Source: Candidatus Omnitrophota bacterium
GTDB taxonomy: Bacteria > Omnitrophota > Gorgyraeia > Gygaellales > Profunditerraquicolaceae
Direction: 5' to 3'
Length of the DNA: 64,000 nucleotides
Assembly: GCA_043808425.1 (NCBI GenBank)
Contig: JAZDEW010000064.1
Coordinates: 11,772-75,771 of the forward strand
Program-made: the position numbers and the translations under genes
Shown here: positions 1 through 64,000 of the stretch, one piece after another
How the letters are laid out: the number at the start of each line of letters is the position of its first letter
Position numbering within the stretch: position 1 is the first letter of the stretch
The notes under the pieces: generated by a model
What the model was told of the DNA's origin: nothing
The model's database searches: none
What the model saw: the letters and a program-made list of their open reading frames with translations, nothing else

Positions 1-1464
1 CCCCTTAGCCACAACTTCAAAAGTACTCTTCTTAAAAGGTACCGTAATCTGCCTCTTTTTCTTCATAGAAAAATCAAGGCCGCCCATGGCTTTAATAATA
101 TAGGGACTTAATAAATATCCGCGATTTGCAAACACCGCCAACATATTCGCGGCTTGTAAAGGGCTAACCAGGCAATCACCCTGGCCAATGCTTAAATTTG
201 CCGTGTCCCCATCGAACCAGCTCTTAAATTTATTCAGCTTTCTCCATAAAGGAGAGGGGATAAAACCGCTAGTTTCGCCAGCCAGCTCAAAACCTATTTT
301 TCTGCCAAAGCCTAATTTTAAAGCATAATCATAAATATTCTGCGCGCCTAGAAGTAAACCTGTCTTATAAAAAAATATATCGCAGGAACGGGAAAGTGCC
401 TGGAAAATATCCACTGAACCATGCACATCCCAACATTTAAATCTCCTAGCCCCCACCATGGTTGAGCCCTGGCAGACAAAAGTCGTAGAAGTATTTATTT
501 TTTTTAATTCCAGCCCGGCGGAAGCCACTACCATTTTAAAAACCGAAGCCGGCGGAAAGCTTGATCCGATAGCGCGGTTGATTAATGGCGCGCCGGGATC
601 ATTAAAAAGCGCGGAAATAATCTTAGCGCGTTTATACACAAAAACCTCCGGATTAAAATTCGGATAACTCGCCAAGGCCAGAATTTCTCCACTAAACGGT
701 TCCATTAAGATTACGCTGCCTTTTCGACCATTTAATTTTTCTTCGATAATCTTCTGAATTGATAAATCCAAGGTCAATACAACATCTTTACCATTACGCG
801 GAGGTTGAAAACCCAAAACGCGCATAAATTTTCCCCGGTGATTTACTTCAACCGACAGCCCTCCCTCTTCCTGCCGCAGATAATAATCATATTTCTCCTC
901 TACCCCGCCAAATCCGACAATATCTTTAGTTTTATAACCATAATCTTCTAATTTGGTTAAGCGCCAACGATCAATCTCGTTGACATAACCAATCACATGC
1001 GCGGCTAGCGGGCCATACGGATAATGACGCAATGGCTTAGGTGTAACAATAATACTCGGTTGTTCACTCTTCTGTTCACCTAATAAAATTGCATCTTTAA
1101 GCTTAATATTCGTCGCCACGGTAACCGGCACGCTGGAAGAAATAAAATTCCTTTTAAATGTCGCCCTCAACTCTTTAACTTCTACGCCTAAAATACGGCT
1201 AATCAAAGTTAAGACCTGATCAAGATGGTTTAGATCTTGAGAAATAATCATTACATCATAAGAAATTTTATTATCCACAATAATCTCGCCGTGGCGATCC
1301 AGGATATTGCCTCGGCTACCGAATTGAGATATCAACCGGATACAATTTCTATCACTAAGGCGCCGAAACTTAGCCCCTTGCCGTATCTCAAGGTTTAAAA
1401 GCCCGAAAATTAAAACACTAAACATAATAATAATAAATAAATTTAAAATATTTCTTCTTTCCAT
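1..1464 (-). CDS. mrdA: Penicillin-binding protein 2 (MrdA), the transpeptidase that elongates the cell wall. The N-terminal part runs from the ATG at 1464; the C-terminus lies beyond the window edge.
   Basis: The minus-strand translation from the ATG at 1464 has an N-terminal membrane anchor, a PBP dimerisation region and an SVFK (SxxK) active-site motif. It sits directly downstream of mreBCD, the canonical position. Confidence 0.75.
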   Translation of the reverse strand, partial: MERRNILNLFIIIMFSVLIFGLLNLEIRQGAKFRRLSDRNCIRLISQFGSRGNILDRHGEIIVDNKISYDVMIISQDLNHLDQVLTLISRILGVEVKELRATFKRNFISSSVPVTVATNIKLKDAILLGEQKSEQPSIIVTPKPLRHYPYGPLAAHVIGYVNEIDRWRLTKLEDYGYKTKDIVGFGGVEEKYDYYLRQEEGGLSVEVNHRGKFMRVLGFQPPRNGKDVVLTLDLSIQKIIEEKLNGRKGSVILMEPFSGEILALASYPNFNPEVFVYKRAKIISALFNDPGAPLINRAIGSSFPPASVFKMVVASAGLELKKINTSTTFVCQGSTMVGARRFKCWDVHGSVDIFQALSRSCDIFFYKTGLLLGAQNIYDYALKLGFGRKIGFELAGETSGFIPSPLWRKLNKFKSWFDGDTANLSIGQGDCLVSPLQAANMLAVFANRGYLLSPYIIKAMGGLDFSMKKKRQITVPFKKSTFEVVAKG

Positions 1465-1467
1465 GAT

Positions 1468-1956
1468 TTAATAAAAACTCAGTAAGTATGAGGAGATCTT
1501 TTTTGTAAGCTTAAAAATTAAAGGTGATAAGGCCGTTGTATAAATACTAACAATTATCAAGTTGCGTAAAAAAATGCCTGGCGGCATAATATTTCCGGTC
1601 ACCACGCTTTGCAGCCCAATGATAAGATTATTTAACAAGGCTACCACCAAAACTATTGCCCAACGCACATAATCATTTTCAGTAGATATCTGACGGTTGA
1701 GCCGATATAACAAATAACTCCAGATGCTAAAACAAACTGTATTTATTGCCAGCGTCCAAGGCAGGAATACGTCTTTAGCCAATCCGGCTAGTATACCAAA
1801 TAATAAAGCGGTCTTAAAATCCGTATAAAAAACTAAAGCAATCATAAAAATCAACAAAAGGTCTGGTTTACAATAAAAAAAGTTTAAAAAATTTGGCCAT
1901 ACTAATTCTAGGGTAACTAGAATTAGTATGGCCAACAAAAAAAATAACTTTTTCAT
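1468..1956 (-). CDS. mreD: Rod shape-determining protein MreD
   Basis: 162-aa polytopic membrane protein. It overlaps the mreC stop by 4 nt and sits in the mreB-mreC-mreD-mrdA order. Confidence 0.7.
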   Translation of the reverse strand: MKKLFFLLAILILVTLELVWPNFLNFFYCKPDLLLIFMIALVFYTDFKTALLFGILAGLAKDVFLPWTLAINTVCFSIWSYLLYRLNRQISTENDYVRWAIVLVVALLNNLIIGLQSVVTGNIMPPGIFLRNLIIVSIYTTALSPLIFKLTKKISSYLLSFY

Positions 1957-2726
1957 GGAATAATCACCAATACCTCTTCAAGGCTGGCAAGATCCACAAT
2001 CGGCTTAATCAAGGCATAGCGGTTAAGTCCGGAAAACTCTCGTTTGATATTTACCACTCTGCCTACAAGCAAGCCCTTAGGATAAATCTGGCTTAATTCC
2101 GAAGTAATAATAATATCCCCCGCTATAATCTGGGCCTCATCCGGAAGATAGCGCATAATTAAATTAGTGCCCAAGGTCCCGCTAACCAATCCTTCTTGCC
2201 GACTGCGCTGTACAATGCTAAAGATGCCTTGATTAGGATCATTAATTAACTGCACCTTACTAGTGCTATCCGAGCTTTCTACTATTCTCCCCACTAATCC
2301 CTCAGGGCTAATCACCGCCATTCCAGACTTAATTCCGCTATATCTACCTTTATCAATAATCACGCTAGAAGACCAGCTATCCGGCGAGTGGCCGATAACC
2401 CTAGCGGCCACCAGGCGTAAAGAAGATTTCTGTTTAAAAACAAATAAATTATTAAGCCGAATATTTTCCTGGCTAATCTCGCGTAGATCAAACAAACGCC
2501 AACGTAACAAACTAATATCGTTTTGTAATTTTTCCGCTTGAACCATATTACGATGATAAAAAATAATACCGGAGATTTCGTGCTTAATTAAACCAATAAG
2601 AGAAAGATGGGGTTTGAATATTTTTTGCGCTGGATTTTTAAAACAAGATAAAGAAATAGCTACCAATAAAACAAGGCCAATGGCTAGAATAAAACTAATT
2701 AAGGTTTTACGGGGTAATTTAAACAC
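1953..2726 (-). CDS. mreC: Rod shape-determining protein MreC
   Basis: 257 aa with an N-terminal membrane anchor, a coiled-coil segment and a beta-rich C-terminal domain. It lies between mreB and mreD. Confidence 0.75.
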   Translation of the reverse strand: MFKLPRKTLISFILAIGLVLLVAISLSCFKNPAQKIFKPHLSLIGLIKHEISGIIFYHRNMVQAEKLQNDISLLRWRLFDLREISQENIRLNNLFVFKQKSSLRLVAARVIGHSPDSWSSSVIIDKGRYSGIKSGMAVISPEGLVGRIVESSDSTSKVQLINDPNQGIFSIVQRSRQEGLVSGTLGTNLIMRYLPDEAQIIAGDIIITSELSQIYPKGLLVGRVVNIKREFSGLNRYALIKPIVDLASLEEVLVIIP

Positions 2727-2799
2727 ATTTAATTAGAAAAACAGGTGACTTCACCTGGCGCAGATTGGTATTGCGCCAGTGTCGCCTCGTGGCGAAGAT

Positions 2800-3873
2800 T
2801 TAATTGCGTATTTCGGTTTTAACCGGCACGGTAACTTTCTTAAGATATTGAATTTCACTTAATACAATACCTGTTCCATTAGCTACCGCCGTAACCGGAT
2901 CATCAGTGATATGCACAGGCAGGCCCGTCTCTTCAGAAATTAATTTATCCAGCCCCCTTAATAATGAACCACCCCCGGCCATAACAATCCCGTGGTCAAT
3001 AAGATCCGCCGCTAACTCCGGAGGAGTTCTCTCTAAAGATATTTTTATAACTTCCAGTATGGCACGTAAAGTTTCTTGAAGGGATTCACGAATCTCCTCA
3101 CTAGTAATGGTAACGGTTTTAGGCAAACCCGCAACCAGATCCCTACCCTTAACCTCCATACTCATCTCCTCTTCTAAAGGGTAAGCAGAACCGATTTTGA
3201 TCTTAATCTCTTCAGAGGTACGTTCACCGACCATCAGGTTATATGTTTTCTTAAGATACTCAATGACCGCTTCATTCATTTCGTCCCCACCGATACGAAT
3301 AGACTTGGAAAAGACTGTTCCGCAAAGGGAAATTACGGCAATCTCTGTAGTACCTCCTCCAATATCAATAATCATATTCCCGATAGGTTCCTGAATAGGC
3401 AGGCCTACGCCGATAGCCGCCGCAATTGGCTCCTCAATCAAAAATACCTCTCGCGCTCCGGCCCGCTCCGCAGAATCCTTTACTGCCCGCTTTTCTACCT
3501 CCGTAATACCGGAGGGAATAGCAATAACAATTCTGGGCCTGACTAAAACTTTACGATGATGCACCTTCTTAATAAAATAGCGCAACATAGCCTCAGTAAT
3601 CTCAAAATCAGAAATAACTCCATCTTTCATCGGCCTGATCGCAATAATATTTCCAGGAGTACGCCCGAGCATGCGCTTGGCTTCTTCTCCTACCGCTAAA
3701 ACATGCGAAGTTCCTCTTTCGATAGCAACTACAGAAGGCTCACAAAGCACCACCCCTTCGCCCTTAACAAAGACTAAAGTCGTCGCAGTGCCCAAGTCAA
3801 TTCCCATATCATTAGAGAAAAGACCTAAGATATAATTAATTCCTTTCTTTAGTTGCTGACTTAATTTATTCAT
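2800..3873 (-). CDS. mreB: Rod shape-determining actin homologue MreB
   Basis: Contains [15 protein letters not shown], the actin-fold phosphate-1 motif, and the [11 protein letters not shown] motif. The start is called at the ATG at 3873 (MNKLSQQ), which follows a GGGAGA ribosome-binding site, not at the longer ORF start at 3930. Confidence 0.9.
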
Positions 3874-4016
3874 TTTTTCTCCCAAAATTACATGATTAGA
3901 AATTTTAACAGAGATTAAGCCCTTTGTCAAATAGAATCAACACCTTATAGCTTTTCTCCTACACAGCCGTGAGAACCCAATATCATATCTTAAAAATCTC
4001 AGCCTAAACATCTTAA

Positions 4017-5450
4017 CTAATTTCTAGATAAACTTTTTAAAGTAGCCAAAAAACCGGGAAAAGACTTATTAATACAGCTAACATCATCAAGCCTAGACTC
4101 ACCCTCCGCGGCTAAAGCCGCCACCACCATACTCATGGCAGTACGATGATCTCCAAAACTTTTAAGCTCAGCCCCACAAAGCCGGCCCTGTCCATTAATA
4201 ACAATATTTTCTCTCCGGCCAGTCTTTTTTACCCGAATATCTGCTCCCATCTTCCTTAAATTAACAACCATGGAATTAATTCGATCCGTCTCCTTAACCC
4301 TAAGTTCACTAACCCCTTTAAATATACTGCGCCCTTGGGCAAAACAGGCAGCAACCATCAAAATAGGAAGCTCATCCACTAAAGAAGGTATTTCACGAAA
4401 ATAAACTGTCGTACCCTTAAGCTTGCTACTCCTTATAATAAGATTGCCCCGAGGCTCAAAATTTTCCGCCTTATGGCATTGGGCATGAGAAGACAAACCC
4501 CGCCTTGCCGGCAAGAAATCTTTCTTTAGCTTCTCAAATTTAAAAGTAACAACTTTTATTTTAGCCTGCATTCTTTTAAGCACATTGATTATTCCGCTAC
4601 GGCTAGGATTAAGGCCAACCTGCTCAATAACAATCCTGGCTTTAGGAATAATCGTAGCTAGAACTACAAAAAAAGCTGCCGAAGAAATATCCCCGGGAAT
4701 ATAAATTTCACCCGGGCTAACTAAGTTTTGGCTGGAATTTAAGGTTATGCTATTATTATTTACAGCTACATCGGCCCCGAAGATTTTAAGCATACGCTCA
4801 GTATGATCACGGGTACTTAAGCGCTCAATAACTTGAGTTTTACCTTTAGCGAATAAACCGGCTAAAAGAATCGCGGATTTAACCTGGGCCGAAGCAATCT
4901 TTAAGTGGTAGACAATGCCCTTAAGATTTCCTCCGCTGATAATTATCGGCGCATACTCTTCCTGAGCCTTAATCCTGGCAATAATCCGCGCCCCCATCAA
5001 ACGCAAGGGTACGTTTACTCTAGACATGGGCCGGGCAGAAAGATATTTACCCGCAACTATTTTAGTTTTAAAATCCATCCCGGCTAAAACACCTAAAAGT
5101 AAACGTAAAGAAGTTCCGGAATTATTTACAAAAACCGGCTGATGAGGAACTTTCCATCCTTGCCTGCCGCAACCGTTAACAAAAACTACCCCCTTCTTGC
5201 GCAATATTTTTACTCCCAAAGCGCATAAGGCATTTAAGGTAGCCAAAGAATCATCATGTACGGGAAAATTATTAAGAATGGTTTTGCCGCTAATTAAGGC
5301 ACTTAAAATTAACGCACGGTGGGCAATAGACTTATCCCCGGAAAGAGTAATACGGCCAGTCGGGATAAATTTATTCTTGATTAAAAAAGGCTGACGCGAG
5401 ATTGAAAATTTTGCCTCTAAACGATCGACGGATTTTCTAATACAGCTCAC
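4017..5450 (-). CDS. aroA: 3-phosphoshikimate 1-carboxyvinyltransferase (EPSP synthase)
   Basis: Motifs GDKSIAHRALILSA, NSGTSLRLL, RDHTERML, GDISSAAFF, VKETDRI and GDHRTAMS. It carries a roughly 25-30 aa insertion relative to E. coli AroA. Confidence 0.85.
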   Translation of the reverse strand: MSCIRKSVDRLEAKFSISRQPFLIKNKFIPTGRITLSGDKSIAHRALILSALISGKTILNNFPVHDDSLATLNALCALGVKILRKKGVVFVNGCGRQGWKVPHQPVFVNNSGTSLRLLLGVLAGMDFKTKIVAGKYLSARPMSRVNVPLRLMGARIIARIKAQEEYAPIIISGGNLKGIVYHLKIASAQVKSAILLAGLFAKGKTQVIERLSTRDHTERMLKIFGADVAVNNNSITLNSSQNLVSPGEIYIPGDISSAAFFVVLATIIPKARIVIEQVGLNPSRSGIINVLKRMQAKIKVVTFKFEKLKKDFLPARRGLSSHAQCHKAENFEPRGNLIIRSSKLKGTTVYFREIPSLVDELPILMVAACFAQGRSIFKGVSELRVKETDRINSMVVNLRKMGADIRVKKTGRRENIVINGQGRLCGAELKSFGDHRTAMSMVVAALAAEGESRLDDVSCINKSFPGFLATLKSLSRN

Positions 5451-6307
5451 TTTGTCTTTTGCGTTACCTGATCATTTTCTTTAATCAAATCTTTTAACTC
5501 CGCAGCAAAACCAGCGGCAGACATAGCTTCATGGACCTTCTCTACTTTTAAATCTCCAATAGTCTTACCCAAACGAGATACTAAAAATTCATCACCTATG
5601 CTTACATGATCTTTGCTGCCCAAATTAATCACCGCGAAATTAAATTCTTTATTTACAATTATCACCTTACCTTCTTGGCCCTTGGCCAAAGAAGGCTGAT
5701 CTTTTTTAGCAACCTTGGCGACTTTCGTCACCGGCGCATTAATTTTCTCATCAGCCAATTTAGCTTGAGCTGGAGCAGCATCAATAGCCGACTCAGACGC
5801 TTCCGGGCTGACGATCACCTTGCCCAACTCTACGCCTCCTGCACCCGTTTCTAAATCTTTAATTTTTGTCTCCAGATCAATCTTCTGCTGTTGCATGATT
5901 TTTATTTGCTCATTAATTTTCTTGCTATCTTCCTGAACCTGATTAAGCCTTTTTTCAAGATCCTTGCGCAATAATTGCTGCTCAGAAAGTTCCGCCGTAA
6001 TCTGCCCTAACTTATTAAATGTTTCCTCATGCGCTGATTTTTCCGTAAGCAACTCACCCGCTAAAGAATCCGCCTTACTTTCGGCTTCTTGTAATTTTAG
6101 CTGAAGTTCCGTAGCCACCTTTTTAGACTCTTCGAGCTGACTAACCGTTTGGCGTTGACGATTTTCCAGCTCCATAATCTGCGCTTGAAGCTGGACATTT
6201 TGCGCATGCTCTTTTTGATATAAATAAAATACCCCCACAGCAGCTGCTAATGAAATAACAAATAATACAATTAAGACCAATAACCGGATCGAGCCATTAC
6301 GATTCAT
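5447..6307 (-). CDS. Hypothetical membrane-anchored coiled-coil protein
   Basis: N-terminal transmembrane helix (LLVLIVLFVISLAAAVGVFYLY), then a Q/E/K-rich coiled coil, then a small C-terminal beta domain (VIIVNKEFNFAVINLGSKDHVSIGDEFLV). Its stop overlaps the aroA start by 4 nt. Confidence 0.4.
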   Translation of the reverse strand: MNRNGSIRLLVLIVLFVISLAAAVGVFYLYQKEHAQNVQLQAQIMELENRQRQTVSQLEESKKVATELQLKLQEAESKADSLAGELLTEKSAHEETFNKLGQITAELSEQQLLRKDLEKRLNQVQEDSKKINEQIKIMQQQKIDLETKIKDLETGAGGVELGKVIVSPEASESAIDAAPAQAKLADEKINAPVTKVAKVAKKDQPSLAKGQEGKVIIVNKEFNFAVINLGSKDHVSIGDEFLVSRLGKTIGDLKVEKVHEAMSAAGFAAELKDLIKENDQVTQKTK

Positions 6308-6587
6308 TTTTCCTCCTCATTTTTTCTCAACCTCCGGCGCTTGGGAAAAATAACCCTCAAGCTCCCGCGAAGGGAAAGATTGCTTTGCTTAAATTTCTTA
6401 AACCCTAACAAATATTTCGCTTACAAGTACAAAAGCACTAATAAATCAATGCGCTAATTCCTCCCAGGCTTACGCAGAAAATTTCAAAAAAATTCCTAAA
6501 CAATTAACCGGGGAGGCCCTCCTTATAAGGAAAAACTCCTTTTCTACTTCTTTCTTAGTCATTACTATAACATTGGTTAGGTAAAAA

Positions 6588-7505
6588 TCAAGAGAAATTC
6601 TTTTTAATAAATTCTAGAAATTCTAAAGGAATTTTACTGGTGAAATGTATAAGCTTCCCGGTAGAAGGATGAATAAAACCAATCTCTTGAGCATGTAAAG
6701 CCAACCGCGAAAAATTATCTCCCTTTCCATACTTAGCGTCGCCAAGTATCGGATAACCTAAGTAGGCCAAATGCACCCGGAGTTGATGTGTCCTGCCGGT
6801 GAAAGGTTTTAATTCCAAAAAGCTATAATGCTTAGAACGCTTTAGCGTCTTATAAAAAGTCTTGGCATATTTAGTATTTTGCGTAAACGAAACGGCCATA
6901 TTTTTTCGCTTTAAAGGATGCCGGCCAATGGGGGCCTCAATCACGTCTTCATCAAACTCCACCCGGCCACTAACAATAGCGACATATTTACGCTGAATGC
7001 TGTGTTGGGCAAACTGCTTGACCAATTTTAAGTGGCTGGCATTATTTTTAGCAATCACTAAAAGCCCGCTTGTTTCTTTATCTAGGCGATGCACAATTCC
7101 CGGACGGTTTTTATTTATATCAGAAAGTTCCGTAGAGCGGCCCAACAAAGCGTTAACTAAAGTATGCTCCCGATTTCCCGGAGCCGGATGCACCACTAAT
7201 CCCACCTGCTTATTAATTACCAATATATCCTTATCCTCATAAACAATATCCAGGGATATCTGCTCCGGTAAAAATTCTATTTTTTCTTTCTCCGGTAAGA
7301 AAACCCGCAAGGCATCACCCGGACTTAACTTCTGATGCGGCTTATTAACTATTCGCGAGTTTAATAGGACTTGCCCATCATGGATAAGCTTCTGAATATT
7401 TGTACGCGATAAACCTAAATTATTACATAAAGCATAATCCGCCAAGAACAAATCCAGGCGCATCTTTGTATCTTTGGCTTTAACTTGTAATAATAATTCT
7501 TCCAC
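6588..7505 (-). CDS. rluD: 23S rRNA pseudouridine synthase, RluD/RluA family
   Basis: N-terminal S4 domain, plus the HRLDKETSGLLV catalytic-Asp motif of RluA-family pseudouridine synthases. Confidence 0.8.
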   Translation of the reverse strand: MEELLLQVKAKDTKMRLDLFLADYALCNNLGLSRTNIQKLIHDGQVLLNSRIVNKPHQKLSPGDALRVFLPEKEKIEFLPEQISLDIVYEDKDILVINKQVGLVVHPAPGNREHTLVNALLGRSTELSDINKNRPGIVHRLDKETSGLLVIAKNNASHLKLVKQFAQHSIQRKYVAIVSGRVEFDEDVIEAPIGRHPLKRKNMAVSFTQNTKYAKTFYKTLKRSKHYSFLELKPFTGRTHQLRVHLAYLGYPILGDAKYGKGDNFSRLALHAQEIGFIHPSTGKLIHFTSKIPLEFLEFIKKNFS

Positions 7506-7560
7506 AAACTCTTCCCCGGGCAGACCTGAGCCTGTTTACCGTAAATTATTTAACCAAGGA

Positions 7561-8295
7561 TTATTTTTTCTTAATCACACGCAACCTGAAGAATACCCCC
7601 AAAGAGAGAAAAAACATCACCGAGCATAAAATCTGGAAAAGAGTTAATCCAAAAAACAACCTTGGGCTATCGTTACGGAGGAATTCAATAAAAAAACGCT
7701 TTAAAGAATAAAGAAAAAGATAACCACAGAAAATCTCTCCCGGCCAATGTTTTCTATCTTGCTTAAATCTCAAGATAACAAAAATCAAAAGCATAAGCAG
7801 CGAAGAATACAGCTGGGTCGGTATTAAAATCTGATCAAAAGCTTTAAAATATAGTCCAAATTCAGATTCCCGGCCAAAACAACAACCATTTAATAAACAC
7901 CCTATTCTGCCAATCGCCTGGCCTAAAGCAACAAAAGGAACCAACAAATCTAAGCTCCTGAGCAAATTCATTTTATGTTTCTTAATAAACAGGGCTGCCG
8001 CGCTTGAACCAAAAACTAAGCCACCGAACCAGGCCATGCCTCCATGCTGCAGCATAATGATCTCCAAAGGATACTGCAAATAGAAACGAAAATTAATGAG
8101 CACATAAAATAGCCGTGAACCTATAATACCAAAAATAAAAACATAGAATAAAAGATTGAATACCTGCTCGCTGCTCATTTGCTCTTTTGCCGCCTGTAGA
8201 GAACTTAAATAGGCGCAAACAAAAAAAGCCAAAACCAGCATCAAGCCATAAGCATAAATCGTAAAAGTCCCTATCGTGCAAATTTCAGGCAGCAT
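7561..8295 (-). CDS. lgt: Prolipoprotein diacylglyceryl transferase
   Basis: Polytopic membrane protein with Lgt signature regions (GGMAWFGG, GRIGCLLNGCCFG). It is adjacent to lspA. Confidence 0.8.
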   Translation of the reverse strand: MLPEICTIGTFTIYAYGLMLVLAFFVCAYLSSLQAAKEQMSSEQVFNLLFYVFIFGIIGSRLFYVLINFRFYLQYPLEIIMLQHGGMAWFGGLVFGSSAAALFIKKHKMNLLRSLDLLVPFVALGQAIGRIGCLLNGCCFGRESEFGLYFKAFDQILIPTQLYSSLLMLLIFVILRFKQDRKHWPGEIFCGYLFLYSLKRFFIEFLRNDSPRLFFGLTLFQILCSVMFFLSLGVFFRLRVIKKK

Positions 8296-8719
8296 TTTTA
8301 TTGAATAATAATTCCCAACTTAATACAAACGCAGCGATGGTAATCACCGAATCCGCAATATTAAAAACCGGCCAGACCCGCAGGTCCAAAAAATCGACTA
8401 CAAAACCAAAGCGCAGCCGATCAATCAAATTACCTACAGCTCCCCCTAAAATCAAGCTTAAAGACAGCTTAAATACATTTGAATTCGTTTTATTTTTTAA
8501 ATTACAGAGAATAAGCACAATCGTAAAAAGCGAAACCAGCACAAATAAAAAAAGCTGATTCTGAAAAAAACCAAAAGCAGCCCCACGATTATGCACCAAA
8601 GTCAAATTCAAAAAATTTTTTATTACGGAAACCGGAGTATTTAATTGCAGAAATCTTAAAGCAAAAAACTTAGTAAGCTGATCTAATGCAACAACGCCTA
8701 AAACGATGATCAAAATCAT
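8285..8719 (-). CDS. lspA: Lipoprotein signal peptidase II
   Basis: LDQLTKFFA, HNRGAAFGFF and FNIADSVI motifs. Confidence 0.85.
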   Translation of the reverse strand: MILIIVLGVVALDQLTKFFALRFLQLNTPVSVIKNFLNLTLVHNRGAAFGFFQNQLFLFVLVSLFTIVLILCNLKNKTNSNVFKLSLSLILGGAVGNLIDRLRFGFVVDFLDLRVWPVFNIADSVITIAAFVLSWELLFNKNAA

Positions 8720-8922
8720 CTCCTAAAACCCCCGCGCGCGCGCTTTTAGAAGCCTGGCAGATTTATTTACCCGCCAACGCTTGGCTTCCGCCTCCGCTTC
8801 CACGAAGCTTCGGCGGATGCTTCCAAGCACATTATGCAAAGAAGTATCGGCGGATCCGCCTTTAAAATTATTTTACGACATCCGTCGCAGCACTCCTGCG
8901 CGAAGGCGATCAATTAAAAGCT

Positions 8923-9306
8923 TTATTTCTTTTCCCTTTTCTGCTGGCATTTAATACATAACCGAGCGGAAGGAACTGCTTTTAATCTAATTTTAGTAAT
9001 GGAAGCCTTGCAATCATCGCAAATACCAAAAACACCTTCTTCTATCCTCTTGAGCGCGTCATCCAGCTCATAAAGAGATTTTCTCTCACTAGAAGCCAAT
9101 CCCAAAGAAAACTCACGATCATAATTATCCGTAGCCACATCCGCCATATGATAAGTATAACCGGAAATATCCCCAGAGGCCTCTTTTTGTGATTTTCTTA
9201 AAATATCATCGGATATATGCTTAAGATCGCCGAGTATCTCTTCTTTCTTCTTCAGCACAATCTTCTTAAAATCCTTCAAAGCGCTTTTAGAAAATTTTTT
9301 TTTCAC
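8923..9306 (-). CDS. DksA/TraR-family C4 zinc-finger protein
   Basis: C-terminal CDDCxxxI...CIKC four-cysteine motif after a coiled-coil region. It lies directly downstream of ileS. Confidence 0.65.
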   Translation of the reverse strand: MKKKFSKSALKDFKKIVLKKKEEILGDLKHISDDILRKSQKEASGDISGYTYHMADVATDNYDREFSLGLASSERKSLYELDDALKRIEEGVFGICDDCKASITKIRLKAVPSARLCIKCQQKREKK

Positions 9307-9307
9307 T

Positions 9308-12085
9308 TTACTTCCCCCCTATTGCCTTGAGGCAATGATCACAAATCAAAGGATGCGCCTGATTCTTTCCCACCTCTAATGAATAATTCCAGCAGCGCAG
9401 ACATTTGATGCCCTGCGCCTTCTCTACCTCAACCGAAAGATCAACAGAATTACTTTTATCCAAAGTGACCTTAACCTGTGAAACTTTAAAAATCTCACCC
9501 AGCTCCATACTACAGCTTTGTAAGAATGTATAACGATCTTGAGTTTTTGTCAATATATTTATTTGCGCGTCAAAAGAGCTGCCAATTACCCCGTTCGTAC
9601 GCATCTGTTCTAAAGCCTTGGCAGAGATGGTAATTAAATCTATCAGTGGCTGGAGCAATCCCCCGACAGCCCGCTCCGGTTCAGTTAACGCATAAAGCTC
9701 GGGCCAGCGCAAAAAGTGCACACTGGAAAAACCAGCATCCTTATCCTCTTTAGGCATATTCTGCCAAATCTCCTCCGCGGTAAAAACTAATATCGGAGAG
9801 ATAATCCTTACTAAGCATCTAAGCACTTCATATAATACCGTCTGCGCCGCTCTTCGCGGAAGCGAAGAGGCTAAAAAAGTATACAACCGGCCTTTAACCA
9901 TATCCAAATAATACATGGAAAGATCTTCATTACAAAAATCATAAATTGCTTTATAGGCTTTGTGAAACTCAAAATCATTATAAGCTTTATCCACTACAAG
10001 GCACAATGAATTTAGGCAGCCAAGTATCCAAATATCAATTTTTCTAAAATCCTGATGATCCGTCTTATGGGTATTCGGATCAAAATCGTATAAATTACTG
10101 AGAATAAAACGAACGGAATTTCTAATTTTACGATAGGCCTCAGAAAGTCGCGTTAGAATTACCGGTGAAATCCGTATATCTTCATTATAATCGCTAGAAG
10201 CCACCCACATTCTTAAAATATCAGCGCCATAAACCTTAATAATTTCAAAAGGGGAAATCACGTTACCGCTTGATTTAGACATTTTACGGCCCGCTCCATC
10301 AACTACAAAACCGTGCGTGAGTACATTTTTAAAAGGCGCCTTACCCTCAATACACACCGAGGAGATAAGCGAAGATTGAAACCATCCACGATGCTGATCT
10401 GAGCCTTCCAGATAAAGGCTAGCCGGAAACTCTAACTCTTCCCTAGCTTTTAACACTGCCTGGCTACTGACTCCGGAATCAAACCAGACATCTAAAATAT
10501 CTGAGCCCTTAGAAAAATTCTTTCCCTTACAATGCGGACAACTTAGATCCGGGCCAAAGAAAGCTTCTATCGGCTGCTGAAACCAGCAATCTGTTCCACT
10601 CTTAGCCGTTAAGACGGCAAAATTCCTAATTACCTGAGTAGATAAAAATTCTTCCTGACAATCATTGCAGATTAAAGCCGGAATAGGTACGCCCCAGTAG
10701 CGCTGGCGCGAAAGGCACCAATCCGGGCGCAAAGAAACCATCGCGGCAATTCTTTCCTGGCCTGCAGGCGGAATCCATTTAACCTCTTGGCGAATTATCG
10801 AAAGCAATTTATTTTTTAAAGCATTATGTTCCATGTTCAAAAACCACTGCTTGGTTGCCCTAAAAATTACCGGGGCCTTGCAACGCCAGCAATGCGGATA
10901 TGCATGCACAATATTAGAATTAAAAAGCAGGTCCCCGGTTTTTTCTAATTGTTCAAGAATGGGCTGCTGGGCGTCATAAACATGCAGCCCCTGGAATTGG
11001 CCGGCCGTAGAATCAAAAACTCCCCGGGAATTTACAGGCATGATTATATTTAATTTATATTTAATTCCAGTAAAATAATCTTCATTGCCATGGCCCGGAG
11101 CAGTGTGCACTAAACCCGTACCTTCCAGGCCGGAAACATAATTAGCTAACACGACCTGTCCCTCCCTGGATGCAAAAGGATGCGTATAGAGCACCCCCTC
11201 CAAATCCTTTCCTTTGAGCTCTTTAATCAGCGTGTATTTAGTCAGGCCACTATTGGTTATAAAACTGGACAACAAATCTTTGGCCACAATCAAATTTCCT
11301 TTATCCGTATTAATATAGAGGTAAACAAAATCCGGATGTACAGCCACCGCGACGTTAGCCAACAGCGTCCAAGGAGTAGTCGTCCAAATAACTAAAAAAC
11401 TTTCCGGGCCAAAATCTTCCGTCGGCTTAATTCTAAATCTTACATAGATGGATAGCGAGCTGCGCTCTTGGTGCTCTACCTCTGCTTCTGCCAAGGCTGT
11501 CTCGCACTTAAAACACCAATTCACCGGCTTTAACCCATGATATAAATAGCCTTGCTCATTAAGCTTAGCCAAAGCATTAAGAATGCTTTCTTCGTAATCA
11601 TGGCTTAAAGTAAGATAGGGATTCTCCCAATCCGCAAAGATACCCAACCGCTTAAACTGCTCCTTCTGCGTTGTAACATATTTATGAGCATAAACAAACG
11701 CCTTCTGACGAAAATCCAGCTGCGAAATTTTAGACTTATGGGTTTTCAATTCCTTAAAAAGCTGGTGCTCAATAGGCAGGCCATGGCAATCCCATCCAGG
11801 AACATAGGCAGAAGAATAGCCACGCAGGGTTTTATATTTGATAATAATATCTTTTAAAATTTTATTCAAAGCATGGCCAATATGAATATCGCCATTAGCG
11901 TAAGGCGGGCCGTCATGCAAAATATACTTCTGTTTACCGGAAGAATTAATATTTATATGTTTATAAATATCCAAGGTTGTCCAGTTCTGCAAAAAAAGCG
12001 GCTCGCGAACAGGCAGATCAGCCTTCATCGGAAAATCTGTTTTTGGTAAATTCAAGGTATGTTTATATCCAGAATTATTTGACAT
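9308..12085 (-). CDS. ileS: Isoleucyl-tRNA synthetase
   Basis: HIGH motif (PPYANGDIHIGHAL), KMSKS motif and a C-terminal zinc-binding Cys cluster. 925 aa. Confidence 0.92.
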   Translation of the reverse strand: MSNNSGYKHTLNLPKTDFPMKADLPVREPLFLQNWTTLDIYKHININSSGKQKYILHDGPPYANGDIHIGHALNKILKDIIIKYKTLRGYSSAYVPGWDCHGLPIEHQLFKELKTHKSKISQLDFRQKAFVYAHKYVTTQKEQFKRLGIFADWENPYLTLSHDYEESILNALAKLNEQGYLYHGLKPVNWCFKCETALAEAEVEHQERSSLSIYVRFRIKPTEDFGPESFLVIWTTTPWTLLANVAVAVHPDFVYLYINTDKGNLIVAKDLLSSFITNSGLTKYTLIKELKGKDLEGVLYTHPFASREGQVVLANYVSGLEGTGLVHTAPGHGNEDYFTGIKYKLNIIMPVNSRGVFDSTAGQFQGLHVYDAQQPILEQLEKTGDLLFNSNIVHAYPHCWRCKAPVIFRATKQWFLNMEHNALKNKLLSIIRQEVKWIPPAGQERIAAMVSLRPDWCLSRQRYWGVPIPALICNDCQEEFLSTQVIRNFAVLTAKSGTDCWFQQPIEAFFGPDLSCPHCKGKNFSKGSDILDVWFDSGVSSQAVLKAREELEFPASLYLEGSDQHRGWFQSSLISSVCIEGKAPFKNVLTHGFVVDGAGRKMSKSSGNVISPFEIIKVYGADILRMWVASSDYNEDIRISPVILTRLSEAYRKIRNSVRFILSNLYDFDPNTHKTDHQDFRKIDIWILGCLNSLCLVVDKAYNDFEFHKAYKAIYDFCNEDLSMYYLDMVKGRLYTFLASSLPRRAAQTVLYEVLRCLVRIISPILVFTAEEIWQNMPKEDKDAGFSSVHFLRWPELYALTEPERAVGGLLQPLIDLITISAKALEQMRTNGVIGSSFDAQINILTKTQDRYTFLQSCSMELGEIFKVSQVKVTLDKSNSVDLSVEVEKAQGIKCLRCWNYSLEVGKNQAHPLICDHCLKAIGGK

Positions 12086-12935
12086 ACTTACCTATGATTA
12101 TATTCAGCTTTTGCTTAACTTTTAAGGGAATTAATTTACGATCCGTAACAATGGCAAATTTTAAAGCCTGTCCACAACTGCATTCGCGCTTAGAACTTAA
12201 ATCTTTAATTACTTTACAGATAATTTTCTTAGCTTGCTCAATATTTTTCTGCAGATTACTTATCACCATTTCTAAGGTTACGCTGGCATGGGCCGGATGC
12301 CAGCAATCATAATCGGTAATACAGGCAAGCGTGGAATAGCAAATCTCAGCTTCCCGGCAAAGCTTGGCCTCCGCCAGATTGGTCATGCCAATAACATCCA
12401 TGCCCCAGCTACGATAAAGCTTGCTCTCCGCTAACGTAGAAAACTGCGGGCCTTCCATATTAATATAAGTTCCGGTTTTATGCATACTCAAGTTCAAAGC
12501 TTTACCAGCGGTGTATATACCGGCGCTAAGCTGCGGACATACCGGATGGCTAAAAACAATATGGCTAACAATTCCCCGGTCAAAAAAACTCATATCCCGG
12601 CCGTAATTTGTGCGATCCACGAATTGATCCACCACCACAAAATCCAGCGGCTTTAATTCCTCCCTTAAGCTCCCGCAGGCAGTGACCGAAATAATTCTTT
12701 CTACCCCTAATTTTTTCATGGCAAAAATATTAGCGCGATAATTTATTCCACTAGGTGAGATACGATGGCCTACCCCATGGCGCGGTAAAAAAACTACCTC
12801 TTTGCCCGCTAATTTTCCTATGGTAAATTTATCTGAGGGCTCTCCAAAAGGAGTCTTGACCTTTAGTTGTTTAGTAATTTTCAAGCCTTCGATTTTATAT
12901 AAACCGCTTCCGCCGATAATGCCGATACCTGACAT
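12075..12935 (-). CDS. mtnP: S-methyl-5'-thioadenosine phosphorylase / purine nucleoside phosphorylase
   Basis: GIIGGSGLY N-terminal motif of the PNP/MTAP family. The start is called at the ATG at 12935, which has an AAGGAG ribosome-binding site, not at the longer ORF start. Confidence 0.75.
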   Translation of the reverse strand: MSGIGIIGGSGLYKIEGLKITKQLKVKTPFGEPSDKFTIGKLAGKEVVFLPRHGVGHRISPSGINYRANIFAMKKLGVERIISVTACGSLREELKPLDFVVVDQFVDRTNYGRDMSFFDRGIVSHIVFSHPVCPQLSAGIYTAGKALNLSMHKTGTYINMEGPQFSTLAESKLYRSWGMDVIGMTNLAEAKLCREAEICYSTLACITDYDCWHPAHASVTLEMVISNLQKNIEQAKKIICKVIKDLSSKRECSCGQALKFAIVTDRKLIPLKVKQKLNIIIGKYVK

Positions 12936-12937
12936 AT

Positions 12938-13774
12938 CTACTCCTTTTTTAATAACTCCTGAGCGCACTGCTTAGCCGCTAGCGCCGCCTCAGGCCAGGA
13001 ACCTCCGTTAATTATAACCTTAAGCGCCGCCTCCGTTGTCCCTCCGGAAGAAGTAATCATCTTGCGCAACTGAGCGGGTGAATTACCCGTTTGTTTGACT
13101 AGATGAATAGTAGAAACAGTTGTACTCGCAGCTAGCTCTAACGCGATTTTTACCTCAATTCCAACCTTAAGCGCCGCCTCATTTAAACGATTAATCCACT
13201 CTTTTTTAGATTTTATAGAAATTTTCAGAGGATCTAACTTTTTAATTTCCATATCATAAAGAATATACGCCGGCCCGCTACCGGAAATAGCCGTAACAGA
13301 ATCAATCTTATCTTCTTTTAACTCCCAAACCTTTCCCAAGATTTTAAATAATTTTTTCGCCAACAACAAATCTTTTTCTTTAGCATGCTTACCTTTGCAT
13401 ATGCTTGTTTCGCCTTCGGCTATTTTTACCGCGATATTCGGCATAGCCCTTACGACCTTAACTTTTCCTAAAACCTTCTGTATGTAGCCCGTAGTAATAC
13501 CCGCGGCAATACTAATAATCAATTTATCCTGAATAAAATTTTTAATTTCCTTAAGCAACAAATCAAAATCCTGCGGCTTAACGGCTAAAATAACAACTTC
13601 AGATTGCCCGACTAATTCCCTGAGATTATGAACCACGGTTATATTTTCTAAATCAATTGTTTTTATTTTATCAAAAACGTAAACCGCGTATTTAAACCTA
13701 ATGCGTTCGCCAATTGCAGAACCCATATTGCCGAATCCGATAATTCCAATCTTTTTCCTTGGAAAATTAAACAT
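12938..13774 (-). CDS. proC: Pyrroline-5-carboxylate reductase
   Basis: KIGIIGFGNMGSAI NADP-binding motif and a ProC dimerisation region (SGSGPAY). Confidence 0.8.
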   Translation of the reverse strand: MFNFPRKKIGIIGFGNMGSAIGERIRFKYAVYVFDKIKTIDLENITVVHNLRELVGQSEVVILAVKPQDFDLLLKEIKNFIQDKLIISIAAGITTGYIQKVLGKVKVVRAMPNIAVKIAEGETSICKGKHAKEKDLLLAKKLFKILGKVWELKEDKIDSVTAISGSGPAYILYDMEIKKLDPLKISIKSKKEWINRLNEAALKVGIEVKIALELAASTTVSTIHLVKQTGNSPAQLRKMITSSGGTTEAALKVIINGGSWPEAALAAKQCAQELLKKE

Positions 13775-13794
13775 TATTTTATCCCGTTTGCCCC

Positions 13795-14532
13795 TTAAAT
13801 AAATGAAGCATGATCAGGCCTGTTTTGAAATAACGGGCGGGAAAATATTGCCCTGCCCAACCTGATAATATCCGCGCCCTCTTCAATCGCGACCTCAAAA
13901 TCATCAGACATTCCCATCGAAAGCAACCAACCAGGATTTAACTGATCACGCAACTGCCTAAGTCTAGAAAAATACGGCCGGGCTTCACTAGCATTATCCA
14001 CCAACGGAGCAATGGTCATTAGCCCTTTAATTCTTACATTAGAGAATTTTATAATTTCTCTACAAACCTGTGCCAACGCTTCCGGCTTAAGTCCAAACTT
14101 CCTTACCTCCAAAGATGTCTTGACCTCTAGAAGAATGTCCTGAATTTTATTTATTTTAAAAGCCTGTTGATTAATTTGGCACGCCAAGCTAACACTATCA
14201 ACAGAATGAATTAAATCGAATATTTTTAAAGCGTCTTTTACTTTATTTGACTGCAAGTGCCCGACCATATGCCATTTTATAGTCGATGGTCGATGGCCGA
14301 TGGTCGAGGAGAGCTGAGGGCTGATGGCTGATGGCTGACTATATTTCAAAAAGGCTTCCTGCACCCTATTTTCGCCAATATGGTTAATCCCCAAACTAGC
14401 TACTTCTTGTACCTCTTGAACACTCCTGCCTTTAGTCACACAGACGATCGTAATTTTGCCCGGATCAATTTTAGTCCTGGCGCAAGCTTCAAACACGCGC
14501 TGATGGACTTTTTCAATGTTCTCTTTAATCAT
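13795..14532 (-). CDS. yggS: PLP-binding protein of the YggS/PLPHP family
   Basis: VTKGRS...GENRVQE...HMVGHLQSNKVK motifs. A short insertion in the protein is encoded by heptanucleotide tandem repeats. Confidence 0.8.
   Translation of the reverse strand: MIKENIEKVHQRVFEACARTKIDPGKITIVCVTKGRSVQEVQEVASLGINHIGENRVQEAFLKYSQPSAISPQLSSTIGHRPSTIKWHMVGHLQSNKVKDALKIFDLIHSVDSVSLACQINQQAFKINKIQDILLEVKTSLEVRKFGLKPEALAQVCREIIKFSNVRIKGLMTIAPLVDNASEARPYFSRLRQLRDQLNPGWLLSMGMSDDFEVAIEEGADIIRLGRAIFSRPLFQNRPDHASFI
14283..14339. repeat. Heptanucleotide tandem repeats, (GGTCGAT)x3 then (GGCTGAT)x3, inside the yggS coding sequence
   Basis: Sequence tcgatggtcgatggccgatggtcgagg...ctgagggctgatggctgatggctgac. It encodes ..SQPSAISPQLSSTIGHRPSTI.. 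in frame. Confidence 0.7.
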
Positions 14533-14662
14533 AGCTTAAGCCGATACGTTATACACAATAACCCAAGAGGGTCAATTAAAAGAAGCTTCGCCGGCAGATC
14601 TGACGGCTTTCGCGGCGCCTGGCGGAAGACAAAAACCCAGCCTAATATTATGACAAAAAAAA

Positions 14663-15919
14663 TTAAAAATATTCCTGATAAACTTCTTTAAAACGATTAA
14701 TTGTTTTAATTAACAGATTTTTGGCAGGCTTAACTAAAGCTAAATTTCCCACAGTTTTATTTTCAAGATCCTCACAAATCATCCCCAGGCAGGTTAAATA
14801 AGTCAGATACTTCTGTCCGGATAAATCACTATTCTCTTTGGCTAAAGAAGCTATCTGGGGATGATTAATCCGTCCGATAACTACCGGCACCCCGATCACG
14901 CTCTCCATCATCTCAATAAATCCCTCAGTCAATAAAGTCTTGCCCACCATAATGAAATGACTGATTTCATGAAGCGCAACTTTTGGCTCCACCGCTTCCT
15001 TAATCTGCGTACAAATTAAACGGCTAGCATTAGTAACCATAACCGCTACATCACGTTGTTTTATTGGTTTATAAAATTCATTTTTCCTAACTAAAATTTC
15101 TTTATCCTCCTGGATATGGCTAATATCCCCGATGATCCCGTGAGTACGCTTAATATCTTCGGCCAACTCAAAATTAATTTTTAAGCCTCCCGAGAGTTGC
15201 TGCGTCATACTATTACCACCTAGAGGCAGAATTTGAATACTCTGCAAAAGGCCATCTTTAAAAATCAGCAGTTCCGTTACATCGCTGCCACAATCGCAAA
15301 ATACGCTTACACCACGTTTTTCTTCTATGCCAAATACCGCCCTGCTCGTGGCCAGTCCCGAAAAAGAAAGGCTCCCAATCTCATATCCAGCCTGGCTAAT
15401 CACCCGGCTTAAACTCTGCAAAGGTGCCAATCTAGCGCAGACTAAATATAAATCTACTTCTAATCTATGGCTATATAAGCCGATAGGATTAATCACATTA
15501 TTCTTAGAATCAATAGAATAGCTCGAAGGAATTACATGAATTATTTCATCCTCTAAACTAGAGCCAAGGATACGCGCCTGTTCATTAGCCGTAGCGATAT
15601 CCGTGGAAGTAATCACCTTATTACCACGCTCGGCAAGAGGGATAATCGCATGGCTGTGTTTAGTTGAAATATCCTTACCTGAAAAATTAATATGGATCGA
15701 CTTAATTTTTAATCCAGATTTAATTTTTAAGCTCTTAAGAATTTTAGTCAAGCAGATAACCAGCTCAGTGGCATCCACAATCACCCCTTCTTTAACCCCG
15801 CAAGATAAAAAACAATCAAAGAAGATACTGCTTATTTTATTTTTTCTTACCAAAGCCAGTGCCGCGGATATTTTATTCGAACCTATGTCTACGGCGCAAA
15901 TATAACTATTATTTAGCAT
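14663..15919 (-). CDS. ftsA: Cell division protein FtsA
   Basis: Actin/Hsp70 fold with N-terminal AVDIGSNKI and IDIGGG-like motifs. It sits directly downstream of ftsQ. Confidence 0.85.
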   Translation of the reverse strand: MLNNSYICAVDIGSNKISAALALVRKNKISSIFFDCFLSCGVKEGVIVDATELVICLTKILKSLKIKSGLKIKSIHINFSGKDISTKHSHAIIPLAERGNKVITSTDIATANEQARILGSSLEDEIIHVIPSSYSIDSKNNVINPIGLYSHRLEVDLYLVCARLAPLQSLSRVISQAGYEIGSLSFSGLATSRAVFGIEEKRGVSVFCDCGSDVTELLIFKDGLLQSIQILPLGGNSMTQQLSGGLKINFELAEDIKRTHGIIGDISHIQEDKEILVRKNEFYKPIKQRDVAVMVTNASRLICTQIKEAVEPKVALHEISHFIMVGKTLLTEGFIEMMESVIGVPVVIGRINHPQIASLAKENSDLSGQKYLTYLTCLGMICEDLENKTVGNLALVKPAKNLLIKTINRFKEVYQEYF

Positions 15920-16697
15920 TGTTCAATTTGATTAACGGTTCCTTAAACCTAAGGTCAATATACTTAATATTGGCCCATTCCTCGCGCTCCTGAATCACCA
16001 GGCCCCCTAGAATCATCATCTTTTGCCTAATATTATATGCTCCGGTGCGCACTTCAAAACCTAACCACTCTGCGCCAGGAACAGCTAAAGTATAATTGGC
16101 AATTTGCCTGGGCAAGAACATAAAAAATCCAGCGCTTCCTAGATCAGCCACATCAATCTTTTTTAGGGTAAACCCACCAAAAGCTTTATTTGCCTTAAAC
16201 TCATTAATAATACTTAAAGCTAAATCTAACTCTAAGCGCTTATAACTCATTCCCGGCTTAGGCGCAAATATCTTGGTTTCTAAGCCATAAATTATCGGTA
16301 ATTCTAGATTCTCAGTCGTAGTGTCCGGATGAAATAACACTCCCTGCTCATCGATGGCAAAATTCTTATAGAACTTTACCAGAGCCAACGGCCTGCGTTT
16401 TAAAAAATCTACCACTATGGAGCTAGGCAAAATCCGAGCAAACCTAACCTTACGACAATCCGGACATCTTAACGTCGCCCTCGCGGCCTCATTATTTAAA
16501 TTTAAAGTGAATATATTTCTACCTTTTAAATATTCAAATTGATCATCAGAATTCCTAACGATGACCTGTTTAACGGCAAAAAAATCCGCAGTAATTAATA
16601 CTTTCCAAATATATCCTATAATAAAAGAGATGGCAAGTAAAATTATCAACAAGATACTAATAATTTTTGCGGGTAAATTAAATTTTTTTTTCCTCAC
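15909..16697 (-). CDS. ftsQ: Cell division protein FtsQ (POTRA domain)
   Basis: N-terminal transmembrane anchor and POTRA-type fold. It lies between ddl and ftsA. Confidence 0.7.
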   Translation of the reverse strand: MRKKKFNLPAKIISILLIILLAISFIIGYIWKVLITADFFAVKQVIVRNSDDQFEYLKGRNIFTLNLNNEAARATLRCPDCRKVRFARILPSSIVVDFLKRRPLALVKFYKNFAIDEQGVLFHPDTTTENLELPIIYGLETKIFAPKPGMSYKRLELDLALSIINEFKANKAFGGFTLKKIDVADLGSAGFFMFLPRQIANYTLAVPGAEWLGFEVRTGAYNIRQKMMILGGLVIQEREEWANIKYIDLRFKEPLIKLNNAK

Positions 16698-17695
16698 CCG
16701 GCCCCTCCTTCCTTGATCTCGTTAACCAGCCCCTTGAAAGGGGCCGACGCATATGCTAATTCCAACAATTTAAGACAAAGCCGGCTAAAATCAATACCCG
16801 CAATTTTAGCCGCTTTGGGCAAAAGGCTAGTGGCGGTCATCCCGGGTATAGTATTAACCTCTAAAATACACACCGAGCCATCCTTAGCTAAAATAATATC
16901 CACCCGCGAACAGCCATAGCAACCCAAAAATTTATGTGCCCGCAAAGCTGCCTTTTGGACCTCTAAAGTCACCCTTGGGCCTAAAACAGCAGGAACAATA
17001 TACTGCGTTGAGCCCGTTTGATATTTAGCCGTAAAATCAAAAAATTTATGCTTAGGGATAATTTCAATTACCGGTAAAGCTTGCTCATCCAAAATGCCAA
17101 CGGTGAGCTCCCTTCCCGATACATACTCCTGTAAAATTATATGCTCATCAAATTGAAAAGCCAGATCAATGGCCGCCGGTAATTCTTGCCCGCGCTCTAC
17201 GAGCGATAACCCGATACTCGATCCTTGATTGGCCGGTTTAACCACCAGAGGAAAACCAAGCTGATTTTTAAAAGCTGGGCCTTTTCCAAAAGCATAGCTC
17301 TTCTGATAAATTGACTTCTTGATAAACTGAGATTTCGGTACACATAATCCGGCTTGCGAAAATATTTCTAATGAACCAATCTTATCCATCGCCAGCTGGC
17401 TGGCCCTAACCCCGGAGGCAGTAAAGGGGAGATTTAATCTATCTAAAATCCCCTGAATCACGCCATCTTCACCATAACGGCCATGCAAAGCGATAAACGC
17501 GCAATCTAAATTATACTTTTTAAGTAAGCTGGAATTCTCCTGCAAATTATCCATAGCGATATCAATCGCTACTACCTCCAGGCCGGCCTCCTTAAGCGCA
17601 GAAAAAACAGCCTGTCCGCTTTTTAAAGAAATCTCCCTTTCCGAAGAAGGCCCGCCCATTAAAACGCCGACTCTACCAAAATCTTTTATTTCCAT
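16694..17695 (-). CDS. ddl: D-alanine--D-alanine ligase
   Basis: ATP-grasp fold and Ddl motifs (VLMGGPSSEREISL; EVNTIPG). Confidence 0.85.
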   Translation of the reverse strand: MEIKDFGRVGVLMGGPSSEREISLKSGQAVFSALKEAGLEVVAIDIAMDNLQENSSLLKKYNLDCAFIALHGRYGEDGVIQGILDRLNLPFTASGVRASQLAMDKIGSLEIFSQAGLCVPKSQFIKKSIYQKSYAFGKGPAFKNQLGFPLVVKPANQGSSIGLSLVERGQELPAAIDLAFQFDEHIILQEYVSGRELTVGILDEQALPVIEIIPKHKFFDFTAKYQTGSTQYIVPAVLGPRVTLEVQKAALRAHKFLGCYGCSRVDIILAKDGSVCILEVNTIPGMTATSLLPKAAKIAGIDFSRLCLKLLELAYASAPFKGLVNEIKEGGAG

Positions 17696-18567
17696 ATTTT
17701 TATCTCAGGCTCTAAGTTAATTTTAAATTTTTCCCATACTTTTTTTTGCATCAAATCCATGAGCGATAAAACATCCTTGCTCTTGGCCTTCGCGGTATTC
17801 AAAATAAAATTCGCGTGCCGCTTAGAGATCACTGCCCCCCCCTTGGCCTTACCCTTTAATCCGCAGGCATCAACCAATCTACCGGCAGAGCCCAAAGAAG
17901 GATTCTTAAAAATACACCCGGCACTGAGCAAGTTATGGCCATAAGATTGCTTACGCCGCGAGAGATATTCGTTTATCTTTGTTAAAATTACTTTCTTTGG
18001 CGCAGCATGCAGCTTAAGCTTAGCCCAGATAATAATATATTTATTTAAATTGGATTTTCGATAAGCAAACTTCAGCTGCTGGCTGGTCAGCAGTTTTAGC
18101 TTTCCACTATAATCTAGGACACCTACCTGCTTTACCAATTCTCCTATAGAGCTACCCCAGGCGCCGGCATTGCCCATCAATGAACCACCCAATGTCCCGG
18201 GGATACCCACCAGAAACTCCGAACCACTTAAATTGTTCTTCTTTGAAAATGAAATAAATTCATTTAATTTTAAACCGCTCCAGGCCACTACACAACTACC
18301 CTGACAAGAACATTTTCTAAAATCCCGGCTGCTTAATCTAATCACCAGCCCATCTAAACCTTTATCACTAACCAGGATATTGCTGCCCGCTCCCAGGATA
18401 AAAACATCCAGGCCATTATGCCTAGCAATCACTAACGCCTCTTGTAGTGCTTTAAGATTCTGCGGTTCAAAAAAATATTTTGCCCGGCCCCCAATCCTAA
18501 AACTCGTAAAACTTGCCAAATTAATTTTGGTTTTTATTGCCTTATTTAAGTGCCCGGACCAATGCAT
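17686..18567 (-). CDS. murB: UDP-N-acetylenolpyruvoylglucosamine reductase
   Basis: FAD-binding domain (GGRAKYF...ILGAGSN). Confidence 0.8.
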   Translation of the reverse strand: MHWSGHLNKAIKTKINLASFTSFRIGGRAKYFFEPQNLKALQEALVIARHNGLDVFILGAGSNILVSDKGLDGLVIRLSSRDFRKCSCQGSCVVAWSGLKLNEFISFSKKNNLSGSEFLVGIPGTLGGSLMGNAGAWGSSIGELVKQVGVLDYSGKLKLLTSQQLKFAYRKSNLNKYIIIWAKLKLHAAPKKVILTKINEYLSRRKQSYGHNLLSAGCIFKNPSLGSAGRLVDACGLKGKAKGGAVISKRHANFILNTAKAKSKDVLSLMDLMQKKVWEKFKINLEPEIKIWK

Positions 18568-19921
18568 CGCTAACCCTCACAATATCCCCTGCTCCTAAGG
18601 TCATCACCAGATCGCCTTCTCTAATTATGCCCAAAATATGGGCAAGGATACCTTCTTTAGGCAGATAGAAGGCTTCTTTATCCGGAGCATGTTCTTTTAT
18701 TTTTTTTAATAACTCCAAAGCGCTTACTCCTTCTATCGGCTGCTCACTAGCCGCATAAATATCGGTAATAATCAAATAATCCGCCAGCGCAAAAGATTGA
18801 ATAAAATCATTTAAAAGCAATTGCGTACGGGTATAACGATGCGGCTGGAACACGATGATTTTTCGCTTAATCTTCAAATTAGCTACTGCCGCCAAAGAAG
18901 CTTTAATTTCCGAAGGATGATGCGCATAATCATCAATAACCAGATATTTATCACTTTGAAATTTAATCTCTAATCTGCGGCCAGCGCCTTTATATCCCTC
19001 TAGGCTACTGCGTATATGCTTTAAATCAATACCTAGCTCTAATCCCAGGCCAATTACCGCCAAGGCATTGGAAATATTATGCCTTCCCCCTAGAGACAAA
19101 TGAAAACGCAAAATAAATTTATCTTTAAAATAACAATCAAAATCTGAAACCAGCCCATGTAATTCGATGTTTTTAGCGCAAATATCAGCCGAATGGTCTA
19201 GGCCAAAAAATACGCGCTTGCCCTCATAGTCGCGCATCAGCTTTAAAAGACAAGGGTCGTCAAAACAAGCAAAAACACAACCTCCCGCCAAGGTCTGTTT
19301 AATAAAAAGCCCAAAGGCGGCTAATACATTGCTAAAATTATGATAATAATCCAAATGCTCATGGTCAATATTCGTAATAATAGAATACTTGGGTGTATAG
19401 CTTAAGAAGGACCCGTCAGATTCGTCAGCTTCAGCAACAAAAAACTGGCCGCTTCCTAAACAAGCATTGGTCTGGATATTATTCAGAATGCCCCCAATAG
19501 CTACCGTAGGACAAACCCCTGCTTCCATAAGCATATAAGAAATTAAAGAAGTAGTCGTGGTCTTACCATGGCTACCAGCAACGGTTATAACTGTTTTTTG
19601 CCGCATCAGCTCGGCGAGAGCCTGTGCCCTCTTAATCAAAGGTATACCTAAAACCCTGCTCTGATACACCTCAGGGTTATCCGCGGTAATAACCGAAGAA
19701 TAGACCACTACATCCTGCTGGGATATATTTTGTGCGCGATGTCCCAGAAAAATCTCTGCCCCCAGGCCAGCCAACTGCCGCGTAATAAGATTTTCTTTTA
19801 AATCCGAGCCGCTTACCCTGAATCCGCTCTCCAACATCAAACGCGCAATCCCGCTCATCCCGATCCCGCCTATACCGATAAAATGATAATATTTTCTCAT
19901 AATAAAAGCTGTTCCTTCCAT
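18542..19921 (-). CDS. murC: UDP-N-acetylmuramate--L-alanine ligase
   Basis: IGIGGIGMSG and GSHGKTTT P-loop motifs of the Mur ligase family. The true start may be the MRKYYHF methionine a few codons in. Confidence 0.88.
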   Translation of the reverse strand: MEGTAFIMRKYYHFIGIGGIGMSGIARLMLESGFRVSGSDLKENLITRQLAGLGAEIFLGHRAQNISQQDVVVYSSVITADNPEVYQSRVLGIPLIKRAQALAELMRQKTVITVAGSHGKTTTTSLISYMLMEAGVCPTVAIGGILNNIQTNACLGSGQFFVAEADESDGSFLSYTPKYSIITNIDHEHLDYYHNFSNVLAAFGLFIKQTLAGGCVFACFDDPCLLKLMRDYEGKRVFFGLDHSADICAKNIELHGLVSDFDCYFKDKFILRFHLSLGGRHNISNALAVIGLGLELGIDLKHIRSSLEGYKGAGRRLEIKFQSDKYLVIDDYAHHPSEIKASLAAVANLKIKRKIIVFQPHRYTRTQLLLNDFIQSFALADYLIITDIYAASEQPIEGVSALELLKKIKEHAPDKEAFYLPKEGILAHILGIIREGDLVMTLGAGDIVRVSDALVRALK

Positions 19922-20673
19922 GAACTTTCAAGTTCCTGCAAACTAGCAAAAGCATAGGCCATCCTAAGCGCCCTAACTAAATCTTTATAATCTCGCAGCC
20001 AATGACAAAAAAGCACAAATTTATCCCTACCAAACTCTTTAATCAGATAATTCAATAAGCTATAGGATTCGGCATAAAACAGCTCTATTAACTGCTTATC
20101 TTTTACGCGCATTAAATCAAACCTATTTAATTGGTCTAAACTCATAAAGTTATTTGTCCTAACTTTTGCGGCCAAATACCTCTGCACTGACTGATTTTCA
20201 GATTGTCTTTCCTGAAAAGTAGCCACCCCTTCTTCCAGCCAAAGCGGAACAGCCGGATTATTAAAACCAACCACCTCTCTAAAAATAATATGCGCCAACT
20301 CATGCGCCAGAACATGATCTAAAAACCCTGGAGCAGCCGCATAGCATTGGATAGATTTATTACTCACCGTTACTAAGCCAGCGGACCAATCTGGGCCGCT
20401 ATTTTCTTTCATGTATTCTTCTTGGGTATCAAAAAGATAAATTTTTGCGCGGTTATCCCAGGTCCAGAAGTTAAAACGGTTAAATCCAAAATCATCCGTA
20501 ATTTTTTCATAATATCCTTCCGCCTTTTTAATCAACCGGTCTAGCAAGGCCTCCGAAGCACCCCGATAAAAAACCTGAAAATGCGTGCTTTTGGATACGC
20601 GCCAATCCTGATTTTGCGCAAAAACCAATACCGGCGTAAAAATAAATAAAATTAATAATCTTAATTTAAACAT
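19897..20673 (-). CDS. Secreted HExxH metallopeptidase-like protein (peptidase-MA / DUF1570-like)
   Basis: Signal peptide (MFKLRLLILFIFTPVLVFAQ), HELAH zinc motif and a downstream WLEEGVATFQE glutamate. It is inserted between murG and murC. Confidence 0.5.
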   Translation of the reverse strand: MFKLRLLILFIFTPVLVFAQNQDWRVSKSTHFQVFYRGASEALLDRLIKKAEGYYEKITDDFGFNRFNFWTWDNRAKIYLFDTQEEYMKENSGPDWSAGLVTVSNKSIQCYAAAPGFLDHVLAHELAHIIFREVVGFNNPAVPLWLEEGVATFQERQSENQSVQRYLAAKVRTNNFMSLDQLNRFDLMRVKDKQLIELFYAESYSLLNYLIKEFGRDKFVLFCHWLRDYKDLVRALRMAYAFASLQELESSWKEQLLL

Positions 20674-21788
20674 TACTTTAGCTTTAACACCTCGCTTGAC
20701 AGCCTTTCTGTTGCATTTAAAGCCGGCAGCCCTTGATACGCTTTTTGCATTTCTTTAAGTTTTTCATGATTACAAAAGTATGCCTGTAAACTTTCTTTTA
20801 ATTTATCCGCACTTAATTCCGCATCGAGCATTATTTCGGCCGCGCCAACATCTGCTAAAACCTGCGCATTAGCTAACTGATGCGCATAAGCAAAAGGATA
20901 CGGAATCAATAACGCCGGTAAATTAAATTTTTGTATTTCCGCAATCGTGGTAGCTCCGGCCCGGCAAATTACCAGGTCGGCTGCGCTATAGGCATATTCC
21001 ATCTGATGAAAAAAATCATAAAGCTTATAGGCCAAAGGCAACACTGCGTACTCAGCTGCCAGCCAAGTAAAATCCTGCGTTCCGCAGATATGAATCACCT
21101 GCAAATCATCCTTTTTTTGATAAGCAGACAACACCTCCAGGCATGCCGCATTTATTCTATGCGCCCCCTGGCTGCCACCCATAATTAAAATAGTGAATTT
21201 TCCTTCTTTAAACTTAAAAAAAAACCCGGCCTTTTTTTTATCCATCCGCGACAAGCCCCTGCGTAGAGGGTTACCCGTTAAAATAATTTTATGAGGAGCG
21301 ATATTGAGATAATTACGAGTCTGGCTAAATGATACCGCGACTTTATCTACCAGCTTGACCAATAATTTATTGGCCCTACCGCAAATAACATTTTGCTCAT
21401 GAATCATCGTTTTTATCCTGAATAACCAGGCCCAAAATATTAAGGCAACAGTATTTAAGCTGCCGAATCCCACAACCAGATCCGGTTTAAATTTTACAAT
21501 TATCCGCAATGACGCCCAGGCGCCAGCTAAAAAAAAGTAAAAGCCAAATATATTTTTACGATTTAAATTAAAGCTCAAATTAGCCGCGGGAATATACTTT
21601 ACTTGTCCCGGAGCGACAGGAATCTCATCCTGATGGATTTTTTGCGGTAACACCAAGAGCGCTTCTTGCCCGGAATTATTTAATGAGTCCAAAAGAGCGA
21701 TCGCCGGAAAAATATGGCCGCCGCTGGAGCCGGTAACAATCAAAACACGCATAGCTAAAGTCTCCGATCTTAAGGATACTCTCCGCAA
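20673..21788 (-). CDS. murG: Undecaprenyldiphospho-muramoylpentapeptide beta-N-acetylglucosaminyltransferase
   Basis: GGSGGHIFPA motif and GT28 fold. A later ATG (MRVLIVTG) is an alternative start. Confidence 0.85.
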   Translation of the reverse strand: MRRVSLRSETLAMRVLIVTGSSGGHIFPAIALLDSLNNSGQEALLVLPQKIHQDEIPVAPGQVKYIPAANLSFNLNRKNIFGFYFFLAGAWASLRIIVKFKPDLVVGFGSLNTVALIFWAWLFRIKTMIHEQNVICGRANKLLVKLVDKVAVSFSQTRNYLNIAPHKIILTGNPLRRGLSRMDKKKAGFFFKFKEGKFTILIMGGSQGAHRINAACLEVLSAYQKKDDLQVIHICGTQDFTWLAAEYAVLPLAYKLYDFFHQMEYAYSAADLVICRAGATTIAEIQKFNLPALLIPYPFAYAHQLANAQVLADVGAAEIMLDAELSADKLKESLQAYFCNHEKLKEMQKAYQGLPALNATERLSSEVLKLK

Positions 21789-22864
21789 CGAGCGATATTA
21801 ATCAAAATACCCAGGCTAACCATATCAAAGATTAACGATGAGCCCCCGTAGCTAATAAACGGCAGCGGTAAGCCCTTAGTGGGAAAAACTCCGCAAGAAA
21901 CACCAATATTAATAATCGCCTTAATCGAAATCATTAAAATTAACCCCAGAGCAAGAAAATATCCGAACCTGTCTTGTGCATTCTTAATAATTTTAAGCCC
22001 TTGATAAATAAAAATCATAAACAACGCTATTATCCCTAAGGTGCCCAACAAACCCAGCTCTTCGCCAATGATGGAAAAAATAAAATCAGTATGCGCCGCC
22101 GGAAGATAAAAAAGTTTCTGCTGAGAATGGCCCAGCCCCCTGCCAAATATCCCCCCTGAACCAATAGCAATCTGCGATTGAATAATCTGAAAACCTGACC
22201 CTTTAGGATCAAGCCAGGGATTTATAAAAGCTAAAATTCTCGCTCGGCGATAAGGCACGCTAAAAATTAAAAAATAAAATACCGGCAAGCTACAAAGCAA
22301 CATGTTCAAAATATACTTGCCTCTAACCCCGCCCACAAAAAGCATAGTTAAAACTACGCTGCCTAAAGCGATAATCGTACCTAAATCCGGCTGCAAAAGT
22401 ATCAGCAAAGCCACTGCCCCCAACATACATACCGCGGGCATAAAACCGGCCACTAACGTTTTAATCTTATCTTCTTTACGAGAGATAAAATCAGCAATAT
22501 AAATAATAAGCGCCAAATTGGCAAACTCCGAAGGCTGAAAACTAATAAATTTAAATCTAAACCAGCGCCGAGCTCCGGAAACTTCTCTACCTACTCCGGG
22601 TATCAGCACTAAAATCAGTAAGCCTAGAGCAATCCAAATCAGCCAGTGAACATATTTCCTAAAAAAACGATAGTCAATAACCATGGCCGCGAAAGCCAAC
22701 AGCGATCCGACAAACAAAAAAGATAAATGCCGCTTTAAAAAATAAAAACTATCTTTATACCTCTCCCAGGCATAGATACTTGAAGAGCTATAGATCATTA
22801 CGATACCGATACAAACGAGTACAACCGATACCGTAAGCAAGTTAATTCGCGTTTTCCTAACCAT
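21770..22864 (-). CDS. ftsW: Peptidoglycan glycosyltransferase FtsW (SEDS family)
   Basis: Polytopic SEDS-family membrane protein sitting between murD and murG. Confidence 0.8.
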   Translation of the reverse strand: MVRKTRINLLTVSVVLVCIGIVMIYSSSSIYAWERYKDSFYFLKRHLSFLFVGSLLAFAAMVIDYRFFRKYVHWLIWIALGLLILVLIPGVGREVSGARRWFRFKFISFQPSEFANLALIIYIADFISRKEDKIKTLVAGFMPAVCMLGAVALLILLQPDLGTIIALGSVVLTMLFVGGVRGKYILNMLLCSLPVFYFLIFSVPYRRARILAFINPWLDPKGSGFQIIQSQIAIGSGGIFGRGLGHSQQKLFYLPAAHTDFIFSIIGEELGLLGTLGIIALFMIFIYQGLKIIKNAQDRFGYFLALGLILMISIKAIINIGVSCGVFPTKGLPLPFISYGGSSLIFDMVSLGILINIARCGEYP

Positions 22865-24137
22865 GAAGCTTAACCGCTTGAGCTAAATCCAAAACAATTC
22901 TTTTAAAGGCCATGCCCCGGGCTTCAAAATCCGTAAACATATCATAACTTGAACACATGGGAGACAGCAATACGCAATACCCTGGCTGAGACTGGTCATA
23001 GGCTTTAGTTACCGCCTCTTTAAGGGTATCCACCTTAGCGATCGGAAAACCTCCCCTGTTAAGGTCAGAAGCAATTATATCCCTGGCTTCTCCAATTAAA
23101 AACACCTGCTGGACCTTGCCTCTGGAGGCATCAAGAATTACCCGATAATCAATTCCCTTATGCCTGCCTCCGGCGATAAGCATAATCGGTGAAGCGATAT
23201 TATTTATCGCCCAAATAGCGGAATCCGCGGTAGTGGCTTTAGAATCATTAATAAATTTTACCCCGTTTATTTCTGCTACCTCCTCTAAGCGGTGCTGAAT
23301 CCCTTTAAATTCCTGAAAAACTTTTTGCATCTGTGGCAATTTTACTCCCAAAATTCCGCCCACCTCCAACACCGCGCTCTGGTTAGAGTTTAATCCTTTT
23401 TCCTGAGCAAAAAAAGAAACCTTTGATTTAGCGTCAAAGCCAACAGCTCTCAAAACAGAATCATCGGCATTTAAAACCAAAAAATCCCCTTGATCCTGAT
23501 TCATGAAAATACGTTTTTTCGCAGCTGCATATTCCTGCATATTGTCATAGCGATCCAAATGATTCGGAGTTAAATTCAAAATAACCGCAATCTTAGGTTT
23601 AAAATCTTTAACCGTCTCCAACTGGAATGAACTTACTTCCAGAACCACAAAATCATTCTCTTTTATCTTCTCCACTTCAGCGCAAAATGAATTCCCGATA
23701 TTACCGCAAACAAAAACATTCTTTTTCAATGTGGACAAAACTTTACCGATTAAGGTAGCCACCGTAGTCTTTCCGTTTGAGCCAGTAACAGCGATAATTG
23801 GTGCCGAACACAAAATACTCGCCACCTCAATTTCACTAATCAATAACTTATTGAATTCTTTGGCCCAATTAACGCACAAAGAATCTGGCGGCACACCGGG
23901 AGAAATTACCACTAAATCCGCCTGCTTAACCCAATCTTGACTATGCCTGCCTAATTCCACCCTAATTTCACTGTCACAAAGTTTAGCCCGAGCTTGACGA
24001 CTTTGCGCGTCATCCTTAATATCGGTAACGCTAACAATGGCTTTTAAGCGATGTAAAAGATTAGCGCAAGCCAGGCCGGAACGCGCTAAACCAACAATAG
24101 TAACTTTTTTATTTTTAAAATATTCGCTATTACGCAT
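22857..24137 (-). CDS. murD: UDP-N-acetylmuramoylalanine--D-glutamate ligase
   Basis: Mur ligase P-loop GSNGKTT. It sits in the mraY-murD-ftsW order. Confidence 0.85.
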   Translation of the reverse strand: MRNSEYFKNKKVTIVGLARSGLACANLLHRLKAIVSVTDIKDDAQSRQARAKLCDSEIRVELGRHSQDWVKQADLVVISPGVPPDSLCVNWAKEFNKLLISEIEVASILCSAPIIAVTGSNGKTTVATLIGKVLSTLKKNVFVCGNIGNSFCAEVEKIKENDFVVLEVSSFQLETVKDFKPKIAVILNLTPNHLDRYDNMQEYAAAKKRIFMNQDQGDFLVLNADDSVLRAVGFDAKSKVSFFAQEKGLNSNQSAVLEVGGILGVKLPQMQKVFQEFKGIQHRLEEVAEINGVKFINDSKATTADSAIWAINNIASPIMLIAGGRHKGIDYRVILDASRGKVQQVFLIGEARDIIASDLNRGGFPIAKVDTLKEAVTKAYDQSQPGYCVLLSPMCSSYDMFTDFEARGMAFKRIVLDLAQAVKLHG

Positions 24138-24144
24138 AAACTTT

Positions 24145-25230
24145 TTATCTGATCTTTAGGGTAACTAGGGCAAACAGGGCAAGTAAACCCGCAATAATCC
24201 AAAACCTGACAATTATTTTATTCTCCGGCCAATCCAGAAACTGGAAATGGTGGTGCAAAGGGGCAATCTTAAAAATGCGTTTTTTGGTCAGCTTATAAGT
24301 TGCTACCTGCAAAATAACCGAAAATGCCTCTAAAACAAATATCCCCCCTACAATTATAAGCAGCATCTCTTTTTTAATCAATAACGCGACTGTTCCAATC
24401 GCACCGCCTAAAGCAAGTGAACCGATATCTCCCATAAAAATTGTCGCCGGATAACAATTAAACCATAGAAATCCTAAACCCGCTCCAATAATACTTGAGC
24501 AAAAAATAGTTAACTCCCCGCTGCCTCTAATATAGGGAACGAGCAGATAATGACTTAAATTAATATTACCGGAAACATAGCAAAGAATGCTAAAAGCAAT
24601 CGCCACCATAACCACAATACCGATAGCCAGTCCGTCTAAGCCATCCGTAAGATTTACCGCGTTCGATGAACCCGCAATCACTATAATCACAAACAAAATA
24701 TATAGGCCGTCTAAATCAAAATTAACACCTTTTAAAAAAGGAATCTCAAGATTAACATTATGCTGGCTATAGATGAGAATCACCCCTAAAATCAGGCCCA
24801 AAACAACCTGGCTGGCAAGTTTTACCTTAGGGGATAATCCGCCGGGCTGCTTCTTGATCTGCTTTAAATAATCATCAGCAAAGCCAGTTAAACCTAACCA
24901 AGACGTACTAAATAAAACAATCCAAATGCACTGCTGCCTGATATCCGCCCAAAGCAATGTTGAAATTATCACCGTGCCCAAAATAAGAATTCCGCCCATC
25001 GTGGGCGTACTCTGTTTATGGTGGTGCAAATCATCCAGCTTTTGGCTATCGGCCTTATTTATCTTCTCACCAATCTTAAGAATTTTTAATTTATTAATTA
25101 ACCAGGGGCCAAAAATCAGGCTGAGCACAAAAGCGGTTAAAGCCGCCATGGCTGCACGAAAAGTGATGTAGCGAAATATATTAAAAACAGAAATAAAATC
25201 CCTGAGGGGATAAAGCAGGTGGTAAAGCAT
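24145..25230 (-). CDS. mraY: Phospho-N-acetylmuramoyl-pentapeptide transferase
   Basis: Polytopic membrane protein with MraY motifs (NAVNLTDGLDGLA). Confidence 0.88.
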   Translation of the reverse strand: MLYHLLYPLRDFISVFNIFRYITFRAAMAALTAFVLSLIFGPWLINKLKILKIGEKINKADSQKLDDLHHHKQSTPTMGGILILGTVIISTLLWADIRQQCIWIVLFSTSWLGLTGFADDYLKQIKKQPGGLSPKVKLASQVVLGLILGVILIYSQHNVNLEIPFLKGVNFDLDGLYILFVIIVIAGSSNAVNLTDGLDGLAIGIVVMVAIAFSILCYVSGNINLSHYLLVPYIRGSGELTIFCSSIIGAGLGFLWFNCYPATIFMGDIGSLALGGAIGTVALLIKKEMLLIIVGGIFVLEAFSVILQVATYKLTKKRIFKIAPLHHHFQFLDWPENKIIVRFWIIAGLLALFALVTLKIR

Positions 25231-26591
25231 TAAACTCCTAGAACCTCTTCCATTTTCATCGACCGAGAACCTTTTACCAGGATCAAATCATCGGCTTTCG
25301 GAAGTATCTTTTTAAATAATAAATCCCTGGCCGCGAGCGCGTTAGCGCAACAAAATACATGCTTAGTCTCCAGGCCATTCTCTCTGGCGGCATTAGCAGT
25401 AATTCGGGCTAAACTACCTACAGCAATCAACAGATCGCAGCTATTAGTTATACTCCAAGCGATTTGCCTATGCAATAACTCTTTTTGTTTGCCCAGCTCC
25501 AACATATCGCCCATAATCAAAATCTTCCTACCTTTGCAATCTAAAGCGCCTAAAGCGGCCAGGGCCGCCTTTAAAGAAAACGGGTTGGAATTATAGGTAT
25601 CATCAATAAACCTTAAACCTCTAAAATTAACCAAGTTAAACCTGCCTTTAGGAAATTTAAATGCCGCCAATCTTGTGCGCATCTGGAGATAACTCAATCC
25701 TAATATACGGCCAACGGCAATAGCCGCTAAGGCATTATAAACATTATAATCTCCCATAGTCGATAATTCAAAGTTAAATTTAGAGTTAACCTTAAACTCC
25801 ACCTTGGAGTTTTTTAATTTAAGAGAAGAGGCGCAAAAATCGCTTTTCTTATTAAAACCATAACTAAATATATTTTGACCGCTAATTTTACGCTTAATTA
25901 AGCCATAAAATGATTTATCGTCAGCATTAAGCAGGACAATCGCGGGATTCGCTAAATTATCCAATAAAGCAGTTTTTTCTTTTAACACCCCTTTTAAATC
26001 TCCTAAAAACTCCAAGTGGCTGGAACCGATATTAGTAATTATGCCGATATTCGGCCTGGCTATTTTAGATAAATAATCCACTTCTCCAAAATGATTAGTA
26101 CCTACCTCCACCACAGCATAACTATCTGTTTTGGCCAGGGCAATTAATGTTTGCGGAAGGCCAATCTGATTATTTTTAGTTCCTTCATTCTTAAGCACTT
26201 TGGCCTTAGCCGATAATACCCAAGCAATCATCTCTTTGGTCGTCGTTTTACCGTTAGAACCAGTGACCGCGATAACCGGCAGATTAATTTTCTGTCGCTG
26301 AAAGCGCGCAATATCTCCTAAGGCTAAAGTAGTATCTTGGACCCTGATCACCGTCAGAGCCCGCGGAATCGAAAACCGCGGCTTCTGATCTACAATCAAA
26401 CAATTAACTTTTGATTTTATAGCTATAGCAATAAAATCATGCCCATCATAGCTCTTTCCCCGTAAAGCCAGGAATGCTTCTTGCGGTTTTAGACTTCTGG
26501 TGTCCGTGGAAATGCCCGCTACTTTATTCTGAAGCTTACCCTGAATAAGCTTTCCTTGAGTGGCTTTAATTATTTCATTAACCTTAAACAT
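25230..26591 (-). CDS. murF: UDP-N-acetylmuramoyl-tripeptide--D-alanyl-D-alanine ligase
   Basis: Mur ligase family with GSNGKTTTKE P-loop. Confidence 0.85.
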   Translation of the reverse strand: MFKVNEIIKATQGKLIQGKLQNKVAGISTDTRSLKPQEAFLALRGKSYDGHDFIAIAIKSKVNCLIVDQKPRFSIPRALTVIRVQDTTLALGDIARFQRQKINLPVIAVTGSNGKTTTKEMIAWVLSAKAKVLKNEGTKNNQIGLPQTLIALAKTDSYAVVEVGTNHFGEVDYLSKIARPNIGIITNIGSSHLEFLGDLKGVLKEKTALLDNLANPAIVLLNADDKSFYGLIKRKISGQNIFSYGFNKKSDFCASSLKLKNSKVEFKVNSKFNFELSTMGDYNVYNALAAIAVGRILGLSYLQMRTRLAAFKFPKGRFNLVNFRGLRFIDDTYNSNPFSLKAALAALGALDCKGRKILIMGDMLELGKQKELLHRQIAWSITNSCDLLIAVGSLARITANAARENGLETKHVFCCANALAARDLLFKKILPKADDLILVKGSRSMKMEEVLGV

Positions 26592-27985
26592 TCCCGCACT
26601 ACCTTTCGATCATTAAATTTCAATGCTCTATTTTTTAATATTTGATAATCCTCATGCCCTTTACCGGCAACCAGTAAGCAATCCGCCTGATTAATTAAAG
26701 ATAGCCCTTTACGAATAGCTTGCCGGCGATCGGAGATTGAACAATAATTGGTCTTCTGTATGCCCTGCTGAATATCCTTAATAATCTGGCCAGGGTTTTC
26801 CGAGCGAGGATTATCGCTGGTGATAATCGCATAATCCGCTAACTCCGTAACCACTTTGCCCATCTGCGGACGCTTAAGCTTGTCCCGCTCTCCGCCGCAG
26901 CCAAAAATTACAACAATCTTACCCTTAATCAACGGCCTTAGAGCGCTAATCACATTAAAAAGCGCATCCGGTGTATGCGCATAATCAACGAAAATACTGC
27001 CTACTTTTGAACAATTAATTTTTTCTAATCTGCCGGGAACATTTTTAAATTTTTCAATCGCACGCTTAATATCCTGAACGGGTAATTTTTCACTTAACCC
27101 CCAGGCAACCGCAGCCAAAATATTATAAATATTATAACATCCTACCAGACTTGTCTTCATCCTGACATAAATATGTGGAGCAACTAATAAAAATTCCGTT
27201 GACTGCAGGTTAAAATTAATCTCCTTGGCCATTATATCAGATTTTCTCTTTATCCCATAAGTTAATATCTTAGCTTTAGTTAAACGCTTAATCCGGTTAC
27301 CATGCTGATCATCATTATTAATAATCGCTGTGCTGGTTGCCGGTAGGGCAGAAAAAAGTTTAGCTTTAGCTAAGAAATAATTTTTTAAGTTCTTATGATA
27401 ATCCAGGTGATCCTGGGTAAGATTGGTAAAAACAGCGTGGCTAAAATTAATTCCTGCCGCCCTCTCCTGGGCTAAAGCATGGGAAGAAACTTCCATCGCG
27501 CAATATTTAACTTTTCCTAGATACATCTTCCTAAGTAGTCCTTGCAGCTCCGCGGCTCCGGGAGTAGTATTTTTGGCAATAATAATTCTACCCTTAAAAC
27601 GGTAATTAATCGTACCAATCACTCCGCAGTCATAGCCGGATTCTTTGGCCATCCGTTCGATCAAATACGCAATAGTCGTCTTACCGTTAGTGCCGGTAAT
27701 GCCGACAACTTTAACCTTATTTGAAGGAGCGCCATAAAACTTATGCGTAACTTGGGCAAAAAACTTGCGACAATCATTAACTACTAAAAATACAACTTTT
27801 GCCCGGGATTTTATCTGAGGCGCCTTTTTCTCAACAACAACGATAACCGCCCCACGAGCAATTGCCTCTTGAATAAAATGATTGCCATTTTGACGCTCGC
27901 CCTTAATCGCCACAAAAAGAAAACCTTTTTTTATTTCTTTGGAATTAGAAGTTATTCCTTTAATCTCTAAATCAACGATTTTCAC
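26570..27985 (-). CDS. murE: UDP-N-acetylmuramoyl-L-alanyl-D-glutamate--2,6-diaminopimelate ligase
   Basis: Mur ligase with GTNGKTT P-loop. GTG start at 27985. Confidence 0.85.
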   Translation of the reverse strand: MKIVDLEIKGITSNSKEIKKGFLFVAIKGERQNGNHFIQEAIARGAVIVVVEKKAPQIKSRAKVVFLVVNDCRKFFAQVTHKFYGAPSNKVKVVGITGTNGKTTIAYLIERMAKESGYDCGVIGTINYRFKGRIIIAKNTTPGAAELQGLLRKMYLGKVKYCAMEVSSHALAQERAAGINFSHAVFTNLTQDHLDYHKNLKNYFLAKAKLFSALPATSTAIINNDDQHGNRIKRLTKAKILTYGIKRKSDIMAKEINFNLQSTEFLLVAPHIYVRMKTSLVGCYNIYNILAAVAWGLSEKLPVQDIKRAIEKFKNVPGRLEKINCSKVGSIFVDYAHTPDALFNVISALRPLIKGKIVVIFGCGGERDKLKRPQMGKVVTELADYAIITSDNPRSENPGQIIKDIQQGIQKTNYCSISDRRQAIRKGLSLINQADCLLVAGKGHEDYQILKNRALKFNDRKVVRECLRLMK

Positions 27986-27991
27986 TGTGCG

Positions 27992-28079
27992 CCTTCCTGC
28001 CTGCCGGCAAGGCAGGCTTTCTTACTTGATTTATCAAGCCATATGCTTTTAATAATTGAATACTTAGAAGGTACTAGGT
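27992..28079. repeat. Bipartite intergenic repeat element, copy A, in the ftsI-murE spacer
   Basis: Imperfect palindrome CCTGCCTGCCGGCAaGGCAGG, then an AT-rich stretch, then the 26-nt stop-proximal box gaatacttagaaggtactaggttca that overlaps the ftsI stop. About 80% identical to copy B over roughly 80 nt. Confidence 0.7.
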
Positions 28080-29777
28080 TCATTGTCTTCTTGCCTCCAC
28101 AGGTATTTGGCTTCCTTTTAAGTAACGGATAACATCTCCGGCGACTTTTTGAAATACCGGAGCAGCAACTACCCCGCCAAAATAATAGGGATGCGGCTCA
28201 TCCACGGTCACCACGATAGTTAATAAAGGGTCTTCGGCAGGTAAAAAACCAATAAAAGAAGCCACAAACTTATTATGAGAATAACTTCCATCCGGCTCAA
28301 CTTTCTGGGCAGTACCCGTTTTACCGGCAGCGCTAAACCCCAGAACCTTACCCATTTTACCTGTTCCTTCCTCAATTACTCCGGTAAGGATTTTTTTAAT
28401 TCGCAGCGCCGTATCCACAGAAATAACTTTACGCATCAATACTGGTTTATTTTGCTTAATAATCCGGCCCTGATTATCACGCACAGAATCAATAATATAC
28501 GGCTTCATTAATTGCCCCCCATTAGCAATTACGGAAATTGCGCTAGCCAATTGCAAAGCACTCACCCCTACTTCGTGCCCCATAGGCACCGAGGTAATCG
28601 ATGCCTTCGACCAAAGACGCGGCGGGCTAATCATCCCCGATATTTCTCCGGAAAGATCAATTCCTAATTTTGATCCAAAACCAAAAGCCCGGATGTATTG
28701 ATACAACATATCCGGGCCTAAAAGCTGGGCCACCTTAACAGTGCCGATATTACTAGACTCTTCAATAATCTCCCTAAAAGTAAGCCGGCCATGCGGTTTA
28801 TGGTCATGCAAAATACGGCCCCCTACCTGGTAAGATCCATTTTCACAAAAAAATACATCTTTCTCCGTAACCTTTTTTTCTTCCAGCGCGGCAGAAGCGG
28901 TAACTATTTTAAATACTGAACCAGGCTCAAATAAATCACAAATTGCCCGATTTCGCATCGAATCCTTACTCGCGCCAGAATGATTATTTAGATCATAAGT
29001 AGGCCGATTAGCCATAGCTAAGATCCTACCGGTATGCGGGTCCATCACCACGATACTAGCGCCCTTAGCGTGAAAATCGATAAAAGCCTTATCTAGCTCT
29101 CTCTCCGCGATATATTGAACAACCTCATCAATGGTCAAAACTAAATCCATACCATCTTGCGGCAAAACCATCTTCTCCCAAATATCTAATTTTTTCATCC
29201 GCGCATCACGTAAAAAAATCGCCCAGCCAGGAACACCTTTTAAATAATTATCAAAGCTTCTCTCTACGCCCTCTAGGCCAATATTATCCATACCGCTAAA
29301 ACCAATAATGTGGCTAGCCAAATAACTATTTGGATAAATACGTTTAGTTTCCCTTAAAAACCCTAATCCTTTAATATTTAAATTCTTGATTGCCTCGGAT
29401 TTATCCGGAGCAAGCTTACGCGCCAGCCAAATAAAAGACTTTTTACGACTCAATCTATCCTGCAAATAGCTGTGCTTTAAGCCAAGTATGGGCAATAATT
29501 GCCTGATAACAGACTCTTTGTCTTTAATAATATTAGGAACAGCATAAAGAGAATCCATGGACATATTAAATGCCTGCGCCTTAAGATTACAGTCATAGAT
29601 TGCCCCGCGAGGCGGTTCCAACTCCACAAGCTGATTATGTTGTTTTTTAGCGATTGAGGTAAGATAATCCGAACGGAATAGCTGAATAAAAAAAAGTCGG
29701 CCCACGCAAAGCAAAAGAAATACAAAAAAAATCAAAAACACCGCCTCACATCTTCGGCGATAGTTACTGATATACAC
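28080..29777 (-). CDS. ftsI: Peptidoglycan D,D-transpeptidase FtsI (PBP3)
   Basis: N-terminal transmembrane helix, PBP dimerisation domain, and transpeptidase motifs SVFK, SSN and KTGT. Confidence 0.88.
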   Translation of the reverse strand: MYISNYRRRCEAVFLIFFVFLLLCVGRLFFIQLFRSDYLTSIAKKQHNQLVELEPPRGAIYDCNLKAQAFNMSMDSLYAVPNIIKDKESVIRQLLPILGLKHSYLQDRLSRKKSFIWLARKLAPDKSEAIKNLNIKGLGFLRETKRIYPNSYLASHIIGFSGMDNIGLEGVERSFDNYLKGVPGWAIFLRDARMKKLDIWEKMVLPQDGMDLVLTIDEVVQYIAERELDKAFIDFHAKGASIVVMDPHTGRILAMANRPTYDLNNHSGASKDSMRNRAICDLFEPGSVFKIVTASAALEEKKVTEKDVFFCENGSYQVGGRILHDHKPHGRLTFREIIEESSNIGTVKVAQLLGPDMLYQYIRAFGFGSKLGIDLSGEISGMISPPRLWSKASITSVPMGHEVGVSALQLASAISVIANGGQLMKPYIIDSVRDNQGRIIKQNKPVLMRKVISVDTALRIKKILTGVIEEGTGKMGKVLGFSAAGKTGTAQKVEPDGSYSHNKFVASFIGFLPAEDPLLTIVVTVDEPHPYYFGGVVAAPVFQKVAGDVIRYLKGSQIPVEARRQ

Positions 29778-29801
29778 TATGTTCCTTAGGAATGATAAAT
29801 C

Positions 29802-30170
29802 TTAGGGGTTAATTGTTTTTGCTTGAGCTTCCCGTTTCAAACTAAAAATCCGCGCTAATAAACCTTCCTGGCCTTGCCCTTGATCCGCAAGCTTTAAGCT
29901 GCCAGATGAAGAAATAAATTTAACAAAACGATAGTTATCCGGCATTTGGAAATCATTACTACCACTAATACGCGCACCAATATTTACCAAAGAAGAGCTT
30001 TTGTTAATATTATACCTCAATGCCGTATTTTTATCCAGCAGTTCCGTAAAAACAACCTGCTTTTTCTGCCCCAGATAAGCCAGACGAAAAATTTCACTTT
30101 GTTGATAAACATAAAGCACGCAAAAAGATGTAATAAATACTACCGTGGAAAAAAACTTGGTCAGCTTCAT
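29802..30170 (-). CDS. ftsL: Cell division protein FtsL-like
   Basis: Small 122-aa protein with an N-terminal transmembrane helix. It occupies the canonical position between rsmH and ftsI. Confidence 0.5.
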   Translation of the reverse strand: MKLTKFFSTVVFITSFCVLYVYQQSEIFRLAYLGQKKQVVFTELLDKNTALRYNINKSSSLVNIGARISGSNDFQMPDNYRFVKFISSSGSLKLADQGQGQEGLLARIFSLKREAQAKTINP

Positions 30171-30176
30171 ATAACT

Positions 30177-31079
30177 TTATATCCTTTCGGCAACTCTGAA
30201 TTTAGAACTGCGGCTAGAAGGATTCACTTCTATCTCGCCAAATCCCGGGGTCAGAGGCTTAGTAGTAATAATATCAATTAATCCGTCGGCCTTAAGCGCG
30301 CGGAATGTATGCTTGATCGCGCGATCTTCCAAAGAATGAAATGAAATAACACATATTCTAGCCTGCTTTTTTAAAATATCAACAGCTTTCTTAATTGTAT
30401 TTTCCAGAATTTCTAATTCTCTATTTACGGCGATACGCACGGCTTGAAAAGTACGCGTAGCCGGATGAATGCGGTAATAACTCCGCCGATATCGATGCGG
30501 GATGGCGCGCATTACTAAATTAGCTAACTGCGTAGTTGTAGCGATCGGTTCATTCCTGCGTTCCTGGACTAATAAATGCGCAATACGATTATGCCAACGC
30601 TCCTGCCCAAAATTCCAAAGCATCTGAGAAATTTCGTCTTCATTAAGGTTATTTACTAAATCAAACGCACAAATATAACTACTTTTATCCAAACGCATAT
30701 CTAGCGGACCCTCCTCCTGAAAGCTAAACCCTCTATGCGCATCATGCAGCTGATAACTAGAGATCCCTAAATCAAAAACAATACCATCAATCTTCTCAAT
30801 ACCCAAATTGGCTAAAATTTGATCTAAATCCACAAAATTTGCATGCACGAATTCAGTGTTATCTTTAAAATCTGCCAGCCTTTGACGGCAAAGCGCCAAG
30901 GAATCTTCATCCCGGTCTATCCCAATCAACCTGCCTTGCGGAGTAATTCTCTTTAATATCTCCAGTGCGTGCCCACCAGTACCTAAAGTCGCATCAACAA
31001 TTATTTGTCCGGGCACTGGCTTTAGAAAATCCAACACTTCCTGCAGCATCACCGGAACGTGCAACTTCTCAATTAACAT
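30177..31079 (-). CDS. rsmH: 16S rRNA (cytosine1402-N4)-methyltransferase RsmH (MraW)
   Basis: SAM-binding motif and a conserved MraW fold. It follows mraZ. Confidence 0.88.
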   Translation of the reverse strand: MLIEKLHVPVMLQEVLDFLKPVPGQIIVDATLGTGGHALEILKRITPQGRLIGIDRDEDSLALCRQRLADFKDNTEFVHANFVDLDQILANLGIEKIDGIVFDLGISSYQLHDAHRGFSFQEEGPLDMRLDKSSYICAFDLVNNLNEDEISQMLWNFGQERWHNRIAHLLVQERRNEPIATTTQLANLVMRAIPHRYRRSYYRIHPATRTFQAVRIAVNRELEILENTIKKAVDILKKQARICVISFHSLEDRAIKHTFRALKADGLIDIITTKPLTPGFGEIEVNPSSRSSKFRVAERI

Positions 31080-31517
31080 TTATACGTCCATTAATTTTTC
31101 GGCAATTTCTTCAAAAGACTGACGACTATTGGCATAAAAATCATACCATAAATTTTTTGCCCAAATCTCAATCCGGTTAGAAACACCCACGATCATCACA
31201 TCTTTTTTAATATCGGCAAAATCTTTCAAATATGGCGGCAAAAGAATCCTGCCCTGCTTATCCGCATTCACATCCACCGCGCCACTAAAAAGCAGCCGAT
31301 TAAAAGTACGCGACTGCTGTTTAGTAAACGACATAGTTTTAAATTTATTTTCTTGAAGACCCCACTCTTCTTCTGAAAACATAAAAAGGCATTTATCTAA
31401 ACCCCGCGTAACAAAGAATTTTTCAATAAATTGATTTTTAGCAACTTCACGAAATTTGGCCGGTAATATTAAACGCCCCTTACGATCTATCGAATGCTCA
31501 AACTCACCATAGAACAT
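31080..31517 (-). CDS. mraZ: Transcriptional regulator MraZ
   Basis: First gene of the dcw cluster. It has the characteristic duplicated MraZ/SpoVT-AbrB-type motifs. Confidence 0.85.
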   Translation of the reverse strand: MFYGEFEHSIDRKGRLILPAKFREVAKNQFIEKFFVTRGLDKCLFMFSEEEWGLQENKFKTMSFTKQQSRTFNRLLFSGAVDVNADKQGRILLPPYLKDFADIKKDVMIVGVSNRIEIWAKNLWYDFYANSRQSFEEIAEKLMDV

Positions 31518-31530
31518 TTTATTCTTCCTT

Positions 31531-31556
31531 CCACTTTACTCCACTTTTATCCACTT
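31531..31556 (-). promoter_or_regulatory. Three direct AAGTGG repeats at a 10-bp period (candidate MraZ boxes) in the mraZ leader
   Basis: Plus strand reads CCACTTtactCCACTTttatCCACTT, which on the minus strand is AAGTGGataaAAGTGGagtaAAGTGG. It lies 14-39 nt upstream of the mraZ ATG. Confidence 0.5.
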
Positions 31557-31564
31557 ATGCACCA

Positions 31565-31593
31565 AGTATAGATAAAATCCCTCCCCTTGTCAA
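31565..31593 (-). promoter_or_regulatory. Sigma-70-type promoter for mraZ and the dcw operon
   Basis: Minus strand reads TTGACA-N17-TATACT. The -35 box is at 31588-31593 and the -10 box at 31565-31570. Confidence 0.5.
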
Positions 31594-31671
31594 GATAAAA
31601 ATTACCTAAATACTACCAATACAAGCTTTTGTGGATAAAACGATTGCGACACCTAGCTATTGTGGTATGAT

Positions 31672-32580
31672 CTAAAAAGGGAGTAAAATTTTATGACAGG
31701 AGATAACGTCTTTTTGAATCTGTGCGGATAAATCCCTTAAACTCGCGAATTTTTGATCCAAACGTATTAATTTAATAAACTGAATTTCCAACAACTTTCC
31801 ATAAATATTTTTATGAAAATCAAATATATGCACTTCTATGCGTAGAGTATTTTTTTTAAGATGAATCGTCGGCCTTTTGCCGATGTAGCAGACGCCCTTA
31901 TATTTTTTTTTAGAAAATACAATTTGCACCGCATAAATACCTACCGGCGGAATAACTTCATGATGCGCCTTAATATTAGCCGTAGGAAACCCTAATAACC
32001 TCCCTAACCGGCTGCCTTTAATCACCGTTCCCAAAACACTTACCCGACGGCCAAGCAGGCGGTCAGCTTCTTTAATTTTAGATTTTTTTATTAATCTTCT
32101 TATGGCCGTGCTACTAATCGGCAAGTCGCCGGATTTTACAATATCAAAAATTCTAACTCTAAACTTATACCTCTTCGCCTCTTTAACTAGCAATCTATAA
32201 TCACCCAGAGCTTGTTTACCAAAACGAAAATTTTTCCCCACATAAACAAAACGCGCTTTAATTTTATCAACTAGTATTTTAGTAATAAAATCTTGAGCGC
32301 TAATTTTCGCGAAACTGTGGCTAAAATTAACCACCATGCATACATCCGACCCTAACTCGGCAATCAACCTTAAGCGATGCCCTAAAGAATACAGGCTTGC
32401 TTTTCCTTGCGGATGCGGGAAAAAAGTTAAAATTAAACTAGTGCCATTGATTTGATTAGCTTTTCTAACTACGGCCTGTAAAATATTGCGGTGGCCAAGA
32501 TGTAGGCCGTCAAAAACCCCCAAGGCCACTACCGGCCTGCGTAGTTTTCCGATCTTTCCTAAACCATAGATAATTTTCAT
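31672..32580 (-). CDS. ribF: Bifunctional riboflavin kinase / FMN adenylyltransferase
   Basis: N-terminal FAD synthetase motif (GVFDGLHLGH) and C-terminal riboflavin kinase domain. Confidence 0.85.
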   Translation of the reverse strand: MKIIYGLGKIGKLRRPVVALGVFDGLHLGHRNILQAVVRKANQINGTSLILTFFPHPQGKASLYSLGHRLRLIAELGSDVCMVVNFSHSFAKISAQDFITKILVDKIKARFVYVGKNFRFGKQALGDYRLLVKEAKRYKFRVRIFDIVKSGDLPISSTAIRRLIKKSKIKEADRLLGRRVSVLGTVIKGSRLGRLLGFPTANIKAHHEVIPPVGIYAVQIVFSKKKYKGVCYIGKRPTIHLKKNTLRIEVHIFDFHKNIYGKLLEIQFIKLIRLDQKFASLRDLSAQIQKDVISCHKILLPF

Positions 32581-32641
32581 CAGATTTTCTACACACTGAT
32601 TATAAATACAGTAAAATACTTATAAATAAAACGAGCAGAAG

Positions 32642-33613
32642 CTATTTTAAGTCCTGACAAATTTTAGCAATAACTTTACCTCGCACAGCCAAGAACCCTC
32701 CGGGAATAGTGCAACCGGCGGCAGTCTTATGCCCTCCCCCTCCAAAAAAAGATGCGATCTTATTTACGTCAACCTTACCCTGGCTTCTTAAATTAACACG
32801 GATCTGGGATTTTAAGCTTAAGCTATCCTTAAATAATACTACCACCTCTACTCCTTTAATCGCCCGGCCAAAATTTAAAGCATAGTCCGCTAAATCAGTC
32901 CCCGGTATTTTAGCTCCGGATGGCTCAGCAGCGATTCTAAGGGCAGCAATCCTTCCCCGGCCAAAAAATTTTATTTCTAACAATAATTTAAGCAGCGATT
33001 TTACCTCTGAGGGCAAAATATTTTCATAAGCATAACGATAGACCCGCGCGACATTAATTTTAAATTTCAAAAGTTCCGCGGCAGCCTTAAACGTAGAACT
33101 AGAAGTATTAGAATAGCGAAATGATCCTGTGTCCGTCATGATGCCCGTGTACAAAACTAAAGCGGTGTTTTTATCCAACGGCAAACGTAGATGTTTATAC
33201 AACCGATAAATCATCTCTGAGCAGGAAGAGGCCCGCGCGTCTACCCAATTTACATCGCCAAAGGCCTGATTGCTAATATGATGATCAATATTTAATACCG
33301 GCTTATGATCGATGTTAAGCTTATGGACTCTTCCTGTGCGCTTTAAGTCCGCGCAATCCAGAACCACTAAACAATCAAATTTAATAGATTTAAATTTCTG
33401 GCCTAAGCGGCGAATATATTTAATCCCGGGAAGAAAATCATAACCATAAGGTAATTGATCATCGCTCATGATTATGGCCCGTTTACCTAATTTTTTAATA
33501 AGCCTATAAAACCCCAGCGCAGAACCCAGGGCATCAGCCTCCGGGCTGATATGAGCAGTAATCAAAAAATTATTATATTTCTCTATACTCTGGCAGATTT
33601 CATTTAGGCTCAT
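32642..33613 (-). CDS. nrnA: DHH/DHHA1 phosphoesterase, NrnA-like oligoribonuclease / pAp phosphatase
   Basis: DHH family motifs (HISPEADALGS, LNIDHH) with a C-terminal GGGGH DHHA1 motif. Confidence 0.75.
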   Translation of the reverse strand: MSLNEICQSIEKYNNFLITAHISPEADALGSALGFYRLIKKLGKRAIIMSDDQLPYGYDFLPGIKYIRRLGQKFKSIKFDCLVVLDCADLKRTGRVHKLNIDHKPVLNIDHHISNQAFGDVNWVDARASSCSEMIYRLYKHLRLPLDKNTALVLYTGIMTDTGSFRYSNTSSSTFKAAAELLKFKINVARVYRYAYENILPSEVKSLLKLLLEIKFFGRGRIAALRIAAEPSGAKIPGTDLADYALNFGRAIKGVEVVVLFKDSLSLKSQIRVNLRSQGKVDVNKIASFFGGGGHKTAAGCTIPGGFLAVRGKVIAKICQDLK

Positions 33614-33700
33614 CTTACACCTTCCTGCCTGCCGGCAGGCAGGCTTTCTTAATTAATTTATCAAACTGCATAACTTTAATAATTAAATACTTAGCTAAGT
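33614..33700. repeat. Bipartite intergenic repeat element, copy B, in the rbfA-nrnA spacer
   Basis: Perfect 20-nt palindrome CCTGCCTGCCGGCAGGCAGG at 33624-33643, lying 10 nt upstream of the nrnA ATG after AAGGTG on the coding strand, then an AT-rich stretch and a degenerate stop-proximal box. Confidence 0.7.
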
Positions 33701-34114
33701 GCCTGGCTCTTCCGTTTTTTTTGCTTGATCAGGAGTCTCCGACGCAGGTGGAACAACCGCCCCTGGCTCCTTGCTGTCAACGGGTTTTATCTTGTTTAAT
33801 ATCTCCTGAATCTTAACGCTATACTCAATAGAATGATCCTCTTGAAACATCAGCTCAGTGGCAAAACGCATATTAATCCTCTGGGCCACCAGGCTGCGGA
33901 TATACCCTAAAGCAGAATCCAGGGCGATTTTAGTTTTTTTACAGGTATCCTCTTTACCCAAAACGCTATAAAAAATATTCGCATTTTTTAAATCCTTAGA
34001 CAGCTCTACCCGCGTGATCGTGACAAAACCTATACGCGGATCTTTAAGCTCGTCATGGATAATAAGACTAACTTCTTTTTTAATCGCCTCTTCAACACGC
34101 TGTTGTCTAGACAT
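33695..34114 (-). CDS. rbfA: Ribosome-binding factor A
   Basis: KH-like RbfA fold. N-terminal RQQRVEEAIKKEVSLII. Confidence 0.8.
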   Translation of the reverse strand: MSRQQRVEEAIKKEVSLIIHDELKDPRIGFVTITRVELSKDLKNANIFYSVLGKEDTCKKTKIALDSALGYIRSLVAQRINMRFATELMFQEDHSIEYSVKIQEILNKIKPVDSKEPGAVVPPASETPDQAKKTEEPGT

Positions 34115-34117
34115 CTT

Positions 34118-35410
34118 TTATACGCTCCGTTTCTGTTTATTGGCCCGCACTAACTTTCTAATTAAAGCCAGCTCAGTTCGACGATTACTTACCTGCCCAT
34201 TAAGCTTGGCCGCTAATACTTTAGCAAATATCTCTTGATACTCCGGCCCCGGTAAAACACCTAGCCGCCCCAAATCATTTCCGCCAACACAAAGACGCAT
34301 GCCGTTATAAATCTCAAAAAAATCTGCCAGGTGCTTTTTAAAATTTATATTTTGTGAAATAGCGCTAACTAAGATAATCATTTCATAGCTTAAGGGCTCA
34401 AGTAATGAAAAAATCCGCTCCGGTAACACTTGCTTCTTGCTCAAAAAAGAAATAAGCTTATCTTCTTCCCGGCAATAGCTGATAATCCGCTTCTGATCAC
34501 CCTTGGGCAAGCCTAGCCGGTGAATAATCACTTTAATCTCAAGCAAAGTGAACGGTTCCAAGAGTGCCATAAAATAAACCAACCAAATATCCAGCTGTCT
34601 GCGCGCGGGAAAATTTGCCATAAAGCCTGAAATTTTTTTAGCGATTGACCTAAATAAAACTTGTGTTGATTTTCCAATTTTTAACTTAGGGCTAATAAAA
34701 GATAGCGCGCCTAAATCACCCAGCGCCTTTATCAGCCCGTAAGGATTCTGCTCCTTAAGTATCAATATCAATTCATCCCGCATTCTATGCGGATTTACTT
34801 TATTTAACAAACTATCACTGATAGCCTCCTTAAGTAACGCAAGCGTTTTAGGCTCAAGCTTAAAATTAAAACGATGGCTAAAGCGTATCGCTCTGAATAT
34901 CCGCGTAGGGTCATCCTGAAAACTTAAATTGTGTAAAATACGGATTCTGCCTGCGGCCAGATCAATTTGAGCGCCATAAGGATCAATTGTTGCTTGGCCC
35001 CCATCTGCCCCTAAGCTTAACGCCATGGCATTGATCGTAAAATCCCGGCGCTTAAGGTCTTCAGTTAATGATCCTGAACTTACCACCGGAAGTGCCGCGG
35101 AATGAGGATATTCTTCCTGACGCGTAGTAGAAATATCCACTTTTAACCCATTATTTAAAATTAAGGTAGCCGTGCCAAACCGCTCATAAATTTTTAAATT
35201 TGCTTTTAATTTTTGCGCCAAATGCTTGGCAAAAATAATACCGCTTCCTTCAATCGCAATGTCTAAGTCCAGATTCTTAACCCCTAAAATTAAATCGCGT
35301 AAACATCCGCCGACCAGGTATGCCGGCATCCGAATTTCCTCAGAAACACCGGAAACCTGACGAATAGCTTCTCTTAATTCTCGAGGTAGTTTTTTTATAT
35401 ATTTTTTCAT
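34118..35410 (-). CDS. cca: tRNA nucleotidyltransferase (CCA-adding enzyme) / poly(A) polymerase family
   Basis: GGCLRD...DLDIAIEG polymerase-beta head motif with an RNA-binding body domain. Confidence 0.75.
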   Translation of the reverse strand: MKKYIKKLPRELREAIRQVSGVSEEIRMPAYLVGGCLRDLILGVKNLDLDIAIEGSGIIFAKHLAQKLKANLKIYERFGTATLILNNGLKVDISTTRQEEYPHSAALPVVSSGSLTEDLKRRDFTINAMALSLGADGGQATIDPYGAQIDLAAGRIRILHNLSFQDDPTRIFRAIRFSHRFNFKLEPKTLALLKEAISDSLLNKVNPHRMRDELILILKEQNPYGLIKALGDLGALSFISPKLKIGKSTQVLFRSIAKKISGFMANFPARRQLDIWLVYFMALLEPFTLLEIKVIIHRLGLPKGDQKRIISYCREEDKLISFLSKKQVLPERIFSLLEPLSYEMIILVSAISQNINFKKHLADFFEIYNGMRLCVGGNDLGRLGVLPGPEYQEIFAKVLAAKLNGQVSNRRTELALIRKLVRANKQKRSV

Positions 35411-35420
35411 CTTCTCCCAA

Positions 35421-35469
35421 CCTACGACCTATGACCTATCAGCTATGACCTGCGACCTACGACCTATCA
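35421..35469. repeat. Seven tandem CCTAYGA heptamers that exactly fill the xerD-cca intergenic space
   Basis: cctacga cctatga cctatca gctatga cctgcga cctacga cctatca. The array runs from the xerD stop to the GGGAGAAG ribosome-binding site of cca. Confidence 0.7.
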
Positions 35470-36357
35470 CTATGGCCGCGGATGAAACATCTGATAAACC
35501 GTTTTAAGCCGCTCTTTATCGATATGCGTATAAATCTGGGTTGTCGAGATATCAGAGTGTCCCAGCATCTCCTGCACTGAACGCAGATCCGCGCCTCTTT
35601 CCAGTAGATGCGTGGCAAATGAATGCCTAAGAGTATGCACTTTTATCGATTTTTTAATTTTAGCCTCTTGGGCATACCGCTTAATTAATTTCCAAACAGA
35701 CTGCCGGGATAGCTTAGCCCCAGAACGACTGATAAAAATAAACTCTGAAGTTTTTTGTTTTAAAAAATACGGCCGGCTGAATTCTAAATAACGATTAATA
35801 CCATGAATAGCTTTTTTGCCCAACGGAATAATCCTCTCCTTATCTCCCTTTCCAATACAACGCAAAAATCCAATATCTAAATTAACATTATTAGTTTTAA
35901 GATTGCTTAATTCCGATACGCGCATTCCTGTGGCATAAAGAGTTTCTAAAATTGCCTTATCTCTAGCGCCCTGGCGCTCACGCACATCAGGCTGGCTAAT
36001 TAATAACTCCACTTCATTTAAAGAAAGGGTGTCCGGAATCTTCTTCCACAATTTTGGAGAATCAATCAAAGTAGTCGGATCGCTTTTTAAAACTCTTTCT
36101 CTGGCTAAAAAACGATGAAACATGCGTATCGCCGCCAAACGGCGCGAGATACTTACCGGCGATATTCCAGCAGTTTTTTGAAAAAGCATAAATTCCACAA
36201 TGTCGTTTTTAGTAACCTTGGAAAGCGCCGATATTCCTCGTTTATCAATAAAATCCAAATAAAGATTCAAATCCACCCGATAGGCAAAAATGGTATTTTT
36301 AGCCAGAGCGCGCTCAACCAAAAGATAATCTAAAAATGAGTCAATAAGTTCTTTCAC
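35470..36357 (-). CDS. xerD: Tyrosine site-specific recombinase XerC/XerD
   Basis: N-terminal SAM-like domain and C-terminal catalytic R..HxxR..Y motifs (HTLRHSFATHLL ... IYTH). GTG start. Confidence 0.8.
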   Translation of the reverse strand: MKELIDSFLDYLLVERALAKNTIFAYRVDLNLYLDFIDKRGISALSKVTKNDIVEFMLFQKTAGISPVSISRRLAAIRMFHRFLARERVLKSDPTTLIDSPKLWKKIPDTLSLNEVELLISQPDVRERQGARDKAILETLYATGMRVSELSNLKTNNVNLDIGFLRCIGKGDKERIIPLGKKAIHGINRYLEFSRPYFLKQKTSEFIFISRSGAKLSRQSVWKLIKRYAQEAKIKKSIKVHTLRHSFATHLLERGADLRSVQEMLGHSDISTTQIYTHIDKERLKTVYQMFHPRP

Positions 36358-36433
36358 CTCGCACCTTCTTTTCTATTTAATACATTAAACCAGACAGCTT
36401 TAATGATGGAATATCCAGAAGGTGCGGGGCTCA

Positions 36434-37054
36434 TTATACCCTAAACAGGTTGTTGTTCTTTTCTCTTCCAATGGTGGTAGCGGCTCCGTGCCCCGGATAA
36501 ACTTTAGTATTATCCGGCAAGACAAATAATCTATCTCTAATCGCCTCCTCCAACCGCTGCTGACTGCCTCCCGGTAAATCAGAGCGCCCTACACCCTGAC
36601 AAAACAAAGTGTCGCCGGTAAAAATAATATCTGTTTGCGGTTTTCTCATCAAAAGGCCGATACCTCCCGGAGTATGTCCGGGCAGATGCATTACCTCCAA
36701 TTCCAAACAATCTAATTTAATAATTTCTTTATCCTGTAAAGCTTTAATCTCAGAATTAACCTGATAGGCCAAAGAAAAACTAGCAGAAAAGTTTTTTCGG
36801 GCATCCACAAGCATAGGAAGATCCATTTTATGCGCATAAACCAAAACGCCAAATTCGTCGTCACTGCCGATATGGTCATAATGCCCATGCGTATTGATCA
36901 CCATAGCCGGTTTTAAACTATGCTTATCTAAAACCGCCTTAATCTTAAGGTGCTGATCGCCAGGATCGATAATAACCGCCGGCCCGCCGCCGGCGCAAGC
37001 CAGAATATAACAATTAACCTGCATCGAGCCAACCTTGACTGTTTCTAAGATCAT
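36434..37054 (-). CDS. Metallo-beta-lactamase-fold hydrolase (glyoxalase II-like)
   Basis: HGHYDH zinc-binding motif. Confidence 0.75.
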   Translation of the reverse strand: MILETVKVGSMQVNCYILACAGGGPAVIIDPGDQHLKIKAVLDKHSLKPAMVINTHGHYDHIGSDDEFGVLVYAHKMDLPMLVDARKNFSASFSLAYQVNSEIKALQDKEIIKLDCLELEVMHLPGHTPGGIGLLMRKPQTDIIFTGDTLFCQGVGRSDLPGGSQQRLEEAIRDRLFVLPDNTKVYPGHGAATTIGREKNNNLFRV

Positions 37055-37560
37055 TTTAAATAATTTTTTATCTTTGGATAAATAAATCTTTTATGAATGC
37101 TAGACTTAATCCGCTCAGCCACCTGCCGATTCCGGCCATTATTAACCCCATAAATATCACTTTTTACATAAATCAAGAGGTCATCTAATTTAGCAATCTC
37201 TATGTCAAAATTTTTCTGGGCATCCGCTACCAGCATCAATTTCAGGTTAACCAGATTCTTTAAAGCCTCTTGAGTACAATCTACTTTTTTCTTTAAGCTT
37301 GCCTTTTGGGTCAAGGCATTGATCAGCTCATCCTGCCAAGAGCTCCAATAAAGATAATACTGCCGATAAATCTCCTCTTTAGTCATATCCGGGCCTTTAT
37401 ATTCCTGCGGAACAAGAACCATCTCTACCGCTGCATCCGGCTTTTTAGATTTACGGGTAAATTTTCGCGTAAAAGCCTCGCAACCAAAAACAGCAGTTAG
37501 CAGGCAGCAAATAACGGTGAGAAAAAAAATCTTTTTAAAAATATATTTGACATTTGTCAT
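37051..37560 (-). CDS. Hypothetical secreted protein or lipoprotein
   Basis: N-terminal hydrophobic signal-like segment ending in Cys. No recognisable domain. Confidence 0.35.
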   Translation of the reverse strand: MTNVKYIFKKIFFLTVICCLLTAVFGCEAFTRKFTRKSKKPDAAVEMVLVPQEYKGPDMTKEEIYRQYYLYWSSWQDELINALTQKASLKKKVDCTQEALKNLVNLKLMLVADAQKNFDIEIAKLDDLLIYVKSDIYGVNNGRNRQVAERIKSSIHKRFIYPKIKNYLK

Positions 37561-39593
37561 TTAAGCACTCTCTTTCCATGAAAATTATTAGCAAATCCGC
37601 CACTAATCATAGCCAAAAATTCTTTTTCATTAATAATTTTTATACCTAATTCTTGAGCTTTATTAAATTTTGAACCCGTACTTTTCGCGGCGACTAAAAA
37701 ATCGGTTTTGCTACTTACGCTAGAGGTTGTCAGGCCGGCGGATATACGCACCAGCTCTTCTGCTTCAGAACGGCTGAATCGGTCCAATTGGCCGGTAAAA
37801 ACTACTGTTTTGCCGGTTAATTTATTCGCCTTAATCCTCGGAGCTTCCTGGCGCAGGTTAAGGCCAGAATTTTTTAGCTCCTGAATTAACTTTTTAGTCC
37901 GGCCAAGATTAAAATAATCTACAATAGAACCGGCCATAACCGTGCCAATCTCGGGAACCTTATCCAGCTCTTGGAACTTTGCCCGCATAAGTTTATCTAT
38001 ATCCGAAAACTCTTGCGCCAACGTATAGGCAGCTTTCTGGCCAACATGGCGAATGCCTAAAGCAAAAATCAGGCGCGCCAAAGGCTGAATTTTACTTCTC
38101 TGAATTGCATTTAAGAGATTATTAGCTTTTTTTTCTTTAAATAACTCTAATCCCAATAAATTATTAATTTTAAGTTTATAAATATCCGCTAAGCTCTTCA
38201 ATAGCCCCAGCTTTACCAGCTGATTAATTACCGCCTGGCCTAAACCCTCGATATCCAAAGCATCGCGGCTAGAAAAATGTAAAAGCGCCCGCTCAAGTTG
38301 AGCGGGACAATCAGAATTAATACAACGATAAGCAACATCCTCTGCCTTCTCCTTAATAATCTTTTCACCACAGGCAGGGCAATTTTCAGGTTTATTATAA
38401 GGCCGTTTGCCTTTTTGTTCTACCACTTTTACTATCTTAGGAATAACATCGCCCGCGCGCTCAATAAGCACCCGATCACCCTCACGCAATCCCAATCTTT
38501 CTATTTCATCAAAATTATGTAACGTAGCGTTGCTAATAATTACGCCAGAACATTCCACTCCTTTAAGCATGGCAATAGGCGTAATCACCCCGGTGCGTCC
38601 GACATTAACCTTAATTTCTAAAACTTCGGTTGTCGCCTGACGCGCAGGAAACTTATAAGCTACTGCCCAACGTGGGCTTTTAACCGTAAAGCCTAAATTC
38701 TGTTGATACTTAAAACTATTTAATTTAACTACTATTCCATCAATCTCATAACCTGCTTGATCTCTTTTTTTCTGCCACTTTAGGCAATAGTCAATTACCG
38801 CATCAATATCTTTGCAAAACAGCGAATGTTTATCTAAGCGCAAGTTCCAAGTTTTTAATAAGCCTAAAAATTCCCATTGAGTATAAATTGGCTTCCCTTG
38901 ATAAGCGCCTAAAGAGTGCGCGATAAAATTAAGATGCCGTTTCGCCACTATATGGCTATCTAGTAATTTCAACGATCCGCTGGTAGCATTGCGTGGATTG
39001 GCAAACAAAACCTCTTGGTTATCTTCGCGCTGATGATTAACCTTTAAGAAATCTTGGCTTTCCATATAAACTTCACCACGAATTTCAATTAAGTCCGGAA
39101 GATCTTTACCCATCAGAACCAGAGGAATAGCGCGAATAGTTTTTATGTTTGCCGTAACATCCTCGCCAGTTGAGCCATCTCCTCTAGTAGCTCCGAGGAT
39201 TAGCTTACCTTGAGCATAAGTTAAATTCGCGCTTACCCCATCAACCTTAAGTTCAACCACATATTCAAAAACAGCCTCTTTACTTAAACCTTTACGCACA
39301 CGCCTATCCCAAGCTTTTAATTCTTCAATAGAATAAGTATTATCCAAAGAAAACATGCCGGCTTTATGTTTTACCGTTTTAAAACCCACACTTACGCCGC
39401 TACTTAAACGCTGACTGGGAGAATCGCTGTTTAAATACTGCGGGTACCTATCTTCCAATAGTTTTAATTTAACCATCAAATCATCGTACTCTTTATCTGA
39501 AATTTCAGGCTGGCTTAGAGCATAATAAAGATAATCATGCCGTCTAAGCTTATCTCTTAATTTCTCGATTTCTTTATTTATTGAGCTAGACAT
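37557..39593 (-). CDS. ligA: NAD-dependent DNA ligase
   Basis: KxDG adenylation motif (ELKVDGVS), OB fold, Zn finger (CPACG...C), HhH region and BRCT domain. Confidence 0.92.
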   Translation of the reverse strand: MSSSINKEIEKLRDKLRRHDYLYYALSQPEISDKEYDDLMVKLKLLEDRYPQYLNSDSPSQRLSSGVSVGFKTVKHKAGMFSLDNTYSIEELKAWDRRVRKGLSKEAVFEYVVELKVDGVSANLTYAQGKLILGATRGDGSTGEDVTANIKTIRAIPLVLMGKDLPDLIEIRGEVYMESQDFLKVNHQREDNQEVLFANPRNATSGSLKLLDSHIVAKRHLNFIAHSLGAYQGKPIYTQWEFLGLLKTWNLRLDKHSLFCKDIDAVIDYCLKWQKKRDQAGYEIDGIVVKLNSFKYQQNLGFTVKSPRWAVAYKFPARQATTEVLEIKVNVGRTGVITPIAMLKGVECSGVIISNATLHNFDEIERLGLREGDRVLIERAGDVIPKIVKVVEQKGKRPYNKPENCPACGEKIIKEKAEDVAYRCINSDCPAQLERALLHFSSRDALDIEGLGQAVINQLVKLGLLKSLADIYKLKINNLLGLELFKEKKANNLLNAIQRSKIQPLARLIFALGIRHVGQKAAYTLAQEFSDIDKLMRAKFQELDKVPEIGTVMAGSIVDYFNLGRTKKLIQELKNSGLNLRQEAPRIKANKLTGKTVVFTGQLDRFSRSEAEELVRISAGLTTSSVSSKTDFLVAAKSTGSKFNKAQELGIKIINEKEFLAMISGGFANNFHGKRVLK

Positions 39594-39610
39594 CTATAGG
39601 ACTTGTTAAA

Positions 39611-39904
39611 TCAGAATTGCACTTGGAAATCACTAAATTCTCCGCTTGCCGGAAGCCACTCCACGGTTGTATCTGTTATATAGCGCGAAAAATGCTGGTT
39701 AACTTGCTCAAGAAAAACATTAAGGGTATCTTCTTCCGATTCCGCTAAAATCTCCACTCGCCCGTCATTTAAATTCTTAACCCAACCACAAACCTTTTGA
39801 CCCAAAGCAATATCCAAAACAGTATAGCGAAACCCTATGCCTTGCACCTTACCTGAATAGTAAAGATGAAGCCTCATTATCATGGGCGTATCTCTTGCCC
39901 ACAA
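39611..39904 (-). CDS. acyP: Acylphosphatase
   Basis: VQGIGFR and [12 protein letters not shown] motifs. Confidence 0.75.
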
Positions 39905-40014
39905 ACTCGCAAGGATTTACCTAAATCAAAACCTAAAGCGGCCATTTATTTTACCGTTTTTTAATCTATCCCTACTAGTTAAATATCAAAATTCAACATC
40001 CAACCACTAAATAT

Positions 40015-41067
40015 TTATTTTTTAGCCTGTTCGCCCGCCCATTGCGATGAATTCATCGCCGCTCTTAATTCAGAGGTTCCTCCCACGGCTTTCTCCGCGA
40101 TGTCTTCTACTTTCTGGTAAGCTTTTTCCAACTGCGCTGACAGCTTAAGTAACTGCTCTTTCTGCTCCTTAACCAGGGTTTCAAAAGAATCTACTCGCGT
40201 TTGTAAAACGTTGCGTTCGCCTTCAAAAGATTTTTTTAGGAATTCTTCACGGTTTCGCGATTCTGCCTGGCACTTTTCCGTTGTTTCTTTGATTGTTTTC
40301 TGCGCCGCTAATTCCAGCTCTTTTGAAAAGCTCTCCATTTTCTTGCGTAAAGAACTCAATTCTCCTTCACTCTCCTTCATATAATTGTCGCGCTCTACCA
40401 TCTGTTTTTCTATAGCTTCCCGTTTTATTTGAAATTCCTTCTCTTTCTTGACTTGTTCGTCAGTAAATTTATCCAATGCCGCTTGTTTATCGCGTTTAAA
40501 TACATATTCATAGTCTTCTTTTTCCCGCTGGCGCGTACGATTATCCTCAGCTTGCTGTTCTTTTAACCTAGCATCATAACGTTTCCTATCTTCTTCCCGT
40601 TCCAACGCCAGTGCATCCATTCCATGTTCAAAAGCATTCTTCTTCTCTTCCATCTCTTGCTCATAATCAAGCCGTCTCTTATCCTGCGTTTCAATAAGCG
40701 CGGCCAGGCTCTGGGCGGCTTTATGTATTCCATATATCTCTTCCAGTTCTTTAGTTTTTATCTCCACCGCGTCCTTTACCTTACGATATCGCCCCACCTC
40801 ACCTTCCATTTCTTCCGCGATTTTACCAAGCATACCGCTAATATCCAGCCGCAGCTGGCCAATACTCTTAATCACTCCTTCTACCGATAGGCCATTAGCT
40901 TCTTCTACAATTTCCTTAGTTTTCCTTTGTTCAATTACAGCTTCTGGCCTTAATTCTAACGCGTTCTTTTCCTGAAGTTGTTTGAGTAATTCATTATAAG
41001 CCGCCACCATTTCTTGTTTAGTATTGGTAAGACTAACCTTCCGCTGTTCCTTAATTTTCTCAGCCAT
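40015..41067 (-). CDS. Hypothetical highly charged coiled-coil protein
   Basis: 350 aa rich in E, K, R and Q with a heptad-like periodicity. No catalytic motif seen. It lies at the inner edge of the defence island. Confidence 0.4.
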   Translation of the reverse strand: MAEKIKEQRKVSLTNTKQEMVAAYNELLKQLQEKNALELRPEAVIEQRKTKEIVEEANGLSVEGVIKSIGQLRLDISGMLGKIAEEMEGEVGRYRKVKDAVEIKTKELEEIYGIHKAAQSLAALIETQDKRRLDYEQEMEEKKNAFEHGMDALALEREEDRKRYDARLKEQQAEDNRTRQREKEDYEYVFKRDKQAALDKFTDEQVKKEKEFQIKREAIEKQMVERDNYMKESEGELSSLRKKMESFSKELELAAQKTIKETTEKCQAESRNREEFLKKSFEGERNVLQTRVDSFETLVKEQKEQLLKLSAQLEKAYQKVEDIAEKAVGGTSELRAAMNSSQWAGEQAKK

Positions 41068-41159
41068 TTTGCTTCCTCCTTTTAATTTCTACATCAATCA
41101 ACTCCAACATCTTCTAACCCTTTAATTGAAAAACATATCCACTCATTGCTGTCCAAATT

Positions 41160-41222
41160 ACGTCATTCTGAGCGTAGCGAAAAATCGCGTACCGTCGAGA
41201 TTCCTGCCTGCCGGCAGGCAGG
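41160..41222. repeat. Composite repeat: a half-copy of the 44.2 kb hairpin-repeat arm fused to the 20-nt CCTGCCTGCCGGCAGGCAGG palindrome
   Basis: cgtcattctgagcgtagcgaaaaatcgcgtaccgtcgagattc matches, in reverse complement, the right arm of the hairpin repeat in 44233..44357 (gaatctcgacg...cgctcaggatgacg). It is followed by the perfect palindrome at 41203-41222. Confidence 0.6.
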
Positions 41223-41273
41223 CTTCGTCGCTCCGCTGCCCAAAATAAAAAGCGTATATTTATATCTCAAAAA

Positions 41274-41597
41274 TTATTCTCGACGATAGATAATGTTTAA
41301 TTTGGACACGAGTGCTCTTTCATATATGATCCTTCCCTTAGATAAAATCCTTTTCTGGAAATGTTCTCTGATGTCGTCAAAATCGACCATATCAACTTCA
41401 TCATCTACCGCCATAGAGATTCTTCCATAATATTTAAAAAAGTCCTTAGCCTCAATTCCTTCTACCGCTATATCAATATCATTAGCCGTCTCAACGCTTT
41501 CCAGGCATGAGCCAAACAAAAATACTTTTTTCACATCAAACTCTTTGCTAATTTCTCCTATTTTAATCAATTCATTATCTAAAATTTCTTTTTTCAT
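41274..41597 (-). CDS. Minimal nucleotidyltransferase (MNT-like, pol-beta superfamily)
   Basis: GSxxxG..DxD-type motif (FLFGSCLESVETANDIDIAV). No HEPN partner ORF is adjacent. Confidence 0.7.
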   Translation of the reverse strand: MKKEILDNELIKIGEISKEFDVKKVFLFGSCLESVETANDIDIAVEGIEAKDFFKYYGRISMAVDDEVDMVDFDDIREHFQKRILSKGRIIYERALVSKLNIIYRRE

Positions 41598-41669
41598 TAC
41601 CTACCCCTCTCTTTTAACAAGGCCGTTTCTATTTTACCTTTGGTCAAAAACTATGCTAACTTTCTTCAT

Positions 41670-44126
41670 TTATTTAAAAATATCTAAAAAAAACCGGCCG
41701 GCCTGAACTATTTTTTTTATTGTCTCATCATCGGGTAATGGAATTTGAAGCGCCGGTTTCCCGGTTGCTTCATCTTTTTTTATTTTAATTCCAAAAGGAG
41801 GCTGCGTATCTGATAAAACCGATTCTTCCTTGGTATCGCTGTCAAGCTGTTTAAGCATCTTACCCAAAAAAGAAATCCCGGCTTCTAAAAAATTCCGCGC
41901 GGCTTCTCTAACAAACACGGGTTCCTGGGAAAAAGTTTTCTTGGCCTCTTCTTTTTGGCTATCTTCCTCTATAACCTCTTCGCGCGCCGCCTGTTCATCT
42001 TTTATTACTTCTTCAAACCCACCCCGCGAAACTTTCTCTTCTATCTTAGGTATACCCTCCGCGGCAGTCTCGACTGTTTTAATAAACTGATTAAAACGAG
42101 ACGTTCCCATAAACACTTCATTCTCTCCATTATCAAGTATGCCGGAAAACATGGAACGTTTAAATTTAAGAAGCGACAACATTCCCTGTTCGATAGAACC
42201 TTCGGTAATAAAATTAATCACCCTGACACAACGTTTTTGCCCTATGCGGTGAACACGGCAGATACGCTGCTCCAAAACCGCAGGGTTCCACGGTAAATCC
42301 AGATTAATAACCGTGGACGCGTTTTGCAGGTTAAGCCCCAGCCCGCCTGCCTCTGTTGATAAAAATACGCGGCAATTAGAATCTTCTTTAAACCTGCTGA
42401 TAAGTTCTCCTCGTTTATTACCCGGCACGCCTCCGTGGAGCCAGACGTATTTCCAACCACGCGCGTTCATCATCGCCATAACGAGTTCAAACATCCGAAT
42501 CCATTGTGAAAAAATCACTACTTTAGCGCCGCGATCTTCCAATAAATCTTGCAGTTGTATTTCTAATTCGCCAATTTTATTGCCGCTTCTTTTATTTAAG
42601 CCGATCAAATACGTATCGTCGCTAACCATTCTCATATTTTGCAGAGCCATCATCAGGCGCTGTTTATCCTCTTCGCTCAAAAACTTATACCGTTTCCATT
42701 TATTCACAATCCGGGCGGTAATCTCCCTGTTTTCTTCATGAATGGCAGACTGTTCGGCAGTCATTGCCACAAAATACTCTTTTTCTATTCGCCCGGGAAG
42801 CTGCGCTAAAACTTCTTTTTTCCTCCGGCGTATCAAAATAGGCCTTAATGATTCTCCTAATTTATTAAGATTGCGATATCCAATCGCCCGCCCTGTTTCA
42901 TCTATTATTTCGTGCGTATGCCGAAAACGAAAAAGCGGCCCTAAATGGTGCTTATCAATAAATCCGACAATAGAATGTAATTCTTCTAATCTGTTTTCCA
43001 GCGGCGTTCCGGTAAGGACAATCGCGTAAGGAGAGTAGATTTTTTTTACTGATTTGGCTAACCGCGTCCTCCAGTTTTTAATGCGCTGCGCCTCATCAAG
43101 TATTATAATATCCGGCTTCCATCCTTCAATAGCCTTAATATCGCGATGGATCACGTCATAATTGGTAATCTTAAAAAAACTCTCTTGCTTATACAATAAT
43201 TGTCTTTTAGATAATAAGCCCTGAACCACTTGAACAGAACGATGACTAAATCGCTGGATCTCTTTCTCCCATTGATGTTTTAAACTGGTAGGGCAAATAA
43301 TCAGCGCCTTTTCAATTCCAAAACAATCAGCCATAATTTCACTCGCCGCAATAGCCTGCAATGTTTTGCCCAGCCCCATATCATCCGCTATTATGCATCT
43401 GCCGGCTATTGCCGCGAATAACGCCCCTTCTTTTTGATAAGGGTATAATTTCGCCTTTAGTAAATCTCCAAACGCGGCGTCTTGTCCGCCCCGCGGAAAC
43501 TTTTTCTCAACGCGCTTTCTGCGGATATCCGCGTCTTTGGCCATAGCGATAAATAATAACGCGTCTTCATGATAGCGGACATCATCATCTAACAAATCCA
43601 CCTGTTTAACAAATTCATCAAAATGCTGCAAGCCCTCCGCGATTAGAAAGCCCTCGTGATCGAAAAATTGGTTAACTAATTTCTTAAGCGGATTACTAAC
43701 GCGCCGCCCCATAGAAAAGGCAACGCGGCGCCTAAGCCCATACCTCAAGGTAACAAAGGAATATTCCGGGACATAACCTTCTTTAAGTATCTTTTTTGCC
43801 CCCTTTTTTCTTCGTAATCTGCGTAAAAGGTATTCGATATGCTTACAGGTCCCTAATGTATTTACGGAATAATCAGGGCAAGAACAATAATTAACCCCTA
43901 ATTTCTCTCCCCAAATTACAACTCGATAGGCCCTTTCTGTTTTGAGATTAGTTAGTTCAAATGTTGAAAAAATTAGATCCGCGCCGATATTTTTTACCCG
44001 ATAAGCCTCATCTTGAGCAATCTGCCGCCTAAGTAGAATCTGCCATTCTTCTAAAGATAATTCCTTAGGTTTTACTGTATGCGAAAACCTTTTTATTACT
44101 TTTTTACTTTTTTTCTTTGTGGACAT
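41670..44126 (-). CDS. SNF2-family helicase/ATPase with an N-terminal SWIM zinc finger
   Basis: SWIM CxC...CxH motif (YCSCPDYSVNTLGTCKHIEYLL), SNF2 motifs I and II (DDMGLGKTLQAIA; ILDEAQRIKN) and a helicase C domain. Confidence 0.85.
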   Translation of the reverse strand: MSTKKKSKKVIKRFSHTVKPKELSLEEWQILLRRQIAQDEAYRVKNIGADLIFSTFELTNLKTERAYRVVIWGEKLGVNYCSCPDYSVNTLGTCKHIEYLLRRLRRKKGAKKILKEGYVPEYSFVTLRYGLRRRVAFSMGRRVSNPLKKLVNQFFDHEGFLIAEGLQHFDEFVKQVDLLDDDVRYHEDALLFIAMAKDADIRRKRVEKKFPRGGQDAAFGDLLKAKLYPYQKEGALFAAIAGRCIIADDMGLGKTLQAIAASEIMADCFGIEKALIICPTSLKHQWEKEIQRFSHRSVQVVQGLLSKRQLLYKQESFFKITNYDVIHRDIKAIEGWKPDIIILDEAQRIKNWRTRLAKSVKKIYSPYAIVLTGTPLENRLEELHSIVGFIDKHHLGPLFRFRHTHEIIDETGRAIGYRNLNKLGESLRPILIRRRKKEVLAQLPGRIEKEYFVAMTAEQSAIHEENREITARIVNKWKRYKFLSEEDKQRLMMALQNMRMVSDDTYLIGLNKRSGNKIGELEIQLQDLLEDRGAKVVIFSQWIRMFELVMAMMNARGWKYVWLHGGVPGNKRGELISRFKEDSNCRVFLSTEAGGLGLNLQNASTVINLDLPWNPAVLEQRICRVHRIGQKRCVRVINFITEGSIEQGMLSLLKFKRSMFSGILDNGENEVFMGTSRFNQFIKTVETAAEGIPKIEEKVSRGGFEEVIKDEQAAREEVIEEDSQKEEAKKTFSQEPVFVREAARNFLEAGISFLGKMLKQLDSDTKEESVLSDTQPPFGIKIKKDEATGKPALQIPLPDDETIKKIVQAGRFFLDIFK

Positions 44127-44232
44127 AAATCTACACTCACTTCCCCGCGCTGCTCCCTCTTCGTTCTTTATTAGCCATACTTTACACCTTGATCCCTATC
44201 CGATAAGTCCTCAAGCTTACCGCGAAACTTCT

Positions 44233-44357
44233 TATCAAGTGACTGTTGCGAAATGCAATTTGTGGCGTCATTCTGAGGCCGGAGGCCGAAGAATCTCGAC
44301 GCTGATAAGATCCTTCGCTTCGCTCAGGATGACGAAAATTTGTATTTCGCAACAATC
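44233..44357. repeat. Long imperfect hairpin (MITE-like inverted repeat) in the spacer between res and the SNF2-family helicase gene
   Basis: Left arm gttgcgaaatgcaatttgtggcgtcattctgagg. Right arm cgctcaggatgacgaaaatttgtatttcgcaac. The arms are reverse complements with a few mismatches and flank a roughly 50-nt core. Confidence 0.65.
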
Positions 44358-44444
44358 CCATCAAAAACCCTATTGTCACAAAAATATTCTATAAATTCGG
44401 AATAACTATTCGGACTCAAAAAGCGAAAGAAGTATTCCCTATTA

Positions 44445-47222
44445 TTAACTCAATAATTGCTTAGTGAAAATTTCTTCAAAAACTTGTTCTTTTTCTTTAT
44501 TAAATAATGGCAATCCGATTAATTTATAATCCTTATTTTCCGCTTTCAGCAAATTTCCATTACTATATTTATCCGTAATTTGTTGTAAAAATTCTTCTTT
44601 CCAGCCTTCTTTGCTCTCTTTAAATCCGTTTTTTTTATCCGCAAATTGTCCGCCTTTCGGTTCAATAAAAATTTGATAGTATAAATTGCCTTTTTTGCCT
44701 TTCAAAAACAGCAAAAAGTCCGGCTCAAATCCGCGCCCCTGCTCAAAGTCATAAATTTTATATATTTCTTCATTTCGAAGCAAATAAACCTCATTATATT
44801 TCTCTTCTAAATTTCCAATTCTATCCTTTAAAAATTCAAGTAAACCAATTTCTTCACTTGTTCCAACAAAACCATCCAGCACATACCATTTATTTTTCAA
44901 TACTTCGTTTTCATAACTTTTGCTATACTTTTCTATATTTATACTTTTTTCTTTTGGCTCGCCAAACAAATCCTCAAAAGAAAAAGATTCAAATTTTTCT
45001 GTTCCTTTATATGGATTAGCGATTTCTTTAAGCTTTCTTGCAAATTCATCAAAAAACCCCAGTAATAATTCCAGCTTTTCTTCATTACTAATATCGCTTA
45101 AATCGTTTTTATCTTTTGGGGCAATTATATTGATCTTAAAATTGCCAATAAAATTATCCGTAAAGATTTCATCAATACTGTTTAAGCTCAATTCATTCTG
45201 TAAATTTTCAAACCGCAAAAGCGACAAATCTTTTGCCGCCTTTTTATTGATTGCTTTCGCGATGATATGCTTTTCAAAATCTTTAAGTTTTTTACTAATT
45301 GTTTTACTGCCTTTTGATAAACTTTCCGTGAGAATTTCATCTTTCTCTCTATCTAAGATAACCTGCTGTTCTTTCATTGCGAACTTTCTCGTTTTATATT
45401 CAAAAACAAACTCTTTTTCCAGCTCAGCCAATGTCATTTTTCTTTTTACCGGATTGTCCTTTTTTTCGTTTTTCCAGACTTTTATTTCTTTGAAAAAATC
45501 GCTTTGCTTAAATTCATCTTTTAGCGCGAATTTCTTTATCTGGCGATTCTCTTGAATAAATCCTTTATTTTTAAGCTCTCTTTTTAATTCGTCAAGATAA
45601 TGCGAATCATCATCACTATGATAATAAAATTCTTCCAATACTCTAAGCGGATTTTCCAAATCATTATCAAATTTTCTTTTGTTTTTCTCGCACTCATTAT
45701 AGGCAAAAGGAAAATAACGCACGCCTCTGCCGATTAGCTGAATTTCTTGTACAGTCGCCTCTCCGGCTTTTCTTTTTCCGGTGCTTTTTTCTTTTCCTTC
45801 ATCGCGCCCTTCGTAAAGCCTGACAATATCAAAAAGATTCAATACATCCCATCCTTCTGTTAACCGTTTTACCGTAAAAACCGCGCGAATATGATTATTT
45901 TTATCTTCCAAACTATTCAGCAATTGATCCTGCTCTTCTGTCGTCCTCTCCTTAGTAATTGCCTTATTGTCTTTTGAATTGGTTATAATACAATTTCTTT
46001 CGGCAAACTCGTCTTTAATATAGTTCACGATTTTGCTAATGCTTTTTTTATCATTAATAAACTTAAGCATTTGCTTAACCCTGCTTCTGCCTTGCTCATA
46101 TACCTTAGTTGAATTTGAATCATCTTGTTTTATGCTATTTTCAATGTTTTTTAAAAAATCAAAATCAGCCGGTTTTAATTCGGCAATTAGAGATATAAAT
46201 TCTTGATAATCATTTTTTGATTCTTCAATAAATTTGCTTCTAAAAAGTATTACCGGCTTGAAATTAGCAATCTTGTTTTTAAGCGCGATTTGATGGCGAT
46301 ACCAGTTAAAAAGCAAGGCGAGCAAGATCTTTTCTTTCTTTTTCAGCGAAGTTGAAACAAGGTTTATTTCTTTGGTATAGCCGGCTCTAAGAAAGTCAAC
46401 GAGTTCAAATTTATAAATTGTTTTAGGACGGTATTTTTCTATAACATCCACGTTTTGCGGTATTGTCGCGGTGAATTCCAATAAAACATTTCTATTCTCA
46501 ATATCTTGCTTATTCTTACCTCTTTTTAGGATTTTATTAATTATTGTATTTTCCCAGCTTTTCTCAATATCTTTTTCGCTGGCACTTTCCTTCAATTCCA
46601 AAGGTAAATCCAATTCAGCCTGCCCGTTTCTCATTGTTGAAGCGTTAAGATGATGCGCTTCGTCGCCAATCATTACCAAATCTTTTTTCTGCAAATCGAA
46701 AAGCGTCACTTCGTTTTCTTTAGCCAAATAAACCGCGTTATGAAGCTTGTGAATTGAAGTAAATTTTATCTGAATATCGTCCGTGCTGTCAAAAGTCTCC
46801 ACTTTGCGGATATTGATGGTTCTATCTTCAATCACGATATTTTGACGAAAAATGTATTTGGTGTGATTTTTATTGATAAAATTATTTTCCGTCTTATCTA
46901 CGATATTGTTTTGATTAACAAAGAAAATAAAATACCTGCGGCCTTTTTTGTAGTAATACAAAATCAACGCCGCCATCAGCATGGTTTTGCCGGTGCCGGT
47001 CGCCATATTAAACATCAGATGCGTCGGCTCAAAATTATTCTCTTTTACTTTGATCTTTTCCCAAATTAAAAAACTTTCCAACGCTTCTTTCTGCCATTGC
47101 CACAAAGAATGCCGGATATTTTCCGCGATAAAAACCGGTATCTGCACATCCTGCTTGGTAATACCCAAGTTAAAAGCTTCATCTCTAACTTGACCGGATA
47201 AATCCCTGCTTAAATCATACAT
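44445..47222 (-). CDS. res: Type III restriction-modification system restriction subunit (Res; helicase plus PD-ExK nuclease)
   Basis: Walker A motif FNMATGTGKT, DEAH box IGDEAHH, C-terminal EPDF...IEPKG nuclease motif. It lies downstream of a DPPY methyltransferase gene. Confidence 0.8.
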   Translation of the reverse strand: MYDLSRDLSGQVRDEAFNLGITKQDVQIPVFIAENIRHSLWQWQKEALESFLIWEKIKVKENNFEPTHLMFNMATGTGKTMLMAALILYYYKKGRRYFIFFVNQNNIVDKTENNFINKNHTKYIFRQNIVIEDRTINIRKVETFDSTDDIQIKFTSIHKLHNAVYLAKENEVTLFDLQKKDLVMIGDEAHHLNASTMRNGQAELDLPLELKESASEKDIEKSWENTIINKILKRGKNKQDIENRNVLLEFTATIPQNVDVIEKYRPKTIYKFELVDFLRAGYTKEINLVSTSLKKKEKILLALLFNWYRHQIALKNKIANFKPVILFRSKFIEESKNDYQEFISLIAELKPADFDFLKNIENSIKQDDSNSTKVYEQGRSRVKQMLKFINDKKSISKIVNYIKDEFAERNCIITNSKDNKAITKERTTEEQDQLLNSLEDKNNHIRAVFTVKRLTEGWDVLNLFDIVRLYEGRDEGKEKSTGKRKAGEATVQEIQLIGRGVRYFPFAYNECEKNKRKFDNDLENPLRVLEEFYYHSDDDSHYLDELKRELKNKGFIQENRQIKKFALKDEFKQSDFFKEIKVWKNEKKDNPVKRKMTLAELEKEFVFEYKTRKFAMKEQQVILDREKDEILTESLSKGSKTISKKLKDFEKHIIAKAINKKAAKDLSLLRFENLQNELSLNSIDEIFTDNFIGNFKINIIAPKDKNDLSDISNEEKLELLLGFFDEFARKLKEIANPYKGTEKFESFSFEDLFGEPKEKSINIEKYSKSYENEVLKNKWYVLDGFVGTSEEIGLLEFLKDRIGNLEEKYNEVYLLRNEEIYKIYDFEQGRGFEPDFLLFLKGKKGNLYYQIFIEPKGGQFADKKNGFKESKEGWKEEFLQQITDKYSNGNLLKAENKDYKLIGLPLFNKEKEQVFEEIFTKQLLS

Positions 47223-47248
47223 ATTATTTGGGGTTATAAAATTTTCGC

Positions 47249-48301
47249 TTAAGGCAATATCCTCTTTTGAGATTCGGTATTTTTTAAAAGTTTTTTTACT
47301 TCACGATCAAAATCAGAAACAAAAAGTTTGTCTTGAACCGGTTTGTATTTCTCGAATTCGCTTTCCGCGAAAGATTTAGCTATTTCTGCCGTTACTTTTC
47401 CCGCGTTTTCCAAAATTTTCGCATCGTTAAATTTCAGAAAAGCGTTTAATTTTCCTGACCAGTCCCGCATTGTCATGGGTATCCCTTTTTCCGCTTGGTA
47501 TTCGGCATAATCAAGATACATAGTTACAATTCTGTTTAAAAATTTTATTTCTTTTTCATTAAGATAATTTTTGGCAATTACCACATCGGATTTTAGAATT
47601 TTCCCGTCCGCTGATTTTTTCCAAGTAGTAAGCCCCATATAGTCTTTAGTGTGATTGGCGCGATTGACAATAACTTCCGCCGCCGTGTGCCCATGCGTGG
47701 CAAAATGAAGTTTGTTTTGAACTGTGGCAAAAAAATCTTTGGTCGTTGGAGACCGTAAATCATAATCAATTGCAGTTACATAAATATCTGTAATTTGTTG
47801 ATAAAAATTTCTTTCACTCTCGCGAATATCGCGAATTTCAAGTATCAAATCTTTGAAATACTGCTTACTTAAATATGCTCCATTTTTTAATCTCACATCG
47901 TCAAGAACATATCCCCGAATAGCGTAATCTTTCAAAACTTGAGTAGCCCACCGTCTAAAATCTACTGCCTTTGAGGAATTAATTCTGTATCCAAGAGCGA
48001 TAATAATTTCTAAATTATAATAGTCAACCGCTCTTTTTATCTGCCTATCTCCTTCTTTTTGAACTGTTTCCAAAATGGAAATAGTTGCTTTTTTTGACAA
48101 TTCTCCTTCATCGTAAATATTTTTTAAATGTTTGGAAATAGCCGGAATATTCACGTCAAAAAGTTTTGCGATAAGTTTTTGAGTAAGCCAAATATTTTCA
48201 TCGTAAATTCTCACTTCAATGCCATTCTCTTCGGCTTGAGATGTGAAAATAAGAAATTCCGCGGTAGAATTACGAATTATAAGTTTTTTATCTTTTGCCA
48301 T
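47249..48301 (-). CDS. rhuM: RhuM-family protein (virulence protein RhuM-like)
   Basis: N-terminus AEFLIFTSQAEENGIEVRIYDENIWLTQKLIAKLFDV...HLKNIYDEGEL matches the conserved RhuM N-terminal domain. It is intercalated between mod and res. Confidence 0.65.
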   Translation of the reverse strand: MAKDKKLIIRNSTAEFLIFTSQAEENGIEVRIYDENIWLTQKLIAKLFDVNIPAISKHLKNIYDEGELSKKATISILETVQKEGDRQIKRAVDYYNLEIIIALGYRINSSKAVDFRRWATQVLKDYAIRGYVLDDVRLKNGAYLSKQYFKDLILEIRDIRESERNFYQQITDIYVTAIDYDLRSPTTKDFFATVQNKLHFATHGHTAAEVIVNRANHTKDYMGLTTWKKSADGKILKSDVVIAKNYLNEKEIKFLNRIVTMYLDYAEYQAEKGIPMTMRDWSGKLNAFLKFNDAKILENAGKVTAEIAKSFAESEFEKYKPVQDKLFVSDFDREVKKLLKNTESQKRILP

Positions 48302-48309
48302 AATTATAT

Positions 48310-50316
48310 CTAACGGGGTAAATAAAATTCTTCGCTTAAAGCGATATCTGCTTTGGAAAGATTATATTTTTTATCCGCTCGCTCGCTAAAATTCACATAC
48401 ATTTGGTTCAGATCCAACATTTCCACAAAAAGTTTTTTCTGTTTGTCCAAACCCAGCTTTTTAAATTCTTCCTCTTTAACGCTTTCTTGGAATTTTTTAA
48501 TTTCAACATTGTAATTGATAAAATATCGTTCATAAAGCTCATCAAATAATTTTTCCAATTCGCTTAAATTCTTGGCTTTCAAAATTCTCTCTTTGGCTTC
48601 TTCGTTCCATTTGGCAATTTCAAGATATACAAAATCCCCAGCCTTATTGTTTTCAATAACTTTTTTAACCCGTTCTTTTGTCACTGTATCAACATAGTGC
48701 ATTTGCTCGCACAAAATAAACTGCCGGTTTCCGCCATCTTCTTTGTTTAATTCTAAAACCGCGTGAGCGGTGGTTCCGCTTCCAGCAAAAAAATCAAGAA
48801 CAATATCTTCTTTACCTCGCTCTGTAACAATATCAATAGTATCTTTAACTGTATAAAGGGATTTAGGATAACTAAATAATTTATCTCCCGAAAAAATATT
48901 TTTCAATAGCATCGTACCATTTGCTGAAGCATCATATTTTGAATCAATCCATATCGTTTTTGGCTTTCTGCCATCCTTAATTCTATCCTTCATATAAATA
49001 ACACATTTTCCAGTAGTTTTTTTACAAACCATATCACCTCTTTTAACAGCTTCTAAAAAAGATGGCCGTGTTTGTCTCCAAACTCGTTTTTTCCCAAGCT
49101 TATCAATTGGAAATATTTCAATGTATCCCGATTTTTTATCAAGAGCAAAAATATTATTTTTTTCATCAAAATATATTGGATAGTATGAATTCGGCCTTTC
49201 TTCTGGAGTAGAAGTTCCGCCACTTCGCCTAAACGGCAAAAGACGATAGTCCCCTGAATTATCTTTTTTATCAAAATCTAATTCTTGCTCTTTTGTTAAT
49301 TTAAGAAAATTCAACGAAACCTGATCAATATCTTTCGCATAAAACATTGCGTACTCGTGTGAAGTCGCAAAATGCGTATTTGTAGTTCTGCCCCGTGGAT
49401 TACTTTGCACAATAACCGTACCAACAAAATTTTCTCTTCCAAATACTTCGTCGCTTAAAATTTTCAAATGAGCTTGCTCAGAATCATCAATGGTAACAAC
49501 AATTACTCCCTCGTCGCTCAATAATGTTTTTGCTATGTCCAATCGATTCTTAATAAAAGTCAGCCAAGAAGAGTGGTTAAAACTGTTATTATAGACAAAG
49601 GTATTATTTTCTCCTTCTGTATTATACGGCGGATCAATATAAATCAATTTTACTTTTCCAGCAAATTGCTCTTTTAAACAATGCAAGACAAGCAAATTAT
49701 TGCCCTTGATAATCAAATTATCCTTAATCACGCCATTTTCATCGCGGCGAAAACCGAGATTGCCGCGGTCGCTATCGCTCCCTCGCAATGACAGCATAGA
49801 ATGCTCGCCGTCTCTGTCTATTCGTTTAAAATTAGTAAATGCTTTGGGATCAAAAAGCCGGTCAATTTCATCTTTGGCTAAAACTTCATTAAAGAATACC
49901 TCGTTTCTTTTTTGATCTTCTTTGGTCATGCCGCCTTCCAACACACAATCCTTGAAAGGCCAATCCAAAACAACCTCTTCACGCTCGGAAAGAAGTTTAT
50001 TGCCAACGCGTAAACCGATTTTATTTTGATATTGAGTATACGAATTATCCAGCTTATTTTCATCAATAAAAAATTTCAAATCATTATGTTTTAAAACAAA
50101 AACATCTTTAATCCTGATAAAAAACTTTTCTTTTATTTCTTTATCGCTAAGTAACAATTCAATAATTTTCTCATCCAGCTTATCAATCAAATCTTTCAAA
50201 AGAGTCTCGTTGATCTCTTTTTTTTCTTCATCCCAAAGCCGAGCGTCTTTTTTAAGTATTTTATACAGATTGTCTTTAAATTTGTTTCCCATAGTAAAAT
50301 TTTCCCTTTTTTCCAT
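48310..50316 (-). CDS. mod: Type III restriction-modification system methyltransferase subunit (Mod; beta-class N6-adenine/N4-cytosine MTase)
   Basis: Motif IV DPPY (LIYIDPPYNTE) precedes motif I FxGSG (VLDFFAGSGTTAHAV), which is the beta-class order. A long middle region is consistent with a target-recognition domain. Confidence 0.82.
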   Translation of the reverse strand: MEKRENFTMGNKFKDNLYKILKKDARLWDEEKKEINETLLKDLIDKLDEKIIELLLSDKEIKEKFFIRIKDVFVLKHNDLKFFIDENKLDNSYTQYQNKIGLRVGNKLLSEREEVVLDWPFKDCVLEGGMTKEDQKRNEVFFNEVLAKDEIDRLFDPKAFTNFKRIDRDGEHSMLSLRGSDSDRGNLGFRRDENGVIKDNLIIKGNNLLVLHCLKEQFAGKVKLIYIDPPYNTEGENNTFVYNNSFNHSSWLTFIKNRLDIAKTLLSDEGVIVVTIDDSEQAHLKILSDEVFGRENFVGTVIVQSNPRGRTTNTHFATSHEYAMFYAKDIDQVSLNFLKLTKEQELDFDKKDNSGDYRLLPFRRSGGTSTPEERPNSYYPIYFDEKNNIFALDKKSGYIEIFPIDKLGKKRVWRQTRPSFLEAVKRGDMVCKKTTGKCVIYMKDRIKDGRKPKTIWIDSKYDASANGTMLLKNIFSGDKLFSYPKSLYTVKDTIDIVTERGKEDIVLDFFAGSGTTAHAVLELNKEDGGNRQFILCEQMHYVDTVTKERVKKVIENNKAGDFVYLEIAKWNEEAKERILKAKNLSELEKLFDELYERYFINYNVEIKKFQESVKEEEFKKLGLDKQKKLFVEMLDLNQMYVNFSERADKKYNLSKADIALSEEFYLPR

Positions 50317-50325
50317 AATATAATT

Positions 50326-51162
50326 TTATTTCAATTTTTTAGTTTTTAATTTTGGCAAAAAGTTTTCGCCTGTAATCACGCTTTTTCCAGTTTTTTCTTC
50401 CAAAGCCGTTCTCGCGTCTTTAGCAATTTTACCGCCTTTCTTCGCGGGAATCTTGTTAGCCTCCAAACCTTTTGTTTCCATAGTTTCCGCGATTTGGCGA
50501 GTGGAAAGTTCCGCCAAGGCCGTAAAAACCAATTCCGCGTCAGACATATGATCCCGTAAATTTTGCGTCTTTAACTTCTTTAAATTTTTATGTTCTCTAA
50601 CCGACAAATCACTCCATTCTTGGTGGATAATATTTGTCAAAATAGCGTATTCGTCTTTTTCTTCAACTTCGTTGTCTTTCCAGTAATCCGTCAGCTTATT
50701 CCTAACTTCCTGCCCCATCATTCTTTGCTGAATCCATTTTTGGCTTCGGCCCATTTTTTGCCAATAATCACGGCTGCGATTAAGTGCTTTTTCAGGATCA
50801 CTTATTTCTTTTATTCTTTCATAACCAACTTTTGCAAGCCAAAGCTTTATCGGCTCGGCTTTTTTACTCGGAACCGATTGAATAATTCTAAATAGATGCT
50901 CAGGATTTCCGGCTAAAGTTTTTCTGTTTTTCCCTGTTTCCGTGCCCATTTCTATCTGGGGACAATTTGTCCCTATGTAGCGGCCAAGTTCAGAATCCCT
51001 TTTTCTTAATTTTTTCAAGTAATCCGTGGGATTGACGCTTCCAGTAAGCGCAAAAATAATATCCACCACGGAAAAATACCATGATCCTTTTTGTTCATCA
51101 TAGAAACGCCGGATTTTATAGGTTTCAAAAATTGCCAATGAATTTTGATTATTTTTCTTCAT
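50326..51162 (-). CDS. Bro-N / KilA-N domain protein (DinD-like, DNA-damage-inducible protein D family)
   Basis: N-terminal IRRFYDEQKGSWYFSVVDIIFALT matches the Bro-N fold. It is the first gene after radC in the defence operon. Confidence 0.55.
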   Translation of the reverse strand: MKKNNQNSLAIFETYKIRRFYDEQKGSWYFSVVDIIFALTGSVNPTDYLKKLRKRDSELGRYIGTNCPQIEMGTETGKNRKTLAGNPEHLFRIIQSVPSKKAEPIKLWLAKVGYERIKEISDPEKALNRSRDYWQKMGRSQKWIQQRMMGQEVRNKLTDYWKDNEVEEKDEYAILTNIIHQEWSDLSVREHKNLKKLKTQNLRDHMSDAELVFTALAELSTRQIAETMETKGLEANKIPAKKGGKIAKDARTALEEKTGKSVITGENFLPKLKTKKLK

Positions 51163-51170
51163 ATTTTAAT

Positions 51171-51854
51171 TTAAATTAACCCTTTATCCTTAAAACTTAA
51201 AAACCCATTTGCCGTAACAATGATATGATCAATAATTTCAATCCCCATAATTTTACCAACCTCAACTAATCTTTTGGTAATCGTCAAATCGTCTTCCGAC
51301 GGTTTGGGGTCGCCCGAGGGATGATTGTGAACAAATATCACGGATGCCGCCTTATTTTTGATGGCTTCGGCGAATACTTCGCGCGGATGGACAATGCTGG
51401 CGTTAAGGCTGCCCACGGAAACCTCTGCCACTGAGTGATTTCTACTATTAAGAGCGATAATATAAAAATGTTCTTTTTGATAATCTTTGAGTCTGCTTTT
51501 TATCAACTGATAGACCTTTAGGGGATCGGTAAGTTCTTTACTCTTATATGGCGGGGCCTGAGTAGAAACGCGGCGTCCAATTTCAAAAACGGCTTTTATT
51601 TGTGACGCTTTTGCTAATCCAATTCCTCTAACTGAAGACAGCTCCTCAATACTTGCTTCGGCTAATTTCTGTAAACTGCCAAATTGCGATAGTAGTTTTT
51701 GCGCCGTGACTACCACCGATTCACCAGCAATACCGCGCCCTAAAATAACCTGTAATAACTCCTGAGCCGAAAGCGCCTGTTCACCAAACTTTACCAATCG
51801 CTCGCGTGGACGTTCATCGGCTGGTAGATCATGAATAGTAAACGATTTGCTCAT
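51171..51854 (-). CDS. radC: RadC-like JAB/MPN domain protein (UPF0758)
   Basis: N-terminal HhH region (ELLQVILGRG) and C-terminal JAMM motif HNHPSGDPKPSEDD. Confidence 0.8.
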   Translation of the reverse strand: MSKSFTIHDLPADERPRERLVKFGEQALSAQELLQVILGRGIAGESVVVTAQKLLSQFGSLQKLAEASIEELSSVRGIGLAKASQIKAVFEIGRRVSTQAPPYKSKELTDPLKVYQLIKSRLKDYQKEHFYIIALNSRNHSVAEVSVGSLNASIVHPREVFAEAIKNKAASVIFVHNHPSGDPKPSEDDLTITKRLVEVGKIMGIEIIDHIIVTANGFLSFKDKGLI

Positions 51855-51908
51855 ATTTAATCAAACCATTAACGCTAACTTATAACGTTTTGGCGATTTT
51901 TGTTAGAT

Positions 51909-51986
51909 TGGTCGGGGAGAGCGGATTTGAACCGCTGACCTCTTGCTCCCGAAGCAAGCGCTCTAGCCAAGCTGAGCCACTCCCCG
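51909..51986 (-). tRNA. tRNA-Pro (anticodon CGG)
   Basis: Minus-strand sequence CGGGGAGTGGCTCAGCTTGGCTAGAGCGCTTGCTTCGGGAGCAAGAGGTCAGCGGTTCAAATCCGCTCTCCCCGACCA folds as a cloverleaf. It has a 7-bp acceptor stem, a GCTC/GAGC D stem, a CTTGC/GCAAG anticodon stem with loop TTCGGGA, a GGTTCAAAT T loop and an encoded CCA. Confidence 0.88.
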
Positions 51987-52001
51987 TTAATCTATTTAAA
52001 A

Positions 52002-52676
52002 CTAAAAATTATTATCTTCGTAAATAGCTTTTAACCAACCAATAATCTTTTTATATACTTTTATATCACATAAAATCACGTGAGCTGTACCGTATTTTGA
52101 ACGCCTAAGATGCCGGCAAGGTTCGTCTTTGTAGCTTCTTTTTATAAAAGGCTTACAGAACTGATCCGCAACAATACCCAGCCCCCCTGACCAAAACTTC
52201 TTTGCCTCTTCCGGGCATATATCTTCATATAACATCAACCTCACTTTAATCTTTTTCTTGGGAACCAAACATACCTTTATTAGAAAATTTATAAATATAC
52301 GCAATATCTCAGGGTTGGAATTGGCAATCTCGACTCTCTGCCCTGAAACATTCGAAGATTTGAATCCTTCACCCGCATACAGCATAAGCCCGGCAATCCA
52401 CAAATCCCTGTTAGATAATGGAATGATTTCTTCTCTACACTTAGCATTAATCTCATCATTACGCCTAGCAATATTAGAAAGCCTTGTCTTGCGGCTTTGC
52501 TCTCTGCCTAAACGACGCTGATCATTAATATTAAAGAATACCTCTCTAGGCACTGTTACATTTCGAACCCAAGCGCTTACTGACCCCTTAGAAACTTCTA
52601 GCCTCTGGGCGATTTGCTTCAGCGACAAACCATTAAGGCGCAAACCCTGAGCTTTTTCTTTTTCTAATAATTTCAT
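52002..52676 (-). CDS. Helix-turn-helix DNA-binding protein of unknown function
   Basis: N-terminal HTH (LSLKQIAQRLEVSKGSVSAWV) with a C-terminal Cys/Lys-rich domain and a weak LAGLIDADG-like stretch (IAGLMLYAGEG). It is adjacent to the tRNA. Confidence 0.4.
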   Translation of the reverse strand: MKLLEKEKAQGLRLNGLSLKQIAQRLEVSKGSVSAWVRNVTVPREVFFNINDQRRLGREQSRKTRLSNIARRNDEINAKCREEIIPLSNRDLWIAGLMLYAGEGFKSSNVSGQRVEIANSNPEILRIFINFLIKVCLVPKKKIKVRLMLYEDICPEEAKKFWSGGLGIVADQFCKPFIKRSYKDEPCRHLRRSKYGTAHVILCDIKVYKKIIGWLKAIYEDNNF

Positions 52677-52723
52677 GAAATCAGTATAGCAAAAATTCAG
52701 AGTTTACGCAATAACAGAAAAGA

Positions 52724-53314
52724 CTAAGCGGCAGTTTTTTTAGCGAGAATATCAAATTCAACGTTCAATTTATCCGAGGGGCCCTTAAAATTTAAAGTTG
52801 TATTCTTAAGGGTCTGGGGAATGATACAAACCTTAAAAGTATTACCGCGAATCAACGCTAAAGTTAAACTTATTCCGTCAAGAGACACTGACCCCTTAGG
52901 CAGACAGTAGCGCATAAAAGCAGACGGAACAGAAATCTCAAACTCAACACTCCCATTACGCAGGATTTTCCTGCGCACCAAACCCAGACAATCAATATGC
53001 CCGCTCACAAAATGCCCGCTGACTCTATCTGCCACCTTCAAGCTGCGCTCAAGATTGACGGCTTGTCCGATTTTTAATAATCCCAGGTTAGTATTTTTAC
53101 GAGTGGTATCCATAACCTCAAAACTCACCCAACTCCTGCGCGCAGGGGCGGGGTCAATTTTTGCTACCGTCAGGCAAGCCCCGTTAACCGCGATACTCTG
53201 GCCAATCTTAGTATCAATTAATGTTTCCTTAGCGCTGATTTCTAGCAGGACTATACCTGAACGCTGCGTTATTTTTTTTACCCGGCCTAATTCTTCAACA
53301 ATACCCGTAAACAT
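52724..53314 (-). CDS. ribE: Riboflavin synthase alpha subunit
   Basis: MFTGIVEELG N-terminus and duplicated lumazine-binding repeats. Confidence 0.85.
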   Translation of the reverse strand: MFTGIVEELGRVKKITQRSGIVLLEISAKETLIDTKIGQSIAVNGACLTVAKIDPAPARRSWVSFEVMDTTRKNTNLGLLKIGQAVNLERSLKVADRVSGHFVSGHIDCLGLVRRKILRNGSVEFEISVPSAFMRYCLPKGSVSLDGISLTLALIRGNTFKVCIIPQTLKNTTLNFKGPSDKLNVEFDILAKKTAA

Positions 53315-54412
53315 TTACCTTAGTACCCTTGCCGCCACTAAAAGTTCTTCGCCAAAACGCCTAATCTTTAAATCGGACAATTTTATCGCCTGATCTATAC
53401 GCTTAACCCCCTTGCCCATCACCGAAGAAACAGCGTCTTTGCCACCGATAATCTTAGGGCTGATAAAAAATAAAATCTTATCCACTAATCTTTCATCGAA
53501 TAACGAACCGATGAGAGTCCCTCCTCCTTCGACGATAATACTGCTTATTTGTAATTGCGCCAATTTCTTTAAGGCATCCGTTAAATTAATCTGGCCGCCT
53601 TTTTCCTTAACCTCCAGGATCCTGGCTTTAGCCGCTAAATTTTTGCGGTTCTCCGTTTCCTGGCCAGGCCGGCTAGGCAAAGTAATAATAATTACCTGAC
53701 TATCCCCGGCAAAAATATTAGAATCAGCCGATATACTTAAATTACTATCCACAATTATCTTAATTAACTTTTTTTGAGAAAACCAGGCATTCAAACTAGG
53801 ATTATCACGCAAGACAGTATTTACCCCGACCATAATCGCATCATAATCCTTGCGTATGCTATGGGCAAACGCCCGCGACTTATCCGAAGTAATCCATTTA
53901 GAGTCACCGGTACGGGTAGCAATCCGGCCGTCTAAAGATTCGGCAACCTTAACGGTAATAAAAGGAATTCTAGTCGTGATATATTTAATAAAACTCTCAT
54001 TTATTTTTTCCAATTGATCGCTTAAAACCCCCACCCTGACTTTAATGTTGCTCTGTTTAAGCAGGCCGACACCTTTGCCGTTATTTAAAGGGTTAGGATC
54101 AATCATCCCGACCACCACTTCTTTTATACCGCTTCCAATTATACGATTAATACAAGGCGGAGTACGGCCAGTATGCGCGCAAGGCTCAAGAGTAACATAC
54201 AAAGTTGCACCGACTGCCAATTTAGCCGCTTCATCTAAAGCCATAATCTCCGCATGCGCAGACCCGGCCTGAGCATGAAAACCGCGGCCAATAATTTTAT
54301 TCGCTTTTACCACTAATGCGCCGACTAAAGGATTAGGAGAAGTTTTTCCTTTAGCTTTAAGCGCTAATTTTAAAGCCAACCCCATATAATATTCATCCAA
54401 CGGTTTAATCAT
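53315..54412 (-). CDS. ribD: Bifunctional diaminohydroxyphosphoribosylaminopyrimidine deaminase / 5-amino-6-(5-phosphoribosylamino)uracil reductase
   Basis: HAE...PCxxC zinc deaminase motif (HAEIMAL, EPCAHTGRTPPC) and a C-terminal reductase domain. Confidence 0.85.
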   Translation of the reverse strand: MIKPLDEYYMGLALKLALKAKGKTSPNPLVGALVVKANKIIGRGFHAQAGSAHAEIMALDEAAKLAVGATLYVTLEPCAHTGRTPPCINRIIGSGIKEVVVGMIDPNPLNNGKGVGLLKQSNIKVRVGVLSDQLEKINESFIKYITTRIPFITVKVAESLDGRIATRTGDSKWITSDKSRAFAHSIRKDYDAIMVGVNTVLRDNPSLNAWFSQKKLIKIIVDSNLSISADSNIFAGDSQVIIITLPSRPGQETENRKNLAAKARILEVKEKGGQINLTDALKKLAQLQISSIIVEGGGTLIGSLFDERLVDKILFFISPKIIGGKDAVSSVMGKGVKRIDQAIKLSDLKIRRFGEELLVAARVLR

Positions 54413-55224
54413 TTTTTAGCCAGCCTTAATTTTTCCACTAATTCCAACGGTATTTTAATCATGCCTAATTTTATCTGAGGTTTTGCATGGCCATGGAAAT
54501 CTGTTCCTCCGGTAACCAAAAGATTAAGCTTCTTAACTAAATCCAGATAAAAATTAACCACCGCCTGGGAATGCTCAGGATAATGCACTTCAATACCCTC
54601 TAGCCCATAATCTGTAAATTCAGCAATCAAGGCGTCATTATGCAGCATATACGGGTGCGCTAAAACCGCTACCCCGCCGGCAGCATGAATTAATTTTATA
54701 GCCTCCGGCACAGAAAGACAAAAACCCGCAACATAAGCCGGAGATTTATCTCCGATATATTTACGGAATGCCTCAGAAGTAGAACCCACCAATCTTTCTT
54801 TAACTAATGCTTGGGCAATATGCATTCTACCCACCGTGCCCTGCCCAGAAATATTAAAAACAGTGCCCGGATTAAGCTTTAATCCCAGAGCCCCTAAATT
54901 CTCTACTATTTTATAAACCCGTTGAATACGATTAAGTTGTAATAATTTTAATTTTTCAAGCAGCTCTTTATTCTGATAGTCCAAAAAATACCCTAGAATA
55001 TGTATCTCCTGATTCTCATGCTGGGCAGTTAATTCAATGCCCGGAATAATCTCTAAATCCTTTCCCTGGGCTTGAGCAAATGCTTCAGCCAGGGCGTCGG
55101 TGGTATCATGATCCACAATCGCCAGCACAGAAATACCTCGCGCGATTGCTTCCTTAATCAATTGCGCGGATGTATATGTGCCATCACTGTGAGAGGTATG
55201 CACATGCAAATCAGCATATTTCAT
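54409..55224 (-). CDS. PHP-domain phosphoesterase (TrpH/YciV-like)
   Basis: N-terminal DLHVHTSHSDG PHP metal-binding motif. Confidence 0.7.
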   Translation of the reverse strand: MKYADLHVHTSHSDGTYTSAQLIKEAIARGISVLAIVDHDTTDALAEAFAQAQGKDLEIIPGIELTAQHENQEIHILGYFLDYQNKELLEKLKLLQLNRIQRVYKIVENLGALGLKLNPGTVFNISGQGTVGRMHIAQALVKERLVGSTSEAFRKYIGDKSPAYVAGFCLSVPEAIKLIHAAGGVAVLAHPYMLHNDALIAEFTDYGLEGIEVHYPEHSQAVVNFYLDLVKKLNLLVTGGTDFHGHAKPQIKLGMIKIPLELVEKLRLAKK

Positions 55225-55297
55225 CAGGCACCTTCTAATTTATTCATTCTTTTTAGCCTTTTAGTTTTTAGTATTGAATACAAAGAAGGCGCGGGGT

Positions 55298-55714
55298 TCA
55301 TTTTTCTTTTTCAATTTTTATTTGATCCAGTATAGCATTAACAAACTTACCCGACTCTAAGCCGGAATATTTCTTAGCTAGCTCCACCGCTTCATTAATC
55401 GCCACTTTGGGGGGGATATCCACCCGAAACAAAAGCTCAAAACAGCCCAGGCGCATAATATTACGATCCACAAATGCCATACGTTCAAGCTGCCAATTCG
55501 TAGCATATTTGCTAATCATTTTATCAATCTCCGACAAATGATCAATCACTCCCCCTAGCAGCTCAGAAGAAAAATCTTTAAGCTCACCAGACATATCAAG
55601 CCGGTCATTGCTTGCAGAAAAATTTTCTAAAACTTCCTGCCAATTACCCTGAGTAATATCCACCTGGTAGAGCATTTGCAATACATATTCACGTGCTTTA
55701 GTCCGTTTACGCAT
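55298..55714 (-). CDS. nusB: Transcription antitermination factor NusB
   Basis: KRTKAREYVLQMLYQ N-terminus and all-helical NusB fold. It sits next to ribH as in many bacteria. Confidence 0.8.
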   Translation of the reverse strand: MRKRTKAREYVLQMLYQVDITQGNWQEVLENFSASNDRLDMSGELKDFSSELLGGVIDHLSEIDKMISKYATNWQLERMAFVDRNIMRLGCFELLFRVDIPPKVAINEAVELAKKYSGLESGKFVNAILDQIKIEKEK

Positions 55715-55789
55715 TTAATGATTTATTCCAACGTATGCGTAAAAATATTAAATAAAATTTTTACGCGTTTGTAAATCAGAATCAAGTTG

Positions 55790-56257
55790 TTATTTCAACT
55801 GTCCCGTTAAGTTAATCATCTCAATAGCCGAAAGAGCCGCATCTTTACCTTTGTTTCCATCTTTAGAACCTGCGCGTTCAACTGCCTGCTCAATACTATC
55901 CGCAGTAATTACGCCAAAAATAACCGGTAGGCCGCTATCCAAAGAAACCTTGGCAACCCCCTTGGCCACTTCAGCAGCAATATAATCAAAATGCGGAGTT
56001 GCTCCTCGAATAATCGTACCTAAGCAAATCAAGGCATCAAATGATTTAGCTTTGGCCATTCTCTGAGCAACTAAAGGAATCTCAAATGCCCCCGGAACCC
56101 AAACTACGGTAATATCTTTATCTTCTGCGCCGTGCCTAATCAAAGTATCGATACAGCCACTAACCAGCTCCTTGGTCATAAAATCATTAAATCGGGAAGC
56201 CACTAAGCCAAAACTCTGGCCCTTTACTAACAATTTACCTTCAATCACTTTCACCAT
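55790..56257 (-). CDS. ribH: 6,7-dimethyl-8-ribityllumazine synthase
   Basis: Lumazine synthase motifs (VASRFNDF..., VWVPGAFE). Confidence 0.85.
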
Positions 56258-56293
56258 ATTCCCTCCTCTAATGGATATCTACTTATTTAAACT

Positions 56294-57502
56294 TTATAAC
56301 TCTAACTGGTGCCCCATCTTTTCTTTCTTTGTTTTAAGGTATTTATAATTCTGATCATTAGGCTCAATCTCTAAGGGTACCCGCTGTAAAACCTTTAGCC
56401 CATAACCTTCCAGGCCGACAATTTTACGCGGATTATTAGTTAGCAATCTGATCTGCTTAATCCCTAAATCTACAAGAATCTGAGCGCCAATGCCATAATC
56501 GCGTAAATCCGCTTTGTGCCCCAACGCCTCATTAGCTTCCACCGTATCCATTCCGTTATCCTGCAAATTATACGCACGCAACTTCTCAATTAATCCTATA
56601 CCGCGCCCTTCTTGATGCATATAGAGGATTACGCCTTTCTTTTCTAAAGCAATAAGCTGCATCGACTTCTCTAGCTGCCTTCCACAGTCACAACGCAATG
56701 AACCAAAAACATCTCCGGTCAAACATTCTGAATGTACGCGCACCAAGACCGACTCATGCGACCAATTTCCCATACACAAAGCAATATGCGTTTGATTATT
56801 AGTTTGATCACGATAAACAAATAACTTAAATTCACCAAATTTTGTCGGCAATCTGGTTTGCACAATGGCCTCCACCAGCTTCTCGCTTCGACGGCGATAT
56901 TCAATAAGGCTGGCAATCGTACAAATCCTTAAAGCATGTTTGCCGGCAAACTCCAAAAGCTGCTTTAAGCGAGCCATACTGCCATCATCGTTCATGATCT
57001 CACAAATTACCCCTGCCGGATAAAGCCCGGCCAAGCGCATCAAATCCACGCTAGCTTCCGTATGCCCTGCCCGAACTAAGACTCCTCCGCAACGCGAAAG
57101 TAAAGGAAAAACGTGTCCGGGACGCACTATGTCCTGCGCCCTACTTTGCCGGTTAATTAAGGCCTCAATTGTTCTGGCCCGATCTCCAGCAGAGATACCG
57201 GTACTAACTCCTTTAGCGGCATCCACGGAAATCATCCAAGCGGTTTTAAAAAGATCCTCGCTGCCAACGGACAAGGTATTCTTAAGCATAGGATCGAGCT
57301 CCAAAAAACGTAACCTTTCCTCCTCCATGGGAACACAAATCAGGCCCCGGCCAAATTTAGCCATAAAATTAATGTCTGCGGATTTAATTTTTGATGCCGC
57401 CATTACTAAGTCACCTTCGTTTTCACGATCTTCATCGTCAACAACAATGACCATTAATCCGGCTTTTAAATCTTCTAAAATTTCTGGGATGCTATTAAAC
57501 AT
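56294..57502 (-). CDS. ribBA: Bifunctional 3,4-dihydroxy-2-butanone-4-phosphate synthase / GTP cyclohydrolase II
   Basis: DHBP synthase motifs (VVVDDEDRENEGDLV) plus GTP cyclohydrolase II Cys cluster (CxxGxxFxSxxCDC). The start is called at the ATG at 57502, which follows AAGGAGAGG. The longer ORF reaching 57544 runs into the riboswitch expression platform. Confidence 0.85.
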   Translation of the reverse strand: MFNSIPEILEDLKAGLMVIVVDDEDRENEGDLVMAASKIKSADINFMAKFGRGLICVPMEEERLRFLELDPMLKNTLSVGSEDLFKTAWMISVDAAKGVSTGISAGDRARTIEALINRQSRAQDIVRPGHVFPLLSRCGGVLVRAGHTEASVDLMRLAGLYPAGVICEIMNDDGSMARLKQLLEFAGKHALRICTIASLIEYRRRSEKLVEAIVQTRLPTKFGEFKLFVYRDQTNNQTHIALCMGNWSHESVLVRVHSECLTGDVFGSLRCDCGRQLEKSMQLIALEKKGVILYMHQEGRGIGLIEKLRAYNLQDNGMDTVEANEALGHKADLRDYGIGAQILVDLGIKQIRLLTNNPRKIVGLEGYGLKVLQRVPLEIEPNDQNYKYLKTKKEKMGHQLEL

Positions 57503-57600
57503 ACCTCTCCTTGCCCACAAGGGCACACCCGCGCTCCCTACCAAGGGACACCGGCGCGATTCAAATTAGCGCCGCGTAACTTCTTAGCGCCAAGAGCAAT

Positions 57601-57632
57601 AAAAAACCCGAAACAAAATCTTCGGGCCTTAA
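57601..57632 (-). terminator. Rho-independent terminator, the expression platform of the FMN riboswitch
   Basis: Minus strand reads GGCCCGAAGATTTTGTTTCGGGTTTTTT. The stem is CCCGAA/TTCGGG followed by a T-run, 100 nt upstream of the ribBA start. Confidence 0.6.
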
Positions 57633-57644
57633 CTCTTTCCCGCC

Positions 57645-57800
57645 ATACTCATTGGCGGGTCCGCCGTACATTATAGCGGAAATCTTCTTCCATCTGGACT
57701 ATGACCATCGGCCCTGGAATCTCACCAGATCTGTCCGCCAATGAATTAAAGGCTGACTCGCGGGCTAAACCGCCGGTAAGGATTTTCACCTTGCCCTAAA
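57645..57800 (-). ncRNA. FMN riboswitch (RFN element) controlling ribBA-ribH
   Basis: Minus strand has AGGGCAAGGTGAAAATCCTTACCGGCGGTTTAGCCCGCGAG ... CAGATCTGGTGAGATTCCAGGGCCGATGG ... AGTCCAGATGGAAGAAG. These match conserved RFN blocks (GGTGAAATTCC, CCGGCGGTA, AGCCCGCGA, GATCTGGT, GATGGGAGAAG). Confidence 0.8.
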
Positions 57801-57871
57801 GATTAATTGCTATTTAGTTTAACAGAGAAACTAGACTTGTCAATATATTTAAAACGGGTATAATATCTATT

Positions 57872-58342
57872 GTGCTTAAGAAAATAACCCGGCAAATCCA
57901 TAACCAACTAACCCATCAAAAAAAAACCATTTCTCTGGCTGAATCCTGCACCGGAGGCCTTCTCGCTACACTTTTAACCAGTTTACCGGGGTCTTCGAAT
58001 TATTTTCACTCAGGGGTGATTACTTATAGCAACAAATCCAAAGAAATAATTCTAAATATACCCGCAAAAATAATCGCCAGATACGGTGCGGTTTCCCGCC
58101 AAGTTGCTATATTAATGGCTAAGAACATCCGAAAAAAAACCCATACTAATTTTGGCATCAGCATTACCGGAATGGCCAGCCCCGGAAGGACAACCACCGC
58201 CATGTCCGTGGGCACCGTCTTTATCTGCCTATCCGAAAAAAATAAAGACATTTGCCACAAATTTAAATTCTCCGGCAACCGAGAAAATATCCGAAAAAAT
58301 TCCGCCTTAAAAGCAATGCGCTTATTATCCGCTAGCTTATGA
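57872..58342 (+). CDS. cinA: CinA C-terminal domain protein (nicotinamide-nucleotide amidohydrolase PncC-like)
   Basis: ISLAESCTGGLLA motif. It is the only plus-strand gene in the window. Confidence 0.75.
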   Translation: MLKKITRQIHNQLTHQKKTISLAESCTGGLLATLLTSLPGSSNYFHSGVITYSNKSKEIILNIPAKIIARYGAVSRQVAILMAKNIRKKTHTNFGISITGMASPGRTTTAMSVGTVFICLSEKNKDICHKFKFSGNRENIRKNSALKAMRLLSASL

Positions 58343-58817
58343 AATTTGAAAAAACCGCCAACTTTAGAATTATCAAAACCACAATATTCGTATAAATGCC
58401 GGCAATTAAATCATCGGTCAAGATTCCGGCCGAACCTGATAAATGTTGTAATTTCCCAGCCGGATATGGTTTAAGTGTATCCAGGACACGAAAAACCAAA
58501 AAAGCCAAAAAAATTAACTTAAAATCATAGGGAATAAAACTAAGGGCAATGAGCATACCGGCCACTTCATCTATCACGATGCAACCAGGATCCTTCTTAT
58601 TTAATAACTTTTCCATCCGGCCGCCAGTCATTAACCCCAAAATAACTATGCCGAAAATAAATAAAAAATAATTTATTAAAGTTGTGCCTCTAAGTAAATA
58701 AAATAAACCCACTCCGGCAATACTGCCAAAAGTACCGGGGACTAACGGTAAATAGCCGATAAAAAAAACCGTACTAATAGCTTTAACAAAAAAATCACCT
58801 GCTTTTTTAAATTTCAT
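58332..58817 (-). CDS. pgpA: Phosphatidylglycerophosphatase A
   Basis: FIGYLPLVPGTFGS motif. Confidence 0.8.
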   Translation of the reverse strand: MKFKKAGDFFVKAISTVFFIGYLPLVPGTFGSIAGVGLFYLLRGTTLINYFLFIFGIVILGLMTGGRMEKLLNKKDPGCIVIDEVAGMLIALSFIPYDFKLIFLAFLVFRVLDTLKPYPAGKLQHLSGSAGILTDDLIAGIYTNIVVLIILKLAVFSNFIS

Positions 58818-59392
58818 AGACGAGTAATTACTTTACGGTTAGCCCATAAATATGACAGCCCGGAATAAAGAGTTAGCCCAACGGTTACCAGCATGAGAAA
58901 AAATATCCCCCGATGAAAGATCTTTTCCCAAGCAGGATTCCAGGTATAATATTTTAATAAAATCTCTTTAAGCAGAATAAATCCTAAAATAATAAAAATA
59001 ACCGCCATCTGTAAAACTGTCTTATGTTTACCAGCACGCGCCGCAGAAAGTATCTTACCCTTATTCAGAGCAAACAGGCGCATGGAAGTAATTAAAATTT
59101 CCCTAGAAACTATAATTACGAACATCCAAGCATCAATTAACTGCAACTGCACAAAAGCCGCGAAAGCGGCCAAAACTAAAATTTTATCCGCAATCGGATC
59201 CATCAATCTACCAAAATCCGTTACCATATTCCTGCGCTGCGCGATCAGGCCATCAAAATAATCCGATAAAGCGGCCAAGATAAAAACCACCAAACTAATA
59301 GCTTTAGGCCAAAGCCCGTTACAAAACAAAAAAAACATAAACACAAAAGTTAATAAAATGCGCAACATGGTCAACCGATTAGCAAGATTCAT
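58814..59392 (-). CDS. pgsA: CDP-diacylglycerol--glycerol-3-phosphate 3-phosphatidyltransferase
   Basis: CDP-alcohol phosphatidyltransferase motif DYFDG...G...DPIADK. Confidence 0.85.
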   Translation of the reverse strand: MNLANRLTMLRILLTFVFMFFLFCNGLWPKAISLVVFILAALSDYFDGLIAQRRNMVTDFGRLMDPIADKILVLAAFAAFVQLQLIDAWMFVIIVSREILITSMRLFALNKGKILSAARAGKHKTVLQMAVIFIILGFILLKEILLKYYTWNPAWEKIFHRGIFFLMLVTVGLTLYSGLSYLWANRKVITRL

Positions 59393-59509
59393 CGTACACC
59401 TTCCTGCCTGCCGGCAGGCAGGCTTTCATATTTAATTTTTTAATTTGATTCCTACTTTTATAAATTCTATATTTCTAACCCCTTGAATACATAGAAAGTG
59501 CGGGATTCA
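59393..59509. repeat. Bipartite intergenic repeat element, copy D, in the rimO-pgsA spacer
   Basis: Perfect palindrome at 59403-59422 followed on the coding strand by AAGGTGTACG-ATG(pgsA). The 26-nt box ttgaatacatagaaagtgcgggattca overlaps the rimO stop. Confidence 0.7.
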
Positions 59510-60754
59510 TAGTTTTGGCTCCCCCACTAAGTCATACTCTAAAGTATCTGTAATTTTTACCTGAATAAATTTACCCATTCTCAAGGGCTGTTTAGTGTTT
59601 ATATACACCACTCCGTCTACCTCCGGGGCATCAGCCTGACTCCGCCCAACATAAACACGGCCTTGTTTTTCCTCCACTAAAACAGAAATAATCTTTCCCA
59701 GTAATTTGCCATTCAAAACGGCCGCTATTTGACGCTGCGTGGCCATAATTTTATCAAATCTCTTTTGTTTTAACTGCTGGCAAATTTGTCCCTTAAAATT
59801 AAAAGCGCGCGTGCCCTCTTCCCGGGAATAGATAAAAGCTCCCAGCCTTTCAAATTTCGCCTCTTTAACAAAATCCAGCAACTCATTAAATTCTTCTGCT
59901 GTCTCTGAGGGAAAACCTACAATTAAAGAAGTACGCAGATAAACCCCGGGGATAGCTTCCCTGATCTTCTTAATCAGAGCAATAATCTCTTCCTTGGTAG
60001 TTGTGCGATTCATCAACTTTAGAATGCGATTATTAATATGTTGTATGGGCAAATCAATATATTTACATATCCGGCTTGAAGTTGCCATTAGCCTCAACAA
60101 CTCATTAGTAATTCGTTTTGGATTCAAATATAAAAGACGAATCCATCCAATCTGCGGCGTATATCTAATTATTTTCCGTAAGAGGCCGGCCAGCTGACTT
60201 TTGCCGGAAACATCTATTCCAAAACCGGTAATATCCTGACCAATAATATTTAGCTCTGAAATCCTTTCCTGATTAAAACGCTTAACTTTACGAATTATCG
60301 TTGACTCGTTTAGGCTCTCCAGCCTGCCTTTAATCTTGGGAATTACGCAGTAACTACACTGGTTTACACAACCTTCGCATATTTTCAAGTAAGCGTAATG
60401 CGCAGGGGTTAAAGCAAACCTTTTTAATTCATGATTTAACCCCAATCTTCCTACAAAAGCGTCTACTTCCGGTAAATCTTTGGCTAAATTTTTATAACGC
60501 TGTGCCAGGCAACCGTAAACGATTATTTTTTTAAGTTTCCCCTGCTTTTTTAGCTCAATCAAATTCAAGATGGCATCAATGGATTCACGCTTGGCCTCTT
60601 GAATAAAAGCACAGGTATTCACTAAAACAACCTGTGCGCGAGCTATGTCTTCAACTATAGAATAATCTTTAAAACTGAGCCGTCCGGCAAGGTCTTCGGC
60701 ATCCACCAGGTTTCTAGGACAGCCTAAGGAAAGTATACCTATCCTCTGTTTCAT
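59507..60754 (-). CDS. rimO: Ribosomal protein S12 methylthiotransferase RimO (radical SAM MTTase)
   Basis: N-terminal MTTase domain (ILSLGCPRNLVDAE), radical-SAM CxxxCxxC (CVNQCSYC) and a C-terminal TRAM domain. Confidence 0.75.
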   Translation of the reverse strand: MKQRIGILSLGCPRNLVDAEDLAGRLSFKDYSIVEDIARAQVVLVNTCAFIQEAKRESIDAILNLIELKKQGKLKKIIVYGCLAQRYKNLAKDLPEVDAFVGRLGLNHELKRFALTPAHYAYLKICEGCVNQCSYCVIPKIKGRLESLNESTIIRKVKRFNQERISELNIIGQDITGFGIDVSGKSQLAGLLRKIIRYTPQIGWIRLLYLNPKRITNELLRLMATSSRICKYIDLPIQHINNRILKLMNRTTTKEEIIALIKKIREAIPGVYLRTSLIVGFPSETAEEFNELLDFVKEAKFERLGAFIYSREEGTRAFNFKGQICQQLKQKRFDKIMATQRQIAAVLNGKLLGKIISVLVEEKQGRVYVGRSQADAPEVDGVVYINTKQPLRMGKFIQVKITDTLEYDLVGEPKL

Positions 60755-61539
60755 CTGGAAATTTTCAAACCTTCTTTATTAATCAGAACATTCTTTAAAG
60801 ACTGCCCATGCCGGCCGAGATTAGCAAAACGCTGGTCATTAACCTGCAGCTCTACCGCCCCGGCATCTCCCAGAGACAATTCAACTTTTTCCTTAGCTTG
60901 CCAGGTTTCAGATCGGCCACGAGCAAGCGCGCCATGGAAGACAACCTTCCCATCAACTTTTACCGAGATCCAGGATTTGCCACGCGCAAATACGCCCAAA
61001 GTAAACCCTGAAGCTAAATCTTTATTAATTTTAGCTTGCCTAGCCTCAGCCTTAGGGACAGGGACAGAAACGGGCATTAATTTTTTAGCCTTCTCTATCT
61101 GATTCTTAGGCCGCGAAGAAACCAGTTTAATTAAACTGATCCCTAAAAATATAAAAATGAACGGAATAACTACAAATATAATTATTTTCTTTAAGCTCAC
61201 CCTGGGCTTGAGCGCGCTTAGCTTAATAGAAACATCTTTAATAAAAGAATATTTCTTTTCCATCCGCGCTCCGATAGGCTTACCGACAGCCGCATTTAAA
61301 GGTGGCTTCTGCCGCTGTTCATTAGTAACAATAAAAGCTTTAGCATCCAAACCAAGGCAAGCGCAATAAATCTTAATAAAACCTTTAAGATAAATCGGGC
61401 TTAAATTTGAAATACTATCACCTTCAATTGCGCGTAAAACGTTGAGGTGAATTTTGGTCTTTTTTTGGATATCCTCTAAACTTAATCCTCTTTCCTGACG
61501 AATCTTCTTTAGCCGGGGACCGACTGCCTCAATATTCAT
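60751..61539 (-). CDS. rodZ: RodZ-like cytoskeleton protein (XRE HTH, TM, C-terminal DUF4115-like domain)
   Basis: N-terminal HTH (GPRLKKIRQERGLSLEDIQKKTKI), a single transmembrane segment and a C-terminal beta domain. Confidence 0.65.
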   Translation of the reverse strand: MNIEAVGPRLKKIRQERGLSLEDIQKKTKIHLNVLRAIEGDSISNLSPIYLKGFIKIYCACLGLDAKAFIVTNEQRQKPPLNAAVGKPIGARMEKKYSFIKDVSIKLSALKPRVSLKKIIIFVVIPFIFIFLGISLIKLVSSRPKNQIEKAKKLMPVSVPVPKAEARQAKINKDLASGFTLGVFARGKSWISVKVDGKVVFHGALARGRSETWQAKEKVELSLGDAGAVELQVNDQRFANLGRHGQSLKNVLINKEGLKISR

Positions 61540-63731
61540 TCAGCACCTTCTCTCTTATTCATCCCAGTAGTTTCCACGCCTTTAGCACCAGTCAATTCTT
61601 TGAGCCAAGCCTGACGGTCAACTAAAATCCGGCGCGGCTTACTTCCTTCAAACTGCCCCACTAACCCTTCTGCCTCCATCATATCAATAATGCGCGCGGC
61701 ACGCGTATATCCTAAGCGCATTCGCCGCTGCAATATAGAAACCGAGGCCTGATTACTTTCCATGATTACACGCACCGCTTCATCATAAAGCTCATCTTTA
61801 TCGCCATTGGCTAAACTATTTTTTTGCTGCTCCTTAAGAATCTGCTCATCATAAGCCGGCTCACCTTGAGCCTTAATAAATTTTACCACCCGCTCAATCT
61901 CAGCATCTTTAACCAAGGCCCCCTGAATACGCACTAAATCTTCTTTTCCGGGTTGCAAAAATAACATGTCCCCCTTGCCTAATAAAGCCTCCGCGCCATT
62001 GCCATCTAGCACTGTACGTGAATCAACTTTAGAGGCCACTTTAAAAGATACGCGCGCCGGTAAATTTGCTTTAATTACTCCGGTAATTACATCCACGCTT
62101 GGCCGCTGCGTAGCTAAAATCAAATGTATGCCTACCGCCCGCGATAGCTGCGCCAAACGCGTAATCGCATTCTCAATCTGATCACGCGCCACACTCATTA
62201 AATCCGCAAACTCATCAACAACAACAATAATATAAGGAATCTTTTCCTGCTTTTCATTATATGCCTCAATATTCCTAACTCCGATTTTAGATAAGAGCAC
62301 GTAACGAGATTCCATCTCGGAAACCACCCAATTAAGGGCAACGGCTGCCTTCTTGGCGTCTGTAACTACCGGACACAAAAGATGCGGCAGGCCATTAAAA
62401 GGCATCAGTTCCACCATCTTAGGATCAATCATTAAAAATTTTAAATCATTCGGAGATCCGCGGAAAAGTAATGACAAAATGCAGGTATTCACGCAGACAG
62501 TTTTACCAGAACCGGTAGTTCCGGCAATTAACAAATGCGGCATATCATCTAAATCACCAAATACGGATCGACCGGTAATATCCTTGCCCAAAGCGATGGT
62601 CAAAAACGACTTATGCTTATGATACTCCGCAGAGGTAAGCAAATCTCGAATACAAACTAATGTACTCTGCAGATTAGGCACCTCCACCCCTACCCTGCCT
62701 TTTCCCGGAATAGGAGCGATAATCCTGATCGACTGGGCCTTGATCGCCAAAGCGATATCATCACTTAAGGCCTCAATACGGTTAATCTTTACTCCGGCCG
62801 CCGGTTCCAATTCATAACGAGTAATAACCGGGCCACGGATAATATCCGTAACTTTTGCCAAAATACCAAAATCTTCTAAAGTATCTTCCAATGTCCTAGC
62901 GCAGGCCTCCAAGTCTTCTTTCATTTGTTTATTATCCGCCGGCGGCGGCGCGTCTAATAAATCCACGGAAGGCAAATGATAATCACCAATCTTTAGTTCG
63001 CTAGTTTTTATCTTAATTTGCTCTAGCGGCTTATTTTTAATCTGAGTTTTTAAATCTGACATAAAAATTTTAGGCTTCGATAAGCCAGGCTCAAAATCTT
63101 GTCTTTTAGGCAATAAGCTATTTTTACCGCCAAGGTTGGGCTTAATTTTCGCTACAAGATGTTTTTGCCGATTAGAAAAAAAAGACAGACTGGAAAAAAC
63201 AGATTTTATTTTTCCGGCGAGCTTAAGAAAAAGCGAAGAAATAAGAATCTCCGTCACCAGGGCCAAAGAGAGAATGATAAAAGTAATAAAAATAATAAAA
63301 CCGCCTAAACGGCTAAAATAAGTAGTGATGAAATTAGCCGTAAGCGCGCCAAAAAATCCTGAGGTCTGGAACCTTAAGCTATCGTTATTTAAATTAAACA
63401 TACCGATGAGCGAGCTTATGGAAACCAGCAGCACAAACATTCCTAAAATGCGCGCCACGCTTAAGTAGGGCTTATCCTGGCGAAAATATTTTATGCCCAG
63501 CATGATCACTAAGAAGGGTATGCAAAAACTGGAGAGACTACCAAAAAGTAGAACGATTAACCCGGCCAAATAGGCACCAAAAACTCCCAGAAGATTTTTA
63601 GCGGGGAAATTAGGAGCGGAGGTGTAAAAAACAAGATCCAAACGGTCAAAGCGAACAAGGCTGGCCAAAACCATCAACCCCGCCGCTACCAGAACAACGC
63701 CCTTGACCTCATTAATTCTTCTTTCTCTCAC
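61536..63731 (-). CDS. ftsK: DNA translocase FtsK/SpoIIIE
   Basis: N-terminal transmembrane segments, Walker A motif LLIAGTTGSGKTV and a C-terminal gamma winged-helix domain. Confidence 0.9.
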   Translation of the reverse strand: MRERRINEVKGVVLVAAGLMVLASLVRFDRLDLVFYTSAPNFPAKNLLGVFGAYLAGLIVLLFGSLSSFCIPFLVIMLGIKYFRQDKPYLSVARILGMFVLLVSISSLIGMFNLNNDSLRFQTSGFFGALTANFITTYFSRLGGFIIFITFIILSLALVTEILISSLFLKLAGKIKSVFSSLSFFSNRQKHLVAKIKPNLGGKNSLLPKRQDFEPGLSKPKIFMSDLKTQIKNKPLEQIKIKTSELKIGDYHLPSVDLLDAPPPADNKQMKEDLEACARTLEDTLEDFGILAKVTDIIRGPVITRYELEPAAGVKINRIEALSDDIALAIKAQSIRIIAPIPGKGRVGVEVPNLQSTLVCIRDLLTSAEYHKHKSFLTIALGKDITGRSVFGDLDDMPHLLIAGTTGSGKTVCVNTCILSLLFRGSPNDLKFLMIDPKMVELMPFNGLPHLLCPVVTDAKKAAVALNWVVSEMESRYVLLSKIGVRNIEAYNEKQEKIPYIIVVVDEFADLMSVARDQIENAITRLAQLSRAVGIHLILATQRPSVDVITGVIKANLPARVSFKVASKVDSRTVLDGNGAEALLGKGDMLFLQPGKEDLVRIQGALVKDAEIERVVKFIKAQGEPAYDEQILKEQQKNSLANGDKDELYDEAVRVIMESNQASVSILQRRMRLGYTRAARIIDMMEAEGLVGQFEGSKPRRILVDRQAWLKELTGAKGVETTGMNKREGAE

Positions 63732-64000
63732 TTAGCTGCTTTGTTGCGGTGCTTCAGCCTGTTTTTTGCTTAAATTAATCCTACCCAATTCATCTATACC
63801 GATAACCTTAACATTAAATTCATCACCCACTTTAACCACATCCTCAATTTTTTTAACGAAGGTACTGGACAGCTCAGATACATGCACCAGCCCCTCTTTA
63901 CGCGGGGCCAGCTCAACAAATACCCCAAATTGCATAATCCGCTTTACTTTGCCAAAATAAATCCGGCCTACCTCTAGTTCATCCGTGATCGCCTTAATCA
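63732..64000 (-). CDS. pnp: Polyribonucleotide nucleotidyltransferase (PNPase). Only the C-terminal S1 domain is in the window; the gene continues beyond the window edge.
   Basis: The in-frame translation continues upstream of the listed Met (..[31 protein letters not shown]..), matching the PNPase S1 domain. There is no stop before the window end. Confidence 0.7.

Follow-up and report, generated by a model that had tools for sequence, protein, structure and literature searches.

In the Omnitrophota lineage, an ancient and clean deletion has very probably removed ftsZ from the 3′ end of the division and cell wall (dcw) cluster. The cluster now closes with ftsA, which abuts yggS-proC, and according to published surveys the phylum has no FtsZ homologue. 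The absence itself is already known, as it was reported by Seymour et al. 2023 (in a supplementary note) and by Pende et al. 2021 (in a figure legend and a table). The present analysis of a single window (the whole 64-kb stretch of DNA studied here) and its relatives is consequently not a discovery, but adds confirmation and locus detail, i.e. the clean deletion, the conserved junction, the constraint on FtsA and an apparently remodelled FtsZ-binding patch. What is new is the detail on FtsA, which is divergent, experiences stronger purifying selection than the neighbouring genes, keeps subdomain 1C and a predicted C-terminal helix, and is without residues of the R300/E303 type. Almost all bacteria have FtsZ, and lineages that do without it are natural experiments on the contribution of the Z-ring. 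The Omnitrophota, with FtsA and an intact dcw cluster, could show whether FtsA filaments alone organise a divisome.

The dcw cluster and its 3′ end

The window is part of a metagenome-assembled genome from a Candidatus Omnitrophota lineage, a member of the PVC superphylum. On its minus strand, Pfam assignments give the order mraZ-rsmH-ftsL(like)-ftsI-murE-murF-mraY-murD-ftsW-murG-peptidase-murC-murB-ddl-ftsQ-ftsA, in an intact cluster. This is the canonical collinear order, the sole addition being a Peptidase_MA_2 gene between murG and murC. The terminal gene, ftsA (14663–15919; Pfam SHS2_FTSA and FtsA; TIGR01174), shares 11 nt at its start with the end of ftsQ (15909–16697), which was assigned from FtsQ_DivIB_C at E = 2e-4, barely past the cut-off, and holds a position kept in all related loci. 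The remaining genes, from ddl to mraZ, occupy 16694–31517 (Pfam); murE and murF, both with Mur-ligase domains, were told apart by position. The ftsL-like ORF (29802–30170; 122 aa, one N-terminal TM segment) gave no match in a profile (HMM) search and is placed by slot and topology. Instead of an ftsZ directly downstream of ftsA, as in a canonical cluster, the usual site of that gene holds a spacer of exactly 130 bp (14533–14662). It is followed by yggS (13795–14532; PLP-binding YggS/YlmE family; Pfam Ala_racemase_N; TIGR00044 at 148.8 bits, cut-off 106.25) and proC (12938–13774; pyrroline-5-carboxylate reductase; Pfam P5CR_dimer and F420_oxidored), both on the minus strand. An earlier note on this DNA had described a textbook dcw order with yggS and proC downstream of ftsA at a distance of 130 bp, and the gene calls, together with a direct reading of the spacer, agree with it throughout. 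Also encoded on the minus strand, and assigned via Pfam, are a partial PBP2-like gene (1 to ~1468; 32% identity to the FtsI of the window), mreD (1468–1956), mreC (1953–2726), mreB (2800–3930), rodZ (60751–61539; HTH_25 and RodZ_C) and ftsK (61536–63731; FtsK_4TM, FtsK_alpha, FtsK_SpoIIIE and FtsK_gamma). FtsN was not found among the gene products of the window.

None of the sizeable ORFs of the window matched the tubulin/FtsZ Pfam families, and motifs of the GGGTG[TS]G type were absent from every frame. Six-frame tblastn of the window with the FtsZ of E. coli and that of B. subtilis as queries likewise gave a best E of only 0.1. The corresponding match, in ORF 40015–41067, was rejected: its two local alignments are not collinear and thus represent noise, and the product, a coiled coil rich in Glu and Lys, matches no family or PDB entry. 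The unassigned ORFs of the window encode coiled-coil proteins and are not GTPase-like. In combination, the Pfam, tblastn and motif searches uphold the earlier reading that the window has no tubulin/FtsZ-like ORF and no GGGTGTG motif. The 130-bp spacer holds a single weak terminator-like hairpin (14574–14559), and neither a significant RNA fold (z = 0.47) nor an Rfam match was found in it.

The locus was further compared with 110 related loci from independent assemblies, giving a set of 111 with the window's own (FtsA 56–100% identical; 1.07 Mb in total). Across this 1.07 Mb around the dcw cluster there were zero FtsZ matches at E ≤ 1e-3, and ftsA closes the cluster in every locus, in translational coupling with ftsQ. 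Among the 88 informative loci, in which the sequence continues for 400 bp or more beyond ftsA, yggS follows directly (<1 kb) in 74 and after a 5.7-kb insertion in one. The other 13 have unrelated genes after ftsA (MarC, GlgC-like, TetR, thioredoxin, glycosyltransferase and others), ftsZ in none. Loci in which ftsA is followed by a larger gap or by another gene (L002, L011, L013, L015, L022, L026, L059, L071, L072, L081, L089, L099 and L108) yielded no tubulin-like gene by Pfam. Nor was any ftsZ pseudogene or remnant found in 79 ftsA-yggS spacers, that of the window and 78 homologous ones (best E = 1.3). The recurrent junction and the remnant-free spacers together indicate an ancient and clean deletion. 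An NCBI protein from 'Candidatus Omnitrophota bacterium' matches the window FtsA at 100% identity, and named homologues at 77–92% and at 56–69% identity are all from Omnitrophota/Omnitrophica.

The retained FtsA

The protein retained at the end of the cluster is a true FtsA, albeit a divergent one, and is under purifying selection. Its identity to solved FtsAs is ~18–21%, and it sits right on the TIGR01174 cut-off, a borderline score of 175.9 against 175.85 bits. The scores against the curated Pfam cut-offs are 61.4 versus 31.8 for PF14450 and 57.8 versus 25.4 for PF02491, and FtsA entries in the PDB were matched at E values of 1e-27 to 1e-32. An AF2 model built from a 69-sequence alignment reached a pLDDT of 84.9 (a shallow 21-sequence alignment gave 41 and was discarded), and displays the actin-like fold of FtsA, in which subdomain 1C (SHS2) replaces 1B. 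In Foldseek searches the best matches of this model were FtsA structures, with TM scores of 0.76–0.88 as compared to 0.57–0.72 for PilM. The best 19 matches in the PDB were all FtsA (TM 0.66–0.88), with PilM and MreB ranking behind. The dN/dS of ftsA, 0.04–0.09 against 0.06–0.29 elsewhere, is the lowest among eight neighbouring genes, and the 1C domain is the best-conserved part of the protein (entropy 0.27 versus 0.55 bits overall).

An amphipathic membrane-targeting helix after a flexible linker is predicted at the C-terminus. In the AF2 model a low-confidence linker (residues 389–401) leads into a helix (402–417) with a hydrophobic moment of 0.53–0.55, versus 0.57 for the E. coli membrane-targeting sequence, and the C-terminal end is an invariant ...YQEYF. 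A degenerate ATP site, suggested by DCGSDVT and VGK instead of DIGGGT and TGG, was considered and dropped. The phosphate-2 motif of S. aureus FtsA, which was crystallised with ATP, is DIGEDVT as opposed to DIGGGT in E. coli, and DCGSDVT thus says nothing on ATP binding or polymerisation.

Residues R300 and E303 of E. coli FtsA were reportedly assigned a specific role by Pichoff and Lutkenhaus 2007 at the site where the FtsZ tail binds. According to the literature, the tail contacts E. coli FtsA near residues 234–245 and 294–304, in subdomain 2B. Charged residues of the R300/E303 type are absent from this C-terminal-peptide site in the window FtsA, a result that depends on the alignment, as identity is ~20% and HMMER and MAFFT differ slightly in residue placement. 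In 126 close Omnitrophota FtsAs the aligned positions hold S/A and L, and in 69 broader ones K/S/A/Q and L/S/F; the R300 position is Lys in 29 of 69 distant Omnitrophota FtsAs. The 2B region is nevertheless conserved within the Omnitrophota and not decaying, with an invariant Arg/Lys at position 300 of the window FtsA and Cys at 303, which suggests that some partner still binds there. Judging from these alignments, the old FtsZ-tail pocket on 2B appears to have been remodelled.

Probable division without a Z-ring

The cells keep, in addition to a strongly conserved FtsA, the full set of peptidoglycan pathway genes, FtsK, FtsQ, an FtsL-like protein, FtsI, FtsW, MreBCD and RodZ. The earlier note had offered two options, a relocated ftsZ or an FtsZ-less mode of division with FtsA, FtsK, FtsQLI, MreBCD and RodZ retained, and the 111 loci, the spacers and the published surveys support the second. 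We infer an FtsA-scaffolded, FtsZ-independent divisome. FtsA would be held at the membrane by its C-terminal amphipathic helix, and its very conserved 1C domain would act on the cytoplasmic side as a scaffold for recruiting or activating the FtsQL-FtsWI septal synthase with no Z-ring, with MreB/RodZ and FtsK possibly contributing, as in Chlamydia. We suggest tentatively, and at somewhat less than an even chance, that this could constitute a third kind of FtsZ-independent cytokinesis. A remodelled FtsA, rather than MreB or a tubulin, would then be the primary membrane-bound cytoskeletal scaffold in a divisome that is complete in other respects, and the FtsZ-tail pocket and the ...YQEYF end would be repurposed for a new partner. 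Should FtsA indeed be the scaffold, the phylum would represent a naturally occurring 'FtsA-only' system for finding out what cells actually require FtsZ for.

The canonical FtsA-FtsZ proto-ring (E. coli, T. maritima; PDB 4A2A, 7Q6D) is similar with regard to the fold with 1C, the C-terminal amphipathic helix and the place of the gene after ftsQ. However, the window FtsA is without an FtsZ partner and the R300/E303-aligned residues are not conserved. The best structural matches of the model, with TM scores of 0.79–0.88, are the antiparallel double filaments of FtsN-bound FtsA (PDB 7Q6F, 7Q6I). These provide a precedent for the coupling of an FtsA filament to downstream divisome proteins, the likeness of the Omnitrophota FtsA being confined to predicted structure.

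Alternatively, the cells may divide in the manner of the Chlamydiota, with MreB/RodZ and FtsK organising septal peptidoglycan and FtsA accessory or repurposed, e.g. as a PilM-like membrane adaptor, and not the main scaffold. Chlamydiota are likewise PVC bacteria without ftsZ that keep peptidoglycan genes, FtsK, FtsQ/L/I/W, MreB and RodZ, and the window encodes MreB, MreC, MreD, RodZ and FtsK. FtsK is moreover reported in the literature to be recruited early in Chlamydia, normally the role of FtsZ, and many Omnitrophota FtsAs weakly match the PilM_2 Pfam model. Still, we consider this rather unlikely: FtsA structures are matched far better than PilM, the most conserved part of the protein is the FtsA-specific 1C domain, dN/dS is nowhere lower in the neighbourhood than in ftsA, and the translational coupling to ftsQ at the dcw end extends to every locus. 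In addition, Chlamydiae are also without ftsA, whereas the Omnitrophota keep a strongly constrained ftsA that ends an intact, collinear dcw cluster. The FtsZ-less Planctomycetota, a sister lineage within the PVC superphylum, resemble the Omnitrophota in having lost ftsZ and kept many dcw genes (Phycisphaerae, Brocadiia and Planctomycetales retain most of them). Conversely, they have also lost ftsB and mostly ftsA, and their dcw cluster is fragmented, while that of the window is textbook save for ftsZ. The joint loss of ftsA seen in FtsZ-less Chlamydiota and Planctomycetota is thus not found here, where ftsA is intact and under purifying selection. Since ftsA disappeared along with ftsZ in Chlamydiae and in most Planctomycetes, its retention in the Omnitrophota calls for a division-linked function. 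The same comparison bears out the remark in the earlier note that FtsA without FtsZ would be unusual.

A scaffold made of FtsA also has to be weighed against a divergent tubulin-superfamily or unrecognised cytomotive protein, encoded elsewhere, that takes the place of FtsZ, perhaps still in cooperation with FtsA. Such a replacement would be consistent with the conserved Arg/Lys 300 and Cys 303 of the 2B region, and HMM surveys miss very divergent homologues. It is very unlikely all the same, given that no candidate was found in the window, where the unassigned ORFs are coiled-coil, or in the flanks of the 111 loci, and that few bacterial proteins are normally as well conserved as FtsZ.

The published record and the fate of the gene

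Seymour et al. 2023 (Supplementary Note 1) found 421 Omnitrophota genomes to be without ftsZ, bar one archaeal-like contaminant with 89% identity to an archaeal protein, and excluded the ftsZ-bearing OLB16 and Ratteibacteria from the phylum. Likewise, Pende et al. 2021 listed the Omnitrophica as FtsZ-less and FtsA-positive; in their table FtsZ is missing in 4 of 5 'Omnitrophica' genomes, with FtsA in 3/4 of those, and OLB16 alone has FtsZ. The genome-wide absence is accordingly that seen in HMM-based surveys of MAGs and SAGs, i.e. of incomplete genomes. Neither these surveys nor the tblastn used here would pick up a tubulin-superfamily protein that has diverged very far. Two papers of 2025 that deal with PVC division overlooked the documented loss; one of them, an iScience analysis, grouped the Omnitrophota with the dcw-conserving PVC phyla and did not flag the loss of ftsZ.

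The phylum-wide lack of an FtsZ homologue reported in the genome surveys implies that the gene is not merely displaced. The window and the flanks represent only part of each genome, and dispersed dcw genes are, according to the literature, common among PVC bacteria. Nevertheless, a simple rearrangement, with an intact canonical ftsZ elsewhere in the genome and outside the 64-kb window, is extremely improbable. The 421 genomes of Seymour et al. 2023 contained none apart from the archaeal-like sequence, the only exception among the five Omnitrophica-labelled genomes of Pende et al. 2021 has since been removed from the phylum, and no match was obtained in the 1.07 Mb near the dcw cluster of the 111 loci.

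Finally, the probability that a contig join or binning error at ~14.6 kb removed ftsZ is negligible, because the one point in its favour is that the source is a metagenome assembly, while the identical junction is present in another assembly from this organism (L001) and in 74 independent contigs, a recurrence across independent assemblies that is not that of an artefact. Continuity across the ftsA-yggS junction, singled out in the earlier note as a point to check, thus holds. The contigs that share the junction come from many different studies and assemblers, and among them are one of 390 kb (UBA6253) and one of 922 kb (JBAZUE010000001.1).

Gene content and the ftsA–yggS junction

Every sizeable ORF of the window lies on the minus strand, and the gene list of the earlier note, which described a division and cell wall (dcw) cluster, matches the Pfam and NCBIfam scans of the window's ORFs. 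The cluster runs through mraZ (31080–31517), rsmH (30177–31079), a 122-aa ORF with a single transmembrane segment and no HMM match in the ftsL slot (29802–30170), ftsI (28080–29777), two Mur ligases named murE and murF by their position, mraY, murD, ftsW (21770–22864), murG, a Peptidase_MA_2 zinc-metallopeptidase gene (19897–20673) in the murG–murC interval, murC, murB, ddl, ftsQ (15909–16697) and ftsA (14663–15919). A spacer of exactly 130 bp (14533–14662) separates ftsA from yggS (13795–14532; TIGR00044, 148.8 bits versus a cut-off of 106.25). Thereafter follow proC, a PNP/UDP-family phosphorylase gene, ileS, a gene for a DksA-type zinc-finger protein, lspA, lgt, a pseudouridine synthase gene, an ORF with transmembrane and coiled-coil segments, aroA (4017–5450), mreB, mreC, mreD and a partial PBP2 gene, while RodZ and FtsK are encoded at 60.7–63.7 kb. 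An assignment of ORF 4017–5450 as murA was ruled out, as its TIGR01356 (aroA) score exceeds the cut-off.

None of the window's ORFs matched the tubulin/FtsZ Pfam family, the lowest E from six-frame tblastn of the window with E. coli and B. subtilis FtsZ was 0.1, and a GGGTG[TS]G-type motif was not found in any frame, in agreement with the earlier statement that the window holds neither a GGGTGTG motif nor an FtsZ-like ORF. The two query sequences, compared with one another as a control, showed 46.6% identity (E 1e-99). The best match, ORF 40015–41067 (350 aa, without family assignment), was discarded as a Glu/Lys-rich coiled coil with two non-collinear local matches. The window's ftsA–yggS spacer displayed no significant folding (z = 0.47) and no Rfam match, and contains a weak terminator-like hairpin (n = 1).

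In other bacteria yggS commonly comes after ftsZ (ylmE/yggS synteny). With FtsA as query, 30 loci were obtained from GTDB species genomes, contigs of 922 kb and 390 kb among them, and a metagenome scan with an FtsA alignment added 80 (lowest FtsA identity 56%); across these and the window's own locus (111 loci, 1.07 Mb) no FtsZ was detected at E ≤ 1e-3. The absence of ftsZ between ftsA and yggS noted earlier is thus borne out. Downstream neighbours were counted wherever 400 bp or more follow ftsA, at 88 loci. The continuity of the assembly at the junction held up, yggS recurring within 1 kb of ftsA in 74 of the 88 (median apparent gap ~108 bp), in most cases with proC, pnp and ileS next. At one locus (L013) a 1717-aa ORF (11356–16506 of that locus) with Ser/Thr kinase, AAA_16, TPR, GAF, HisKA and HATPase domains has been inserted precisely at the ftsA–yggS junction, and at the other 13 ftsA is followed by unrelated genes, including those for MarC, a GlgC-like transferase, TetR/OEP, thioredoxin, glycosyltransferases, a STAND-like ATPase and DUF362. 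The last dcw gene is ftsA at every locus, and the 79 ftsA–yggS spacers (12.3 kb) contained no FtsZ-like remnant (best E 1.3). The empty slot has the appearance of a clean deletion of long standing, which brought ftsA and yggS together.

The retained FtsA

The window encodes a genuine but divergent FtsA, with the Pfam domains SHS2_FTSA and FtsA. Its TIGR01174 score (175.9 bits) sits at the cut-off (175.85), which explains why NCBI names for these proteins alternate between 'FtsA' and 'FtsA domain-containing protein'. Its sequence matches in the PDB are FtsAs only (E 1e-27 to 1e-32), and an AF2 model from a 69-sequence alignment (pLDDT 84.9) gave FtsA structures as best Foldseek matches (7Q6F, 7Q6G, 7Q6I, 7Q6D and 4A2A; TM 0.76–0.88, 18–21% identity), with lower scores for PilM (TM 0.57–0.72) and MreB (about 0.5–0.66).

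The protein is identical (100%) to one from a 'Candidatus Omnitrophota bacterium' MAG at NCBI, and its locus is also present on GCA_043809945.1 contig JBDROQ010000108.1. Named homologues, both in the close set (77–92% identity) and around a 56%-identical relative, are all Omnitrophota/Omnitrophica. Four GTDB species-representative contigs with an Omnitrophota-type locus (L004, L012, L020 and L030) bear the public title 'uncultured Planctomycetales bacterium', probably a taxonomic mislabel.

FtsA is under strong constraint. Against seven relatives the dN/dS of ftsA is 0.04–0.09, the lowest among eight neighbouring genes, and amino acid identity among relatives is 77–92% for FtsA versus 41–85% for MurB, FtsQ, YggS and ProC. 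Conservation is highest in the 1C domain, where entropy is 0.27 bits (0.55 overall) and 57% of columns are at least 98% conserved. Since ftsA and ftsQ overlap by 11 nt, they are probably co-translated.

In the model, a poorly modelled linker (389–401) precedes a C-terminal helix (402–417) whose hydrophobic moment (0.53–0.55, versus 0.57 for the E. coli membrane-targeting helix) suggests that the membrane anchor is kept. The protein ends (residues ~393–418; window 14663–14740) in the motif E-(V/I/L/A)-Y-Q-E-Y-F, and Y414, E416, Y417 and F418 are invariant across 69/69 diverse Omnitrophota FtsAs. Such conservation goes beyond the needs of a plain amphipathic anchor and may mark a candidate protein-binding motif.

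The FtsZ-tail site of E. coli FtsA lies in subdomain 2B, near residues 234–245 and 294–304, where R300 and E303 are reportedly the classic charged residues. Arg and Glu are retained at the aligned positions in B. subtilis and S. aureus FtsA; the 126 close Omnitrophota sequences carry Ser/Ala and Leu, and the broader set of 69 Lys/Ser/Ala/Gln and Leu/Ser/Phe. The alignments, which differ slightly there, support the inference that this site is altered in Omnitrophota. The 2B region displays no decay, and because residues 300 (Arg/Lys) and 303 (Cys) of the window's FtsA are conserved, the surface appears changed rather than abandoned.

Probable division without FtsZ

Across the lineage the ftsZ slot is empty. 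FtsA, the peptidoglycan pathway, FtsK, FtsQ, FtsI, FtsW, MreBCD and RodZ are present. We tentatively infer that membrane-anchored FtsA could, via its 1C domain, organise a divisome from the cytoplasmic side without FtsZ. The main mechanistic rival, a Chlamydia-like scheme in which MreB, RodZ and FtsK, all retained, would lead with FtsA as accessory, has the strong constraint on FtsA to accommodate and seems less likely. A tubulin-like substitute, unrecognisable by sequence and so compatible with the negative searches, is improbable.

For the genome-wide absence of ftsZ we rely on published surveys. Among 421 Omnitrophota genomes (276 species), ftsZ was missing save for one exception, 89% identical to an archaeal protein, and OLB16 and Ratteibacteria, which encode ftsZ, fall outside the phylum; lineage-wide absence of ftsY and ribosomal protein L30 was also stated (Seymour et al. 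2023, Nat Microbiol, PMC10066038). The table of Pende et al. lists FtsZ as missing in 4/5 'Omnitrophica' genomes, OLB16 being the only one with it, and FtsA as present in three of those four. Together with the 111 loci, these surveys support the suggestion in the earlier note of a lineage lacking FtsZ, and its other option, relocation of ftsZ elsewhere in the genome, for which the empty slot itself would allow, is very unlikely. An assembly artefact is barely credible, given the conserved junction.

The loss is documented, yet not widely noticed: Rivas-Marin et al. 2016 left the question open, a 2025 iScience paper placed Omnitrophota among PVC phyla conserving dcw genes, and neither it nor a second PVC paper of 2025 mentions the loss. 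As FtsZ loss is already known at phylum level, novelty is low; the minor additions are that the junction is conserved, that the spacers carry no remnant of ftsZ, that FtsA is constrained and that its FtsZ-binding patch is altered.

Other features of the window

Of 57 related loci, 44 have the Peptidase_MA_2 gene between murG and murC, and 13 cleanly lack it. The identity of IleRS (window 9308–12085) among relatives is bimodal (~75–90% versus ~60–67%) and does not track that of FtsA (e.g. 90% for FtsA and 65% for IleRS at locus L024), which suggests that IleRS falls into two lineages, or that the gene has been replaced, although its position is conserved. ORF 5447–6307 (286 aa, without family assignment), between rluD and aroA and near mreB, combines an N-terminal transmembrane segment, a long coiled coil and a C-terminal domain.

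A low-GC stretch (41274–51986; 33–35% versus ~40%) adjoining tRNA-Pro(CGG) at 51909–51986 encodes a nucleotidyltransferase, an SNF2-family helicase, Type III restriction Res and Mod, RhuM, a Bro-N protein and RadC, and resembles an integrated island of a defence or mobile type. An FMN riboswitch (57678–57807; Rfam RF00050, 110 bits) precedes ribBA (56294–57544), both belonging to a rib/nusB gene group.

Follow-up and report, generated by a model that had tools for sequence, protein, structure and literature searches.

The GC-rich palindrome that recurs in front of genes in this stretch of Omnitrophota DNA (64 kb in all, hereafter the window) very probably belongs to a pair of nested mobile elements, in which a 20-nt sequence, here called PAL, rides inside a MITE-like spacer lodged at gene junctions. 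We base this reading on the anatomy of both elements, on insertion polymorphism and empty sites at orthologous junctions, and on the phylogenetic distribution of PAL, all of which were observed directly.

Anatomy of the palindrome and its carrier spacer

PAL (CCTGCCTGCCGGCAGGCAGG) begins with CCTG and finishes with CAGG, and the window carries three exact copies and one 21-nt variant (Table 1). An earlier note on this DNA had judged the palindrome to be non-random, and 100 dinucleotide-preserving shuffles of the window bear this out, since none gave a match even when up to three mismatches were allowed. The imperfect copy that the note had placed at 27995-28015 does exist, but at 27996-28016, one base further on, with its extra base in the 3′ part of the plus strand (CCTGCCGGCAAGGCAGG). 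The note's heading put four copies before start codons; three are indeed start-proximal, as its own text said, but the fourth (41203) is far from any start. All genes of the window are encoded on the minus strand. Read on that strand, copies 1-3 have AAGG(T/C)G after them and a start codon exactly 10 nt from their end, which narrows the 9-11 nt given earlier, and the description of PAL as a hairpin-forming dispersed repeat abutting the Shine-Dalgarno sequence of genes within operons holds as well. The identities of the neighboring genes are backed by Pfam and by a source's protein name; an exact-protein look-up of the nrnA-like product returned no record, and MurE homologues served for comparison instead. 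Copy 4 is embedded in another GC-rich repeat (GAGCGACGAAG, then PAL, then AATCTCGACGG) within a 206-nt intergenic spacer, 51 nt past the previous stop and 135 nt ahead of the next start, and a separate NTS-like sequence (CGTCATTCTGAGCGTAGCGAAAAATC) lies 17 nt from it at 41161-41186. The context AAG-PAL-AA is common to all four copies in the window, including copy 4, outside the modules.

Table 1. Palindrome copies, spacer modules, flanking duplications and start codons in the window
Feature	Position	Strand	Description
PAL copy 1	27996..28016	none	21 nt, imperfect through one additional base in an arm; inside module s1
PAL copy 2	33624..33643	none	exact; inside module s2
PAL copy 3	59403..59422	none	exact; inside module s3
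PAL copy 4	41203..41222	none	exact; outside any module, distant from starts
Module s1	27985..28078	-	94 nt; between ftsI and murE; carries PAL
Parts of s1			left inverted end CCTAGTACCTTCT, AT-rich core, PAL, right inverted end AAGGCGCACAG
TGAA duplications of s1	28079-28082 and 27981-27984		the first holds the ftsI stop
Module s2	33613..33706	-	94 nt; between rbfA and the nrnA-like gene; carries PAL
Module s3	59392..59505	-	114 nt; between a radical-SAM methylthiotransferase gene and the pgsA-like gene; carries PAL
TGAA duplications of s3	59506-59509 and 59388-59391		the first is the upstream stop
Module s5	36357..36429	-	73 nt, without PAL; between a metallo-beta-lactamase-fold gene and an xerC-like gene
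Ends and duplications of s5	TGAG at 36430-36433, TGAA at 36353-36356		inverted ends CCCCGCACCTTCT / AGAAGGTGCGAGG
Module s6	55224..55296	-	73 nt, without PAL; between nusB and a PHP-domain gene
TGAA duplications of s6	55297-55300 and 55220-55223		the first holds the nusB stop
murE start	GTG at 27985	-	10 nt after PAL copy 1
Start of DHH/DHHA1 nrnA-like gene	ATG at 33613	-	10 nt after PAL copy 2
Start of CDP-alcohol phosphatidyltransferase, pgsA-like gene	ATG at 59392	-	10 nt after PAL copy 3

The outer spacer measures 73-114 nt and consists of 13-bp inverted ends (CCCCGCACCTTCT ... AGAAGGTGCGGGG) around an AT-rich core, flanked by a 4-bp TGA(A/G) target duplication. Five copies were found in the 64 kb and eight more on related contigs, and the copies of the window and of its relatives align lengthwise. 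In all 13 the right end reads [A/T]AGG[T/C]G followed by 3-6 nt and TGA[A/G], while at the left TGA[A/G] and then the inverted repeat were recognized in seven copies, the left end being unrecognizable in several metagenomic ones. The inverted repeats match at 12 of 13 positions in s5, and the copies of the relatives L222 and L224 have the consensus right end. Start codons are completed at the border: the last base of s1 is a G which, with the following TG, makes the GTG of murE, the right end of s2 (AAGGTGTAAGA) forms an ATG with the TGAG at 33609-33612, and the GTG of the xerC-like gene is made by the end of s5. Individual copies depart from the scheme, s3 having an additional internal segment of 18 nt and s2 a decayed left duplication (AGAG at 33707-33710), with the rbfA stop now a TAG within s2 (33695-33697). 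Duplications of 7-8 nt at the spacer ends were also considered and discarded, because more copies and empty sites reduce them to the 4-bp TGAR plus chance or repeat-derived matches. The spacer thus combines inverted ends and a target duplication checked against empty sites with the small, non-coding, multicopy nature and the presence/absence polymorphism of a MITE, and on the evidence of anatomy and presence/absence we regard it as MITE-like.

Empty sites and palindrome-free copies in relatives

In relatives whose MurE is 80-85% identical, ftsI and murE overlap by 4 nt, rbfA and the nrnA gene overlap by 14 nt, and the lactamase and xerC genes abut, and each of these three junctions holds a 73-94-nt spacer in the window. 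The empty sites, three of which were examined, contain one TGAA or TGAG each, and the occupied sites have TGAA/TGAG on both sides. The s1 site is empty in L121, L122 and L124, and the s2 and s5 sites are both empty in L123 and L124. A module between ftsI and murE is present in the window, L222 and L123 and missing in L121 and L124, a patchy distribution that calls for either several insertions at the same junction or exact loss of the module.

PAL itself is missing from s5 and s6 and from the spacer copies of L123 and L222, the latter being the closest relative (89% MurE identity) and having its PAL-less spacer at the same ftsI/murE site. Wherever PAL is lacking, the spacer alignment shows a clean gap precisely between AG and AAGGTG. 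Because such PAL-less copies exist in s5, in s6 and in L222 at ftsI/murE, PAL can be recognized as a clean 20-nt secondary insertion located 11 nt from the spacer end, and it therefore always ends 10 nt before the start codon. The constant spacing thus follows from the place of PAL near one end of a mobile spacer, the end that makes the start codon, and not from selection acting gene by gene. Spacers of the PAL-bearing subfamily are marked by TAAGAAAG directly before PAL, and they occupy eight junctions in this Omnitrophota lineage. The genes that follow PAL there are functionally unrelated (murE, nrnA-like, pgsA-like, ftsQ-like, tsf, an rnfA/nqrE-like membrane protein gene and hom), and five further metagenomic contigs have PAL, AAGGTG and a GTG start ahead of unrelated genes.

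From these observations a route of insertion may be proposed. The spacer would insert at junctions of the ATGA type, at which the genes of relatives overlap or abut; the upstream gene would still be stopped by the left copy of TGA, the right inverted repeat would supply the Shine-Dalgarno sequence AAGGTG, and the last base of the spacer (G, or A in some copies) would join the TG of the right duplication to give a start codon, GTG or ATG, that keeps the frame. With stop, Shine-Dalgarno sequence and start all regenerated by the spacer, the operon would survive the insertion. In PAL-free copies pairing between the inverted repeats is predicted at the mRNA level (with a stem in s5, z = -3.9, and in s6, z = -3.2) and would sequester the Shine-Dalgarno sequence, but the stem would presumably be opened by ribosomes that finish the upstream gene at the TGA just 5′ of the left repeat, so that translational coupling may be retained. 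PAL would have entered the spacer as a separate and precise insertion between AG and AAGGTG. A single master copy may have acquired it and later multiplied, or it may have gone separately into several copies, with the position between AAG and AA as a preferred site.

The palindrome in other phyla and in viruses

The identical 20-mer was found in at least 120 species genomes from about 14 phylum-level groups, among them seven cultured Bacteroidota (Agriterribacter humi YJ03 and Winogradskyella echinorum KCTC 22026 are examples of cultured carriers). It also occurs in 35 viral contigs or stretches, where each of two control palindromes of matched composition gave no match. Among loci below 50% G+C, 84 of 101 copies are intergenic. 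The flanks in other genomes are unrelated to one another and the distances to genes arbitrary. In an intact phage tRNA-Met, PAL constitutes an exact 20-nt insertion in the variable loop, the molecule being 72 nt long without PAL and 92 nt with it. All nine copies inside long genes are read in the frame that gives LPAGRQ, and homology runs on in the same frame on either side; S6, GatB and an FtsK-like protein are among the proteins that contain PAL. Siblings of PAL exist, namely a related 18-mer and copies with a 1-nt center. Copies are otherwise single, double ones being rare and nested one in the other (L018, L021 and L042).

A D-loop copy in a tRNA of Agriterribacter humi (L085) sits in a gene that appears complete as far as the contig reaches, but the tRNA is cut off there. 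Four other apparent insertions in tRNA D-loops (L015, L037, L099 and L157) were rejected, as a 5′ tRNA fragment is followed there by PAL and non-tRNA sequence. Perfect 7-nt repeats flank 5 of 168 copies, compared with 0.05% in controls; a regular target duplication was nevertheless rejected, because flanking repeats occur in about 3% of copies and usually within heptamer tandem repeats. A hairpin longer than 20 nt was likewise dismissed, the flanks showing a weak A...T preference (26%) and nothing more. An all-against-all comparison of the ORFs around 155 PAL loci revealed no recurrent gene linked to PAL. The largest ORF clusters in that comparison correspond to phage structural genes common to related viral contigs. 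No description of PAL turned up in full-text literature searches, whether by sequence, by the peptide LPAGRQ or by descriptive wording.

We infer that transposition is the mechanism of movement, that PAL is near-neutral, and that it is spread by an enzyme acting in trans. A more far-reaching reading, which we put forward tentatively and with somewhat more doubt than conviction, is that PAL and its 18-19-nt siblings represent an undescribed mobile "nano-element" that crosses phyla, with a trans-acting enzyme inserting it precisely and leaving no target duplication, and that its carrier is a second novelty, a MITE for overlapping stop and start codons. The enzyme would perhaps act on single-stranded hairpin DNA, and the element would move among Patescibacteria, Bacteroidota, Omnitrophota, Planctomycetota and others, possibly via phages. 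PAL would persist as a short hairpin tolerated in spacers, in a tRNA loop, where it may mimic a long variable arm, and, as LPAGRQ, in the loops of proteins, and the carrier would suit overlapping stop and start codons by virtue of the signals it regenerates.

Other explanations and known repeat families

One might instead suppose that PAL is under selection as an RNA hairpin acting in cis to adjust the translation of the downstream gene or the stability of its mRNA, either as a 5′ stabilizer after processing or internal initiation, or as a block beside the ribosome-binding site. PAL RNA is predicted to form a stable hairpin (8-bp stem, CCGG loop, -13.9 kcal/mol) immediately 5′ of the Shine-Dalgarno sequence, and its recurrence in spacers at eight junctions of the lineage would be in keeping with a function. 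Moreover, an extended -10-like sequence (TG-n-TAAAT-like) lies in the AT-rich core of s1 and s2, about 10-15 nt upstream of PAL, and a transcript starting from it would begin with the hairpin; this motif was read from the alignment and was not flagged by the promoter and terminator scan, which found no consensus promoter in the spacers. However, the predicted hairpin uses the 20-mer alone and leaves AAGGUG outside, which speaks against the occlusion of the ribosome-binding site suggested in the earlier note. Sister spacers do without PAL before the xerC-like and PHP-domain genes, in the closest relative the same spacer stands before murE but has no PAL, the genes downstream have no function in common, and in other phyla PAL keeps no fixed distance to starts and occurs in a tRNA and in proteins. 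A regulatory hairpin is thus unlikely. Termination of the operon by PAL is not expected either, because on the sense (minus) strand it is followed by AAGGUG and not by the U-tract of an intrinsic terminator; a terminator-like pattern, with a U-rich tract after the hairpin, is seen on the antisense (plus) strand only (CUUUCUUAAU). A search of the whole window against Rfam 15 at gathering score returned only an FMN riboswitch and a tRNA, both located elsewhere than in the spacers and PAL, and with permissive E-values three spacers gave no credible family (best score 21.9 bits against a cut-off of 39.9).

Less probable still is that PAL is an ordinary REP or REPIN spread by a RAYT (TnpA-REP) transposase of this genome. 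REP and RAYT sequences are lineage-specific. Published accounts describe REPs and REPINs as short extragenic palindromes of about 20 bp, present in many copies and proposed to be non-autonomous mobile DNA (PMC3116915; PMC3733652), most REPs being marked by a GTAG or CGTC tetranucleotide at one end (PMC3733652), and REP/RAYT pairs are tied to one genome or species (PMC3116915). PAL resembles them in being a short palindrome, mostly intergenic and present in four copies in 64 kb, so that the term "REP-like" in the earlier note is fair as a loose description; but PAL lacks the terminal GTAG or CGTC, occurs singly and not as inverted doublets, has flanks that are not conserved, is identical across many phyla, and has no recurrent neighboring gene in the 155 loci.

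The idea that PAL is the operator of a palindrome-binding transcription factor coordinating cell-wall, lipid and RNA-turnover genes, which had also been proposed, is scarcely tenable. A perfect, highly non-random 20-bp dyad recurring upstream of genes does look like an operator, but the sites lie within operons at former gene overlaps and not at promoters, the genes downstream are heterogeneous, and sister spacers lack PAL. The comparison with orthologous junctions that had been called for counts against it as well, PAL being absent at the murE site of the closest relative and, more generally, present or absent at the same junction among close relatives. Elsewhere the same 20-mer stands next to unrelated genes in about 14 phylum-level groups and in phage contigs, including a phage tRNA and coding sequences, and no gene family recurs beside it. 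Least credible of all is an artefact of sequencing or assembly, for instance a dimerized adapter or a chimeric junction. The recurrence of one short palindrome, unchanged, in many unrelated assemblies, most of them MAGs, might bring this to mind, but genomic sequence continues across PAL (from one half of a tRNA to the other, or in frame between the halves of conserved proteins), the carriers include isolate genomes, long-read MAGs and one single-cell genome from different laboratories, mutated copies, the 18-mer and the 1-nt-center copies exist, and there is a strong bias to intergenic DNA and to particular phyla.

The preferred reading of two nested mobile elements has partial parallels in several known systems. 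The small dispersed repeats (SDR) of Nostoc and other cyanobacteria, reportedly described by Elhai et al. in 2008 (Genome Res 18:1484, a reference cited in PMC3116915), are said to be 21-27 nt long, hairpin-forming and insertion-like, and to be nested in repeats and in heptamer tandem repeats; we know of no transposase for them. PAL shares this tiny size, hairpin formation, insertion behavior and nesting, but has another sequence and is identical across many phyla and viral contigs, whereas SDR were described within cyanobacteria. Rickettsia palindromic elements, of about 100-150 bp and confined to Rickettsia, are tolerated in frame in protein genes and in RNA genes. PAL is similarly palindromic selfish DNA found in frame in proteins and in an RNA gene, but it is 20 nt long, reads LPAGRQ whenever coding, and crosses phyla. 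For the outer spacer, the closest counterparts are Correia elements (CREE), ERIC, RUP and BOX. These bacterial MITEs are small and non-coding, bounded by inverted repeats, and make a short target duplication of specific sequence; they share transcripts with adjacent genes, form RNA hairpins and can supply expression signals. The spacer shares their small non-coding form, inverted ends and short target duplication, but duplicates TGAR at stop/start overlaps, has a Shine-Dalgarno sequence as its inverted repeat, and completes the start codon with its terminal base; to our knowledge no MITE of this design has been described.

A precedent for a hairpin shared across phyla is provided by the Ssn-related motifs (NTS/dRS3 hairpins), a repeat family found in distant phyla together with the horizontally spread GIY-YIG Ssn nucleases, which act on single strands (PMC11893778). 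An NTS-like sequence does lie near PAL copy 4, but PAL shares no part of the motif CGTCATTCCCGCGMAVGCGGGAATCYRG or of its degenerate form (PMC11893778), and a regular-expression motif scan of the 64-kb window found no GIY...YIG-like ORF. GC-rich palindromic clusters and hairpin elements are also recorded from organelles of yeast, Volvox, sponges and placozoans (PMC2670323, PMC7813641); they resemble PAL in being short and GC-rich and in invading the spacers, and sometimes the genes, of AT-rich genomes, but they are organellar and lineage-specific in sequence, whereas PAL is bacterial and viral and common to many phyla.

A GC-rich dyad beside ribosome-binding sites is easily miscalled as regulatory, while here it would be the footprint of two nested selfish elements, and gene callers will have to face GTG starts created by such spacers. 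The enzyme that mobilizes PAL, if found as the Ssn nucleases were for the NTS hairpins, could give a new sequence- or structure-specific DNA tool, and the PAL-bearing tRNAs and proteins are natural experiments on how well structured molecules tolerate insertions. The occurrence of one identical 20-mer in so many species and phylum-level groups and in viruses implies either a very widespread mobilizing activity or frequent inter-phylum flow of DNA among uncultivated lineages. The spacer, for its part, offers an example of how a mobile element can colonize an extremely compact genome, since it goes to the one place at which a 4-bp duplication restores stop and start alike and it brings its own Shine-Dalgarno sequence, while its inverted repeats may also preserve translational coupling.

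PAL copies in the window

The GC-rich, perfectly palindromic 20-mer (PAL) that an earlier note had judged improbable by chance is a real and non-random pattern, three exact copies and one variant standing against no match in 100 dinucleotide-preserving shuffles with up to 3 mismatches allowed. The window has ~40% G+C and carries every long ORF on its minus strand; in that orientation AAGG(T/C)G follows three copies, each of which ends exactly 10 nt short of a start codon. The proximity to start codons described previously holds for these three but not for the copy at 41203, and the imperfect copy before murE is present, its coordinates needing a shift of one base, from 27995-28015 to 27996-28016.

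The spacer around the copy at 41203 (41140-41270) folds more strongly than its shuffles (z = -2.8), and 17 nt from PAL it holds a degenerate likeness to the NTS/Ssn-related motif, which reads CGTCATTCCCGCG...GCGGGAATC (PMC11893778). A motif scan of the window for GIY-YIG-like ORFs found none.

Features of the window, with positions counted within it
Feature	Position	Strand	Remarks
PAL, one extra base	27996-28016		in spacer s1 (ftsI/murE); 10 nt before GTG (27985) of murE
PAL, exact (CCTGCCTGCCGGCAGGCAGG)	33624-33643		in spacer s2 (rbfA/nrnA-like); 10 nt before ATG (33613) of DHH/DHHA1 nrnA-like gene
PAL, exact (CCTGCCTGCCGGCAGGCAGG)	59403-59422		in spacer s3; 10 nt before ATG (59392) of CDP-alcohol phosphatidyltransferase (pgsA-like) gene
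PAL, exact (CCTGCCTGCCGGCAGGCAGG)	41203-41222		in 206-nt spacer, start codons distant
Spacer s5, without PAL	36357-36429		lactamase-fold/xerC-like junction
Spacer s6, without PAL	55224-55296		nusB/PHP-domain junction
Heptamer repeats (~7)	35420-35467	-	GATAGGTC GTAGGTC ...; xerC-like/poly(A) polymerase-like spacer
NTS/Ssn-related likeness	41161-41186	+	CGTCATTCTGAGCGTAGCGAAAAATC
Small nucleotidyltransferase gene	41274-41597		upstream of low-G+C island, near PAL at 41203
SNF2 helicase gene	41670-44126		as preceding
Low-G+C island	44445-51162		33-35% against ~40% G+C; Type III restriction-modification system (Res helicase, Mod methylase), RhuM-family and Bro-N proteins
tRNA-Pro	51909-51986		adjoined by the island
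ribBA fusion gene	56294-57544
FMN riboswitch	57678-57807	-	110 bits; upstream of ribBA fusion gene
Native ATGA gene overlap	61540-61560	-	preceded by GAGAGAAGGTGCTGA-ATG

A MITE-like spacer at gene junctions

Homology among the three start-proximal PAL copies spans the entire intergenic spacer (81-114 nt). MurE assigned the window to a Candidatus Omnitrophota MAG, and its homologues provided a graded series of relatives. In those with 80-85% MurE identity there is an overlap of 4 nt (ATGA) between ftsI and murE and one of 14 nt between rbfA and the nrnA-like gene, and the lactamase-fold gene abuts xerC. Since the orthologous junctions overlap or abut, the window spacers are insertions. A spacer profile search recovered two further window copies (s5 and s6), as well as copies at ftsI/murE in the relatives L123 (82% MurE identity) and L222 (89%, the closest relative).

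In gene direction, the spacer consists of TGA(A/G), CCCCGCACCTTCT, an AT-rich core containing TGTATTCAATTATTAAA, AG AAGGTGCGGGG, and again TGA(A/G). Its ends are inverted repeats of 13 bp, 12 of the 13 positions matching in s5, and the consensus right end is present in L222 and L224. TGA(A/G) is single at three empty sites in relatives and double at occupied sites, which makes it a 4-bp target duplication; the scheme fits 13 of 13 right ends and the 7 recognisable left ends. The left TGA is the upstream gene's stop in s1, s3 and s6, whereas in s5 the upstream stop is just 5′ of it and in s2 the rbfA stop is now a TAG within the module. At the other end, the AAGGTG of the right repeat is the Shine-Dalgarno sequence, with the start 4 nt away, and the start codon is made of the spacer's last base plus the duplicated TG, a consensus G giving GTG and an A giving ATG. 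Judged by this anatomy, in which it is comparable to Correia elements, the spacer is MITE-like and can occupy overlapping stop and start codons while leaving the operon unbroken. We know of no description of an element whose target is TGAR where genes overlap and whose own end provides a Shine-Dalgarno sequence and start codon.

For the palindrome-free s5 and s6, RNA folding predicts a stem between the inverted repeats that takes in the Shine-Dalgarno sequence (z = -3.9 and -3.2, respectively). As the upstream stop is directly 5′ of the left repeat, a ribosome terminating there would presumably melt this stem and so keep translational coupling. At a native ATGA overlap in the window, the AGAAGGTG motif and the 4-nt spacing are identical to those of the right inverted repeat, which therefore mimics, or derives from, a native translation-initiation context.

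In L123, the xerC-like/poly(A) polymerase-like spacer (2640-2700), orthologous to the one with heptamer repeats in the window, contains a degenerate PAL (CCTGATTGCCGTCAGGCAGG) lying within another palindrome, itself decayed; in L223 it has other short repeats and in L124 it is short. On these sequences the spacer is hypervariable, and it links heptamer repeats with PAL-type palindromes. In L223 (an 81%-identity relative), the lactamase/xerC spacer (1700-1775) holds an NTS-like repeat, GTCATTCTGAGGAG...CGACGAAGAATC, with a different small palindrome, TCCGCCCTAGGCGGA, in its loop. Small GC palindromes seem generally to nest inside larger hairpin repeats.

PAL as a second insertion within the spacer

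Spacer copies without PAL (s5, s6, L123 and L222) read AG-AAGGTG, whereas PAL-bearing copies read AAG-PAL-AAGGTG, so PAL is a clean insertion of ~20 nt, 11 nt from the spacer's right end. The constant 10-nt spacing is fully explained by this fixed position, together with the spacer's last base beginning the start codon. At murE the insertion is recent, since the ftsI/murE spacer of the closest relative lacks PAL. A metagenome scan for AAG-PAL-AAGG found the same arrangement in five further contigs, each with a real gene opened by GTG 6-7 nt after AAGG (ftsQ-like, tsf in two contigs, an rnfA/nqrE-like membrane protein, and hom). TAAGAAAG stands just before PAL in 7 of 8 PAL-bearing copies and in 0 of 5 PAL-less ones, a distribution that favours a master copy having acquired PAL once and then spread. 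Independent insertions at a preferred AAG-AA site are also conceivable, as the non-module copy at 41203 likewise reads AAG-PAL-AA.

As RNA, PAL is predicted to form an 8-bp stem with a CCGG loop (-13.9 kcal/mol). Folding in the mRNA context retains this hairpin and leaves AAGGUG outside it, contrary to the earlier proposal that the ribosome-binding site could be occluded. The sense strand continues with AAGGUG and has no U-tract; the antisense strand continues with CUUUCUUAAU and matches a terminator pattern. Nor does an operator role for PAL hold, the same spacer occurring without it in sister copies and at the closest relative's murE. Since these spacers function without PAL, we regard it as tolerated but dispensable at these junctions, where it could conceivably still affect mRNA stability or translation.

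PAL across genomes, viruses and genes

A scan of species-representative genomes gave at least 120 stretches with PAL. Grouped by record title, the matches listed include Bacteroidota (at least 38 genomes, 7 of them cultured isolates), Patescibacteria (at least 36), 'Gammaproteobacteria' MAGs (at least 11), Omnitrophota (at least 10), Planctomycetota (at least 6) and unclassified genomes ('bacterium', at least 4), with at least 15 together from Bdellovibrionales, 'delta proteobacteria', Thermodesulfovibrionales, Thermodesulfobacteriota, Chloroflexi, Elusimicrobia, Verrucomicrobia, Ignavibacteria, Pseudomonadota and the PVC group. By arithmetic, the chance expectation in a uniform 596-Gb collection is < 1, and we estimate at most a few chance copies overall, confined to GC-rich genomes. 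Of 101 copies in loci below 50% G+C, 84 are intergenic by a simple ORF call. In IMG/VR, PAL occurs in 35 stretches, compared with 0 and 0 for two composition-matched control palindromes. Flanks are unrelated between loci, secondary copies within a locus are often mutated, and the nearest start is found at widely varying distances, which limits the 10-nt rule to the spacer of this lineage. In viral contigs the arms CCTGCCTGC/GCAGGCAGG enclose CG 42 times, no centre 29 times and a one-base centre 14 times. The viral contigs (IMG/VR loci L161-L221) also hold 29 copies of a sibling 18-mer, CCTGCCTGCGCAGGCAGG, and 14 of forms with a single central base, and one 29.5-kb viral contig (L146, L153, L154) holds at least 6 exact PAL copies.

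A regular target duplication for PAL was rejected, perfect 7-nt flanking repeats being found in only 3% of copies. Their frequency (5/168, versus 0.05% at control positions) is ~60-fold enriched, and they typically lie within heptamer tandem repeats. PAL is often between or beside 7-nt tandem repeats (e.g. AATTACG, TCTAAAA and TGAGAGG; L045, L080, L082, L101, L128, L134, L144 and others).

PAL also interrupts genes. In a viral contig (L150, 2284-2303) it lies exactly in the variable loop of a tRNA-Met of 72 nt without and 92 nt with PAL, called by ARAGORN in both forms, and is therefore an exact 20-nt insertion with no duplication. The same tRNA carries PAL in L127 (8616-8635), with an additional deletion. 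In cultured Agriterribacter humi YJ03 (L085, 67-86), PAL is in the D-loop region of an apparent tRNA-Arg ending at the contig edge, possibly as an insertion; in L157 (515-534) it is in the D-loop region of a 5′ tRNA fragment, and at several other loci it is joined to such a fragment only. Other copies are nested in GC-rich repeats and in PAL copies (L018, L021, L042, L049). In long ORFs, PAL is read in the LPAGRQ frame in 9 of 9 cases (L013, L014, L021, L043, L047, L071, L074, L104, L116). In-frame homology continues on both sides in a dTDP-glucose dehydratase (L021, a nested double copy with 14 extra residues), GatB (L104) and ribosomal protein S6 (L047); the FtsK-like protein of L013 was identified from motif reading. 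The net coding insertion must therefore be a multiple of three, and is probably 21 nt.

PAL, which had been suggested to be possibly REP-like, is not a member of REP/REPIN: it lacks the GTAG or CGTC tag typical of most REPs (PMC3733652), does not occur in doublets, is linked to no RAYT gene (155 loci) and is not lineage-specific. In the same 155 loci no recurrent protein family was found near PAL. The Ssn-related motif (NTS/SRM) does not match PAL in sequence but, as one hairpin family common to several phyla via a mobile nuclease gene (PMC11893778), is a precedent for its cross-phylum sharing. A full-text literature search (20-mer, LPAGRQ, descriptive terms) found no description of PAL. Among its closest analogues are the Rickettsia palindromic elements, which like PAL lie in-frame within genes, and the small dispersed repeats of cyanobacteria, reportedly of 21-27 nt (Elhai, 2008; cited in PMC3116915). 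On this structural account PAL is probably a cosmopolitan mini-palindrome that inserted in a gene-junction MITE and now stands at several junctions of this Omnitrophota lineage.

Follow-up and report, generated by a model that had tools for sequence, protein, structure and literature searches.

How did a block of defence genes whose first gene, radC, starts 54 nt past a tRNA-Pro gene come to lie there, when the block contains neither integrase nor transposase and lacks both an att repeat and any copy of the tRNA-Pro 3' end? The question arises from a 64,000-nt stretch of DNA (the window) from a Candidatus Omnitrophota genome. Our search of the block confirmed the earlier, sequence-only reading on these absences. 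The nearest tyrosine recombinase is a conserved housekeeping XerD equivalog (35470-36357).

A defence hotspot between conserved borders

The locus is a chromosomal defence hotspot, in which the content between conserved borders turns over. The tRNA, the relics, and every gene from radC through acyP lie on the minus strand. The left border runs from tRNA-Pro(CGG) (51909-51986; ARAGORN; Rfam, 65 bits) via the relic of an XRE-type regulator to radC (51171-51854), with its HhH and JAB domains (Pfam) and a score of 246 bits against a cut-off of 180 for the NCBIfam RadC equivalog. At the right border, the conserved core genes begin with acyP (39611-39904; Pfam), for which L001, L002, and L163 show synteny, and ligA (37557-39593; NCBIfam LigA) comes next; ribE, ribD, nusB, and ribH are also among the flanking core genes. 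In L001/L163 and L002, the rib operon, tRNA-Pro, and radC occupy one side, with acyP-ligA on the other. The succession of tRNA-Pro and radC is kept in four related Omnitrophota lineages, with intervening content differing by lineage, and acyP-ligA is kept in both of the related lineages that reach the far side. In all, tRNA-Pro(CGG) lies upstream of radC in L001, L002, L023, L054, L074, L162, and L163. Every available relative has different content at the locus, with restriction systems, toxin-antitoxin pairs, RhuM, Bro-N, and an SNF2 helicase represented across them. The gene and tRNA identities given by the sequence-only reading, and its picture of a variable region, rich in defence genes and partly foreign in composition, with core genes on either side, thus stand. 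Its boundaries do not, as relatives also possess tRNA-Pro and radC, which are conserved landmarks outside the recently acquired DNA (save for the 3' end of radC, considered below); nor does its placement of a coiled-coil protein among the core genes, since this gene is absent from both closest relatives (L001 and L002).

Of the XRE-type regulator, the last ~16 codons remain (51855-51908, reading LTKIAKTL*VSVNGLIK); in at least nine loci, an intact gene of 66-71 aa ends 4 nt before radC (e.g., ...EKIAKALGVPTAELFK). The relic also follows the tRNA in L002, L054, and L162, such that the tRNA/relic/radC junction is common to the window, L002, L054, and, in displaced form, L162; L001 and L023 likewise have tRNA-Pro ahead of radC, with another spacer between the two. 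The displacement in L162 is due to a 3.8-kb Type II restriction block, which has the tRNA-Pro 3' end exactly at one edge and, at the other, the stretch that comes right after the tRNA in the window. As L162 shows, insertions at the 3' end of tRNA-Pro can occur in this group.

Base composition divides the block. Against a GC content of 0.401 ± 0.025 for genes outside it, low values were found for mod (0.335), rhuM (0.341), res (0.328), and a lone nucleotidyltransferase (MNT) gene (0.330), i.e., z = -2.4 to -2.9. The GC content at third codon positions (GC3) is also low for mod, rhuM, and res. When 2-kb windows were ranked by tetranucleotide distance, every one in the top 10% began between 40001 and 49001. 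The proposed AT-richness of the island thus applies to these four genes and not to radC (0.423), the Bro-N gene (0.380), the SNF2 gene (0.417), or the coiled-coil gene (0.424), all of which are at background.

An incoming Type III operon

The low-GC genes mod and res encode the two subunits of a Type III restriction system. The methyltransferase gene mod (48310-50316) matches Pfam N6_N4_Mtase and TypeIII_RM_meth as well as PADLOC MTase_III (E = 3.4e-158), and res (44445-47222) is full length, matching Pfam ResIII and PADLOC REase_III (E = 1.8e-103, residues 23-915). A foreign origin for this cassette is indicated by (i) its low GC and GC3, (ii) the res relatives at 75-85% aa identity in low-GC metagenome contigs (about 0.31-0.33 GC), and (iii) the comparison with L162, whose core genes are only ~75% identical to those of the window at the nucleotide level, yet whose cassette is 90% identical (mod, 92% aa and 90% nt identity). 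The donor was not found: the order radC-BroN-mod-rhuM-res occurs in no other locus, and L162 ends inside mod.

Two further genes are embedded in the operon as candidate single-gene defence systems, judging from their matches to protein families. The first, rhuM (47249-48301; Pfam Virulence_RhuM, E = 2.5e-107; PADLOC PDC-S05, E = 1.5e-147), sits between mod and res, a position that is empty of it in most relatives; in L123, a RhuM homologue immediately precedes res, and in L040, RhuM accompanies Type I systems after radC. A direct repeat of ~75 nt surrounds it (48300-48373 and 47215-47286), in which the mod 3' end and junction are duplicated either side of rhuM, with a single stretch in relatives matching both copies. 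The second is the Bro-N-domain gene (50326-51162; Pfam Bro-N; PADLOC PDC-S13, E = 1.7e-113; phrog_15286), an extra gene of near-background GC between radC and mod; it is absent from L162, L082, L086, L087, L091, and L092, in which mod directly follows radC.

An exact right junction in the relic of an older res gene

The right end of the incoming DNA can be placed to the nucleotide. The window remains similar to L082, L084, and L088 up to 44434, 10 nt after the stop codon of the new res gene, and to L001 and L002 from 44435 onward, with only the 2 nt AT in common between the two sides. Beyond the junction lie the last ~150 nt of an older Type III res gene (44164-44435), in two pieces (44360-44435 and 44164-44238) that are about 90% identical at the nucleotide level to the res 3' end of L001 and L002, are alignable to L013, and translate as ...FLSPNSYSEFIEYFCDNRVFD / KKFRGKLEDLSDRDQGVKYG*. 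As this relic remains, the older cassette must have been resident first.

Between the two pieces is a 121-nt MITE-like hairpin element (44239-44359; -48.3 kcal/mol) flanked by a 5-bp duplication, TTGAT. It is absent at the corresponding point of L001, L002, L013, and L038, and a related copy is present at the start of L162. The 318-nt gap between res and the SNF2 gene (44127-44444), previously taken for a hairpin-repeat spacer, is thus the old res relic plus a small inserted hairpin element.

A mosaic radC at the left end

In radC, the first ~530 nt resemble the congeners L001 and L002, and the last ~140 nt arrived with the new cassette; the gene is thus a mosaic. Over nt 1-540, identity is 88.0% to L002 and 86.7% to L162; over nt 541-684, the last 144 nt, the values are 71.5% and 91.0%, respectively, with the final 114 nt reaching 95% identity to L162. 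Correspondingly, L001 and L002 rank 1-2 among nearest neighbours over the former segment and 14-15 over the latter. The run of L162-like sites begins near nt 530, with 33 of the last 36 informative sites being L162-like, and the maximum chi-square breakpoint falls at nt 540-557 (p ≤ 0.001). When permutations included the choice of the second parent, none of 1000 reached the observed value of 28.2 (99th percentile, 19.0). From the chi-square and informative-site analyses together, the left crossover is placed approximately at 51295-51325 (radC nt ~530-560). The C-terminus of the protein tracks cassette type, ending KDKGLI here, whereas all cassettes of the old type have KERKLL and a 4-nt overlap. 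The 5' 530 nt in turn consist of interspersed L002-like and L162-like blocks; radC may thus have undergone more than one exchange, and the breakpoint is to be read as approximate.

Insertion of the block as a single unit 3' of the tRNA, as first proposed, does not fit these limits, given that blastn similarity to L001/L002 stops at 51187, inside radC, and resumes at 44435, in the supposed spacer.

A second, independently varying module

To the right of the relic, the SNF2 helicase, MNT, and coiled-coil genes belong to a second module, whose variation is independent of the restriction cassette. The helicase (41670-44126; Pfam) carries an N-terminal SWIM finger with a weak score (20.3 bits); its SNF2 motor domain alone matches ZorD, DpdE, and DrmD, with scores that stay under every curated cut-off. 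It is 91.5% identical at the nucleotide level to its counterpart in L002 and is absent from L001. The MNT gene (41274-41597; Pfam Polbeta; MntA model below cut-off) is antitoxin-like and stands alone, as no partner ORF for a HEPN protein was found; in L002, both members of an MNT+HepT pair are present, at another position of the hotspot. The coiled-coil protein (40015-41067; 350 aa) belongs to a phage-associated family (phrog_29668, E = 6e-30) and has no Pfam, NCBIfam, or PADLOC match. Neither the MNT nor the coiled-coil gene occurs in either congener. A second palindromic, REP/MITE-like element lies at 41150-41250 (-37.8 kcal/mol).

Replacement of one operon by another

Taken together, the two ends show that an old radC-mod-res operon was replaced by the low-GC Type III operon, through a crossover inside radC and an illegitimate join on the right. 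The lineage originally carried a radC-mod-res Type III operon as in its congeners; the old operon is still intact in two relatives. This was overwritten by the low-GC operon, the family of which elsewhere reads (XRE)-radC-mod-res. In the most likely mechanism, the highly conserved radC would have provided a one-sided homology anchor for the incoming DNA, with the far end joined illegitimately, in a process resembling homology-facilitated illegitimate recombination and involving no integrase at the tRNA. The scenario assumes DNA uptake by natural competence. The 121-nt hairpin element landed in the res relic after the replacement. In function, the operon would presumably act as other Type III systems, with Mod methylating target sites and Res-Mod cutting unmodified DNA, to which RhuM and Bro-N may add separate layers of protection.

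Beyond this locus, the radC lineage is unusually well conserved between distant phyla, at 70-89% identity among Omnitrophota, Patescibacteria, and further phyla, compared with about 45% at best for RadC in plasmid and phage records. In roughly two thirds of the related loci surveyed (46 of 69), it stands shortly before restriction genes of Type I, II, or III, and in 16 of 58 loci it comes just after a tRNA. No description of such a radC-led module was found in the literature searched.

A more specific mechanism is conceivable, though we judge it rather unlikely: RadC might itself be a working part of a mobile XRE-RadC-methyltransferase-endonuclease module that spreads between phyla and lands beside tRNAs, with its HhH DNA-binding and JAB predicted nuclease domains making it the agent of a dedicated process. 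If so, the exchange seen here would be a module replacement as opposed to generic recombination. In its favour, restriction methyltransferases of Types I, II, and III lie within four genes downstream of radC in these 46 of 69 loci. Linkage is tight and on the same strand, via the 4-nt overlap with mod in the old-type cassette and gaps of 4-12 nt to the next gene in many others, and the radC-mod-res unit is 77-88% identical at the nucleotide level between Omnitrophota, Patescibacteria, and KSB1, with similarity spanning from 5-20 nt before the radC start codon to the res stop codon. Two metagenome-assembled genomes (MAGs) have two radC copies each, and the dN/dS ratio of 0.04-0.12 indicates that radC function is under selection. 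Gene-context analysis has also predicted a nuclease role for RadC and found fusions to the ArdC anti-restriction module (PMC3239186, PMC5512222). Counting against this mechanism, the partners of radC are unrelated (differing restriction types, toxin-antitoxin, and other defence genes), with no single molecular partner evident; defence or toxin-antitoxin genes also precede radC in about 11 loci; radC passes the equivalog model of ordinary chromosomal RadC; and MAG taxonomic labels are imperfect.

We consider it very unlikely that the radC-to-MNT block is a classical island, integrated site-specifically at the tRNA-Pro 3' end by an integrase that was later lost. The start of the block just past the tRNA, the partly foreign composition, and the L162 insertion exactly at the tRNA end would all suit such an origin, as would the frequency with which, across phyla, radC has a same-strand tRNA no more than 700 nt upstream (16 of 58 loci, versus about 2-3% expected; in none of 61 loci is a tRNA just downstream of radC). 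On the other hand, there is neither an integrase nor an att repeat here, and no recurrent integrase or transposase was found around the 69 radC loci. The tRNA/relic/radC junction is shared with L002, L054, and L162, and tRNA-Pro also precedes radC in L001 and L023; radC, Bro-N, SNF2, and the coiled-coil gene are host-like in composition; and sharing differs by gene, with SNF2 common to L002 only, and MNT and the coiled-coil gene to neither congener. Similarity breaks inside radC and the old res gene, not at the tRNA, which contradicts a tRNA-targeted insertion of the present cargo. Site-specific integration could instead fit a much older arrival of an XRE-radC-restriction unit at tRNA-Pro, and a site-directed process may also act at the locus given the radC-tRNA adjacency and the L162 insertion.

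Highly improbable is an account with no recombination in radC, in which the 3' end owes its divergence to a higher evolutionary rate alone and the new cassette entered just after radC by another route. The last ~110 nt are less conserved in most pairwise comparisons; however, it is the nearest neighbour that changes along the gene, not just the level of identity; the final informative sites are nearly all L162-like, and the permutation tests reject a uniform mixture. Finally, we give virtually no credence to a stable, vertically inherited core region, since the host-like composition of radC, SNF2, and the coiled-coil gene is outweighed by the foreign composition of mod, rhuM, and res and by differing relatives (L001/L163, L002, and L162 lack this block, whereas the sequence-only reading had tied a shared block of uniform composition to a stable core) and the relic of a displaced res gene, the latter two refuting it.

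Comparison with known systems

The replacement we favour shares features with several known arrangements. Like islands of tyrosine integrases at tRNA genes, the locus lies 3' of a tRNA, is partly atypical in composition, and carries defence cargo, and L162 has an insertion at the tRNA end; it differs in having no integrase, att direct repeat, or empty site, and in the recent boundary being inside radC and an older res gene. According to two accounts (PMC10121019, PMC10250203), the defence-island hotspots of E. coli and the core defence hotspots of Pseudomonas aeruginosa are flanked by core genes. Compared with those hotspots, the present locus is alike in being a fixed site with defence systems that differ by relative and no dedicated mobility gene. 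It is unlike them in its radC flank, which is 70-89% identical across phyla, travels with the cargo, and marks restriction-rich sites at differing chromosomal positions in unrelated genomes.

Homology-facilitated illegitimate recombination has reportedly been described in naturally transformable bacteria by de Vries & Wackernagel and by Prudhomme et al., 2002. It matches the present case in the homologous crossover on one side, the non-homologous join on the other, and the replacement of resident DNA. Such joins usually involve a few shared bases, and the 2-nt microhomology here is shorter; moreover, competence and uptake are assumed, and the anchor has apparently been reused across phyla.

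Kobayashi and colleagues are said to have described mobile restriction-modification units in Helicobacter, including "insertion with long target duplication." There, as here, restriction operons replace one another at a locus, with the ~75-nt target duplication around rhuM offering a further parallel, as does the small XRE regulator before the unit in some relatives, which resembles the controller proteins of some restriction systems; in the present case, a non-restriction gene, radC, leads the unit, which has spread between phyla and not merely inside one species. Restriction operons are also known to hold accessory defence genes, e.g., PrrC in Type I loci. The placement of RhuM between mod and res, and of Bro-N between radC and mod, follows the same principle in a Type III host operon, in which RhuM and Bro-N would contribute candidate defence functions.

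Gene content and composition of the locus

Profile searches of the window genes upheld the gene list of the sequence-only reading, which had described an AT-rich defence island at 41160–51986, inserted directly 3' of tRNA-Pro(CGG) by an unclear mechanism. On the minus strand, the 3' end of tRNA-Pro (51909–51986; Rfam match) does adjoin the block, with radC (51171–51854) starting 54 nt beyond it. RadC is a full-length family match above curated cut-offs (UPF0758 N-terminal, HhH and JAB domains in Pfam; NF000642, 246 bits against a cut-off of 180; TIGR00608, 217 bits against 134), and an 81-kb contig of a Candidatus Omnitrophota MAG encodes an identical protein. Downstream on the same strand lie a Bro-N-domain gene (50326–51162; PADLOC candidate single-gene defence protein PDC-S13, E = 1.7e-113; phrog_15286), a Type III mod (48310–50316; PF01555 and PF12564; PADLOC MTase_III, E = 3.4e-158), rhuM (47249–48301; PADLOC candidate PDC-S05, E = 1.5e-147) and a Type III res (44445–47222; PF04851). 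A 318-nt gap (44127–44444) then precedes a SNF2 gene with a weak SWIM finger (41670–44126), a lone MNT gene (41274–41597) and a 350-aa coiled-coil gene (40015–41067; phrog_29668, a phage family of unknown function, E = 6e-30), followed by acyP (39611–39904) and ligA (37557–39593), all on the minus strand. Across tRNA-Pro from radC, the order is a 224-aa HTH protein (52002–52676, between ribE and tRNA-Pro), ribE, ribD, a PHP-domain protein, nusB and ribH. Strand bias is strong throughout: every ORF taken as a gene within 36000–56000 is on the minus strand, and GC skew stays negative across all 1-kb windows of the 64 kb. Exact-sequence look-ups of the 224-aa HTH, RadC, SNF2 and AcyP proteins gave no match.

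The mod product carries an N6/N4 methyltransferase domain and a Type III-specific N-terminal domain, and res encodes a full-length protein with a helicase-like motor by Pfam and PADLOC profiles (REase_III covering 21–852 of 873). As both are full length against Type III profiles, the restriction-modification system is probably functional. The two genes share a strand, with rhuM between them and gaps of 8–26 nt; a RhuM homologue likewise sits directly before res in locus L123. No phase-variable repeats were found in mod. Promoter and terminator counts show no excess over shuffled expectation and are therefore uninformative on operon structure.

Genes outside the block have a GC content of 0.401 ± 0.025 (GC3, 0.388 ± 0.027), and only four genes are low in GC, i.e., mod (0.335), rhuM (0.341), res (0.328) and the MNT gene (0.330). 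The coiled-coil gene (0.424), radC (0.423), SNF2 (0.417) and Bro-N (0.380) sit at background. When 2-kb windows are ranked by tetranucleotide distance, every one in the highest 10% begins within 40001–49001. By these two measures, the AT-richness proposed for the whole island holds for ~44.4–50.3 kb plus the MNT gene, and fails for the rest of the interval.

A variable region between radC and acyP

A genome scan with RadC recovered two Omnitrophota contigs syntenic with the window (L001 and L002); another contig, L163, is arranged like L001. One flank, with the rib operon, HTH gene, tRNA-Pro and radC, is common to the window, L001 and L002, at DNA identities to the window of 77–88%; so is the other, where acyP and ligA lead into the genes beyond, at 70–83%. 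In blastn, similarity of the window to these contigs ends at 51187 and restarts at 44435. Their interior holds a different Type III operon (the old cassette), consisting of a 704-aa mod with a 4-nt overlap at the radC stop codon, then an 851–856-aa res, which in L001 leads straight into acyP; L002 additionally has an MNT-HepT pair, a SNF2 gene shared with the window and a Phd-ParE pair. The MNT and coiled-coil genes of the window are missing from both, and the coiled-coil gene, previously counted as core, also has the phage-family match; it is thus better assigned to the variable content.

Cargo between radC and acyP differs among the window, L001/L163 and L002, and cargo after radC differs again in L162, an Omnitrophota relative with a window-like cassette whose contig stops short of acyP. 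Given the breaks against L001/L002 and the differing cargo, the variable region extends from inside radC to acyP and comprises at least two modules with separate histories. Relatives thus share core-gene flanks around different content, and that content is dominated by defence genes (Type III mod/res, PDC-S05, PDC-S13 and MNT in the window; MNT-HepT and Phd-ParE in L002). The locus is therefore a core-flanked defence hotspot, the unusual feature of which is a hyper-conserved radC anchor. Synteny, composition and gene content all bear out the earlier proposal of a variable, partly foreign, defence-rich region.

Two further genes vary among these relatives. The SNF2/SWIM gene, absent from L001, is 91.5% identical to that of L002 at the nucleotide level, above the flanking core genes (70–85%), which suggests recent exchange or strong constraint. 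As a component of Zorya, DISARM or Dpd it was rejected, since the motor domain alone aligns, NCBIfam scores fall far under the cut-offs, and there are no partner genes nearby. The 224-aa HTH protein is 92% identical in L002 and 64% identical in L001; L162 is without it, and the tRNA there directly follows ribE.

The tRNA-radC junction and the search for a mobilisation mechanism

The tRNA and radC are separated by 54 nt (51855–51908) in which the final ~16 codons of a small XRE-type regulator gene survive as a relic; at least nine other loci have this gene intact (66–71 aa, ending 4 nt before radC). The tRNA/relic junction of the window recurs in L002 and in a further radC locus, L054, and in L162 is displaced by 3.8 kb; being common to all four, it is old. 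The tRNA end abuts a 3' fragment of the XRE gene in tRNA-Ser (L019) and tRNA-Val (L004) contexts as well.

The displacement in L162 is due to a 3.8-kb Type II restriction block (L162:5155–8968) inserted exactly at the tRNA-Pro 3' end, where it displaces CGACCAATCTAAT..., the sequence directly after the tRNA in the window. Its products are a 658-aa Eco57I/Alw26I-like methyltransferase, a 246-aa protein and a HARE-HTH/PDDEXK protein, with no integrase among them; relative to the window, the L162 tRNA has paired changes in its T-arm. The tRNA end can thus receive insertions in this group, yet was not the entry route of the present cargo.

A domain search and a search for duplicates of the tRNA 3' end both agree with the earlier report of no integrase, transposase or attachment-site repeat: Pfam finds no recombinase domain in any block gene, and neither a 25-mer allowing 3 mismatches nor a 15-mer allowing 2 picks up the tRNA 3' end a second time within 39–52 kb. 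A 15-mer at 14301–14315, AGCTCTCCTCGACCA, matches the tRNA-Pro 3' end with 2 mismatches on the same strand, 37 kb from the tRNA; it was set aside as an attachment site, as the intervening core genes are syntenic in relatives and the match is probably due to chance. The only tyrosine recombinase nearby (35470–36357), not named in the sequence-only reading, is located past ligA. It passes the XerD equivalog (383 bits; cut-off, 329.6) and relatives conserve it, which marks it as housekeeping and not as an island integrase. An integron-type cassette array likewise finds no support, with no integrase in the block and with junction repeats that are duplicated gene ends instead of attC-like palindromes. 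No empty site (the tRNA followed by the far flank) occurs among the relatives, all of which keep tRNA-Pro upstream of radC and have other cargo after it.

The left junction and the incoming cassette

Over radC nt 1–540 (counted from the start of the gene), the closest of 69 sequences to the window are L002 (88.0%) and L001 (87.8%), in ranks 1 and 2; over nt 541–684, they drop to ranks 15 and 14, respectively. A maximum chi-square breakpoint falls at nt 540–557 (permutation p <= 0.001), and with the choice of second parent permuted too, 0 of 1000 column shuffles reach the observed value of 28.2 (99th percentile, 19.0). On this side, the breakpoint of a homologous crossover thus lies inside the anchor, at radC nt ~530–560 (window near 51,300).

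The nearest relative, L162, came from a protein search. Its radC is 91.0% identical to that of the window over nt 541–684 and 95% identical over the last 114 nt (vs. 71.5% for L002 over nt 541–684), and the mod directly after it is 90% identical to the window mod in nucleotides and 92% in amino acids. Its rib operon is ~75% identical to that of the window, below L001 and L002. Because the cassette (~90%) is so much closer than the rib operon, the window and L162 share the cassette more recently than the genome. The radC C-terminus tracks cassette type, and the first 530 nt of the window radC form a patchwork of L002-like and L162-like blocks, making earlier exchanges within the gene possible.

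A metagenome scan with Res returned 79 loci. Relatives at 75–85% identity are common, usually directly after mod, and on low-GC contigs (res, 0.31; flanks, 0.33). Loci L082, L086, L087, L091 and L092 have the order radC-mod-res with no additional gene; compared to these, the window additionally has Bro-N between radC and mod, and RhuM between mod and res. Bro-N is of near-background GC and is missing from L162, and around rhuM there is a ~75-nt direct repeat (48300–48373 and 47215–47286) made up of the duplicated mod 3' end and junction.

A res relic and the right junction

The gap between res and SNF2, formerly read as a "hairpin-repeat spacer", is actually a remnant of the old res with an inserted hairpin element. 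Window 44435–44360 and 44238–44164 together give a ~90% match to the last ~150 nt of the L001/L002 res, stop codon included, and res from the Patescibacteria locus L013 aligns with both pieces too. Because this relic remains in the window, it is sequence-level proof that an operon of the L001/L002 type sat at the locus before the present cassette. The 121-nt segment that splits it (44239–44359) is missing from all relatives at that point, is bounded by a 5-bp duplication (TTGAT), folds as a long hairpin (-48.3 kcal/mol), and is a small MITE-like element. It belongs to a MITE/REP-like hairpin family of ~100–120 nt, with a related palindrome at window ~41150–41250 and a 77–78% copy at the start of L162 (L162:1–108); its core motif, CGTCATCCTGAGCGAAGCGAAGGATC, recurs in the radC loci L055 and L063. 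No structured RNA was found in the gap (44127–44444), Rfam yielding the tRNA alone across 39–57 kb.

The present cassette has relatives (L082, L084 and L088) that align as far as window 44434, i.e., 10 nt beyond the new res stop codon, in an alignment that takes in the first bases of a following gene. The old relic starts at 44435, and only "AT" is common to both parental sequences at the join. The right junction (44434/44435) is thus illegitimate. With an old tRNA-radC junction and with borders inside radC and the old res, the block did not arrive as a single unit inserted at the tRNA; on this point the sequence-only reading was wrong, leaving its observation largely right and its interpretation half right.

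The radC lineage across phyla

According to their labels, the MAGs in which the genome scan detected RadC at 70–89% identity span Omnitrophota, many Patescibacteria classes, KSB1, Nanoarchaeota and Aenigmarchaeota; a complete 2.4-Mb Ignavibacteriota genome, locus L040 (CP054675.1), has it at 81%. In L040, RhuM and a complete Type I system (hsdM, hsdS, hsdR) come after radC, and tRNA-Ala lies 656 nt upstream; conserved radC is hence not confined to ultra-small lineages. A protein database contains 4,908 clusters at E <= 1e-60, with identity no lower than 84% among the best 120. Purifying selection on radC is strong (dN/dS, 0.04–0.12). Its synonymous divergence from the window is 0.68–0.76 for L001 and L002 and 0.8–1.3 for the other compared loci, mostly Patescibacteria, with saturation for L040, L046 and L053 only.

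Between the window and most loci, DNA similarity is confined to the radC reading frame. Upstream lie housekeeping genes of very mixed kinds (117 proteins with 177 Pfam families), and downstream neighbours are on the same strand and mostly defence genes, including Type III mod/res, Type I hsdM/S/R, Type II methyltransferases and DpnI, along with Phd-ParE, Fic, OLD, NYN, RhuM, Bro-N, AbiEii-like and Schlafen genes. A restriction methyltransferase lies at most 4 genes downstream of radC in 46/69 loci. The radC-mod-res unit recurs at 77–88% nucleotide identity across Omnitrophota (L001, L002, L023), Patescibacteria (L013, L028, L038) and KSB1 (L021); the shared similarity begins 5–20 nt before the radC start codon and stops at the res stop codon, with only the central target-recognition part of mod varying within it. 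By this pattern, radC-mod-res reads as a unit that moves whole. At the same tRNA-Pro locus in the distant Omnitrophota L023, rib proteins are only 43–67% identical to those of the window, yet radC is 84% identical and the cassette has 85% nucleotide identity to L002, a case of exchange at a fixed site.

In 16/58 loci (~2–3% expected by chance), the 700 nt upstream of radC contain the end of a tRNA on the same strand, mostly tRNA-Pro but also tRNAs for Val, Gln, Ser, Ala and Arg; a tRNA just downstream of radC occurs in 0/61. No recurrent integrase or transposase occurs among 117 upstream and 116 downstream neighbour proteins (within ~8 genes of radC). Searches for a phage or plasmid vehicle gave only partial IMG/VR matches at 45–47%, and about 45% at most in plasmid and phage records. 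Contigs break inside radC in 7/80 cases (L063, L065, L066 and L074 end there; L067, L070 and L078 start there), suggesting assembly forks at shared sequence, and two MAGs have two radC copies (L005 and L065; L016 and L052). Together, these breaks and double copies are consistent with radC being a repeat that different genomic contexts within samples have in common. An apparent radC 5' duplication in L019 is a scaffold-gap artefact (run of N).

Discussion

The best-supported reading of the locus is a defence hotspot with replacement of one restriction operon by another. What began as a vague "island next to a tRNA" thereby becomes a reconstructed event with near base-pair boundaries, for which the predecessor, the replacement and both joins can be named.

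A mobile restriction module may have RadC or its DNA as an integral component, an idea sustained by the tight cross-phylum XRE-RadC-restriction linkage and the excess of tRNA neighbours. In its fuller form, which we consider rather unlikely, the RadC lineage would lead a promiscuous module (a small XRE regulator, RadC, a methyltransferase and an endonuclease) that moves between phyla, with Omnitrophota, Patescibacteria, Ignavibacteriota, KSB1 and DPANN-labelled hosts, and that tends to settle just 3' of tRNAs without a recognisable recombinase. This could take two versions: (i) near-invariant radC DNA could be a universal landing pad for cassette exchange, or (ii) the RadC protein (HhH and JAB, a predicted nuclease) could help to establish or integrate the module. 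Either, if true, would give a widespread protein a testable role.

Ultra-small bacteria are reported to rely largely on restriction systems and not on CRISPR (PMC12455944). Gene exchange between Omnitrophota and Patescibacteria has already been reported, with restriction and toxin-antitoxin genes as transferred cargo and RadC unmentioned (PMC12455944; bioRxiv 10.64898/2026.05.20.726742). We found no description of the radC-restriction linkage in the literature searched, coverage of which was incomplete, such that this is absence of evidence only. One conserved swap-point gene across phyla, if real, would explain defence renewal without integrases, make radC a simple bioinformatic handle for such sites, and offer an experimental way into RadC function. 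The hyper-conserved radC anchor thus deserves a systematic survey.

Ultimately, in the replacement of restriction operons that we favour for the window, conserved radC sequence would supply one-sided homology and the far end would join illegitimately, this being the route of the latest replacement; DNA uptake before recombination is assumed. The far join is non-homologous, though the sequence shared there ("AT") is very short; with its crossover in radC, the event resembles homology-facilitated illegitimate recombination.
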